From assembly GCF_006345805.1 (NCBI RefSeq), contig NC_043006.1, positions 65,472,001 through 65,536,000 on the forward strand: DNA of 64,000 nt. The letters are read 5' to 3'. Positions 1 through 64,000 of the stretch are shown piece after piece. The stretch comes from Octopus sinensis. Lineage: Eukaryota. Position 1 is the stretch's first letter. The number at the start of each line of letters is the position of its first letter. Position numbers and translations under genes: made by a program. The notes under the pieces were generated by a model. The model searched no databases. It saw nothing but the letters and a program-made list of their open reading frames with translations, and was not told where the DNA came from.

Positions 1-232
1 GGGGGAGATGCAGAGTGTGACAAGGCTGGCCCTTTAAGATACAGGTACTACAGAAACAAGAAGAGAGAGTGAGAGAAAGTTGTGGTGGAAGAATATAACA
101 GGGTTCGCCACCACCGCTGTCGGAGCCCCGTGGACCTAAAGATGTTTTCGCTCAATAAACACTTACAGCGCCCTGTCTGGGGATCGAAACCGCGAGTCTG
201 CTGCCCTAACCACTGGGTCATTGCACCTCCAC
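1..232 (-). mobile_element. SINE family H, cut by the window edge
   Basis: Reverse complement matches 19038-19260. Confidence 0.85.
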
Positions 233-308
233 ACTGAACAGTACTCATCAGAATCGATAGGATACGTATCTGTAGGTTATGCATAGGTCATCCAAATCTC
301 TCACATAT

Positions 309-710
309 CATCCTCATCATTGCTTTAACGTTCACTTTTCAATGCTTGCATGGGTTAGAGGGAATCCATTGGGGTGCGTTTTCTACAACTGAATGCCCTT
401 CCTGTCACCGACCCTCACCTATTTCCAAGCTAAGCAGTATTTTCCCCACAGCCAGGCATGTCTTTATTGAATGTTGAATATGAATGACATTCATTTACAA
501 CAGTCACATGATGTCAAGGTAAAGAGACAAACATACACACTCTCACACATACACATGCATGCAATGGGCTTCTTTCAGTTTCCATCTACTGAATCCACTC
601 AAAGCTTTTAGTTGACCTGCAGCGAGAGGAGAATAATGCTTGTCCAAGTGCCATGTATCAGGTTTGAAACCAAGACCATATAGTTGGGAATCAAACTTCT
701 GAACCACACA
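309..710 (-). mobile_element. SINE family A left arm joined to an RTE-type tail (right arm type ii)
   Basis: Left arm 565-710, (AC)n hinge, then a tail ending in gcaagcattgaaaagtgaacgttaaa and (TGA)n. Confidence 0.8.
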
Positions 711-1650
711 AAAAAATTTAACTAGTTTCAAAAGTGGAATATCTTTTATGCTATGAAGCAGGAAAATCCCTTATATTTTGGACATTTATCCTTTTTCAGA
801 GTGAGAGAGAGAGAGAGAAAAAACAAGGGTCTCATCACTGTTGGTGTTATATTTTGTTGACAAAGGTCATCACCAGTTTCCTTAGATTATTTTGTTTAAT
901 GTGCTGTGTTGTTTAGCGCCTCAGTCCTGATCAAGCAGATGTATGACCAAAGGTTGTTTCAGCTACATCTATGAACATCACATCATTGTTTTGATCAGAC
1001 AATGTTTTCTTGACTAAACTATTCAACATGTCCTGTTTTGTTACCTTTTTTAAAAGAGTAAGTTTCAGAGAAATTTTTCCAGCAGGTTGAAAAACTAATC
1101 AGAGATTTCTCTTTGGCTCTTTAAGATAATTTATTTTCATGTATGTTATATGGCTACACCAAGAGAAAACCCTTGAGGGATCTTCAGTTTCCCAATATCC
1201 TAGTGTGAACTTTTTTTAGGTCATCAGATTATTTCTTTTTCATTTTTAATTTCAGGTTTTCCAATTAGTCACTCCACACACACACGCACACACAAACACA
1301 TTAGGTGAGTCAACAAAGAAAACTTGCCCACTCTCTATTTCCTCGTCATAAACTCTGTTATGAAGTGTGAAAAAGTTTTGTTGCACATCTGCAACCTGGT
1401 CACTGACAGCATTCTAGTGGAATGATGTCATTGTTTGCACAGGTAGTGTATGTGTGCAGAGAACACACACACACACACACACATATGTATATACATACGT
1501 ACATACATACATATATATATATATATGTATACACACACACATGCATATATACATATATACATGTTTATATTCTTATATTTATATATATATATATTCATGT
1601 ACTCTTTTACTTGTTTCAGTCATTTGACTGCTGCCATGCTGGAGCACCTG

Positions 1651-1693
<43 letters not shown>

Positions 1694-1932
1694 ACGCAAA
1701 TACACACAAGGGAGTGAACACACAACAGAAAGTAGCACTCAGGACATTATTCAGTTGGAGTTACATGCATTTAGTAACAGTTTGACTCAGCCCCACATTA
1801 CTTGAAGTTTCGAAGATGCAGGACACCTGACTCTTGTCAGGTCAGGTGTTCAGAGATATCTGATGATGTTGGTGCATTCTGTGTCCACGAAACTTTTAAG
1901 TGATGTGGAACTGAATCAAACTGTTTAAGATT

Positions 1933-2320
1933 ATATTCTCTTATCTGTTTCAGTCATTTGACTGTGACCATGCTGGAGCACCGTCTTTAGTTGAGTAAAT
2001 CGATCCTCCCAGGACTTATTCTTTGTAAGCCTAGTATTTATCGGTGTCTTTTGCCGAACCACTAAATCATTGGGATGTAAACACACCAGCATTGGTTGTG
2101 AAGTGGTGGTTGGGGAGGGACAAACACAGACACAAAAACATATATATATGTATATATATATATATATATGCACATATACGACAGGCCTCTTTCAGTTTCC
2201 ATCTACCAAATCCCCTCACAAGGCTTTAGTTGGCCTGTGGTTATAGAAGACACTTGCCCAAGGTGCCACCATGTGGTTGGTAAGCAAGCTACTTACCAAC
2301 CACATAGTGACACTCCTGTG
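1933..2320 (-). mobile_element. SINE family A (right arm type i)
   Basis: Same left arm, microsatellite and right arm as 12707-13140. Confidence 0.85.
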
Positions 2321-3049
2321 CCTACACACACACACACACTCTCTCTCTCTCTCTCTCTCTCTCCTTATAAGCACCTCTTGAACTTAGAAACAAAAATACT
2401 GTGAATGTCGATCCTAGAAATTCGCTGATTTGTTTCTGTCTGTCTGTCTGTTTTGTCTCTGTCTAACTTTCTCTTTCTTCCCTCTCCTGTTGTCTGTGCT
2501 AGTCACGATTCTTTTCTATCCTTAATCCATAGAGTAATAATGTATTACATGGATTGTTTACCAGGTTGTACTGCTTGTTTCGGAATCTGACATTATGTAC
2601 CCACCTCTGTCTGTCTGTTTGTCTCTCTTTCCATATATATTTATGCCTTATCTTTTGTCTCAGTCATTGGACTGTGGCGATGCTGGAGCACCACACCGAA
2701 CAAATTAACCCCAGTATTTGTTTATTCCTTAAGTGTGATACTTATTGTCAGTCATTTTTGCTGAACCGCTAAGTTACGGGGATGTAAACAGACCAGCACC
2801 GGTTGTCAAGCAGTGGTGGTGGGAACACACACACACACACACATCCTATCTCGCTTTGAAAATACTAGCAGTGTCATCTTTCGTATTTTATATTTTACCC
2901 CTTTCATGTCTGCCATAAACAAATAAATTGATTTCTTTTGATCAGATGTTTCCATAAATGAATGGCGAACATACACATACACGTGTTTGTGTAATAAATT
3001 CCAGGCAGGTTTTGGTAGTAGGAAAAGAGAGAAAATATGGTGTGTCAAG

Positions 3050-5492
3050 TTCACTGATTTAATTTGTTTCTTGTGATCATTACAAGAGATGTGAAATATC
3101 TTCATTTCGCCGATGACGACGATTTCCGCCACCGCCTTTCAACAACACTCCGTTTGTGATGTGTGTCTGTGTGTTTAGATTTGTAGAGGTAGTAGGATTA
3201 ATTTTAGCTGTTACCAGTTCACAGATAAGCAATGCCTCCCTCCTACACACCTTTTCAATTTGTTTGTGTCATTGTATACTGTTTGCACAGTGCGTGCGTA
3301 CCTGCACACCTATATGTACTCTTCGAATACACTCTAACTAGCATGAGTATGTTCATACATTTACTCTCTCTCTCTCCCTCTCTCCATTCATATACTATTT
3401 TCTAACCCATTTACATACGTATACACACTTTCCAAACACAATACGTGTAACATCTACTTCCATATGCATATATATACACATAATACATCTCTTATGCGCA
3501 CCTACTATCATAGTTTCATTTAACAGATTTTACGTTACACATTCTCTCTTTCTCTCTCTCACAAATTCAACTTAACACTACTCTTTCAATATTACATAGT
3601 TTTGTGACCCCCCCCCTCATGCACAAATATTGACTCATAAACACAGATATTATACGCGTTAAAAAGATTTCTATCTTTACACACAAATTACTAGCGTAGT
3701 AGTAACTTTATATATCCCGGCATACCACGTGTCAGTGTCAGCGGTCCGGTTTCGATTCCCTGACACTTTCGATGAGAGTCTAACCGCCCAACATCCCAAC
3801 TGAATCGACGTATATCTATTGTTTGCATCCATAGGAAGATGAAAAGCGAAATAAATCTCAGTCGTCGAGGGATAAAACTAAATACCGCCAGATAATTGGT
3901 ACGGCGCTTCCCTTTCTACCACTCCACTGTCACCTTCAAAATAATGATTTTTTTAATGGGTACAAAGTGTTGTTTAGCCCTTGTTGGCTCTGATCAACAA
4001 ACATAGGATAAATGTCGTTTCAGTCGTGACAAACCCTTGTTTGTATCTTATTTTTATTCTTTATGCTGTGCATTTAAAACTACATGGTCCAATGCGTCTT
4101 TGACGGTTGAGGTGTGCTTTTAGTGCCACGATTTCTTGTAGATCGAATGACCACAGAGAGGCTTCTTCCTTTAGCACAGATATGTAAGAGAGTTGTTTAA
4201 TCAATTTAATTAATCGCCCTCCCCACCTCCCGAGAATGAATGGCACAATGCACAATAAACCAGTTATGGGCAAACTGCGGCACACCGACCGAATATTACC
4301 TTGAATTTTTTCTTTAGCTGTGCGGTCGGCCTGATGATTACGGAAAAGGTTGCTCGTGCTTGCTTTAAACTAAGAACGTAGGACTGACTTATGACAGTCA
4401 CGGTAGCAAATTTTGAGAGGGATGTGTAAGTTAGTGTAATCAAGCAGTACTTAATAACAGGCTTAAGTTTACCACCTCTGGTAGTATTGTTTCAACTTCT
4501 ATTCTTCCTGGAAGTATTAAACATTATCATACATTATTTATATTTGATTTTATACATATGATCCTGGAAATATAAAACATCGCAGTATTTCCTGTCTCCG
4601 TTTGTTCAACAAATAAGCAGCCGTGAAAACTTTCCCTATTCGTTTATAAAATAAAGAAACACCATTGTGTGTGTGTGTAAATTTATGTATGTATATATGA
4701 TATACGTGTGTATATATACGTTTGTTTATAAGTATGTGCGTGTGTAGAAACACACCCATGCGCACATATTGTTTTAGTTTCAGCGCAAGGTTTCAGATCA
4801 GATCACTTGCAAGGCAAGTACATATCCCAAATTGTTTATATATATAGTAGAGTAACGTATATATATATATGTTACTTAACCGACAGTCTGCCCTTGTCTG
4901 CTTCCAAGTCTCTCTCGGTTGTGTTAATTAAGTAAGAATGAAATTCTGACAAGTAAACCTAACATCGTATTCTCAGCAAGAAATGCGTATTTCCACTTGA
5001 AATCAGCTGTCTCATGTTGAAACTAGATCTTCTCTCACCCTCTACCTCACTTTATCTCTACAACAAACAAAACACATCTTTACACCCATTTTCTAATCAC
5101 TTAGTTTCGTCTATGTCCGGATTTGATTTTTCTGTTAATATTTCGGATATTATTATTATTACCATTACGGTTTTTCTAAATTAGTATTGGCGGTGGGTTG
5201 GGGGAAGACAATAACAAACGTTTCTGTAAGAGATAGACAGAAGAAATTAATTAAAGACTCCAAGATCGACGCGTTTTTAAATGATTTCTTTAAAAGTACA
5301 TGTTAACTGTGTGGTCTGTTAATAGAGTGGTTTTGTCGTGATAACTATGTATGTTATGCGTCTGTATGTGTATGTGTGTTCACATGTATGCGTCTATGCG
5401 CGAGTTTGCCTGTGTGTATGTGTGCGTCTTTTTCACCCCCACCAATGAAGTTGCCTTGTTGAGGTATAATTCTTTCTGTCATTCATGACTTG

Positions 5493-5558
<66 letters not shown>

Positions 5559-5716
5559 TTACACACATACATAGTTGTTTAGTTATTTCTGTATGTTGTA
5601 TATTTCTAGTGCTATTACTGTCATAATTATGTTTGTTGTCGTTAAAGATATATTTTAAAACATTTCTTTTGGCCACTATAACTAACACCGTGTGTGTGTG
5701 TGCGTGTATGTATGTG

Positions 5717-5766
<50 letters not shown>

Positions 5767-5994
5767 ATATATTATATATATATATATGCTTGACGTGGTA
5801 GGGGCGTTGGTGCTTGCTTAGGAAGGTGATGCTTTTTTTTTTGTTTTACTAATATAAAACTGCTGTGAACAAGTACCTCACTTTGTGACCACTCGTTCTG
5901 TGCTCGTCTTCGAGCCTGTGTGTGTATATGTGTGTATGCCCCTCTCTGTAGCACACACATGTCACTGACTATAATATGTAAATGCAAATGTGTG

Positions 5995-6047
<53 letters not shown>

Positions 6048-6408
6048 TATATATATACATACATACATACATAAGGAGCGCAAACCGAAGTGACACCCTG
6101 TGTGGATGCTAGCGCTAGCCCAGTTTGGTCACCGCCCATCTGGCTCAAACTAGTAAAAAGAGTGTATACACATTATATATATTTATGCGTATGTACATAG
6201 TTATGTGTCATAATAGAATAATCATTTCTTTATTTAATTGATTGCTAATACAGGCGCTTGTCCACGATTTCGGTGGGAGGTGCAGAATGTGTATCGGGTT
6301 ACATATGTTCCCCAAAATATTTTAGTCATTCTTTCTTTGAACATATGAAAAGAGACAAGCCATTTAAAAATAAAATTTATACCTTCATACCAAACCTCGA
6401 CCCCACCC

Positions 6409-6444
<36 letters not shown>

Positions 6445-6600
6445 CTCACTCTCTCACTCATTATATATATATACACATGTATATTCACAGGCCAACTCAT
6501 ATCAGTTGTATACGTATGTATATGAATGTGTTTTCATGTGAGTGAGACCAAGAGACCTAAAAGGGAGGTATTGAAAAGAAAGTTATCAATCGGCCGATGC
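3050..6600. promoter_or_regulatory. CpG-retaining, putatively unmethylated promoter region
   Basis: CpG dinucleotides are visibly frequent here (e.g. 3100-3150, 3715-3910, 4270-4405) and depleted in most of the window. Few intact SINEs. Contains a GTAAGT donor at 4426. Confidence 0.55.
4300..4425 (+). other. Candidate first exon of TLK (start coordinate approximate)
   Basis: CpG-rich unique sequence ending gagagggATGT|gtaagt. The ATG at 4422 is phase 1, compatible with the phase-1 acceptor at 61234. No transcript evidence. Confidence 0.3.
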
Positions 6601-8449
6601 TGACAACATGGTATTTATCATCTGTTGGAATACTTAAATAGAAATATATAGCTTTGGAACTGACTCCTCTCTCTCTCTCTCTCTCTGTCTTCTGGCCCTT
6701 TTCTATCTCCTTTTTCCTTCACTTGTCTATTAGTCTTTCTCTTCACTGTTTTTCTCTTTTTCCTTTATCATTCTTTCCCTATCTTTCAGTTCCCCTCCTA
6801 TGTCATCTGATACTGGTATGTAGAGGGGAGAGAGAGAGAGAGAGAGTGTAAAACCAGGAGCATTTTATTAATCTAGCTTCTGTTGTACACCCTGAACTTG
6901 ATGCATATATGTTGATAAGGATTCCTAGCAGGCTATGGATAATTAGAACGACTGGGTACTTGAATGGCACTTGTATCAACCTTGTAATTATAAAAGGCAA
7001 AATTGATCCTAGCTAGATTTGAACTCCAGACGTAATTCAATTCTGCAAGACATTTTATCTGCTACTTTACTGATTGTTACATCCGTAACAATAATGGTGA
7101 TAACATAGGTCCCGGCCATTTACTGATGAAACAGTTACATGATATGACTATGATAGCAGTTTCTTAATGTTTGAAGATCATGAGGAAGAGTGGCATGCTG
7201 CTCTTCAGTGACTCTGTAAACTAATCCTTGATGTTGCAGGGCTTTTCTTTCTACCTGCACTTAGTAGTTTTAGTAGTGGCTCAATGGACTATGGTAGCTG
7301 TGGTGACCAGCAAGCTATAGGTTTTACATTGATGTGGCCCTCTCCTAGGTAAACTACCTTACAGAGCTGGAGAGTTCCACTTACTCTGGAGTTGCTGGAA
7401 GAGTATCAAAGAGGCCACTGGACTGCCTGTAGGACTCCTTGCTTTGATTTGCTGTCGAAGTTGTCTCCTCTGACCTTTTCCTGTCCCAAGGTACTCACAA
7501 GGCAGTGAAGGTTTGTGTTTGGAGTTTCTTCCAAAGTATGCTAATTAACCTATAGTTGGCATGTTGACTGGTGCCACTACTCCAGGCCAGAATACACCTG
7601 GGAACAATAGTGGTTCCACACTCTTCAAAACCTTGAAACTTCCAAACCTTGGCCCCACTTTGAGATGTAATTTAAAGTCACACTTAGGACACTTGATATG
7701 GTCATACTTCAGTGATATTCCTTTTATCAATCCATGATATCATCACCATTTAATGTCCATTGTCCATACTGGCATGGGCTGGCCGGTTTGACCAGGGCTG
7801 GTAAGCTGAGGAGTTGCACCAGACTCTAGTCTGAGTTGGCATCATCATCATTTAATGTCCATGTTCCATGCTGGCATGGATTGGTTGGTTTGACAGGATC
7901 CAATGATTTCAAGCATTGTGCTCCAGTGTCTGCTTTGACATGGTTCCTATGACTAGATGCCCTTCCCAATGTCAACCACTTTACAGTATGTGTTGGGTAC
8001 TTTTTATGTGTAGCCAACACTAGTGAGATTGCTATGCAGCTTGTAAGACTATGAACTCCATAATGGAGACTATGAACCTCACAGTTGAGAGGGGTAAAGT
8101 ATGAGAGAGAAGGACTGAAGAACAACAGGTTTATTGCTGAAAGGGAGCCACATGACTGCTTATATTTTAGAAGAGAAGGTGCGGTGATTGGGTTGAGCTG
8201 GAAAGTGATAAAGAATAGTGGTGATGAAATATCAGGTTGGGTCTTCAAGGTATGAGACGAGGCTTGGTGAGATTTGAACTTGGTGAAAGGGTAATACAAA
8301 ACATTTTGTCTATCACTCTACTTGCTGACTGTGCCAATGTATATCACATTTTTTTTATGCCTGACCTATCAGGGTCTTCTCAGCAGGTGAGTGAAACCAT
8401 TCTCATGGGTATGTCCTTCCATATTCCACTTAACAATGACAACTCATAA

Positions 8450-9080
8450 ACCCAAATGGTTTAGCTACAACTGCACAACCACAGTTTGGGGAAAGAACTC
8501 AGCCAATATCACTTGGAATAAAGCAGCTACCTGTATAGTATGTCCAGCTTTTACCCAGCACTGCTATGCCTACTTCACCATCATTCAAAATGTGAAGGAA
8601 GCTTTCTTGTATTCTACTGCCTACAAAAGTTTTTGTCACTCAAACTGCAGTCAAGGCTTTTGGTTCCTTACCAGAGGATCTGTACCAATTGCCAAAATCT
8701 GCTTTTCCTCTGTTTCTGTGGGCAACATTCTCATAGAAAGCCTTCAAATTTTCCTGCCTGCTTATCCTCTTTCACTTCATTAGGCTCACTGTGAAGTGTT
8801 TGGGGAGATGCCTGAGTTCTTCATGTCTCTTCAGCACATCCCTGTGCTGCAACTTCAGGGCATCACAGCTCCATCTGCCCTGATTCAGTTCAACACAGAA
8901 AACTGCCTTTTGGAGACTGCTGCCTTCCATCCTGCAAACATGTCCCATACAGCACAGTTGCAATGAGGTAATTAGGGCCTCCACACTAACTGTGATCCTG
9001 CCATCTGATATGCAAGATGGAGAGCAGGTAATGAAGTTGGACTTGTGTTAGGGCCTTGATGTGTCTGTGGTAGAGGGCCA
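8450..9080 (-). pseudogene. RTE-clade LINE 3' ORF fragment (RT C-terminus)
   Basis: YHRHIKAL..LSILHIRWQD and EALITSLQLCCMGHVCRMEGSSLQKAVFCVELNQG resemble the RTE motif WQDRV..LRWAGHVVRMED.RLPK..LYGEL. Stops and deletions present. Confidence 0.8.
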
Positions 9081-9333
9081 CACACACAGTGGACAGATGA
9101 AAGAAGGGCACTCAACACATTTATTGGGAGTTACATGTATGGATCAAAGCAGTTTGATTCAAATTCATTGGTACTTTTGGGTTTCAAGCAACCGATTTCC
9201 TGTCCATCACACAATCAATTTCCTCTTCACCATGTGGTGTTTTCTAAGTAACTGTTGTTGCTGCTATACCAACATCAAACTCTGACACCGCATAATCATC
9301 CATGACCAATTGTAGTAATTACGGTAATAACAA

Positions 9334-9393
9334 ATTCAAAATGGCTGAAGATTAGCATCACGCTTGAAACTCAGAGTATCAACAAATTTGAAT
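9334..9393 (+). ncRNA. Type I hammerhead ribozyme-like motif (Penelope/retrozyme type), partly degenerate
   Basis: CTGAAGA core 9345-9351; stem II AGC/GCT (9354-56/9362-64); GAAA 9366-69; palindromic stem III ACTC-A-GAGT 9369-9377; cleavage triplet GTA 9376-78; stem I with 3 proximal pairs plus ATTCAAA/TTTGAAT (9334-40/9387-93). Confidence 0.6.
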
Positions 9394-9542
9394 CAAACTG
9401 TTTTGATGAAGGGTCATTCTTTATGTTGCTTGTCTTGTTTTCTATTTGTGTCTTTTGTTGTTTGAAAAATAGTTCATATTCCATGTACTCGTACTTTGTT
9501 TTGTTTTGTTGTACCCATTTGGTGATGTCTTGTGCCCACATA

Positions 9543-9602
<60 letters not shown>

Positions 9603-12264
9603 TGTAAGTATGTACATATACGTATGTATATATGATGATGATGATGATGATTTCATTGACTTGGGTAGTGTGTTTTTGCATGGCTCCAATTTAGAAATTA
9701 GAGCAGATAAACTAGGCTAATGAAAATCAGAAAACCTAGCTATCTGCTCATAGATTGTAAATTTGTGTTTGTTTCAAGCAATTTCACTCAGTATTGTTAT
9801 TAATTAGAAATGTTGACGTAGTTTCATGAATCCGATAGGGGTTGTTGTTCAGTTTTAAACTCTGTGTAGTAACATATCTGTGTAGATTAGTCCACATTAC
9901 TTTGTAAGGAGCATAGGGCCAGATTCTCTGTGTTTCTGGGGTATATATATCCCTCCCTGGATATGAAGCCGTTCTGTTGCTGGATTATTCATGTTTATTA
10001 CCTGAGTGGACTGAAGCAACGTAAAAGGAAGTGTTTTGTTAAAAAAAAAAATAAGGGATCACCCAGTCCAGGGATCAAAACCATGATCTCACGATTATAG
10101 GTCCACCTCCTTAACCACCAAGGCATTTATCTCCACTGTGTAAGCAGTGAGAACATTTCAGCTTTATACACATCTTGGGAGGAATATTTGAACTGGGTTG
10201 TCTTCATGAGAGGGTGTGAATATCAAAAGATGGATGGATTGCTATGTTAGACAAAACTTGGTGAATGTGGTATATATGAAGAACATCAGCTTTAGTAGTG
10301 GCAGTTGAAAGATTTTTAAGAAGTGTATCTTTTTTCTTTCTTTTTTTTTTACCTGCTGAGTCCTGAAGAAGTTTGTGTGTGTTTATGTGTGGGGAGAAGT
10401 ATCTGTCTTCTTTGCTGGTCTTCCTGAAAGCAGTGAGATTAAACCTGTCTCCTCTTTCTATCATATCTACCACTATTATAATGGTGTGTTACACTTTGGT
10501 GCTCAGTGGTCCCATTCCACCTCTACTTAGGCTCCTAGAGCTCCTCTTATCCATACAATGTTGATTACCTGTAGGCCCCTACACCAGCCACTATGCTCAG
10601 TTCTTACTCTCTAGAACATTGTTACTCTCTGTTTTCTAAAACTAGTTTTCCAAATATCCTGGCATTTTCCAGCTCACCTCAAAAATTGTGGCACCCGAGT
10701 GAGACATAGGTGATAAACATATACAGCATATATGGTACACAAGTGTAATCACTAATCATTTGCTCTAAATGAAGAGTAAGGACTGGCATTAGGTCAGAAA
10801 TTATATATTGGTTACTATTAGGTCATTATGTGTTTACTTCTGCCTCAGCAAAGGGCAAACCACTTCCTTCTACAGCCATATGTAGAATCTACTTGCATAT
10901 TGCTTCCCTCATGTTCACCCAAACATAAGATACTGGACAGATAGTGTTCCTTGCTTTCTCTTCACATGTAGGGTGTTTGAAAAATATTCCTGAAAGATCT
11001 GCTTGTTGAGCCATACATAGGATACCAGCAGATATTGTTCTTTGCTTTCTGTCCATATGATAGACATTTAAAGAATATTCCTGTCTTATTAACTGCTTTC
11101 ACTATTAAGCATCCATATTGCTTCTCTCTAAACCCATTGGTGAACATGTAGCTCGATATCCATGTGCTAAGTTCACATCTACAAATCTGTAATTATAACT
11201 TCACAGTGAAAACATCTCTGTGTTTCCATCATTCTTATTATTTCAATAATGTGTTATTTACCTTCCATTTTACTACACAATAAAAGTTTTGAGAGACGAA
11301 GAATAGTTGGGAAGTTTGTCCCAGTGGCATTTCCATTTTCCATTCTTAACTCATTTTACTTATGATTTGGTTTTGTTTTCTTCTTCTTCCTAATATTTGT
11401 ACTTCAGCTGGGGCTAGCTGCAACATAATTCCCATACAAAATACATACAATGTGTGTGTGTGTATGTATGTGTATATGCATATATACACGAGCATTCGCT
11501 GGTTGTTTGATTTTCTTTCTGTGCATATAATAGTTCTTAATGAATACCTGACCTGTGTATACACACATTGATAACTTGTAAAAATATTAACGCTTTCTTA
11601 AATGTGAAATGCTTGTTACAGGAAAAAATGTAATGTTTTTGTTGCTGTTGTTTAACTCAAAATCAGACCTCACCAAGCAGACCTATGGTTAAAAATGTTC
11701 TGGTTGTAACAATTCCAAGCATTGGTGCTGTTGCCATGTAAAAAGCACCCAGTACACTCTGTAAAGTGGTTGGCATTAGAAAGGGCATCAGGCTTTAGAA
11801 ACCATACCAAAACAGGCAATAGAACCTGGTGCAGCTCCTGTTGAACCATCCAATTCATACCAGCATGGAAAATGGATGTTAAATGATGATGAGAATGTGT
11901 GTCTATGACTGTATTACTCAATGTACCCATTGTTTCTTCAGATATAGAGTGTAAATTGAGTATGACCTTGTAGGAGTTCTCCCTGTATTGTTGTTCAGCT
12001 CCATGTTAGCCCTGTCCAACCAAATCTTTGATGAAATATTTTACAACTGTGATCAACTCATTTTTTTATTCATATCTAGCGTAGGTGCAGGTGTAGTAAC
12101 CATGGCAACCATGCAGTTCTGGGTTCAGTCTCATGGTATGGCACCTTGAGCAATTATCTTCTGCAATAGGCTCAGGCCAACCAAATCCTTATGAGTTGAT
12201 TCGGTAGATGAAAACTGAAAGAAGCTTGTCTCATGCATACACAACAACAACAACAACTGTTTTC

Positions 12265-12928
12265 AGCACCTCAACATATCCAATAGCATTAATTCTGAGA
12301 CCCTGTGGAAAGGTGACCATAATTTTCATTACTCACCCCTTCTAAAACCACCACAGTTGCTGGATACTTAGTGTGCATCATGTTGGAGACATTGGAAGGA
12401 TCTGCACATATCCATCTGTCATTTTTCCATTTATACATTTGATTTTGATTGAAGATTTTCTCATCAGAGAAGAACCAAAGCATGCCATGTTCATGAAGGT
12501 TTTTAACCTTGTTAAATAGCCGCTTGGTATGGATCAAACAGTTTCCCTGTATCTTTGCAGATATGGGCCTCTCCTAAGCACATATGACTTGCATCACAGT
12601 TCTGATAGTCCTCACTGACATCTGAAGTTCTTTGATTTTCTAGAATCATCATCAATAATATTTTGAACCCGCTGGATGACTTACCGTGTCCTTATAGTGA
12701 CCACATTCTTTTCTTTTCTTTTATTCTTTTACTTGTTTCAGTCATTTGACTGTGGCCATGCTGGAGCACCGCCTTTAGTCGAGCAAATCGACCCCGGGAC
12801 TTATTCTTTGTAAGCCCAGTACTTATTCTATCGGTCTCTTTTGCCGAACCGCTAAGTGACGGGGACGCAAACACACCAGCATCAGTTGTCAAGCAATGCT
12901 AGGGGGACAAACACAGACACACAAACAT

Positions 12929-12979
<51 letters not shown>

Positions 12980-13400
12980 TACGATGGGCTTCTTTCAGTT
13001 TCCATCTACCAAATCCACTCACGAGGCATTGGTCGGCCCGAGGCTATAGCAGAAGACACTTGCCCAAGATGCCACGCAGTGGGACTGATCCCGGAACCAT
13101 GTGGTTGGTAAGCAAGCTACTTACCACACAGCCACTCCATGTTTAGAAAATATTGTCGCTTTGATGCAGTTCAGACATTCCCACCAGAAGCTTCCAATTC
13201 CATCCAAACTTTGTGTACAAAAGATTTTGCAACATTTAGAAAGTTGACAATTTCTGTGATCTACACATATGGCAACAATGACTTCATGTCTTTTCATTTC
13301 TTTTAATTGATTTGAAGAAAGTAATTAATATATCCTCAAATATCCCTCCATATCCTGTATTTTACTGTTTCTGGTGATCTTCAGATTTCTCCCTACTTTT
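12265..13400 (-). pseudogene. Decayed Tc1/mariner (maT/DD37D-like) transposase, interrupted by a SINE
   Basis: Minus strand gives MKRHEVIVAI..EIVNFLNVAKSFVHKV from 13297, then VQNIIDDD..KSYVLRRG, then KRLFNKVKNLHEHGMLWFFSDEKIFNQNQ..NDRWICADPS..MHTKYPATVVVL..VS (12289-12537). FSDEK is the first catalytic Asp motif. Frameshifted and 3' truncated. Confidence 0.85.
12707..13140 (-). mobile_element. Near-intact tRNA-derived SINE (family A) with internal (AT)n/(AC)n, inserted in the transposase
   Basis: Head ggagtggctgtgtggt (A-box-like), ggttccgggatcagtccc (B-box-like), ccttgggcaag segment, microsatellite, right arm ending gactgaaacaagtaaaaga with an A-rich tail. Confidence 0.9.
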
Positions 13401-14450
13401 TTTAAAAAATGGTCTTGCTGCTCATTACATCTCTTCTACTTTGTATTTTTTGCTTGTCTATACTTTTGCATCAGACATTGTAGTTTCTTGGGCTTTTAAC
13501 TTCTTCATTAGAGAAGAAACGTCTCTTAGTATATGGATTAGAAGTGTTAAGCATTGATGTGTACAAATATAAACTTGTCACTGGTTCAAATATGTTTGAG
13601 TCATATTTTTGTAGGCATTTCGTTATAGAGTAAAAATTCTAACTGTAGACAAAAAGGTATAAACATACCAAATCAGTCTGGAGCATCCCTTTACCCAGAT
13701 CAATGGATGCATGTGTTTCAGAGTAGTTATTTCCTCTCAAATATTGAGCACTGGAAAGACAGGCACTTTGAGAGACCAGGTCTCTTTTCTTACAGTCCAG
13801 TCAAAAATTGTGATTGGCTGCACTAATTGGTGGCCTGGCCATGCTAAAATAATGATTAGAAGTGCTAAGCAGTGATGTCTATAAACATCTACACCGGAAA
13901 ACCTTTTTTTATATTTATTAGTAAAAGAAGTTAATGACCTAAAAAAAAATTATAATCTTATTAACGACAAAACATCTCATACATTTACACATGTAATTCC
14001 ATATATTCTTTTCAAAAGCAACTTATTTTGAATCAAAACCACTTCATACTATTAACTTCCACCTTACCGCCCTCTTCTAATCCTCAACATTTCAAACCTT
14101 TTTTTTATCCATATATTATGGTATCACATCTCCCTGCTGCCTGAGAGAACCCATAAATAAAAAGTATTACCATATTTGAAGGCATAAAAGACACATTGAC
14201 ATATTAGACACCCTAATTTCAGCAGTGTATATTCAGGGGGAAAAAATTGTTTTAGCATGTAACATTGACTTAACAGTGCTTTTAGGGTCTGAGATGGCTT
14301 TTTTTGTTTTGAGATGTTTTTTAGGAACAAAAATGTATGTCTTATACAATGTCATATATGGTATCTTTTACTTGTGGCCATACTGGGGCACCACCCTGAG
14401 TGAGTCCATTGTCAACTTTAGCACTACCCTCTCGGATGCTATTTGCATAT

Positions 14451-14487
<37 letters not shown>

Positions 14488-14749
14488 GAGGATGATGATG
14501 AAAACAGTTGTTCATGGAGCCTGGCCTGAGAGTTATATTGGGATATTTGTGCTGCCTTCTTTTTGAAATCCTCAGTTTCTCAGGTTGCATTTAGATGATA
14601 TTTTGGGAATATTTAAAATTTTCAGTGTTTCAATACTTATTAAAGGTTATGCTTTGTTAAGCTTGACATCATACCTTTCCAATTTAATTCCCATACTCAG
14701 AGAATTGAAGGCATACTATCATAACTAGGTTTGCTACCTTAATAGTTGA

Positions 14750-15560
14750 GTTGATGTCGACTCATTTGGCTTTGTTTGTCAAATTCATGGTGATCCTGTT
14801 GATGTTGTCGATTGAGTTCATGTTGACCCAACTGGTTCTATTTGTTGAATTTATGTTGGCCTGACTATCACAGCTACCTTAGGACCTGTGATTCAGGAGT
14901 TAGGTTTGAAAGGACATCTTGTACATGTTTACTGCAGGTTCAGGATAAAGTGACCCATTCCAGTTTAGCAGTTGAGGTCATAGTGACCCAACTAGATTTA
15001 CAAGTTGAGGGCACTGTGATCTATGTAAGAATTAAAGGTTAAGGTTAAACTAACCTAACTAAGTTTGCAAGTTAAGGTCATGGTGACCTGACTAAGTTGG
15101 CAGGTTAAGGTCACGATGACCCAATTAGGTTTGCAGGCTGATGAGGACATAAGAACCCAGCTTAGTTTGCAAGGAAATGGCGTATTAACTGACTGTGATG
15201 CTTGAGGACCTGTTGATTTAATTAGTTTGTTTGTAGGTTGAGGATATGGTGAATGAATTAGGTTTTTAGTTAATGACATGGTGACACAACTTGGTTCACA
15301 GGTTGAGGTCAAGATGACTTAACTGTGTCTGCAAGTTGAGGACATTGCAATCTAGTCATCTTTGTTGGTCCAAGTAACTCTGCTTGTCGATATCGCATTC
15401 TCCTTCTACATCTTTCAACTGAGGGTGTATTGACCCTCTTACAGTGACCCAGCTAGATTTATTGGTTAATGGTGTGTTGACCTAGTTAGCTTTACTCACT
15501 AAAGGCACATTGACCAGCTTGGTGATCAATGCCATGGTGATTCAACTAGTTCTTGTGACA
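14750..15560. repeat. Degenerate minisatellite, about 33-bp unit
   Basis: Recurring tgacccaactaggtttgcaggttgaggtcatgg-like unit, clearest at 14950-15350. Confidence 0.8.
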
Positions 15561-16839
15561 CAACTCACTCTAATGATCGAGGACATTGATCCTTCTTCCC
15601 TACCAAGTTCCCTCACCACTCAATAGTTTCCTATTTCAATGATGTAATTGCTTATTTTTAGGATGACATTGTAGCATAGGTGTGATAGGTTGGATCTGGC
15701 CATTTGTAACATAAGATGGGTAGAATATTTGAGCTGAATATGGTTGGTTTAAATGCTAAAGGAAAAAGTCAAACTAACATGGGATGTTCAATACAGTTAG
15801 TCTGTTGCAGTGGTTTCCATCCTGGGGTCCACAAAGGTAGTACTGGGGATCCGTGAACTAAATTCAAAATTTCATATATATATATATGCACACACATAAG
15901 GGTACACATATTAAAAGGGGTCTGTAGGAAAACTCATTTAAATAAAAGGGTTTGGAACAACTGGCCTGTTGGTGTATTGGGTTGCATTCCAGTCATCCAC
16001 ATAAGTTGCTAGATATTACACAGATGGCAAGCAGCATTATTATTCTTTGACCCTTAAAATTTAAAGTCAAGGTTTTTTCCTTAATCAGGTCCTGTGTCAT
16101 ATACATTCTCTGCCTTCCCGCATCCCTCCCATAGCACTTAGAGATATTTCCCCCGATTTGCTATGTTCAACCCTTTTGCACAGTGTCCATATGGCTCTTG
16201 GGAGTCCATGTTAGGTTTTGTTGTTGGTTATACATGTACAATACACAAAATATTTTACCAATTTTTATGCAATTCCTAATAATATTTAACTCTCAAATAT
16301 ATAACATGATTTTGTTTTTAACATGGGGGTCCATCTGAGAAAAATTTTAAGTAAAATAGAAATCAAAGGGGTCCATAGGAAAAAAATGGTTGAGAAACAC
16401 TGCCTTAGCATTTAAAATTACCATATCCGGCCCAAATATTTCTACCTATTTTATGTTTAAACTAGTCAGATTCAGCCTTTCATACATATGCTACAGTGTC
16501 CATTTTAAAATTAACAATCACATCATTGGGATTTTAAAGCTATGAGATAATGTTTGAATAATTGAAAACAATGTGAACAAGAGCACTCAGAGAGTGCAAA
16601 CCTCTGCCAAGGCAACACCAACGTCCTCTCAATGATTAACCAGAGATAGGGTTCAACTAATCAACTAAAGTCTTCTCTGAAATATATCCGTCTGATAGAA
16701 ATAATTGTTGAATTTAAGATTTAAAATTAAATGTGCCAAAATGTAAATGAGTAAATTCTTTTCCAAAATTGCTTGTTTGTTTTGTTGAATTTTCTTTTTT
16801 AATTCCTATTAATGTATTTTTTTTTTTGGTCTATTCCAG

Positions 16840-16927
16840 GAGCTTGCATCCCAAGGGCAACATTATTAGCTAAACATGGCTATTTATAACTCTAATTTGT
16901 TACCAAGATGGTAGCACTTTGACGCAG
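16840..16927 (+). other. Probable non-coding (5' UTR) exon of TLK carrying two short uORFs
   Basis: Long T tract then ctattccag| acceptor, 88 nt of unique sequence, consensus CAG|gtgagt donor. All three frames contain stops. Assignment to TLK is inferred from strand and position. Confidence 0.55.
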
Positions 16928-17136
16928 GTGAGTTCCAACTGTACGGAGGGGACATTTTTGCTCAGTTTGCGGCTCAATACTCACTCTCATCTAGTCATGA
17001 CAGGCACGTAGAATTAAAGTTGTCTTCATCTTTCTCTCTCTCTACCTATTCTCCTTTCCTTCTTTCTGTCTATCACATTTCACATACTGGCATCCTATCT
17101 TGTCTGTCTTCCAATCACCTCTATCTTTCTCTTCTT

Positions 17137-17177
<41 letters not shown>

Positions 17178-17689
17178 TTTCTACCTTTCTACCTCATTCT
17201 TTTCCTCTTCTCTTTTTTATCATTACCATTTCTTTTTTGCATATGTCTTTTGTAACTTATTTATACTTCTTCTTATTTTCTCCTTTCTATATTTTCCCCT
17301 CTTCTGACCCCACATCACTCACTCTCCTTCTCTTTTTCTCTCTCTCTTAAAAATTCTTCCTCTCTTATGTAACTCTTCACCCTTCTCGCTAATATTTTAC
17401 AACGTTGTGTCAAATATTTCTTTCTAAATAACAACGAAACAAGCATAAAAGGTAGCAATGTTGTTATATGTTATCAAAAGAGATTATTTACAGATTCCTA
17501 CCAATACTCCATATTAGATACTACCATGGTCAGTTTTGCTTTTTGTCCCATGATGGTCACTTAAAAATGAACACCAGCTCATTTCATGCAGTTGATTCCA
17601 TTGTTGAACTCCAGTATCCCTGTACAAAATTTACCCCATAATTAATCTCATAGCTAATTTAAATGCATCATTATTATAGTTATTATATG

Positions 17690-18320
17690 CAAGCATGGCC
17701 CTGTGGTCATTTGCTTCCCATCCACATGGTTTCTGGTTCAGTCCCATTGTGTGGCACCTTGGGTAAATGTCTTCTGCTATGGTCCTGGGCCAACCAATAC
17801 CTTGTGAGTCAATTTTGTAAGTGAATTTTTAGAAGGAAACAGAAAGACGTCCATCATATACATATATCTGTATGTATGCATGCATGCGTGTAAAGAGGAA
17901 TCTCTTCACAATCATCAAGCCTACCACATGGCAATGTTGGTACTTGTCTCCAAAATGAATCCCTCTACATGAAACCATTAGTAGCCTTGTTTACCCACAA
18001 ATAAAGTATATTTTTCCACCAATACAGTGTTCAGCATTCATTCTCACTGTTCAGTATTAGTGTGTGTGTGTATATATATATCTATACACACACACACATG
18101 CGCGCCTCTGTGTGTGTGTGTGTGTGTCCTCATATTCTTATACAAGCAGTGTCATTCATTTCCAGTCTTCTATAAAAATATGTGCTTTCATGAGGAATTA
18201 TTATTTTGCTTGGAAGCAAGTGAGGATTGACAACAGCAAGGACTTCTGGCCAAAGAAAATCTATGACAAATTCTGTCTAACCTATGCAAGTATGGAAAAG
18301 CAGAGATTAAAATGATGATA
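17690..18320 (+). mobile_element. SINE family A (tail type ii) with an unrelated repeat fragment nested in its microsatellite
   Basis: Left arm 17690-17860, insert about 17890-18058 (homologous to the reverse complement of 37140-37300), (GT)n, tail ending gtatggaaaagcagagattaaaatgatgat. Confidence 0.75.
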
Positions 18321-18811
18321 ATGTTTATTATTGTGTCCTTGAAACAACTCCTATGTTGTACTTCTTCTTACAAAGGACATGACAAAGGACCAAGATATCA
18401 ATTCTGCTGTCGTGGACAGGTCTCCCTGAGTACAGCAAGGTACCAGATATCCTAAAACCACTCTGGTAATGCTTGTTCATGAGGGGCTCTGCCCCATCTT
18501 CACCTGCATCCTCTCAGCCCCATCAACCTTTTCTCTCCACATTTCATCTAACACCCATCACTTCTGTATTGAGAGCAGAATATGCACATACTGCATTCCC
18601 CAGCTTTCTCAGTTACCTCCCCCATCTCCAACCCTTTCCAATAACCATTATCTTTACCTCCCTACTGTCTCCACTAATCACCTCCTTTCTGCACCTTTTG
18701 TCCTCTGTGCTGTTCTCCATCATTAACATCTCACTTATCTGCTATTGCCCTCAATGCCCTCACATGTCTACCGCAACCCCTGCCCCTCTAGTCAATCCTA
18801 TATTTCTCTCC

Positions 18812-19015
18812 AACATTAGAAGGCAAGCCCTCCAGTGGTCACCCCAAGGAAAATGGAAGTGTTGCAGACCAAAAACAACATGCAGAAGGTCCATAGAATC
18901 TGAAGCACTGTCTGGGAACAGCTGCAGTCCATTGTCAAAGATGGAGACAGATAGAGGTCTCTTGTTGGCACCCTAAACTTCATATACAGTTAAAAGATTT
19001 AAGAAGAAGAAATGG
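18812..19015 (+). pseudogene. RTE LINE 3' fragment
   Basis: NIRRQALQWSPQGKWKCCRPKTTCRRSIESE resembles RTE RQAL.WNPQGKRKRGRP..TWRR. Confidence 0.75.
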
Positions 19016-19037
19016 GCCTTTTCTATGTTGTAGTATG

Positions 19038-19384
19038 GAGGCGCAATGGCCCAGTGGTTAGGGCAGCAGACTCGCAGTTGTAACATTGCGGTTTTGATTC
19101 CCAGACTGGTTGTTGTGAGTGTTTACTGAGCGGAAACACATAAAGCCATGAGGCTCCGGCAGTGGGTGGTAGCGAACCCTGCTGTACTCTTTCACCACAA
19201 CTTTCTCTCACTCTTTCTTGTTTCTGTTGTACCTGTGTCATGCTGAATCTCCCCAAGAACTACATTAAGAGTACACGTGTCTGTGGTGTGCTCAGCCACT
19301 TGCACATTACTTTCATGAGCAGGCTGTTCTGTTGATCAGATAAACTAGAACCCTTGTTGTCGTAACCAACGGAGTGTCACGACG
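19038..19384 (+). mobile_element. tRNA-derived SINE (family H) with a 13-bp target-site duplication
   Basis: A box tggcccagtggtt, B-box-like gttttgattccc. TSD atgttgtagtatg at 19025-19037 and 19385-19397. Relatives on the minus strand at 1-232 and 20275-20590; the latter has a different 3' tail. Confidence 0.9.
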
Positions 19385-20274
19385 ATGTTGTAGTATGCTG
19401 GTAACAAGAACTGAGAGAAGGCACTCTTTGTAAGTTGAGTATTGTGTGTATGGTGCCCCAAATCACGCTGTGTGATTGCTCTTCCATCTCATTTTGGGGA
19501 TCCTTTTTGTTGTTATTTTCTGTTATTGCCATTTATTATAATCTCTTTGTTATCATTAGGCATAGGAGTGGCTGTGTGGTAAGTAGCTTGCTAACGAACC
19601 ACATGGTTCTGGGTTCAGTGTTTTGTCTGTCACTATGTTCTGAGTTCAAATTCCACCGAGGTCAACTTTACCTTTCATCCTGGGGTCAATGTAATCAACT
19701 CATCCCCTCCCCCAAAACTGCTGCCCATGTCACAAAATTTGAAACCATTATTATTATTATTATACAATCGTTGAACAGTGAAGGATAAATTGTATGACGC
19801 TGATATGTGAAGTGAGATTTCGATGTTGTTAATGTTGATGCCAGTCTTGGAAGGTCCTGTAAGGGGTCATGGGCTCCATCCCCTTTTTCCAGACTCATCA
19901 TCATCATCTTAATGTCTACTTTTCTATACTTGCATAAGTCAATAAGTAAAAGAAAAAGAAAAAAGAAAAGCACAAGAATGACATAGGTGCAAGCCTTAAC
20001 AACCCAAGAGGGTTACGATGTCTTTTTGAAGATCTTCTGCTGTTCAGCCCTCCCTAGAGTTTTTTTTACTACCATGCAATATTTATTTTTGTCTTAAATT
20101 CACATCATATAGGGGTTACTCCTTTCATCTATCTGGGTTTAATAAAGTAAATTACCTTTCATATACTGAAGTCTGTTTAATCAACTATGCTTTCAAGATT
20201 ATTTCATGTCTGTGTAGGGCCATCCTTCACACTTTGGGTTCAAGCTTTACTCTTTATGCTTCTGGTGGTCAATA

Positions 20275-20590
20275 GATTAAAGCACCCATTCAGTATTGTT
20301 GTTTGTTCCTTCTTGAGCCATGCCTGGTTTCCCGGTGTCATTGGCGTATAGGTTCCCTTCCTTTATGGGATGCTGGTCCGTTACAGGTGAGCTGCTAGAT
20401 GCAGGAGGATAGAGTGAGAGAAAGTTGTGGTAAAAGAGTCAACAGAAGTTCACCATTACCTTCTGCCAGAGCCATGTGGAGCTTAGGTCTTTCGCTCATA
20501 AACACACACATCGCCCAGTCTGAGATTCGAACCTGCAATCCCTCGACTGCAAGTTCGCTGCTCTAACCACTAGGCCATATGCCCCCCCAT
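20275..20590 (-). mobile_element. SINE family H-related copy with an alternative 3' tail
   Basis: Shares the tRNA head and the ctttcaccacaactttctctcactct body with 19038-19384. Confidence 0.75.
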
Positions 20591-21829
20591 TTAGTATTAT
20601 GATTTTTTTAATTCTATATCCCCCATCACCAGGTTTTGTGGTCTTGTAACTGTAGTGCTGTGGTTCTCAACCATTTTTTGCCTATGGACCCCTTTGGTTC
20701 ATATTTTACTCCGTAGATATTTGCTGTATATAAAAAAAATCTTACTGTATCTTAAATATTAAGAATTGTTTAAAAAAAATTAAAATACTGTATGCATTGT
20801 AGAATTATAGCCAATTTATTACACATAACATTTAACAAGAATATCTTATAAGGACCCTCTCTCTCTCTCACTCAATATTTCATCTCCCCCACCCCCTTTC
20901 TATTATTGTGCTGTGTTGTATGGTTTAGAAAGTAAGTGTCACAGTTGCTTTAGTTTGATGCCACGGCACTGGGTAAATACCTTCTATAATAGTCTTGGAC
21001 TAATCTTTGTTTTATGAATTAAATTGAGGAGATGGAAATAGTATGGAAATCCATCAGGTAGATTGTATCTTTTCTTGGATGATGGACTAAAATCATTACA
21101 TGAGTTTAACGGCCACATGCTTCTTGGTTACTTTTCCATGCCAAATTTTGGAAACTCTGTAAAACATCATGGGTTCTGCCCACTTCTTCCTTTGACCGTT
21201 TAGCATTTAAAAAACTGGCCATATCGAGCCAAATACTCTACCTGTTTTATGCTCAAAATAGTCAGATCTAGCTTGTTACACCAACCCTACAATATCATTC
21301 TAAAAATCAAGTTACCTCATAAAAATCTCAAAGCTACAGAATAATGAATGATTAATACAAAACAATGTGAATAAATAAGTATTGCACTTGACACCATAAT
21401 GTGAATGCTAATGGGTTAATTAAAACAAATTATAAAAATATGTTAGAAGCTATCATTGTTATTACCATGGCAAGTGTTGTTGTAGGTAGTTTTCATGATG
21501 TATCTTATGTTAAGCTGAGAAGTTCCATACAAAACTGTGCAAATTAGTTTCTCGGTGCTGCTGACACTGTTTTACTTATTTCCATCATGAAAATCAAAAA
21601 TTGCAATATCTCTAATTAAATAAAACTAAGATCTCGTGCCTATGTCAGATAGCTATGGTCTTGTTGTTGTTCTTGCTGCTGTTAAGATTTGACTTGTTTT
21701 GATTAATGGTATTATGGCACTATTTCTTGAATTACTTTTATATTCTAATGCACCTGTAAATTGGGTTCTGTGTATGTACATGTGTAGGAATGTGTATATG
21801 TGTATGAACATGTATGTACATATATACAT

Positions 21830-21864
<35 letters not shown>

Positions 21865-24480
21865 ATGTATATGTATATATGCATATATATGTTAAACGAT
21901 GATGATGATGATGATGATGATATATATATATATCTATAAGTATATTTATTTATATATATGTGTATATGTGTATGTATATGCATGTGTATATATATATATA
22001 AATGTATATGTGTGTGAGCATATACACATACCTCTATACCTATACACACACATGGGAATACAGCTAAAACAACTCAAAATATTTCTTTCAAAAATCTTTA
22101 AAAGATTTAAAATTATTTTTCTTAATAATAATATTGATTATGTATGTGTGTATATTATTATATATTATATATATATATATGTATATATGTGCATTATTAA
22201 CATACAAATGCATGCGCATACAGAGAGCTAGAAAAGTACACGGATATATATTTGTATACAAATTTCACACTTGTATATACAGACTTTTGTATGTATACAC
22301 ACAGATGTTTAGAGATACTTATGTGTACATATACATGCATTTATACAATTACATATATACACATACATATGCACACACACACATATTGATTGTTGAATGT
22401 TATTCTAGTGTACCTTTATTGTTTTAAAATCTGTACCTGGAATCTCGGTACAGTTCTTTTGATCTTTCATCAATTACTTTCATTGATGATGGGTTGTATT
22501 ATATATGAAGAAATAACCTGTATCTACCTTCAAAAGAAAATATCTTCATGTTTTTTTTCTTTCTTTTAATTTAAAATAAAATTATAAAAAAAGAAACCCA
22601 AAAATAAAGACATGAAATTTGGTTGGTGGTGACAAAATTATCTTGAGTGCTTTAAATAAAAAGTTACTTTTTAATTATTTTTTTGCATTAGATTTCTAAC
22701 TGCAAATTCACTAAGTCAGTTCTTACTCAAGTCAAAATCTCACCTTTGCAAGGTTCAGGCTGGCTGGTTGGGTGGATGGAACTCGCATTCATATCTTTTT
22801 AAATTCAACACTTTTTTACTAACATCTTTCTCATTCTCTCTCTCTCCCTGTTCATATTGTCTGTGAATCTACCTTTGTTTCCTTTTATACCTCTTTCTTA
22901 TAACATTTTAATGCTTCATTCTCTCTCTCTCTCTCTCTCACTCAATGTTCATCTCCCCCACCCCCTTTCTATTATTTGCTTTTCTGTTTTCAATTTTCTT
23001 GTCATCTCAGGAACAATTTTTTTCTGCTGTCACCTCATATATAAATTCCTCATCTACTAGAAATTAAAGACAGTCAGTGGCCGATACATGATGTGCAGAT
23101 CCTGGAGACCCCAAATTTCACAGTGCCCAGCCAAAATAAAATGAACACCTCTGATTGTGAGTGAGACCTGTTTTACTAAATTTCATTGCTTCATTCATTA
23201 CTTTTGTTCTCAAAAAAAAAAATAATAAAATAAAATAAAATAAAATAAAACCTTTCATATTTTCATTATCAGCATAACTATAATGTTTTGTGAAATATTG
23301 TCAGTTTTGTGTTGTTCCCTTCTAAATGACTGTTCTACATGTGCTTAGTTGGTCGAGTCTGGTAGGACCTGCTTCTCATTGTTTCATGTCTCTTATTTGA
23401 GGAATATATGAATGATGACGCCAACGATAATGGTTTGTCGAGTCAGTGCTGCCTTACGAGTCCTTCTCATCTTGCAACTGGGAAATGTCTGGTGCTGTTC
23501 CTGTCCATTGTGATTTGTTGCTTAATGTTGAGTAAATGTGTTGGGATGGGGGTGACATTTGTGCAACTATTACAGTAGATTCAATTGCCATGACCATCCA
23601 TGCTGACATGTATGGTGCTAGGCCACTTTTGGACTACTGAAGGAAGGCTGCATGAATTGCATGTTTTAGCTGCTCCTGCTGATGTAGAAGCATATCTCTG
23701 TCTGTATGTCTCCTTCTCTCTTTTAGAGTTTGTTCTTCTTAACCTCTTAAACATTTTTCCCAATTGTCACAGCTCTTTCCAATCTGTGTTCAAATCCTTC
23801 TGGATTTAACTTTACCTTTCATCATTTCGGAATCAATAAATAAAGTACCACTTGAGTACTAGAATTGATGGTATCAACTAAATCCCTCTCCTAGAAAATT
23901 ATTGATCTTATGCGTAAATTAGAAGCATCTGCTATCAGTGTTTTGGGGTAACTAAAAGCTTGTTTGTCAGTCATTAAAGACAACTTCATATTGGCCATTG
24001 TTTGGGTTAATTTGCAGGCCAATCAGGGCTGACTTCCCATTGCTACAAGAACCATTTAAAGAATTGCTGGTATCTATGTTAATATTCTTCTCTAGTTTTT
24101 TGAAAAAACACTATTTTTAGGTTATTGAAGGGTGGTTGGTGTTAGGAAGGGCATCCAGCCATAAAAACCGTGACAAAACAGACACAGATGTCTAGTGGAG
24201 TCTTCTGCTTGGCCAGCTCCTGTCAAACCATCCAAACCATGCCAGCATGGAAGGTGGATGTTAAACGATGTTGATGATGATGGTGATGCCATAAAGAGGC
24301 ACAACTTGCTATCATTGTAAACAATAAGAATAAACTATGTCTGAGAAAAATATGGGATTATGAGGGTTAAATTAACTGCTTTGTAGTACAGGGCTGACCT
24401 GAGGCTTAATAACAACCATCACACATTTAGAAGACTACACATCGTTTGTTCTATTAGCAATTAAAAACAAAGGCAATGAA

Positions 24481-24694
24481 CCCTTTAGCATTTAAACTGG
24501 CCATATCCAACCCAGATATTCTACCTGTTTTATATTCAAACCAGCTGAATTTGGCCTCTCACACCTACCCTACAATGTCATTCTAAAGAAAGCAATCACA
24601 TCATTGAGATCTTAAGGTTCTGAGATAATGCATGGTTAATTCAAACAATGCAAATAAATGTTAGATCTGACAGAGTCATCTGAATGCCAAAGGG
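24481..24694 (+). mobile_element. piggyBac-type MITE family C
   Basis: ccctttagcatt...gaatgccaaaggg followed by TTAA; left TSD reads TGAA. Confidence 0.85.
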
Positions 24695-24834
24695 TTAAAA
24701 ACAAATCTGTGCTTTTGAAGCTAAGTGGAATAATATATTCCTTACTCAAAATGATAGAAAGGGTATCTGGCTATAAAATTTTGCCTAAATCTCAATCCAA
24801 ATCTTAACAGTATGGGGAAAATACACATAAAAAA

Positions 24835-25230
24835 AATGAACATACATGGGCTCAGGTATTGTAAGAAGTTTGCTTCCCGACCACAGTAGGCGGGTTCTGT
24901 CCCACTGCATGACACCATGGGCAAGTGCCGTCTTCTATTGCCTCAGGCTGACTAATGCCTTGTGTGTGGATTTGGTAGATGGAAACTGAAAGAAGCCTGT
25001 TGTGTATGTGTGTGTATGGGCATTTTTTTTGTGTCTCTGTTAGTTCCCCCATTGTCGCTTGACAACTGGTGTTGGTGTGTTTACATCCCCATAGCTTAGC
25101 AGTTTGGTAAAAGAGACCGATAGTGTAAGTACCAGGTTTTAAAATAAGTAGTGGGGGGTGCGATTCATTCGACTAAATTGGCTTCAAAGCAGTGCCCCAG
25201 CATGGCCACAGTCTAATGACTGAAACAAGT
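24835..25230 (+). mobile_element. SINE family A (right arm type i)
   Basis: Complete left arm, (GT)-rich hinge and right arm. Confidence 0.85.
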
Positions 25231-25351
25231 GTATCAATTATAGTTTCTTGAATCTGACCTCACATTGCTCACTGTGCAGGGTGGGGATTCTCAAATGGTC
25301 TGCTGCAAAGGGTATCTAGATCCTCTATGGATTTTTGAAGGCATGATTTAA

Positions 25352-25802
25352 CCTTTTCGTTACTGTATTTATTTTGAGATGTTCTATGTTTCTTTCAATT
25401 ACTTTAAATATAACAAAGAATTTAGTAAAATAACTTAGTTGTCATTAAGCTAGTGTTAGGAACATAAATTGTAACTAAGGTTTGGTAGAAGATTTTAATA
25501 CAAAACTTATGAAAACGACATTTGTACTACAGAGACAGGGGTGGTTTCAGCTGGGTTGGTATTGAAAGGGTTAAATTAATCACTTGTTAACCCTTTTGTT
25601 ACCATATTTCTGTTGAGATGCTCTGTGTTTCTTTCAATTGATTTTAAATATAACAAAGAATGTAGTAAAAAAATTTAGTTATCATTCACCTAGTGTTAGG
25701 AACATAAATTGTAATTAAGGTTTGGTGGAAGATTTTAATTCAAAACTTATGAAAACAAGACATTTGTACTCAGAGCCAGAGGCAGTTTCTGCCAGGTTGG
25801 TA
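25352..25802 (+). mobile_element. Tandem dimer of MITE family D (second unit lacks its last bases)
   Basis: Units 25352-25570 and 25591-about 25802, junction TTAA-attaatcacttg-TTAA. Confidence 0.88.
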
Positions 25803-27470
25803 AGGATTTAGAAAAAAATCCATTGTAATACTTGAGCTTCTTGAAATCCGTGTTATTTTGTTATACAGAAGTGCTATTAGTAAGACAAGGTAAGCAATAG
25901 TTTTCTATATTTTTTGTGAATTTTAAGCATTAAAATATTGTTTGTTTATCCTTTTGACTTCTCGTGTGCATTGCACCTGTAATTATTTTATCTCTAGTAC
26001 CTCACTAAGCCGAAAAAGATTGAGAACCGCTTGAATAGGTTGACTAAAGACATGCCTGTAGGTTATTGAAGGGAACTTCTTGTTAGTATTTAGGCAACTG
26101 GAAATGGTTGTATGTCATTAAAGGGAACTTCAGTTGGTCACTGAAGACACAACAATTGGTCATTAAAGGGGATTACCCATTGATTATTGTATTGAACGGT
26201 AAAGTACATGTTTGTAGGTTATTGGAAGAAACTACAGTATTTGGGTAACTGGAGACATGCCTGTTGGTCATTAAAGAGGATTTCATATGGGTCATTTGGT
26301 TAGTTTGCAGGTAATCAAGATTGGCCTTACATTTGTACAGCTGCCAGCTCAAGGTTCAATGGGTTCTATGCCTGTAAATAAAAGTAGGGTAAGTGGGTTT
26401 AACATGAATGTAAAGGCTCATTAGGCTGGAGCTTATCTTAGTTTCCATGGAATGTGACTGACTGAGAGAGTATAATACTTCATCCTACTGAACAAGATGC
26501 CAGTCCATTGAAAGCAGACTGGAGCAATGTGAAATGATGTGTTTTGATCAAGAATGTAACATCCTGCTTGGTGTGGGAATCAAAACCTTGAACTTAACCA
26601 ATCACAAGTCTAATATCTGAACCCGTATGTCATGCATCTTCACAGGCCAGGCACCCTCGTTTGATGCAGTACTTTGCCTTAATCTCTTTGAAAAATACAA
26701 TTTTCCATGTTGAAATAAATAGGTGCCATAGAGAGGTATAGCTTACTATTGTAAGCAACAAAATTGTAAGCAACAATAATTGATGAGTGTTTCAAATGTG
26801 TTTAAGGTTACTGGGAGAGAGTGAATAATATCAGAAGTATTATAGGTGAATGTTACATATTGTTAAGATTAAAACAGAAAATATTCTGTAGTCTGACCTA
26901 AGAATTATGCAAAATGCTTTAGGTACCTGTATGTATAAATGTCCTTTCCCAGTATTTATAATTTCATGGTGTTAAACAGATATGAAATAAATCCCTCCCT
27001 GCCATAGGGTTCACATTGATATAGTTAGGTGCAAATAGTACCATGTGTTGGGAATGTGTGACTGGCACAGATAACTGATATAAAAGATGGTAACCTTTTC
27101 ATATTTTTACTTGCACTTTGACCTGATCTGGACAATTACAGATGATGATGACAATGACAATAACGACAATATCTTAGTTCAACTGCCATTACGATCATTA
27201 ACCATCACCCATTACTATTATCATTATTTTGATCTATACTTTCCCATACTTGCATGGACCAAATGAGGTATATTGAAGCAGATTTCTCTATGGACAGACA
27301 CCATTCCTACTGTCAACCCTCATCTATTTTCAAGAAAGATAATATTTTCCCATGGCCAGGCATATTTACTCAGAATATTGGAAATTACTGACATGCTTGT
27401 ATGAGAGTGACAAATGTTTACAACATTTACAACAATGTCAAGACAAGGAGACACACACATATACATACAT

Positions 27471-27504
<34 letters not shown>

Positions 27505-27524
27505 CTTGTTGGCTTCGCAAGCAA

Positions 27525-27895
27525 GCAAAGATTTATGGGGGAGGATGTCCATGTCGTGGGCTTGCTGATGCCTGATGAATCTGGTATGGGACAAACAGTC
27601 ATGACTGCAGAAGCTGAACAGAAAGGTAGGCTGATCAGCATTGGTTGTAGTGTCCTTTTTTCCATTTTCTCTTTTGTCTGCCAGGATAATCCTGTGGTTG
27701 TGTTCAAGTGAGACTGTTACCTGGAAGACACTAGGCTTCATGGTTAATGGCAAGAACAGGCTACTGGTGGTGAACAATGTGGCAGGTGCTGAGAGATTTC
27801 TTTAAGGAGTCCTTGTATTTCTTATTTGGTGCTCATCTACCTTGGTGACCTGAGGAGAGTTCACCATATGGCATGTTCTTGGGAAGTTGATCCTA
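27525..27895 (-). pseudogene. RTE (BovB-like) LINE 3' fragment
   Basis: LPKNMPYGELSSGHQGR*APNKKYKDSLKKSL..CHIVHHQ, plus a terminal FCSHDCLSHTRFIRHQQ zinc-knuckle-like segment. Confidence 0.8.
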
Positions 27896-28127
27896 ATTGT
27901 GGTAGGCTTCTTTCCGTTTCCATTTCCCAAATGTACTCACAAGACATTGGTCAACCCAGGGCTATTGCAGAAGACACTTGTCCAAGGTGTCACACAATGG
28001 GACTGAATCCCAAACCATGTGATTAGGAAGGAAACTTTAACCATACAGCCACTCCTACACCCATCATAAATAATATCTATGTTTTGAAAACAATATTTGA
28101 TTTATCCACTAAAAAATAGCAATTGTT

Positions 28128-28350
28128 AAGGCGGCAAGCTGGCAGAAACGTTAGCATGCCGGGCAAAATGCTTAGAGGTATTTCGTGTGTCTTTACATTC
28201 CGAGTTCAGATTCCACTGAGGTCAACTTTGCCTTTCATCCTTTCAGGTGGGAGGGGGGTCGATAAATTAAGTACCAGTTGTGTACTGGGGTTGATCTAAT
28301 CGACTGCCCCCCCCCCCAAATTTCAGGCCTTGTGCCTAGAGTAGAAAAGA
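28128..28350 (+). mobile_element. SINE family B
   Basis: Same head and core as 41437-41677. Further copies at about 28950-29130 (-), 44005-44445 (+, tandem pair), 56040-56450 (-), 60645-61140 (+, three partial copies). Confidence 0.85.
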
Positions 28351-29929
28351 AAGAGTAGCAAATCTTGATTAAGGAAACATATGAACAAAGACAATCCAGT
28401 TATGGCCATTCCCTCTTTAGGTGTATTCCTGGTTACATTATCTTATGTGGCCTTTTGTGTTGAAGACTGTTTGCTCAATCAAGCTTGACTGGGGGGGGGG
28501 GCTATATTAACAACGCTTGTTAATGATTCATTCGTCTTCACATTGCAGGATGTATATGACTCAGCAGACCAGTTAATTTGATTGGCCAACTCTGTGTTTC
28601 TGCTCATTCTGCTTTTGCTTTCTTTTCTTATCTTTTCTGTTACTCATTTCAGTCATTAGACTGTGGCCATACTGGGGCACTGCCTCAAAGAATTTTTAGT
28701 CGAATGAATGGCGCCCAGAACTTATTCCAACTGTCTCTTTTGCTGAACTGTTAAGCTACGGGGTCATAAACAGTAGAGCCCAAGGTGCCACGTGATAGGA
28801 CTGAACATGGAAGCATGTAATTTGGAAGCAAACTTCTTACCACACAGCCATGCCTGCATCTGATGTATAAAAGCGTCAAAAAACAGTGCAAGTTAGGGCT
28901 GATTCTTAACTTTTGTCATGGGACCTAATATATTCTTTTCTACTTGACTGTGGCACAAGGTCCAAAATTTTTAGGGAGTGTGCCAGTCGATTACATCAAC
29001 CCCAGTATGCAACTAGTATTTAATTTATTGACCCCAAAAGGATGAAAGACAAAGTCGACCTCGCTGGAATTTGAACTCAGAATATAATGACAGACAAAAT
29101 ACGGCTAAGTATTTCACCTGGCCTACTTTATGGGGCCTAATATATTGCACTACTCTTGTGTAGACTCCTTCTTTGTATGAAAAGAAATAGATCTTCGACT
29201 TCCCAGGACTAATTTTTCATGACATTTTCTCACTTTCTTCTCTTCTCCTTCATAGAGCCAAAGAGCCAGTATTTTCATTGGTCTTAATTCTCTGTTTCCA
29301 TGAGAAATAAAAGTAAGATGTCTTGAAACACTTGTGCAAAGACTCGTTATTCATGTGATTAACTTAGGATTTAATTACGCTACATCCAACTGATGAGGTA
29401 GTGAAAACAATTTGTCCTAGTAATACACAGTACCTGAAGAAGAAGAAGAAATTTGTGGAATAACACAAGTGACTGCAGCTGTGTGGACACGGGTTAATTT
29501 GGCATGGTTGACTGAACGGTCAGTCTGGAGCTGAAGGCAAACGTGTGCTCGGAAATATACATGTACAAATTGAAAGGGGGAGGGAGGAGGGGGTAATGTT
29601 ATGATTTATTAATTGAACACGATTGATGAAAATGCTTTCCCTCTCCTCATCCACATAAAGAGATATTATTTGAACATAATTGACGTAATGAAGAGAAATA
29701 TACCCACAGAGAGAGAGAGAGAGAGAATGAAGCATTAAAATGCCTGATGTCAAATAAGTCAGCATCGAATCAGTGATGCTAAATGGGTGGCACCAAAATG
29801 ATTTGTGCCAAGCATCTCAAACCCACAAATTGATGGTTCTTCACCTGGCCATTACAATTTCATGATTATGACAATAATGATAAAGATTTTTTTTTTCATC
29901 TCATTTACATTTCTCATTATTATTAAGAA

Positions 29930-30800
29930 TGGTTTTTGTGTTGAAATTGCCATTTGTTGCTGATGTTATTACTGTTGTTGCAGTTGTTGCTCTTTTTGTT
30001 GTTGATGTTGTTGCGATTGCTATTATTGTAGCTGTTGTTGTTTTTGTAGTTGTACTTGATATTGTGGCAACTGTTTTCATCGTTGATGCTGTTGTTGTTT
30101 AGGTCACTGCTGTAGTTGTTGTTGTTGTAGTAGCCTTTGCCTGTTGTTGTTGTTGTTTTGAAACTGCTTGGAATGGTTTGTGGAAATGCCATGATCACTG
30201 ATTTGGAAATGGCCGTTGTTTTTCTAGCAGCTCTCGACACCTTTTATAATCCATCTTGTTTGGTGTTTTGCATTGAGCATGCAGCAAGCTGAAAGGTGAA
30301 GAGTTCCATTCACACCAATGTTAACATTCTCCAGATTTTCTTCTGCTGTCTTTTCTTGTCCATCTCCTTCTCCAACCACCATCACTATCACCTCGATGAT
30401 CTCTACCACTACAAATCTCCATACCCCTCCCTCCCCCACCTTGGCTTCCACAATGACATTACTATTCTGTCATCATCCACCACCATCATTATCATCATTT
30501 CACTGTTCTGCACCATCATCCATAACACCAACCCTTTCTCTTCCACCACCATCACTACAACCACTTATCTCCATCCCTATCATCCTTGCTGATCTTCACT
30601 ACCATTTGATCAAACCTACATCCACCATTACCACTACTACTATTGCTACCACCATCACCACTACTACTATTGCTACCACCACTACCACCATCACTACTTC
30701 TGCCACTACTACTACTACCATTAATCTAGCCCATCTACTACCTTTGCTTTCCCCACCACATCCCTACCCTGAACAATAACAACAACACCACCACCCCAAT
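29930..30800. repeat. Cryptic trinucleotide low-complexity blocks: (GTT)n-like 29930-30170 and (CAC/CAT/ACT)n-like 30370-30800
   Basis: Source of the poly-N and poly-T ORFs in the track. Confidence 0.85.
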
Positions 30801-31332
30801 GTTCACTTTTACAGTGTAACCGTTGAGATTTGTTGTTATTTGTGTGTTTCAGGTTATCTGTTGGGAGTTAAATATAAATCTAATATTCATTTCTATGGAC
30901 TCCGGTGTATTGCCAATATATGTAGGTGAGTGGCCACAATCGATTGTATTGACCTAAATATATGACTGGTACTTAAATGATTGAGTCTGAAATGATGAAA
31001 ATGTAACAGAGACAACATTAAATACTGAATACTCACATCTGCACAAGGTTACATAATTTGTTTTGTGTGGGCCATACAGTTGAATTAATCAACCCCAGCA
31101 CATTTACCTTGATTAAAGGACCCTTCCCTCCTTGTCATGTTTTATCAAAATGCAATCAGAATTCTTCAGTCATTTTGTTCAGATGTTTTCTTCATCTCAT
31201 TGCAACAGCTCTTGCTCTCTCTCTGTGAAACGGGAGATTTGCCAAGGCTCTGTGGCACTAATACATCATTGGGTGCTCTTGTTATCTGTGTTCTTTCCGG
31301 TTCCATTGAATGACTTGTTTGTTATTATTTAA

Positions 31333-31542
31333 CCATTTAGCATTCAGATTACTCTGTCAAATGTAATGCTTATTTATTCACAGTGGTTTGAATTAATCAT
31401 GCATCATCTTTTAGCTTTGAGTTTTCAATGATGTGATTGTTTATTTTTAGAATGATATAATGGAGAGACCAGATTTAGCTGGTTTGAACACAAAACAGGT
31501 TGAATATTTGGGCTGGATACAACCGGTTTAAATGCTAAAGGG
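31333..31542 (-). mobile_element. piggyBac-type MITE family C (about 210 bp)
   Basis: TTAA on both sides (31329-32, 31543-46), TIR CC(C/A)TTTAGCATT..AATGCTAAAGGG. Other copies at 24481-24694, 21196-21415, and partial at about 15675-15770, 16403-16578, 59765-59945. Confidence 0.85.
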
Positions 31543-31651
31543 TTAAACCCATATCAACACTGACTAGAGATCTATGAATGAAGTATATTTCATTCATGAC
31601 CATCCTTTTGTTTTCTCTGGCATAGTATATATTGGACTGCATCAAGTAATG

Positions 31652-31903
31652 CAGTGGTTCTCAAACATTTCTTTGCCTATGGGACCCTTAGACTTCTGTT
31701 TTACTCTTTTGGACCACCAAGGCCATTTGATGTTTAAACAAATCTTATTATTTCTATAATTAGATATTGTTAAGAATTGTATGATAAAATTGTTAAAATA
31801 TTTTGTGCATTGCTGAAATATAAACAATTTATTGCAGATAAATTTTAAGAGCAAAATCTTATATGGGCCCAAGGGCCATACAGATCCTGGTTGAGAACCA
31901 TCG
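31652..31903. mobile_element. Related Buster-type MITE without a nested insertion
   Basis: cagtggttctcaa..gttgagaaccatcg ends; duplicated right end 31904-31937. Partial relatives at 15808-15963, 16324-16402, 20658-20856, 39480-39578. Confidence 0.7.
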
Positions 31904-32744
31904 ATCTAGGGCCATACAGATCTCAGATGAGAACCATTGGTCTAGTATGAAAGCAAGTGTCCTTGTGATTTGGGTGTTGCACTACCAATAGTAAAATCGT
32001 AATTTCAATCCCTAGGCTGGCACTGCTTTGTGTTTTGGAATAAAGTACTTCATTTCATATCACTCTTTTCATTTAGGCTTGAATGGGTGGGTCACCCTGT
32101 GGTGGACTGGCATTCTATTCAGGTAGAATGTTGGCCTATCTGTCCAGCTAGCAGTGGTATCATTCGAAAGCTTCAAGAATGTGAGGACACACCTTGTGAC
32201 CAGCTGTGTATAGCAACATCTGATAGTCAGGTTGATACAGTGACAACATTTAATGTATCCATTTTCGAAATGGTACAGTGTGGTTTGAAGGAGATTTGTC
32301 TGCTGTTTGTCACAAGTCAAATGAACAAACAGAGGCTCCTCGTGAAAGACTTGTTTTGAAGATCATAAAGCCTTCTCAGTGTGAGTCGCAATACTCCTGC
32401 AAGTTGAGGCAGCATTTGCATTAATTGTTGATTGCAGTATTTCATTAAGAGGAAAATCTCTTCATTTGGTGCCTAAAATATTATAGAGGCATGGTATTTC
32501 TTACATCAACCAAACCGTCCTGGATGGGAGATGTTAAAGTCAGCTGCTTTTCAATCTGGATTCGGACCTTACTCTCTTTAAATCGAATGCTGTAAGGTAA
32601 TGATGTCCAACATTTTGTCTTTTTTTCATCTCCACTGGTTGACCACTAAATATTTTTTTCTTCATTTCCTTTCCTTTCTTTCTCTATTGTATGTCTTACA
32701 GTCCTTGTGTAAGAAGTTTTATAGCTTTTAACTTTTATCTTTCC

Positions 32745-33151
32745 CTTGTTGCAGTCATTACACTGTGACCATGCTGGAGCAAGAGGTTTTAATCAAATTA
32801 ATCGACCCCACTACTCATCATTATTTTTTCGAAAGACTGGTGCTTATCCTATCAGTCTTTTTTGTTGAACTGCTAAGTTACCTAGATGTCAACACACCAA
32901 AACTGCTTGTCAAGAGGTGGTGGGAGACAAACACAGATACAAGGAGAGAGAGAGAGAAGGGAGGAGACAGATAGGCAGACAGACAGATAGACAAACACAC
33001 AGAGGCTTCTTTCAGTTTCTGTCTACCAAATCCACTCACAAGGTTTTGGTCTGCCCAAGGTTATAGTAGAAACAATTGCCTAAGATGTCACGCAGTGGGA
33101 CTGAACTCAGAGCCATGTGGTTGGGAAACAGGCTTCTTACCACACAGCCAC
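32745..33151 (-). mobile_element. SINE family A with an (AG)n/(AGAC)n hinge
   Basis: Both arms present; the hinge is purine-rich on the + strand (32940-33000). Confidence 0.85.
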
Positions 33152-33285
33152 ACTTGTGTCTATGAGGAAAGTTTGCTAAGATCTTGCTCAATCTGTCTCC
33201 ATTTCTGGATATAGGGATTCCGTGAGTGGTCACTGATGATCCTTTCCATAATGAAATGAAGCTGATTCCAGGAGAAAGAGGAACC

Positions 33286-33322
<37 letters not shown>

Positions 33323-33466
33323 TCTAGTATTTGACTGATACTTGTGACCCTCTCATAAGGGTGAAAGGCAAAGTTGATGTCAGTGGTATTTGAGTTCAAA
33401 GTACAAAGGACCAGAACTAAAACTGCAGAGCACTGTATGCTTTACTCTAATGATTTTGTCATATCT

Positions 33467-34008
33467 TACCAACCACATGGTTCCAGGTTCAGTCCTGCAC
33501 CTTGAGTAAGTGTCTTCTTCTATAACCTTAGGCCTGCCTAAGCCTTGTGAGTGGATTTGTTTGATGGAAACTGAAAGAAGCCTATCGTATATATATCATC
33601 ATCATCATTTAACGTCTGCTTTCCATGCTAGCATGGGTTGGATGATTTGACTGAGGGCTGGTGAACTAGATGGCTGCACCAGGCTTCAATCTTGATCTGG
33701 CAGAGTTTCTTCTGCTGGATGCCCTTCCTAATACCAACCACTCCAAGAGTGTTGTGGGTGCTTTTATGTGTCACCTGCACAGGGCCAGTCAGGCGGTACT
33801 GGAAACGACCTCACTCAAATCTTTTACACATGCCACCTGCACAGGTGCCAGTAAGGTGATGCTGGTAACGATCACGCTTGAATGGTGTCTTTTATGTGCC
33901 ACTGGCACGGAGGCCAGATAGCCGCTCTGGCAAGGATCACGCTTGGATGGTGCTCTTAATACCCTACTAGCACGGGGCTTGAGTGCCAGTAAGTCAACGC
34001 TGGTAATG

Positions 34009-34039
<31 letters not shown>

Positions 34040-34262
34040 AGTATATACATGTGTTTGTGTGCCTTTGTTTGTCAACCCCCACCATTGCTTGACGACTGAT
34101 GTTGGTGTCTTTACGTCCCTGTAACTTTGCAGTTTAGCAAAGGAGACTGATAGAATAAGTACTGGGATTCCGGAGAATAAGTCCTGTGGTCGATTTCTTC
34201 AACTAAAGGTGGTGCTCCAGTGTGGCCACAGTCAAATGTCTGAAACAAATAAAAGAATAAAA
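33467..34262 (+). mobile_element. SINE family A with an antisense RTE 3' fragment (33598-34010) nested in the hinge
   Basis: Left arm to 33590, (CAT)n-initiated RTE tail on the minus strand, (AT)n resumes at about 34013, right arm to 34262. Confidence 0.8.
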
Positions 34263-34736
34263 TAATCTTCTTTTAAAGCCTCTTACTTATTGTGCCAGTC
34301 TCTTTTGCCAAACCACTAAGTTACAGGAATGTAAACAAACCTATACTGGTTGTCAAGCAGCAGTGGGGTACAATCACAAGCACAAAGATGCACAAGCATA
34401 TGTGCATAATGGGCTTCATTCAGTTTCCATCTACTAGATCCACTCACTAGACTTTGATAGTTGAAAATTGTCTGTGTGCTTCCTTATCTTGACATTGCAT
34501 GGTAATTGTAAACAAGTGTCACTGTCATATGAACAATGCCTTCATTTCTGATATTCTGTGAAAACATGTCTGGCCAACGTGGAATAGTACCTTATATTGA
34601 AACAAAGGTTGGTGACAGGAAGGGCATCTGGCTGTAAAAAACGTGCCTCGACAAATTCCATAGAACCATGCAAGCATGATGTATGTTAGATGATGATGAT
34701 AATGATGATGATAATGATACATATGTATGTGCATAG

Positions 34737-34884
34737 GAATGGCTGTGTAGTAGGAAGCTTGCTTCCCAACCACATGGTTCCGAGTTCAGCTCCTCTGCAT
34801 GGTACCTTGGGCAAGTGTCTACTCTAGCCTCAACCCGACCAAAGTCTTATGAATGGATTTAGTAGATGGAAACTGTATGTATGT

Positions 34885-34918
<34 letters not shown>

Positions 34919-35100
34919 TACCCCACCATTGTTTGACAACTGATGTTGGTGTGTTTATGTCCCTGTAACTTAGTGGTTCGGCAAAAGAGGCCAATAGAAT
35001 AATTACTAGGCTTACAAAGATTGACCTGGGGTTGATTTGTTCGACTAAAGGCAGCACTCCAGCATGGCCGCAGTCAAATGACTGAAACAAGTAAAAGAAT
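34737..35100 (+). mobile_element. SINE family A (right arm type i)
   Basis: Left arm, (GT)n, right arm ending gactgaaacaagtaaaaga. Confidence 0.85.
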
Positions 35101-35850
35101 ATACTCACATAATTGTGTGCTGGTAAACCAGATTATTTTCTTCATGCCTAAAGATTTCAGGTGTTGTCAGCCATCAACTACACTCATTTGGGAGCCTGAA
35201 ATAATGTGGCTGGGGTTACAAATATGACATATTGGTTTACTGCAACATCATTGAGAGCAGAGAATGTCATTGGTCAGTGTCTGTTGGATGGTGGCACTCC
35301 TCCCCTTTCTCTTTCCCTGGATCTGTTCAAAGAAAGCGGCAGAGGTAGTGGTGAGAGGAGAGGAGTAGAAGACTAGAAGGAGCTTGTATATTGAAGCACT
35401 CTAGTTGGCTTCCGGAAATGTTTCAAATATTCGAAATAGCATAACGGGTATGTATTGGTTGGCAGAAACTTTGTTGGGGATGGTGGCATGATATGGGAAT
35501 GAAGAGAATTAAATAGAGGAGAAAAAATAACAAAATTTATTGAAGCAAATAAAAGGAAAAAAGAAATATATAGCAGAGTAATGGTGGTCAGAGAAGTGAA
35601 ACTTAAACTCTAAGCTTAACAAGCAGACAGGCAAACAAACAAAGAAACCTTTTGCTGCTTATCAAAATAAACAAATTTCTAGTAAATTTCATGTTGAATG
35701 TTTTTCCTTAGACAACTTACAGCCTCACCCCCTCACAACCACCTGGTTTATCTCGAAAGTTTAACCTTGCTTCAGTTAGCTTCCTTTAAAAATATATTTT
35801 CTTTCATCTAACTTGCTTCAGTCACTGGACAGCAGCCATGCTGGAACACA

Positions 35851-35890
<40 letters not shown>

Positions 35891-35893
<3 letters not shown>

Positions 35894-36799
35894 TGGCTGT
35901 ATGGTAAGAAGCTTGCTTCCCAACCACATAGTTCTGGGTTCTGTCCCACTACATGTCACCTTGGGCAAGTGTCTTCTACTATAGCCTCGGGCTAACCAAA
36001 GCCTTATGAGTAAATTTGCTCGATGGAAACTGAAAAACACTCATCATATATATATATATATATAATGAAGCATTCTTCCTTGGTCTCAGGATCACTCATG
36101 TCTAGAAACTGAGGTTGGGGTAAGCAAGGGCATGCTCCCCATAGAAAATCCAGCTCCAAAAATGCCTCATGATAGCAGAGGAGAATGGGCACCAGCCAGC
36201 CAGCCAGCCAGCCCAACAGGTGGGGTGGGCTGCACCTGCCTACTTCAGCTGATATGGCATTGAGATAGATCTGGCCACCCCTGTTAACGGGGACAAAACC
36301 CAGATTTAAAACACTGTATGATGATGATGATGGTGCAAAGCAGTGTTTGGGTATGAGCACAATTTAGGTTAGTTGAAATATGTTTGTTACATATTTCAAC
36401 TGCTAAAGGCAAACACACTGTATTTACCATAGAGAAAAACTCTCCCTTATGGTAAAAAGGTGTGAAAATACCCGTTGGTTCAGTGTCACCATCTGTCAGG
36501 AATCTTAGATATCGATGTTTCAAGTTTTTTGACTTTTGTCAATGAGATGTACCTAAGAGAGGCAACTCTGGACAAACTAAATAAAGCTTGTAGCTTTATA
36601 TATAATTTAGTCAACACGTTGACTGATTTGTGCTGGTAGATCGCTCAGTTGAGATAAATACCAATAGATGGCGAAACTGAATCAACTTGTGTTTTCACTC
36701 CTTTTACCGTAAGAGAGATTTTTGTCTCCGTGGTAACTGCAGTGTATTTGCCTTTAGCAGCTGAAATATGTGCCAAACATATTTCAACTAACCTAAATT

Positions 36800-36844
<45 letters not shown>

Positions 36845-37030
36845 TTACGTGTCTGTGTTTGACCCCTCCCCCATCACTTGACAACTGATGTTGGTGTGTT
36901 TACGTTCCCATAACTTAGCAGTTCGGAAAATAAAAACTGATAGAATAAACTTAGAAAGAACAAGTCCTGGGGTTGATTTATTTGATTAAAGACACTGTTC
37001 CAGCATGGCCACAGTCAAATGATTTAAACA
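35891..37030 (+). mobile_element. SINE family A with two nested insertions in the hinge
   Basis: Left arm to about 36045, (AT)n, LINE-like tail about 36066-36335, foldback element 36358-36802, (AT)n, right arm 36840-37030. Confidence 0.75.
36358..36802. mobile_element. Foldback/MITE with about 140-bp imperfect TIRs
   Basis: Begins CACAATTTAGGTTAGTTGAAATATG and ends CATATTTCAACTAACCTAAATTGTG; arms stay alignable for about 140 bp. No TSD recognised. Confidence 0.8.
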
Positions 37031-37309
37031 AGTAAAAAAATAAAAGAATATATATATATTCACTTTGTATTTTCCCATGGTTTGTTTTGGTTCTATATTT
37101 GTGTTTAGTGCTCATCAGGTGTTCACAGGCATCGGAAGCGTTTTTACGTTAACATTAATAACAGTGAGAATGAATGCTCAATACTGCTTTGGTTGGTAAC
37201 CATTCTTTATTTGTAAGTTAACAAGGCTTCTAATGGTTTCATGTTGAGAGATTTCTCTCAACAATTATCAAGCCTGCCACAGGAAGGACATCTGGCAATC
37301 TGCCTCAGT

Positions 37310-37710
37310 AAACTCTGTTTGCCCCATGCTGTATGGGAGTGAGACATGGTGTCTGAGGGAGAGGGAGATGGCAATTTTGAGAGGAACTCAGAGAGCAATC
37401 GTGAGAAAAATGTGTGGGGTGAAGCCGTTTGATAAGAGGAGGACAGGATTTGATGGCAATGCTGGGGCTGGAGGAATTGCTTGAATTGAGTGAGGTGGGG
37501 TGGATATGTGTTGAGGAGGGATGAAGAGCATGTTCTGAGGAGAGTGATTGCTTTTGAGATAAATGGAGCATGAAAGCAAGTTGGACAAGGAAAAGGTGGA
37601 GGAGGAGATCAGGAGGGTTGGTTTGAAAAAGGAGGATGCCCAAAACTAGGCAAGATGATGTGAAGGCATTGAAGTAGATCTGGATTTAAAACATTGAATG
37701 ATGATGATGA
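37310..37710 (+). pseudogene. RTE LINE 3' fragment with (TGA)n tail
   Basis: PMLYGSETWCLREREMAILRGTQRAIVRKMCGVK..VLRRDEEHVLRRVIAFE..VEEEIRRVGLKKEDAQN. Confidence 0.8.
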
Positions 37711-37749
37711 TGATGATATATATATATATACATACATACATACATACAT

Positions 37750-37805
<56 letters not shown>

Positions 37806-37807
<2 letters not shown>

Positions 37808-37973
37808 GCTCAGGTGTAGTAAGAAGCTTACTCTCCAACCAAATGTTCAGTCCTCCTGTGTGACACCATGGGCAAGTACCTCATACTATAGTCTTGGGCC
37901 AACCAAAGCTTGTGAGTGGATTTGGTAGACAGAAACTGAAAGAATCCTGTCGTATATAATATATGTATGTATA

Positions 37974-38019
<46 letters not shown>

Positions 38020-38735
38020 GTGTTTTGTGTCTATATTAGTCCCCTGCTACCATCTGACATTTGGTGTTGGTATAACTTAGCAGTTTAGCAAAAGAGACTA
38101 GGCTTAAAAAACTAAGTAACGGGGTTGATTCATTCTACTAAAAACTCTTCAAGGCATTGCCTCAGCATGTCTGCAGTCCAATGATGGAAAGGAGTAAGAG
38201 ATAATAGATAACCACAATCACAGCAGTTATAATAACGATATCTATAATGATGTCAGCGATAACAACAGACTTCAAAATGTGAATTAGTAATTAAAACAAA
38301 ACCGGATATGTGTACTGTCTGTGTTTATAGTATTCACTTATATAGGCACAAGCGTGGCTTTGTGGTAAGAAGCTTGCTTCCTGGTCTTACGATTGTGGGT
38401 TCAGTCCCACTGTGTGACACCTTGGGCAAGTGTCTTCTACTATATGCTCAGGCTGACTAAATCCTTGTGAATGGATTTGGTAGATGGAAACTGAAAGAAC
38501 CCCCACTGTGTGTGTCTCTGTGTATGTGTGTGCATGTGTTTGTGTGTGTGTGTCCCACCACCACATGACAACTGGTGTTGGTGTGTTTATGTCTCTGTAA
38601 CTTAGCTGTTTGGCAAAAGAGACTGATATTGTAAGTAGCAAGTTTTAAAAAAATAGGCACTGGAGTTAATCCATTCAGCTAAAAATTCTTCAAGACTTTG
38701 CTCCAGCATGGCCACTGAAACAAATAAAAGATAAA
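37806..38735 (+). mobile_element. Two consecutive SINE family A copies (about 37806-38200 and 38350-38735)
   Basis: Both have left arm, microsatellite and right arm type i. Confidence 0.8.
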
Positions 38736-39593
38736 AGATGTAGTAGGGCAGCACTGAAGTAGTCACCTACATCACCCAGTAGTCGGAACTAAATTACACT
38801 GGGTTGATATTATATGTATGTACATTTAAAATGATGAGGGTGTGGCAGTGAATTGTAGTAAGAGGATGTTGAAAAAAAGTTAGTGAAAGAAAAGTGGAGA
38901 GAGTTAAAAAATGTTTAAGAAGCTTGGTATTAAGAGTCTCTCCTCTGTCCACTGTTAAAAGCAGCAGCAGCCGTAGCAACAACCACTTTGTATGTCTATG
39001 TTGACTATCTGTTGGAATGTTTGTTAAAAGAGTGTTACTGGGTTAAAACTTGTTAAATCTTGGTAACTGGTGTCCCGGATGGTTTTAGTAGAGCAGCAGT
39101 AGGTAGATTAAAAAAGAGAGTGGAGACAGACAGATAGATAGATAGATAGAGGGGGAGAGAGAACGAGAGAGAACGAGAGAGAGTGACAGACAGATAGGCA
39201 GATGGTGAGCAATAAAGGTGTGAACATGAATTTTACTTTGTTGCTGTTTCACCTTTGAGCAATTTAGTTCAACCCTGAGTCAGCAAACTTAGGATCAAAG
39301 GTGTTTAAACTATTATCCTTCTGCTTTTTGGATCCCAGAGACTTGATTGACCTGTGTGTCTGTCTGACTGTTACTCTTTAAGGTGGTAGGTTGTAATTTG
39401 AAGGGATTTTTGCTGTTGTTTCTTGCAGGTTGAGTAACCACATAAGGCACCCTTATTAGCTTGAATTTTAGTTTGGAGTTTGTAAAACATTTTGTGTGTT
39501 ATAGAAGTATAAATCAATTTATTGTGCAACAAAATTTTAACAACAAAATCTTATATGGACCCCAGTTGAGAACCACTGATGCAAACTCTAGAT

Positions 39594-40617
39594 CAGTGAT
39601 TCTCAACTGGGGAATCTCATATGGCACCTGAGGGTCCATATGAGATTTTGGGAGGGTCCACATAACAAAATAGTAAATTGGAGACCCACAATAGTATTCT
39701 AAGAGCTCCTGCTTTAGATGTATGTATTGCAAGAAACAGCTGGGTTTCTTTCTATAACATTTTACGTAGTGCCGCTTACACAAGTTAATGTGTGAAAAAA
39801 CAAAATAGGAATTTTGAACGAGATTTTTATAAAACTAGTTTTTAACCCATTTGTTACTATATTTATTTTGAGATGCTCTGCATTTCTTTCAATTAATTTT
39901 AAATATAACAAAGAATTTAGTAAAATAACTTATCATTAAGTTAGTGTTAGGAACATAAATTGTGACTAAGGTTTGACAGAAGATTTTAATTCAAAACTTA
40001 TGTAAACAAGACATTTGTACTCAGAGCCAGAGGCAGTTACAGTTGGGTCAGTATCAAAATGGTTAAATTATTCATTTGTTAACCCTTTTGTTACTATATT
40101 TCTGTTGAGATGCTCTGTGTTTCTTTCAATTGATTTTAAATATAACAAAGAATTTAGTAAAATAACTTAGTTATCATTAAGCTAGTGTTAGGAACATAAA
40201 TTGTAATTAAGGCTTTGTGAAAGATTTTAATTCAGAACTTACGAAAACAAGACATTTGTACTACAGAGCCAGAGCTGATTTCAGCTAGGTTGGTATTGAA
40301 AGGGTTAAATTAATCATTTGTTAACCCTTTTGTTACCATATTTCTGTTGAGATGTTCTGTGTTTCTTTCAATTGATTTTAAATATAACAAAGAACTTAGT
40401 AAAATAATTTAGTTATCATTAGTGTCAGGAACATATATTGTGACTCAGGTTTGGTGGAGGATTTTAATTAAAAATTTGTGAAAATAAGACTACAGAGCCA
40501 GAAGCGATTTCAGCCAGGTCGACAACAAAAGGGTTAAGCATAGAATGGCTAGTGGGGTCCACCAGGATAAAATAGTAATGAAAGGGGTCCACAGATAAAA
40601 ATGGTTGAGAATGCCTG
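39594..40617 (+). mobile_element. hAT (Buster-type) MITE hosting the family D trimer
   Basis: TIR cagtgattctcaac / gttgagaatgcctg. 8-bp TSD ctcTAgat (39586-93) / ctcTAggt (40618-25) with the central TA typical of Buster-family hATs. Confidence 0.8.
39846..40533 (+). mobile_element. Tandem trimer of piggyBac-type MITE family D
   Basis: Units 39846-40062, 40083-40304, 40325-40533, each CCCTTT(T)GTTAC..GTAT.GAAAGGG and bounded by TTAA. Spacers attattcatttg and attaatcatttg. Confidence 0.9.
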
Positions 40618-41166
40618 CTCTAGGTCATCCCTAAACAGTCAGACTTATAATGAAATATTCTCCAACTGTTACTATTCTCTCTTTTTGTTTCTCACAGAAT
40701 ACATTGTTCTGGATGTCTTTCTGTCCTTCCTTTTGTTTTAAGATGCTTAGTTCCCTAAACCCAGACTACATTTGAAAAAGGATTAGCAATGTCCATAGAC
40801 CCAGCGTTCAGTGATTGTGAACAAACAAGTGTTTATATTGAATACGAGTCACTCTTGTTGAGAAAATCTTTCAAGAATAGCTCACCTCGACACCCAAGTT
40901 ATTGTTGTTTTGACCCTTGTTCAGGTCAGACGTCCTCTTGCCAGCATAAGTGACCCAGTCCTGCAATAAATGTGGTCTTCGACTCTTCAAAGATCTGTTT
41001 GACTCAAGATAATGGATCTTTGAAACATAGTGATAAGGGTTTTTGCTATCACCATAACCCTTCAGAATATGCAGTATCTGTCTCTATTTCTTATCTTTTT
41101 TTACTTGGGTTTCCTAATTTAGTAATACATACACACACCATACGTGTGTATGTGTGCGTGTGTTTG

Positions 41167-41202
<36 letters not shown>

Positions 41203-41216
41203 GTGTACTTGTGTGA

Positions 41217-41255
<39 letters not shown>

Positions 41256-41269
41256 GTGTACTTGTGTGA

Positions 41270-41309
<40 letters not shown>

Positions 41310-41436
41310 GCATGTTTGTGTATATGTTACTCTCTCTCCTTTCCTTCATCATGTGATAGACGTGAGTGAGCATCACCATAATGCAAGTGGTGCCCTTTAT
41401 TTCCAATCTTCTGAGACATCTGCTCATGAGGAAATA

Positions 41437-41677
41437 TATTTATTTCTTTATTGCTCACTTTAGGGGGCTAAACATAGAGGGGACAAACAAAGACAGACAA
41501 AGGGATTAAGATGATTACGTCAACCCTAGTGCGTAACTGGTACTTATTTAATCGATCCTGAAAGGATGAGAGGCAAAGTTGACCTCAGCAGAATTTGAAC
41601 TAGAACATAAAGACAGATGAAATACTGCTAAGCATTTTGCCCGGCATGCTAATATTTCTGCCAGCTTGCCGCCTTCC
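41437..41677 (-). mobile_element. SINE family B with a 12-bp TSD, inserted in a family A type ii tail
   Basis: Head ggcggcaagctggcagaaa..gagttcaaattc, core ctttcatcctttc..gat..aagtaccag. TSD catgaggaaata at 41425-41436 and 41678-41689. Confidence 0.9.
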
Positions 41678-42495
41678 CATGAGGAAATAATATGTTGCTT
41701 GGAAACAGGAAGGGCATCCAGCTGTAGAAAAGCTGCTTCAACAGAGTCCATTTGACCTATGTGACCATGGAAAACTGGACATTAAAAACAAAGATGATAA
41801 GCCCCGCTAGTGCTGTTACCATGCAAAAGGCACCCAGTCTCCACTCTGTAAAGTGGTTGGCATTAGGAATGGCATCCAACTGTAAGAACCATGTCAAAAC
41901 AGTGGAGTTTGGTGCAGTCCTGTGGGTTTCCAGCTCCTGTCAAACCATCCAACGCATACCAGCATGGAAGAGAGCTGTTAAATAACGATTTCTGTGTGTG
42001 TGTATGTGAAGAGCACATTTAATAACCAAATCAAATTACATTGTGTAAGAGAAGATTGTAAAACTCTTGTTCACTCGCTGTACTGAGAATCAAGTTCTTG
42101 TTCATAGTTGAGTTCCTTGTCAAATGATTGTGTTCTCTAAATTATCTACATGTATAATTGTGTATTGATGTGTGTCTCATCAATATCACCATCATCATTT
42201 TACACCTACTGTTCAGCTGAGCATGGCATGGTTGGATTGTTGCTATGTGAGTCAGTTCCGTATTTGCTGTTACAGGCCTTTCAGATGAATTGGAGACATC
42301 AACTTGGTTACAAAGGTTTCCCGGCTGCATTTTATTGTGGCACTTGCATTTCATCTTGAGAGTTGATAAAGTAGCAATATAGGGTGATGAAACTGTAAGA
42401 ACATCAGGACCAAATGCCTTGTGATATTTATTCTAGTTTTTGTGTTTTGGGTGCAAATCCTGCTGTGGCCTGCTTGAGCAGTTGTCTTAATCTGT

Positions 42496-42854
42496 CATTT
42501 GATTTGACACTTGAGTGGAATCCACTCTGTTACAAATACACCATCACATTTTACCTTGAGTGGAGTCTACTCTGTTGCAAGTACACTATCACTTGGCACT
42601 TTGAGTGGAGTTCACTCTGTTACAAATATGTCATCACTTGGCACCTTGAGTGGAGTTCACTCTGTTACAAATATGCCATAACTTGGCACCTTGAGTGGAG
42701 TTCACTCTGTTACAAATATGCCATCACTTGGCACCTTGAGTGGAGTTCACTCTGTTACAAATATGCCATCACTTGGCACCTTGAGTGGAGTTCACTCTGT
42801 TACAAATATGCCATCACTTGGCACCTTGAGTGGAGTTCACTCTGTTGCAAGTAT
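42496..42854. repeat. 45-bp minisatellite, 8 units, each with an internal palindrome
   Basis: Consensus catcacttggcaccttgagtggagttcactctgttacaaatatgc; central units near-identical, outer units diverged. Confidence 0.95.
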
Positions 42855-43179
42855 TTATGCTTAGTCTTTCTGTGCTTCCTCCTTCACTAGTCTTGGAAAC
42901 CACAAAATATCAAGGGCATTGTCTTCCCTAATAACAAAAAAAAGGTGCCTAGTGATGAATTATGTCAGTATTATTGTTGAATACTTTCACTGTTGTTTTG
43001 TCTAAACAATTGTCTTGTCTTCTTTGTTGTTAGATTCTTACTGCATGTAAGTTAAACATTGCAGTGGATTTCTCACGTGTCTGACTTATCTCTTTCCATC
43101 TAGAAATTAATTTAGCAGTAAATCATGTGATAGATTTATCTAGATGTAATGGGATGGGTTTGTAAAGATGGCTCAGTAA

Positions 43180-43202
43180 ACCAGTGCACACACTCACCTG
43201 CG

Positions 43203-43235
<33 letters not shown>

Positions 43236-43605
43236 TCACACACATACACACACACATTCACAGCTTATGCACAAATCTGCAACATACATACACACAGCCA
43301 CAATGTACACACATACATTCGCATGACATGCACAAATCCACAACTTAACATACACATTCACAGTACACACACACACACACACAATGTACAGATACATTTA
43401 CACATATATGCATATACATATCATTATATACACTCATCCACAACATGAACACATACACACACACATATCCACAATAAGTATTCACATCCACACCCAACTG
43501 TTTCTCATTCGTGGCACACATTCACAACACAAATACAAATCTATAACATGCATACACACATCCACAACAAACACACACATCTACCAGACACACACACATC
43601 AGTAT
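43180..43605. repeat. Degenerate (CA)-rich microsatellite; a similar (TA/CA) block lies at 21760-22390
   Basis: Long interrupted dinucleotide tract. Confidence 0.85.
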
Positions 43606-46600
43606 AAAAATACAGGGGGCCGAAAAAAACTACCAGTTTTTGTACAGGTCTTTCATTATTTTTCTGAGTGGGAAACTATATTCTACATGCCCTCAGCTGT
43701 CAGCGGGCAAGGGCTTGTTATTGTGGTCATCAGGGTTAATCCAAATCTGTGGTGGTGGGGGGGTCCTTGACTGGCTCTACTTGGAGGTTCTCTATCAGAA
43801 GGACTGCACCAGGTGTTCACATATCTTGTATACCATGTATAGTTTCATCGCGTTTCACCCCCGTTCTATTCCTTTCTTACTCCTCTTTTATGTAACCTTC
43901 CCCCTCCCCCCAAACATATTGTTATCTGTCCATGTAACAACTCCTTTATCTAATAATCCTGTGGCAAATAAAGAAATCATCATCACCATCATAATCATTA
44001 TTAAGGTTGCAAGCTGGCAAAATTGTTACATTGCCATACAAAATTCCAAGCGCCATCTCTTCTGGTCCTTTATGTTCTAAGTTCAAACGCCCTTCATCCT
44101 TTCAGTGTCGATAAAATAAATACCAGTTGAGCACTGGGGTTGACATAGTTGACTTCCTTCTCCTCTTGAAATTGCTGGCCTTGTGCCAATATTTTAAACA
44201 ATTATTATTATTGTTATTTTTATGTTGGTGAGGTGGCAGAATCGTTAGCACACCAGGTAGAATGTTTAGCAGCATTTCGTCTATCTTCATATTCCGAGTT
44301 CAAATTCTGCCATGGTCAACTTTGCCGTTTATCCTTTTAGGTTTGATAAAATAAATACCAGTTGAACACTGTGTTCAGTGTAATCAACTTACCTACCTCC
44401 CCTGAAATTGCTGGCCTTGTGCCAAAATTTGAAGCCATTATTATTATTGTTGTTATTGTTGTCATTGTTATCATTCTTGTTGTTATTTTGATTAGTATAT
44501 AAGATTACTTTTATTTAATGTAACCCAATTTCTTTATGTATCATATGTTTATGTTTGTATGTATGGGTGCTGTTTGTATCTTCATGTTCTTATTTTAAAA
44601 TATTAAAGTATTTATTCAGTACACTCCTCCCACTTTTAACTCATCCTAGGTCTGAAATAATATCTTCAGACTGACATTGAAATGTCAGTGGCTACATATT
44701 TAACAGTTCTGCAAAAGTAAGCCGCAGTGTACAGTGTCGTCACTGAAAATCTTGGCCTCTCTTGACCTCTTCTAACTTCTCTCCTACTGCACTGACTGTA
44801 GCTATTACTAGACTTTCAGCTGCTACTTTTTTCTGATCAAAACACACCCTCATTGTTAAAATAACATGGAAATGGAAAAAAAAATAAAGAAAAAAAAAAG
44901 ATTGTTGAAGTCAGTCATTTTGCTGTTGTTTCTTTAATAATTCTTTCTAACTCTCCTGGTAGCAAGTAACCTGCTCAAGACTGCCTCTGATTCCATGATG
45001 ATATCAATCTGAAACCCGATCGCCAATCAATTCACGTTAGCAATTGATCAGCTCGGGAGTGACCATATCAGAGTGTTCTTCATCATTATAACCTATCATC
45101 ATCATTGTCATCATATCCACTTTTTTCATGCTTGCATGGGTTAGATGGAATTTTGTTAAGGTAGACTTTCAACAGCTGCATGCCCTTCCTGTTGCCAACC
45201 CTTAGTTTCATTTTCCAGGTAAGGTAATACTTTCCCATAGATATGGAAAAGTATTACCTTGTTAGATATGCTTTCCATGGAAGACTGCAAATGGTGTTCA
45301 TTTACAGCTACGTAAGATTTCTAGATAAGGTATCTAGACACACACACACACACACACACACACACATTCAGTGGGCTTCTTTCAGTTTGTATCTACCATA
45401 TTTACTGTTGTTGCAGTGGTGCTAAACAACAACCACTACAGCAACAACATCCACTTGAACAGTCCTCAAACCATTCACGAAATGGTGTTAGCTGCTAGGT
45501 TAAATGTTGTCTGGTTTGGTTCATGGTTATACTTTGCTAATCCTATAACTGCAGCAGTTCTGAACTAGCCACATACATGGTATTTATTTCAAAGTGTCTT
45601 GTACTGTTTATGTTACCCTTATCCCTTCCTTTCTCCTACAAAAAATAACAACAGCAAAAAAACAAAACACCTATCTGACATAGAGTTAATTGTTCTACCT
45701 TCTCTTTCTCTTGTTCCCTCCCCACCCCCATCACTTTTGCTTGTTACCCTCCGTGGCTTCATGGTTGATTGGTTGGTGAGTTAAGTTGAAGGCAGAGGAG
45801 AGATTCATCTGCAACAATAACCACTTCTGCATCATTCAGTTTAAATGTATGAAAATTTTCTGAATACATAGAAACCTTCCAATGCATGATAAAGAAAAAG
45901 CAACAAATAAATGATAAAAACACAACTAAGAAATGTCGTCATCATTGTCATCATCATCATCACCATTATCATTAACCTTGTTGTTGTCATCATCATCATC
46001 TCTATTTTTGGTATGGATGATTGTGAAGTCTACTTCTGTTTGAAATAATATCAGTTAAGATTTGCTTTGCTTTAATGAATGCCGCTCATTCAGCAGCTCT
46101 ATATCAAATATATTTGGTTTGAATTAATATCAACAATTTCTTGTTGTTTGTATATTTTTATAATTTATTGGGAGTAGAGTAAGAGAGAGAGAGGGGGGAG
46201 AAGGAGATGGGGAGGACAGTGGAAAGAGAGAGTGAGTGATGGTGATGATGGTAGTGGTGGTGGAGGACTGTTTTATTTATTTGTTCCTTCTTGGTAGCCA
46301 TTGTTGTGTGATGGAGAAAAGGTTAAAAAAAAACAATAAAAATGTTTAAAAATAAAAGAAATGAAGAAAAAGTAATAAATAATGTAAAAGAGGAAAGACA
46401 ACATCATGAAAAAACCACCATCTTTTAGATTTGTTGTCAATTAATTGTAAATCTGTGAGAAAATGGTGAGGAAATTTTTGGAAATTTCCATAATGAAATG
46501 CTAAAGTTAATTTAGTGTGTATGATCAAAGAAACTGGCTTGTGTCTGCTGTTTATGGCAAACTAAATGTCGATTCTGTTCATATTGGATACCATCGATTC

Positions 46601-48898
46601 TGAGTTGGTTTTCCATTAAAACAATTCACCTGATTCAGCAGCCATTGCTGTGTTATCTTTTAGTTTAGAAGTTATTTCATAATATCTTCATTTCCCCCCT
46701 CTTTTTTTTTTGTTGTTGTCATCATCGTTTGTTGTGTCTTATCTGTGTGTGATTTTGGTGTTGATGGTCAATGTTGCTTACAGCTTTATTTATTCTTTTA
46801 CTGATCTAATTACTCAGTGCATATATAGAATAGATATATATCTGTAACATTTCCCCTGAACCAGATTATGTGTGTGTGTATATAATATACATATATATGT
46901 ATATATGTATGTATATGTATGTATACTTCGCAGATGGAAGAATAATTGTGAAACAAAACAAAAAAATATCTCTTTTCGTCTCTACAAAATTGTTTTGTAA
47001 TCTTGGTCAGCCATTTTGATTTTATAAATACCTAATAAATTTTGCTGTTGTCATTTCTTTACATGGGATTTTCTTCTCCTCTGTGTCTTTCTCTCTCTTT
47101 CTCTCTTCACATTTCTCTGAAATACATATGTACAAGATAGACATATGTACATATGTGGATGTAGCATATTATATTAAATTTTATTGTATTGCTCTAGTGG
47201 AGAAAATATTATTCAGATAATTGTATTTTTTTCAGTGGTCAGATTGTAAAGGATAGAAAAATGGCTGACTATTCTGTTCAATCTAAATTGTAGGTATAAT
47301 TTAACTCTCAGTAATAAAAGTGTTTCATTTTGGCCAAATAAGGTGATAGCTCTGATGTTGTGGCAGCAGCAATAACAACATCAATAATAGTAATATTTGG
47401 TGATGGAAGAATAGAAGAAAAGCTGTGAGAAATTGCTTATGACAAAGAAAGAGTGAGGTGGGAGCTATGGTGATTTTCCATCCATTGCAATTTTTTTCTG
47501 TTTTCTTGTTTATTTATTTATTTATCTATTTATTTTTTTATCCTTCAGCCATCATACTTCTTCCAGGCTAATTTCAAGTTCTTTCCATTTCTCTTCATTA
47601 ACTCCTACCTCCTTTTTTTCACCCTTGTCTTTCATATTTTGGTTTATTTTTACTTTCTTATTATTCCATTTTCTCTATCATCACATGTTGTTTCTTCTAT
47701 ATTTGGAATGTAGATATTGTATCAATATCTTCTTCATACATATATACATACATACATGATGCAGCTTAATTTTCATACCTCAGGTTGGCAATTTAAATTC
47801 TATTTGCTGGCTTTGTGTCTTCTTTCTCTTCTCTTTCTTTTTCATTGCTTTTTTTTCTTCTCATTCACTAGTTCTTATCAGGAATAAATGAAAGTAAAAA
47901 AGAAAAGAATAAAAAAGTCACAATAAAAAAAAAAGAAAGACAGAAAAAAAGAAAGGCAACATTTTCTTTCTAGAATGTGTCTGAAAAGGCAGTGTTGCCA
48001 GTGGTGGTGATGTTGGTGGTGGTGGTGGCAGTGGTGATGGTATTTGCTTAGCCATGTTGTTCTGAATGTGTTGTAGCTAGGTGCAATAGAAACCAATATA
48101 TTAGTGTTTCGTTGTCTTTGTCATGCTGACGACTGGCTTAATTATTTGAACTAGTTTACTTGTGATTCTAGTTGAGCTGTGTATGTGTGTGTATGTGTGT
48201 GTCTGTGAGAGAAAGAGAAAGAGAGACGTTGGTGGTGGTGATGGTGGGTTACTGAAAAGCTGTGAGGGCTGGAGAGAAATGATTTGATGTCCATTTGCGT
48301 TGGATTTCACTCCAAGTGACCTCAATATTTATTGATTATGTTATATCACTGCTATTACACATAAAAGAATATTTTGTTGCATTATTACTATAATGCTGAT
48401 ATAAGGGGAAAAAAAACTAAGGAAAATAATAAACGAGGAAGGGATTGCTCAAAGACAGCAATGTTACTGTTGTTGTTGTCGTCATTGCATTTTGGTATTG
48501 TTTGAAAATTCTGCCTCAGTTTCTATCCCCTATTCAGTTAAAGACCATAAGCAACAGTGCATTACATGGTTCAACTTGAGCTTGTATTTAATGTCAAAAG
48601 TGGCTCTGCCATACGATATCGTTTCACTTCCAGACAGGTATCTTTGTAAATAAATGGCTGAAGATTTCTTTCAAGACTAAATGACAGAAATCAATGATAA
48701 GATATTTGCCTTTTGGCTGAAGAGTCAAAGAGTTGATATCTTCAATTCTGCTGGCTTAAATGAGGCATTAAACCTCTGGAAGTGAGAAACATGAGATGGT
48801 TTCTTTGTTGCTACACTAAATCAAAGCACAAAACTGTGATGGAGTCTGTATATGGTCCCTCGGTTTGCTAGAAACAACAACCAAATCTACCTCAAAGC

Positions 48899-49265
48899 AG
48901 GCATGGCTGTGTGGTAAGAAGTTTGCTTCTCAATCCCATGGTTCTAGGTTCAGTTCCACTACATGGTACCTTGGGCATATGTCTTCCATTACAGCTCTGG
49001 GCCAACCAAAGCTTTATGATTGGAGGTGGTTGACAGAAACTAAAAAGTAGCTCATTGTGTGTGTATGTGTGTTTGTTTGTCCCCCACTTGTGTGCTTGAC
49101 AAATGGTGTTGGTTTGTTTACATCCCTATAATGTAACAGTTTGGCATAAGTGGCTGATAGAATGAGTACCCAACTTTAAAAAATTAAGTCCTGGGGTCAA
49201 TTCATTTGACTAAAAGCCTTCAAGGTGGTGTCCCCAACTTGACCACAGTCCAGTGACTGAAAGAA
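48899..49265 (+). mobile_element. SINE family A (right arm type i)
   Basis: Both arms and a (GT) hinge. Confidence 0.8.
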
Positions 49266-50417
49266 AAATAATGATAATACATTGGATAAATATAATCTTA
49301 AATACAGTGTCCGAAAACCGGTAGGAATGGCATGGCTGGAATTTTCATACAGGTTTAATGTTCTTAAATTAGGGCAAGTCTGCATTTTCATTAGTACCTG
49401 AAGGTGCTTGACCTAACAATGGAGCTTCTACAGGATCACTTTAGCTGCTAGAAATAGCAACCAAATTTACTTCATTTACACCCTACTCCCTTAAAAACAT
49501 TTGATCTCATTATTAGATATTACTGTTTCAAATTCTGCTGAGGTTGACTTTGCCTTTCATCCTTTCAGGACTGATAAAATAAGTACCAGTTAAACACTGG
49601 GGTCAATGTAATCAACTTACCCTGCCCTGACATTACTGGCCTTGTACCAAAATTTGAAATCCTTATTTATAGCTTTAAGCACTTTTGAGATCCACTGACC
49701 ATGGACCATGTTCTCTTGAAGTTTACAAATTCCTATGATGTCTGGAGCCTGGTATGGGTCTCTGGCTTACCAGGTCCAGTCAAACTATTGTACTTATGCC
49801 AGTATGGAAAATGGGATGCTAAATGAAGATGATGATGACATATAACAAATGAGAGAAAGAGAAAATGGAATTCATGAGATTTTTTTTTATTTATCACAAT
49901 AAATGCTTCAGCCTATCATGCATTGTGGTCCCTACCAGGTGTATACCCAAGTTTAAAATATATTTATTGAATTAAGTTATCTGTAACTTGATGCAATAAA
50001 GTGTTCCCCTGATGATCCATTGTGGCTGAACCTCTAAATGTACTTGGAACACCTATTGCAGTGCTCCAAACAACCGTAATGCCAAAACATGCTCAGAACT
50101 ATAATATAAACTTGTGTTTATCCTTATTTTTTTTACATTTGGTTTGTAGTTCATAACTAATAATATTACTCAATGTACATGATATTATTCTACAGGAAGC
50201 AGACTGGATTATGACAATCTACATGGAGCTCTAAACATAGTGTTAGGAATGATATATCTATCTGTACACTCAATTTTGAAATGAGGAGTAGATAGACAGC
50301 TGACAACTGATGAAGGGTCGTTTCTCTGTGTTTGGTTGTCCTGTTTTCCATTTTTTTCTCTTGTTTTACGTATTTCATGTTGTTTAAACAATCGGTGACA
50401 TCTTGTACCCATATATA

Positions 50418-50463
<46 letters not shown>

Positions 50464-51060
50464 TACACTATTTATCATTATTATATATATATCATCATCA
50501 TCATCATCATTGTCTTTTAACATTCACTTTCCATGCTGGCATGGGTTGGCCGGTTTGACTGAGGGCTGGCAAGCCAGGATTCTGTACCAGGCTCCAATCT
50601 GATCTGGCAAGGTTTCTACAGCTGGGTACCCTTCCTAATGCCAACCACTCTGAAAGTGTAGTGGGTGCTTTTTATGTTCCACTGATGCGAGGGCCAGTCA
50701 GGCAGTACTGGCATCAGCTATGCTTGAATAGTGCTTTTTACGTACCACTGGCATGGGAGCTAGCCAGTCAGGCGGCACTGATATATATATATATATATAA
50801 ACATTACCATTTTACTTCCATCTTCCATGCTGATATGGGTTGGATGGTTTGACAGGGACCAAAGTACTTTATTAAACTCCACTGGATGCCCTTCCAATTA
50901 CCAACCAGTTTCCATAATGGAGTGGATGATTTTATGTAGCAACATCACTGGCGAAGTCTGCTTTGGAATGGTTTTCATGGCTGGATGCCATCCCTAATGC
51001 CAATCACTTCACAGAATGGACTGAGCGCATTTTATGTGGCAGCAGCACCAGTGAGGTCAG

Positions 51061-51800
51061 CTTTGGGACTCCACACAAGCAAAATAGTAAATTGGTGTCC
51101 CACAGTAGTTTATTTAGGGTCCATGAAAAAATTTACTTTAGATGTGTTTATTGCAAATAACAGCAAGATTTCTTTCTTTTGTATTTTGAATTGTTCAGCC
51201 TACACAAGTTAATGTGTGAAAATCAAAATATAAATTCTAAAAGAAGTATCTATAAAACTAATTTTTAATCCTTTCAATACTGAAACCACCTCTGGCTCTG
51301 TAGTACAAATGTCTTGTTCATAAGTTTTGAATTAAAATCTTCCAAGAAACCTTAGTCACAATTTATGTTCCTAACACTAGCTGAATGATAACTAAGTCAT
51401 TTTACTAAATTCTTTGTTTTATTTAAAATCAATTGAAAGAAACACGGAACATCTCAATAGAAATATGGTAACAAAAGGTTAAATAATTAATTTAACCCTT
51501 TTGATACCAACTCAGCTGAAGCCGCCTCTGGCTTTGTAGTACAAATATTTTGTTTTCATAAGTTTTGTATTAAAATTTTCCATCGAACTTTAGTCACAAT
51601 TTATGTTCCTAACACCAGCTTAATAATAACTAAATTATATTACTAAATTCTTTGTTATATTTAAAATTAATTGAAAGAAACACAGAGCATCTCGAAATAT
51701 ATATAGTAACAAAAGGATTAAACATTGAATGGCTATAGAGGTCCACCAGCATAAAGTAGTAGTGAAAGGGGTCAATTGGAAAAAAACATTTGAGAACCAA
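51061..51800 (+). mobile_element. 5'-truncated copy of the same Buster-type MITE, hosting the family D dimer
   Basis: Colinear with 39645-39845 and 40538-40617; ends tttgagaacca. Confidence 0.75.
51269..51717 (-). mobile_element. Tandem dimer of MITE family D
   Basis: Units 51269-51478 and 51496-51717, reverse complement of the 39846 units, with TTAA at each boundary. Confidence 0.9.
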
Positions 51801-52799
51801 TATGCTAAAGACTAGGTCAATAACTATCATATCAAAAATTTACTCTTAATAGCATGAGATATGGTAAGAAGTCACCCACATCAAACTAGTACCCAGAACT
51901 AAATTACTGTGGCCTGATATTAACATTGTCATCATAATCACTTCAAGGACCACTTTTCCACGCTTACATAAAGGTAGAATTTGTTGAGGCAGATTTTCTT
52001 TGGCTGGATGTCCTTCCTGTTTTCATACAAGGTAATATTTTCCCATGATCAGATGTTTTCACAGAAGATTGGAAATGAAGAATGTCATTTGCATGATGGT
52101 CGCACTTCTTTACAAGTATCACGTGATGTCAAGGCTCACACACACACACACACATATATCCATTTATCTATCCATTCATTCATGTTATGTAATGTGTGTC
52201 TGCCTTGCGAAACCATAGTCGTCGTCATTGCCAGTGTCCTGTAAATGGCGCTCATGAAATTGTAGTCGTGGCTGTTGCTGGTGTCATGTAAATGATACCT
52301 GTGCCAGTGGCATGTAAATGGCGCCCATTACACTCTTGGAGTGGTTGGTATTAGGATGTGCATCCAGCTAAAGAAACGATGCCAAATCAGACTGGAACCT
52401 GGTGTAGCTGTCTGGCTTACTAGTTCCAGTCAAACCAGCTAACCTATGCATGAAAAGCTGACATTACATGATGATGGTGACGATATATGTATCTATGTAT
52501 TTATGCACACATATGCAATGTGCTTCATTCAGTTTCTGTCTACCAAATCCATTCATAAGGCTTTGGTTGATTTGGGGCCCACAGTAGAAGACACTTGCCC
52601 GAGGTGTCACTCCATGGGATTGAAACTGAAATCATGTAGTTGGGTAGAAAACTTATTATTATACACCTGTGCCATGTTCATTAAATATGGTGGGGCCTTG
52701 TATTGTAGGAAGGAGACCTTGAAAATGTGTTAGTAAAAGAAAAAAGTTTGGGTTTGGAAAGGTTTGAGAAGCACTATTGTAACTAAAGTCTAGTTAATT

Positions 52800-53450
52800 A
52801 CGTGTGACACTGAACTGGCATTATGAATAAATACTCAAGACATTGCTGTTTAGTAAATTTTGTTTGACAGTGTGGACTGGAGTTATGAACAGGTGCTTAG
52901 CTGATATGTTGTCTCTATGACCTGTTGCCTAACATAACGACAGGTTTGACAATGTGTATTGACATTATGAACTGGGGTCTAGCTAATGACATATTTGATG
53001 CACCTAGCTGACATCTTTGACACTGTGAAGTGTTATCTATCTTAATAACAGGTTTGACACTGTACTCATGCTGTGAACTGGCTAATGTCATGTTTGATAC
53101 TATAAAATGTTGTCTAATTACCAGTATGTTTGACATTATGAACTAGCTTTATAAATAAGTGCAAAGTTAATGATGCATTTGGAAACAATGAACTGGTGCC
53201 TAGCACATGTGGCACTATGAAATGTTGCCTAGTTTAATGACATTTTTGACACTATGGAGTATTCCCTAGCTAAATGACTGCTTTGACATTATATGCTGTC
53301 ATTATGAACTGATGCTTAGCTATTGTCATATTTGACACTATGAACTGGTATTATGAATTTATGCTATGAAACAGTACCTTGAACTGGCACTGGGTTAATG
53401 ACAAGTATCAACTATGAATTGATGCTTTAAACTTACCATTTCTATATCAA
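52800..53450. repeat. Degenerate minisatellite with a tttgacactatgaactgg core
   Basis: Core recurs more than ten times with variable spacing. Confidence 0.7.
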
Positions 53451-54377
53451 CTGTTTATGGATTGATTTTCTTTCTTCTTCATAATAGATTGAGCAGCTGG
53501 TGTCTGTATAGTCTAGATTCAGAGGAGACATACGATAATTCAAGTGGAGCGGTCTCCTTGTTAATAATTATGAACTTCTTAAATAGTAGTATTTCAGCTA
53601 AATTTCAGTGTTGGAGGAGAATGTCTGTTAAGAGGTGGGGATGTTGAAACAGTTAAACGTGCTGCTGCAGTCAGCTCTGATCCAATCAGATCAGATATAG
53701 TCTAGTTATGACTATCTTATGCTTTTTTTGTTTTTGTTTTTTTTCTTTCTGGATAGTATATCTAGGATTACATTATCAAAATGTGCTGCAGTAGATGCAA
53801 GATAGAGCTAGTGTGAGCAAGACAAGATCTTGTTGAAGTATTATATGGTGTAGAGACTACATTTATAGTAGTAGTAGTTGTTGTTGATGAGCCTCACGTC
53901 GTCCCTGATCAAGTAGGCTCATGATCAAAGAACATTCAATTCATATTCCTTGTCTCCTGCAACTGTATACACTCTACTACTCTACTCCATTATCCGGTGT
54001 GATCTTTTTGTTTTCAAATAGTTTGGTGTAATTTGAGGAAGATTTGCTGCTTATCACAGGTCAAATGACTGTGGAACTTTGGTTGGAAATTTTGATGCGC
54101 ACGTTGACACCAAACTCTGTCTGTCCTAATCATCATCCCTTTGCTCATCCTCTTTGCGATCATTTGCTGTTTTCATTTGTTTCTCGTTTGTAAGTGTGCA
54201 CTTAAGGGTTTTGCTAAGTTGGGAGGGAGAAAAAATGTGTCACTGTCATTATCATTAACTCCTCATAGAGCTGATTGCCTGGTTTCCATGGCATACAAGT
54301 AACTGAGATCACAGGAATTCCCCCAGAACGGGAGGCCTAGTCTGTCACTGGGTTACTCATTTACAGTTGACTGGACT

Positions 54378-55007
54378 GGTGGTGATCTAAGTATACAATA
54401 GCAGTATGGGTGTGTGATTGTAGTATAGGATGGTTAGAATAAAGGCTGGTCATAGGTTGTGTGTGGTGGTGGTCTGGATATATTGAGAGAGACATGCACA
54501 AATCAGAATAGTGGAGAAAAGCTGGACTTGAAAATCAATCAACATGATGATGGTAGTGGCAGTGGTTGATTGCTGTAGTGTTGTTTGACACTTGTACATG
54601 ACAGCTAGAGTGGAGGTCACTGATGGTGGTGATATAAGTATACAATAGCAGTATGGATGTGTGATTGTAGTATAGGTTGGTTAGAATAAAGGCTGGTCAT
54701 AGGTTGTGTGTGGTGGTGGTCTGGATATGTTGAGGGAGACATGCACAAATCAGAATAGTGGAGAAAAGAGGGACTTGAAAATCAATCAATATGATGATGG
54801 TAGTGGTGGTGGCAGTGGTTGATTGCTGTAGTGTTGTTTGACGCTTGTACATGACAGCTAGAGTGGAGGTCACTGATGGTGGTGATATGAGTATACAATA
54901 GCAGTATGGATGTGTGATTGTAGTATAGGCTGGTTAGAATAAAGGTTGGTCACTGGGTGTGTGGTAGTGGTTTGGATATGTTGAGGGGGGAATGCACAAA
55001 TCAGAAT
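54378..55007. repeat. Tandem repeat, about 250-bp unit, 2.5 copies
   Basis: Units start at 54378, 54625 and 54878 (247 and 253 bp), highly similar. Confidence 0.95.
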
Positions 55008-55534
55008 GGTGATATATGGTCTCTAGAACAGAGCTAGGTCATAGTGTTATGAACATGTGTTGGTAGTGTATATTAGTTAGAGTTGAGATAAGCCATGGTA
55101 GTCTGGATATGTGATGATAGTTGAGGGAAGCTAAACCATAGATTAATCAGAGTTGTAGAGAGGTGTGATGGTGGCTCGAGAGAGATAGATCATAGTGGTG
55201 TGGACACATGATAAAAATTAATGATAAGAACAGACTAATTAATTGCAGGAGTCTATCAATAACTGCATATAAATTGTTGATTAACATGTCGTTGGTAAAT
55301 GCAACACACTGATGTAATTTAGTCTTTATTGCTGTGTGTTGTGTCAGTCTGTTTCTCCTTCCGTTTTCTCCCTTGCTTCTTTGTTCTATAAAAGCTAGTC
55401 TGTAGCATCAGAGTTCCACATTGATTAGTTTGAACTCTGCCATCTTGGGTCTCAATTCAGTAATTATTTCATTAAGGCTCCAGTTTCTGGAAAAATGCTT
55501 AACAAGGTACATTTGAACTTAGGAAGCATGTTTG

Positions 55535-55576
<42 letters not shown>

Positions 55577-55642
55577 TATGTATGTGTTTCTGTTGTGTAT
55601 GTTAAGCTCCAGTTTAGTTTTCATTGAACAGATGTATACTGC

Positions 55643-55678
<36 letters not shown>

Positions 55679-56746
55679 GACAATAAAATGGTTTAGTCTT
55701 ACTGCATAGCACCTTGGGCAAGTGTTTTTTACTATAGCTCCAGACTGACCAATGCCTTGTGAGAATTTGATCAATGGAAACAGTGGGGAAGCCCTTTATG
55801 TGTGTGTGTGTGTGTGTGTGTGTGTTTGTGAGACTGTGTCATTGTATCTGTGTTTGTCTCTCCTCCTACCACTTGACTTGATTGAAATTGGTTTGTTTAT
55901 GTCCTCTGTAACTTAGCAACTTGACAAAAGAGGCTGAGAATATAGAAATACGTACTGTGGTCAATTTGTTCAACATGATTACTTTATTATCAATTTATAA
56001 CAACTAAAACAATACATATTGGTTTCAGCAATTTCAGGGGAGGGAGTAAGTCAATTTCATTGACCCCAGTGCTCAACTGGTACTTATTTTCTCAAACTTG
56101 AAAGTGTGAAAGGCACAGTTGACCTTGGTGGAATTTGAACTCAGAACGTAAAGTGCCAAAAGAAATCCTGCTCAGCATTTTCTCCAGTGCCAGTGACATT
56201 TCTGCCAGGTTAATAATCCTTTCTACAATAGTCACAAGGCCTGAAATGTTTGGGGAGGGGTAAGTTGATCACATCGACCCCAGTGTTTCACTGGTACTTA
56301 TTTTATCAACCCTGAAAGGATGAATGATAAAGTCAACCTTGGTGGAATTTGAACTTAGACTGTGAAGACAGATGAAACACCGCTAAGCATTTTCCCCAGC
56401 ATGCTACTGATTCTGCCAGCTCACCACCTTCAGTTTAATAACAACATTGGTTTCCTATTTACACATTAAGTAAGAAATTTTGAAGGAAGGGTCAAGTTAA
56501 TAACATTGACCCCAGTACTTGACTGATACTTTATTGACCTTAGAGAGAGAAAAGGCAAAATTTATCTTGGTAGGATTTGAACCTGGAATGTAAAAAGAAA
56601 AACTAAATACTGCACAGTATTTTTTTAAATCCTAATGATTTTACCAATCCTCCATCACTAATAAAGATGTTGATGATGATGATAATGATGCTACTGTTGA
56701 TGATGATAAATATGATGATGGTTTCTAATATAATAATAAAAATAAG

Positions 56747-57116
56747 AAGAGCACTCAGCGCAAACCTCTGCCAAGGCAACACCAACATCCTCTCAACGAT
56801 TAGCCAGAGATGATGTTTAAAATGAGAATATCTGAAATAAACTTGACTGCTCTTACAAACGAGAATATTAAAAATTAACCCAACTGCTCTCAAAAATTAA
56901 GTAAAAAAAAACAGGAAAAATAATCCAGAATCCTTGTCTGGTACCAACCAGATCGATCCCAAAATCTAATCAGTTCGTGCCAGTCACGGGGTCAACCATC
57001 CCCGAAAGTTTCATCCGAATCCATCCAGCGGTTCTTGAGATATCTTGTCCATGGACAAACAAACAAACAAACGTGACTGGAAACAATACCTCTGCCTTTG
57101 CTAAGGTGGAGATAAT
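56747..57116. mobile_element. Helentron/DINE-1-like non-autonomous element
   Basis: Subterminal acctctgccaagg (about 56763), internal (AAAC)n, gatatctcaagaaccgctggatggattcggatgaaactt core on the minus strand, terminal hairpin acctctgcc-tttgctaa-ggtggagat. A 5' fragment of the same family lies at 16579-16650. Confidence 0.6.
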
Positions 57117-57379
57117 AGTCTTTTGTAACATACAAGACCTGAAATTTTGTAGGGAGAGGCAGTAGTTGATTGCATTGGCCCCAACACTTGACTGCTTTTT
57201 TTTTTATCAATCCTGAATTGCAAACTCAACCTCTGCAGAATTTGAACCTAGAATGTAAAGCTGGAAGAAATGCTTCAAGGCATTGTGACTGATGTGCTAA
57301 TAATTCTGCCATCTCATTGCTTTAATAATAATAACCATGTGTTGTATTTTACTGATAGTAAGGTAAACTTCCTAACATG

Positions 57380-57535
57380 GAAGCGACTAACCTGGACTGC
57401 CTATAACAAGCTTCAAAATTTCCTTCAGTCAGGTATATTTCAAGTTAGATGAGCTTGTGTGGAGAAAATTATTCTCTATGGAATTAAGACTTGGACTATG
57501 AAAAAGAATTGCATGTGTTAGGGTACTGAAGTCAT
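57380..57535 (+). pseudogene. Short RTE LINE fragment
   Basis: KRLTWTAYNKLQNFLQS..ACVEKIILYGIKTWTM resembles AW.A.NKL..IW.S..FRACVESILLYGSETWT. Confidence 0.65.
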
Positions 57536-59974
57536 GATCGTAAGAGTGGAGGTGCGTGGCTTAGTGGTTAGGGTTTAGGAACTTTTGCTCCTAACAAAGA
57601 AAGCTGAAATATAGAAGATAGACATTCTCCAAACACAAGAATAAAAAAAACAATAAGAATTTGCAAATACGGCCGTAAGTTGTTTTAATCTTGGTACTGT
57701 GTGCAAATTACAGTATTTGTATAGAAAGAGATAAAGGCTGTTTCTGAGCATTCTTATTCATATACATAAAAGGTGGTTATGTTTGACTGTTATGTCACTT
57801 GGAATCGCAGCAGTAAGAAAATATGTGTAATCACATTGATTGTGCTGTCCAAGAGCTATATATTTAATTATTCCACAAAGCAACACCATGACGTGCACCA
57901 TCCAGTGGAGAATGGATGAGACAACTGGTTTCAAGGGAGGTAATTGTCTACAAGGGTATTGGACTCATGATCGGAAGTTCATGGTTTCAGTTCCTGGATT
58001 GGGTTACATGTTGTGTTCTTGAGAAAACACTTCATTTCATGTTGCTGCAGTCCACTCAGCTGGCAATAGTGAATAACTCTGTTGATGGACTGGCATCCCG
58101 TCCAGGTGGGGAATATATACGCCATGAAAACAGGAACCTAGCCTTTGTGAATTGGTATGACATGAAAAGGTAACTTTACCTTTTTAAGGATTACCTTCAT
58201 GCCATCTTTTTACCTTCTATTTGTTTCAGTCATTGGACTGTGGCCATGCTGGGATACTGACTTGAAAGAGTTTTAGTTGAATGAATCGATTCCTGGACCA
58301 GGTAGTACATTGTGTTCTTGAGCAAAACACTTCATCTCATGTTGGTCCAGTCCACTCAACTGTAAATGAGTCACCCTGTAATGGACTAGCTTCCTATCCA
58401 GGGGAAAATGTTAGTCTGCTCATCTAGCCAGTGGAGTAGCATCACTTGAAAGCTAACAAATGATGCAAAGTGCATTGTGGCCAGTGATGTATAACATCAT
58501 CTGATAGTCTGGTCAATACTGTCATGTAATCCTGAACAGGCATAGTGACCAGCTTGTCCCCCTTCCCACTCACCCATGACTCAGTGGAACATCCAGAATG
58601 TGACATCTAGAAGAGAAGAAGGCTGCACTGGAATCTAGTTAGTAAGTCATTATGACTGAGTAGACTGCTGTCATGCAAAGGGAAGTTCCTTGCTCAAGGA
58701 CAAAATATGATGCCTGGTTCATGACACGAACCCATGATTATGAGCTAAGCAACCTGTTGACTATGTGTTTTCAAATATATAACATATACATCACATATAT
58801 AATGTATATCATCATCATTGTCATTGTCGTCATCATCATCATCATCATCATCATTCGATGTCCACTTTTCCATGCTTGCATGGGTGGACAGAATTTGTTA
58901 TGATAGGTTTTTAACAGCTGGATGCACTTCATGTTGCCAGCCTTGCCTATTTCCAAGACTTGGAAATGAAGGACACTCCTTACATGATGGTGATGCTCGT
59001 TTACCACTATCATACTATGTCAAAGGGCGGAGACAGCAATGTACACACACACATACACACACATTTCTTTGTAGGCATTGTGGTATTTATAACTTGGTGT
59101 AGAACTCAATACTCAATGTACATATACTTCAGAATGAACGTCTATTGAGTAAAGAGCAGTAATGAGAAAACGAGATAATGAAGGAATAAACAATTATCTT
59201 TTGAACTTCATTAGCTAATGAAGGTCATAAGATAATTATTTATTCCTTTATTATCTTGTTTTCTTGTGTGTGTATGTAATATATATATATATATATATAT
59301 ATAAAACAGACTTCTTTCAGATCTTATGTAAGAAGTTCACTCACAAGGCTTTGGTTGGCCAGGGCTATAGTAGAAGACACTTGGCCAAGGTACCACTCTG
59401 GGGACTGAACTTGGAAGTCTATGATTGGAAAGCAAGCTTCTTGCCACACAGCCAGATATGTGCCTTTGTATCCTAATACTGTTTTCTTTGAAATGTCTAT
59501 TGGACGAGTACTTCTACTTTGTCAAAGTTTTCGTTTATTTATTCAGCATTTTTTCTCAGTCATTGTGGAACCAAACAACATTTTAAGGTTTCAGTCTTAT
59601 AATTAAGATGTTTATTTAACTTTTGTGATTAAAGACTAAGAATTTCCTTAATTAAAAGAATTTAATAAAATATTTTCATTTTTCTTTTTTTTTGTATTAA
59701 ATGTTATCTTTGCTTTCATGTAGTTTGATAAATTAAAGTACCAGTCAAATACTGGAGTTAATTTAACACTTTAGCACTTAAACAGACCATATCCAGCCAA
59801 AACATTCAACCTGTTTTATGCTCAGACTGGACAGATCCAGCTTCTCACACCTACTCTACAATGTCATTCTAAAAAGTTAATAGTTACTTCATCAATATCT
59901 CAAAGCTACAAGATAATGCATGAGTAATTCAAAACAAATAAGTGTTATTTCAAGAGTGTAAGCATCTTTTAAGA

Positions 59975-60560
59975 AAAGTTAGGCATAAGAGGCATCAGAT
60001 GTGGTGTGCAAGAGAGACGACTGTATTGGTATGGTCATGTGATGCATATGGATGAAGGCAACTGTGTAACGACGTGCCAAATTCTAACTGTGGAGAGAAC
60101 CTGTGGTAGAGTTAGACCCAGGATGACATGAAACAAAGTGGTGAAGCATGATCTTTGAACTTTTGGCCTCACAGAGGCAGTGACTAGTGACCAAGACCTT
60201 TGGCAATATGCTGTGCTAGAGAAGTCCTGCCTAGCCAAATGAAATTGTAGTTGTGGTTGATGTTGGTGTTACATAACTAGCACCCGTGTTGGTGGCACGT
60301 AAAAAGCACCTTTCGAGCATTGGGCCTCATGGAGGCAAAGTGACTGCGCTCTTTTCAAGTGTTCGGCCTCATGAAGGCAATAACTGAGACCTTTGGCATT
60401 ATTGTCATGCTTGAGAAGAAGACCCATCAAGCTGAGCAAACTTGCAGTTGTGGCAGATACTCTCGGAGTGGTTGGCGTTAGGAAGGGCATCCTGCCATAG
60501 AAACCATGCCAAATCAGACTAGTGCAGCCTTCCAGCCCTGGTCGAACTGTCCAACCAATG
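59975..60560 (+). pseudogene. RTE LINE 3' end with 3' UTR; likely source of the many short 3' tails in the window
   Basis: LGIRGIRCGVQERRLYWYGHVMHMDEGNCV..CGRVRPRMT*NKVVKHDL, followed by the gagtggttggcgttaggaagggcatcc UTR also seen in truncated copies at about 7740-8040, 11690-11890, 24120-24285, 41800-41985, 50490-50780, 52230-52480. Confidence 0.85.
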
Positions 60561-61141
60561 AATGCTAAAGCATCAATCAACTATCCCTGCCTCCCCACTT
60601 CAGGTCTTGTTCTTATCTTAGAAATATTATTATTATTATTATTATTAAGGTAGCACGCTGGCAGAATTGTAAATGTGTTGAGTAAAATGCTTAATGGTAT
60701 TTCATCCTATCTTTACATTATGAGTTCAGACTCCACCAAAGTCCACTAGGATTGATGTAATTAACTTATCCCTTCCTCCAAAATTGCTACCCTTGTGCTA
60801 AAATTTGAAACCATTATTATTATTATTATTAAGGTGGTGAGCTGGCAGAATCATTAACACACCAGGCTTAGTGGTATTTTGTCCATCTCTACATTCTGGG
60901 TTCAAATTCTGCCAAGGTTGACTTTACATTTATCCTTTTTGTGTTGATTAATTAAGTACTTGTGAAAAACTGGGGTTGATGTAATTGACTAGTCTCTCCC
61001 ACCAAAATTTCATGCCTTGTTCTTTTAGTAATGAAAATTATTATTATTGTTATTTCCTTCAAGGTTAACTTTACTTTTCATCCTTTTGGATAAAATGAGT
61101 AGTCTCTCAAAATTTCATGCCTTGTGACTATAATAGAAAGG

Positions 61142-61186
<45 letters not shown>

Positions 61187-61233
61187 GCTGTTGTTATTGT
61201 TATTATTATTTATGTTGTTGTTGTTGTTTTCAG

Positions 61234-61310
61234 CCTTCTCTATGGATAATTTACAAAGCCTGGATCCTCGGAAGCAAGAATTACTAGAAGCTCGCTTCTT
61301 GGGGAGCAGG
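61234..61310 (+). CDS. TLK: Tousled-like kinase, N-terminal coding exon
   Basis: Acceptor ttgttgtttttcag|CC at 61233/61234, ATG at 61242, donor AGG|gtgagt at 61310/61311 (phase 0). Translates to (x)FSMDNLQSLDPRKQELLEARFLGSR, matching the conserved TLK1/TLK2 N-terminal motif (human approximately MEELHSLDPRRQELLEARF, recalled). Downstream exons not identified in the window. Confidence 0.92.
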
Positions 61311-62169
61311 GTGAGTAGACGCAAACATTTTATAATTTACTTTTTCTTTATATGTCTCAAATTCCGATCCTTCTTTGACTTTTGATGTGTTGCTTCCTAC
61401 CAATTTATGTTCAAAATCTCTTCAAAGAATTTTGTCGTTGATTATTTGGGGATCTGTTATGCTGTTTAGTAGCATTTTGGCAAGGATTGCAAAATTGTTG
61501 CATTTGAACTTAGGTTGTCTTGTGGTGAGGTATTCTATATATGTGGTAATCAACAGTAGTTCCAAACTATGTAAATGGTACTTTATTCTGGAATTTGGAA
61601 GCTGCTTAGCCTTTTGGACCTGTCACTCAGACCATCCCTGATTCAACGATATACACTCCTGTTTTAAAGTTATCTAAATTAATACTTTCTTTAAAATATT
61701 CAAGTGAATTTATGTCCCAGACACCAACTTAATAACGACAAATGATGCAGAAACATTTTTTGTTAGTGACCAATTTGCAGTTTTGAGTGACAAAAATTTT
61801 GACCCCGTTATTGCAATTAAATGTTTAAGTGAAGTTAATAGCCTTTGTGTGTTTCTGAATGTCCAACTCATGTCTGCCATGCTGTAATTACTAAATTATT
61901 CATTATTTTCAAGATTAATTGGAAAAACAGTAGTGTATTTTGACAAAAGTTTGTCAAAGTAAAAGTTAAAGATGAAATAAATTAAACAATATTAGTAAAA
62001 TGTGGTTGATTGAATCTATCACTGTGTTACATTATGTAAGGGCAAAGACTAACATTTTCACTCAACAGAAAGTTTTGATGTCTCCACTTTACTGATGTAC
62101 ATACATGCAATGATATTATAGTGTGATAAAACATTGACAAAGAATAATTGTTTGACAGTTAGGGTTTTT

Positions 62170-62730
62170 TTATGTGCTTACAGCACTCTGCCAGATGGGG
62201 AAAAGGATCCTCACATTGTACATAGGGTAATTGGAGGACATTTGTGGTGTTGATATTTGGAATTTACACTGGTCACTATCAAAGAAACTTGAAGCAGATC
62301 CTTTTGGAATGCTTTCAGATGGAGCCATGTTGATCAATTGCAGAAGTTCTTGTCCTGGCGGTACCATCAAGGTTCCTGTTTATAACACATTGTACAAGTG
62401 AAGTAGTCGGAAAAGCAGGATGTATCTGTAATATAGTGTGGCAAATAAAACGGTCCTTTACACTGACAGTACCCATCTGCAACTGCCTTCCCTGTCAACC
62501 TACATCAGTTTGAAAACTGAATCTATTTGTCCATTAGTTTTATAGCCACACTTCTGACTCTGTCTTCCTTTAGCAAGATAGGTCAGGCAGTATTTTTGTG
62601 TCATGTAACTGTGGCTCATGAGGTGGTATGGCAAATGATACTGGAAAGTTTGAGTTTGAATTTCATCCATTAAAGCAAATTTTTCATCTTCTTCCCATAT
62701 CATTTGAAGGTGACAGGTGGAGAGAAACAT
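62170..62730 (-). pseudogene. Heavily decayed LINE (probably RTE) ORF fragment
   Basis: Stop-riddled frame ..RNLDGTARTRTSAIDQHGSI*KH..NTTNVLQLPYVQCEDPFPHLAE weakly resembles the region upstream of the RTE RT domain. Confidence 0.4.
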
Positions 62731-64000
62731 TCCGATCTGCAGTAAATTTTAGGAAAGGGCAAATGAGAATTGCAAGTGCTATGTAGATGGATGGGTTGAC
62801 TCCTGAGTTTCAAATATCAATTGGCAGTGGGGGAAAAGCGTTTACCTTTATATTGAAGTCTGTGTGGTTGTACAACATTTAGGATATCTTGTATTTATAT
62901 CATAACAGAAGTTCGATTATAAACTCTCCAGACATTTACTTCCTATCCATGGAAAACCATTACAAAGGACTACTTGGATCTTCTCTTATCTGTGATATTA
63001 GAGCATGAACTTTCAAGATATATACCTATCTATGAAGAATTACTATTAACTTTTGCTTCCCTAATTTTCCTGTTTTTCTGCTTAATATTTATAGTCACTT
63101 ATGTATAACTATTTTATAAATGCTTTGATGCCATCAACAACCACCCGTCCATCTTATATTATTATAATTTTGCATTTGTAATTTTTATTATAACTTATGT
63201 AACAATCAGTCTTTTTGTTTTTGAAATGCCTGTTCTTTCAAAACCCTTATAGCATTAAAGAAATTTTTCACATTCTTGTTGAGTGTTTGACTATTGTTGA
63301 TTAGTAGAGTTATGTTGAACAGCTGTTCTCACATGTGGAATTAATCTGACTACTAACTGAATCCACCTTGAGGATTTTCTTACCTAGGAAGGGCAGGCAA
63401 TTTTCTTCTTTCTAATGGCCTTGGTAATTGTATACTGGACAAGATTGAAAAGACTGATTTCATTGTTTCCTCATATGTTTGACCCTCATCAATTACATCC
63501 TGCTTTTCCAGTCAATTACTACTAAATGAAGTTGATGAGAGTTTGGCTTTAGTGTAAAATTTGCAAGCCTTTCAACCACACACACACCATCATTTACCAT
63601 AGATATCACCAGAGAAAGAAAACTACCTGCTCTTCCTTACTGAAAGAAAATAGTTGGTTAATCTCAGAATCTATGTGACTGAGCACTACATCCAACCTAC
63701 CCAAATAACAGCTGCCTGACATAAGTCCACCATTTAGCAATGAATGGCCTCTGAACTGGTGCATACCAGATGGTTTAATCACACTGCACGAATGTTAGGC
63801 AGCTGTAGCACAGCCATAGAATTTATCTTGAATAGGTAAAACCCCCAACTCCAGCCTCAATCATAGCTACACCAGTTCTCTAACCATAGGGCCACACACC
63901 AATGCCTAACCGTGGACCATTTGCTATTGGGTCACATAGAAAGAATAAATTTTAAAATTTTATTTCTATTTCATTGACTATGATAGTCTGCAGGGTGTTT

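Follow-up and report, generated by a model that had tools for sequence, protein, structure and literature searches.

Tandem arrays of a putative piggyBac-type MITE at the same TTAA of two copies of a hAT-type MITE in Octopus sinensis

Tandem arrays and MITEs at the locus

The window analysed here, a stretch of 64,000 nucleotides of Octopus sinensis contig NC_043006.1 (positions 65,472,001 to 65,536,000; assembly GCF_006345805.1), has a GC content of 37%, is dense in microsatellites and contains no convincing coding sequence. Rfam and tRNA scans of the 64-kb window produced no matches, and ten candidate ORF fragments, mariner-like and RT-like ones among them, likewise had none in Pfam. The fragments that fall below the Pfam threshold include a decayed mariner-like sequence, 'FFSDEKIF' (12292-12573, minus strand), and an RT-like fragment corresponding to the C-terminal part of a LINE RT (37248-37481, plus strand) that is 69% identical to an uncharacterised protein of Octopus bimaculoides. 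One short repeat, a probable SINE, occurs very frequently and in many cases beside dinucleotide microsatellites (translations 'LLSVSIYQIHSQGIGQPRAIAEDTCPRCH'; for example, 2102-2401, 12860-13108, 27793-28023, 33383-33595, 38390-38644 and 52443-52730, as well as 25150-25230, in the far left flank of array C described below).

The main subject of this analysis is a repeat, denoted D, for which BLAST and a profile search built from the units identified seven copies in the window, arranged in three arrays: three forward units in array A, two reverse units in array B and two forward units in array C. The unit is about 230 bp long and has the layout TTAA-CCCTTT…AAAGGG-TTAA; together with a 12-bp linker, it forms a 242-bp repeat, the period at which TRF detects 2.7 copies in array A. 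In the consensus of the units, the start reads TTAA-CCCTTTTGTTAC and the end GTATTGAAAGGG-TTAA, the two ends being complementary at about 10 of the first 14 positions. TTAA flanks arrays A and B on both sides and array C on the left only.

39842-40537, plus strand: array A, three D units
39842-40066, plus strand: D unit A1, starting TTAA-CCCATTTG and ending TGG-TTAA; duplicated target TTAA on its left at 39842-45
40067-40078, plus strand: A1/A2 linker, ATTATTCATTTG, 12 bp, homologous to the linkers of B and C but dissimilar to the neighbouring host sequence
40079-40308, plus strand: D unit A2
40309-40320, plus strand: A2/A3 linker, ATTAATCATTTG
40321-40537, plus strand: D unit A3, with internal deletions of 5 bp and 8 bp and the end AAAGGG-TTAA; right target TTAA at 40534-37
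51265-51721, minus strand: array B, two D units
51265-51482, minus strand: D unit B2, the second of the array, reverse-complemented; left target TTAA at 51265-68
51483-51491, minus strand: linker in B, 9 bp, ATTAATTAT on the minus strand
51492-51721, minus strand: D unit B1, the first of the array, reverse-complemented; right target TTAA at 51718-21
25348 to about 25811, plus strand: array C, two D units
25348-25574, plus strand: D unit C1, starting TTAA-CCTTTTCG
25575-25586, plus strand: linker in C, ATTAATCACTTG
25587-25811, plus strand: D unit C2, with a degraded 3' terminus, alignable to 25802 and without an intact GGGTTAA

The linkers are 12 bp long in arrays A and C and are cut to 9 bp in array B. 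One linker (ATTAATCATTTG or a variant of it) is found at four of the four inter-unit junctions, at three loci, and is unlike either flank of the host MITE H1 described below. At both outer termini of array B (51265-51274 and 51712-51721), TTAA-TCC… / …GGA-TTAA replaces CCC/GGG. Two independent origins of this mirrored substitution are unlikely, and it may be the mark of a variant of the source array or of coupled ends. A possible fourth, degenerate D-like element at about 61607-61968 on the minus strand was left out (profile E=0.0016; alignment z=3.7, barely over the best shuffle); this trace has 5' similarity (TTAAC…TTTAGTAA) and flanks with TIR-like CAGTGAT…AATCAAC motifs. Another weak D-like trace lies at 56125-56216 on the plus strand (profile E=0.03). 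Two tandem arrays unrelated to D are located at 42510-42854 (45-bp unit, 7.7 copies, 92% matches) and 54377-55011 (247-bp unit, 2.6 copies, 92% matches). An exact-pattern scan of metagenome and prokaryotic genome contigs with a 20-mer of D gave 0 matches, and a protein search with a stop-free 54-aa peptide spanning the D unit junction yielded no candidate.

The hallmark of piggyBac is TTAA together with TIRs that start with 5'-CC[C/T]T (PMC2872659). Kolobok, the other TTAA-duplicating superfamily, has AG/RR termini beside TTAA (PMC6004289), and the assignment of D to Kolobok was rejected, its ends being CCC/GGG rather than AG/RR. Because D combines TTAA duplication and CCCT termini with the lack of AG/RR ends, it is best read, judging from these terminal features, as a piggyBac-type non-autonomous element. 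No transposase for D was found in the window, either in the ORF survey or in the Pfam search with the ten candidate ORF fragments. Recently active piggyBac families have been reported in Octopus vulgaris (PMC13282606). The window also contains a second piggyBac-type MITE family, unrelated to D and about 220 bp long, with the ends TTAA-CCCTTTAGCATT… / …AAAGGG-TTAA; its two solo copies (24477-24698, plus strand, and 31329-31546, minus strand) are about 82% identical and show that elements of the TTAA-CCCTTT kind are present in this genome. Neither of these two copies lies within an H-type MITE, one of them being located 106 bp from the hAT MITE at 31652.

Arrays A and B are each embedded in a copy of a MITE that we denote H1. 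H1-A without the insert comprises 329 bp (39594-39841 plus 40538-40617) and, with the array, 1,024 bp, and has no coding capacity. Its TIRs (CAGTGATTCTCAAC / CAGGCATTCTCAAC) match at 12 of 14 positions, subterminal GGGTCCA motifs are repeated, and the element is bounded by an 8-bp target-site duplication (TSD) with seven of eight positions identical, the calculated chance of a match at least this good being about 4e-4. The H1 TIR motif occurs 11 times in the window, against an expectation of 1.2. H1-B, oriented like H1-A, can be aligned to it along about 200 bp to the left of the insert and about 76 bp to the right; it lacks the left ~55 bp, TIR included, so that its TSD cannot be read. An H1 profile search of the window detected no copies beyond these two, and an exact-pattern scan of metagenome contigs with a 22-mer of H1 gave 0 matches.

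39586-39593, no strand assigned: left TSD of H1-A, CTCTAGAT, seven of eight positions identical to 40618-40625
39594-39841, plus strand: H1-A left arm, with the TIR CAGTGATTCTCAAC and GGGTCCA subterminal motifs
40538-40617, plus strand: H1-A right arm, with the end GGTTGAGAATGCCTG (TIR)
40618-40625, no strand assigned: right TSD of H1-A, CTCTAGGT
51062-51264, plus strand: H1-B left arm, 5'-truncated, without a TIR, adjoining another repeat family
51722-51798, plus strand: H1-B right arm

The terminal features support the anatomy of a hAT MITE for H1; such elements are small, with an 8-bp TSD and short TIRs of about 10-25 bp that begin with CAG/TAG. In the Buster/Charlie clade of hAT, the TSD consensus is nnnTAnnn (nTCTAGAn in Charlie); the single TSD available, CTCTAGAT, fits the Charlie consensus and also the Ac-type nTnnnnAn. 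An abundant interspersed repeat (50500-51062, 11720-11773, 24125-24334, 33670-33918 and 60272-60580; translations '…DALPNANHFTE…' and '…FYGWMPFLTPT…') adjoins the left end of H1-B with its copy at 50500-51062, apparently in place of that end.

The junctions of array A read tataaaactagttt-TTAA(39842-45)-CCCATTTG ... AAAGGG-TTAA(40534-37)-gcatagaatggcta, and those of array B read tataaaactaattt-TTAA(51265-68)-TCCTTTCAATAC ... AAAAGGA-TTAA(51718-21)-acattgaatggcta. Both arrays are bounded directly by duplicated TTAAs and occupy the homologous TTAA in the two H1 copies, in opposite orientations. A preliminary description of this DNA had reported the same TTAA of a hAT MITE as filled at 39842 (three D units, forward) and at 51265 (two D units, reverse), and the junctions are as transcribed there. 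The insertion TTAA is located about 80 bp from the right end of H1, in the context TTTTTAA(G/A)CAT.

A further MITE family, H2, has its ends in common with H1 and a different middle, and none of its four copies in the window carries D.

31652-31903, minus strand: H2-family MITE, homologous TTAA (31734-31737) unoccupied
16239-16402, plus strand: H2-family MITE, unoccupied
20658-20857, minus strand: H2-family MITE, unoccupied; the site lacks TTAA
39483-39578, plus strand: H2-family 3' fragment, 15 bp upstream of H1-A

In the MITE at 31652-31903, the homologous TTAA is present, single and empty, with acatcaaatggc coming after it on the minus strand, in agreement with the empty site described previously. 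For this MITE, a clear 8-bp TSD was not detected; its right end lies in a 36-bp tandem of 2.1 copies (31872-31945), yielding two candidate TIR ends. Between the last base of the H2 fragment, 39578 (…GTTGAGAACCACTG), and the first base of H1-A, 39594, lie 15 bp, and the end-to-end pair forms a 53-bp near-palindrome (39560-39612).

Array C, too, had been thought to sit between Buster-like ends, at a different position. Its flanks are the following.

25277-25347, no strand assigned: left flank of array C, with the TIR-like motif CAGGGTGGGGATTCTCAAA
25812-26033, no strand assigned: right flank of array C, with the TIR-like end GATTGAGAACCGCTTG

When these flanks were compared with a profile of the H right arms, only TIR-like tips matched, at 25285-95 on the minus strand (E=52) and at 26013-31 on the plus strand (E=7.2). 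The two matches are in the correct inverted arrangement, with a joint chance of about 0.002, a rough estimate from match density. No TSD was found around the flanks of array C. Global alignment of the flank interior with the H arms gave z<=1.2 (compared with 3.4-13.9 for true members), local alignment gave z of about 1.5, with a lone match at z=3.1 that is an AT-rich artefact, and BLAST matched the flanks only to the unrelated abundant repeat at 25150-25230. A Buster-like host MITE for array C is at most a weak candidate, with a pair of short inverted TIR-like matches, an unalignable interior and no TSD. The placement of C at the homologous TTAA (short arm of 71 nt versus 80-82 nt) was dropped, having found no support in the flank tests. 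If the host of C were real, all three arrays would reside in MITEs of this TIR type, which together account for about 3% of the window. The insertion site of C has no similarity to the H1 target, so that any extended target motif would not be obligatory.

Relative ages and dispersal of the arrays

The arms of H1-A and H1-B, which are about 77% identical, differ at 63 of 269 positions (K2P 0.284±0.039; 30 transversions), compared with 49 of 442 positions for arrays A and B (K2P 0.122±0.018; 13 transversions). The hosts have thus diverged more than twice as far as the arrays, the ratio being about four when transversions alone are counted (two-proportion test on the differences, z ~4.4). Array C is at K2P 0.110 from A and 0.123 from B, so that the three arrays are about equidistant. 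The host mismatches are spread evenly along a collinear alignment, and misalignment therefore does not explain the gap between host and array divergence. No conversion-like identity tracts were detected among the arrays, the longest common run being 58 bp versus about 27 bp expected; hence there is no sign that the arrays were rejuvenated by conversion.

BLAST detected no homology between loci A and B beyond the MITE ends. The non-homologous flanks, together with the TSD that H1-A has of its own, exclude a segmental duplication of the two loci; likewise, the scenario raised in the preliminary description, in which one locus was duplicated locally and then inverted by chance, is not upheld, given this lack of homology outside the MITE ends. 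The simplest history suggested by these sequences is that the H1 copies are older than the D arrays, with two old H1 insertions and a much later burst of D arrays, an argument that assumes equal neutral rates and no homogenisation for arrays located within 26 kb of each other, where ectopic conversion is most plausible.

In-place amplification of an inserted monomer would give spacers derived from the local flanks, so that the presence of the same linker at three loci implies that the arrays arrived as arrays. On their outer sides, arrays A and B terminate exactly at a TIR and a TTAA. Furthermore, the first units of all three arrays have a common 5' signature, at alignment columns 31 and 33 and partly at column 61, which the downstream units lack: the first units read TATTTATTTTGAG or TATATATTTCGAG, plus A at column 61 in A1 and B1, and the downstream units read TATTTCTGTTGAG or TATTTCTATTGAG, plus G at column 61. 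The second units are separated by K2P of 0.084-0.100 across arrays, as against 0.13-0.15 to their own neighbours; A2 and A3 (0.139) are not mutual nearest relatives, so that a recent local duplication did not give rise to the trimer. The positional signature rests on two to three sites, and a conflicting 3' signature is common to C2 and A1, so that strict positional orthology of the units is only partly supported. The signature in C2 and A1 suggests unequal exchange or the excision of sub-arrays from longer sources. Judging by the linkers, ends and unit signatures, the D arrays appear to have dispersed as arrays and not to have grown in place from monomers.

Explanations for the shared insertion site

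The window contains 439 TTAAs, two of them in each H1 copy; on the two strands combined, there are about 40 TTTTTAA sites. If the TTAA were chosen at random, two of three arrays would fall on the homologous TTAA of the only two H1 copies with an estimated p of ~7e-5. Sites A and B both read TTTTTAA(G/A), and piggyBac is known to prefer a T-rich 5' flank; if only TTTTTAA sites are eligible, the estimate for the same double hit becomes p ~4e-3. Given that random choice of TTAA fails to explain the coincidence, the transposase that mobilises D probably selects its site by more than TTAA, and some selectivity of D-array insertion beyond TTAA is likely, an inference drawn from two informative loci, with both H1 copies in the window filled.

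On balance, we favour independent insertions of D arrays at the same site of H1 copies that had already diverged. According to this scenario, D would be a non-autonomous element of the piggyBac superfamily, the mobile form of which is a short head-to-tail array. Each D unit would be a complete MITE of about 230 bp, with the fixed 12-bp linker joining the units, and the array would most likely have originated by double insertion into a pair of TTAAs spaced 12 bp apart or by tandem duplication across them. We infer that the whole array would then have been cut and pasted as one piece by its outermost ends, presumably by a piggyBac-type transposase. H1 would be an older hAT-type (Charlie/Buster-like) MITE, the copies of which diverged before the arrival of D, and D arrays would have entered the same TTAA of each copy independently, duplicating the TTAA, in random orientation. 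The putative site preference, which may extend genome-wide, could be based on an extended sequence, on local DNA structure, or on a protein or chromatin mark on the MITE family. More specifically, but doubtfully, the transposase of the D arrays might be a piggyBac-family enzyme with sequence- or structure-directed targeting of one TTAA in a hAT MITE family, that is, a 'transposon-on-transposon' specialist.

The preliminary description had considered repeated insertion and inversion within a composite side by side; the divergence of hosts versus inserts and the equidistance of array C point to two independent integrations at the same TTAA, and the composite is disfavoured. We regard it as unlikely that a single ancestral composite, consisting of H1 arms and array, was spread by the hAT transposase, with the array flipped in place in one lineage either by piggyBac-type excision followed by re-entry into the restored TTAA or by recombination in the 10-bp inverted ends (TTAACCCTTT). 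An in-place flip would leave exactly the observed junctions; H1-A retains both TIRs and the TSD, the 1,024-bp unit being movable in principle by hAT transposase; and the window has no empty H1 copy, the same TTAA being occupied in both, for which targeting would instead need to be very efficient. However, a composite predicts equal divergence of host arms and arrays, in conflict with the excess in the arms described above, and array C, outside H1, is as near to A and B as A is to B. The patchy identity that would be expected from conversion is absent, and the recombination route has to rely on inverted ends of only 10 bp, a repeat too short for ordinary homologous recombination.

That no special targeting was involved also seems improbable. 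Under this explanation, the arrays hopped locally within a 26-kb neighbourhood, the TTAA of H1 is a good generic piggyBac site, and the pattern reflects coincidence and post hoc selection. The three arrays within 26 kb are equally diverged, suggesting a single burst of local hopping, the TTTTTAA(G/A) sequence of both sites resembles the T-rich flank preference of piggyBac, and array C occupies an unrelated site; yet, the double hit is infrequent even among the ~40 TTTTTAA sites, and the other piggyBac-type family has both of its solo copies outside H MITEs. Ectopic gene conversion via the H1 arms, carrying the array from one H1 copy to the other, would account for the identical insertion point in copies located 11 kb apart on one chromosome but is highly improbable, because conversion via the arms would keep the orientation relative to them and is excluded by the opposite orientations of A and B, and the arms are only ~77% identical, with no identity tracts reaching into them.

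Relation to known systems and implications

Site-preferring piggyBac elements, tandem arrays of MITEs and nested MITEs are all already known, and the locus described here varies on these themes. By analogy, the closest known case to D would be Pokey and mPok of Daphnia, which insert into one of the more than 30 TTAAs of the rDNA unit (in 28S), with a target that extends beyond TTAA, and prefer similar extended sequences elsewhere; 23% of the mPok copies are in tandem (PMC3849761). Like D, these elements are of the piggyBac type, reuse one TTAA of a multicopy sequence despite the presence of many others and form tandem MITEs. However, their target is the 28S rRNA gene, whereas that of D is another transposon; the Pokey/mPok tandems share a single TTAA, whereas two TTAAs with 12 bp between them lie between D units, which appear to move as a block; and the preference of Pokey has been shown genome-wide, compared with n=2 for D.

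The CMITEs of Acropora are full-size piggyBac-like MITEs with CC[C/T]T ends and TTAA that form head-to-tail arrays, some with a conserved gap, and CMITE-IN is a TTAA-bounded composite element that is itself mobile (PMC2872659). These arrays resemble those of D in consisting of full-size piggyBac-type MITEs arranged head to tail, with conserved sequence between some of the units, but the coral arrays are attributed to in-place slippage, whereas for D, one linker at three loci and flush outer TTAAs argue for dispersal as arrays. No recurrent host element is reported for CMITEs (PMC2872659), in contrast to D arrays A and B, which both reside in H1.

In the P element and hobo, insertion-site preference leads to head-to-tail dimers that can expand into arrays (PMC5932611). 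Dimer formation via site preference is a plausible model for the origin of the D dimer. The P element and hobo dimers, however, involve autonomous Drosophila elements, whereas D is non-autonomous, and their junctions hold one TSD, whereas D junctions hold two TTAAs and a 12-bp spacer, which would imply neighbouring targets or a duplication that included flanking sequence. Jiang & Wessler (2001, in Plant Cell) reportedly found that plant MITEs are preferentially nested in other MITEs. The nested plant MITEs (Tourist/Stowaway) differ from D in belonging to other superfamilies, with TAA/TA targets, and in preferring AT-rich MITE DNA generally rather than one defined site in both orientations. For Stowaway, recurrent insertions at the same site are reported (PMC1925063).

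Should a genome-wide preference fail to materialise, the locus would be a case of ordinary TE nesting in which the same site was hit twice by coincidence. If the preference is real, D would represent a second natural lineage that chooses one TTAA in a dispersed, harmless repeat and would show how such specificity evolves. PiggyBac is a main tool of genome engineering, limited by the fact that it has no target specificity beyond TTAA. The use of what may be thousands of neutral MITE copies as landing pads that accept multi-unit arrays in either orientation would then amount to a 'safe-harbour' strategy. MITE arrays that are apparently mobile as arrays would also provide a direct route from a transposon to dispersed mini-satellite seeds.
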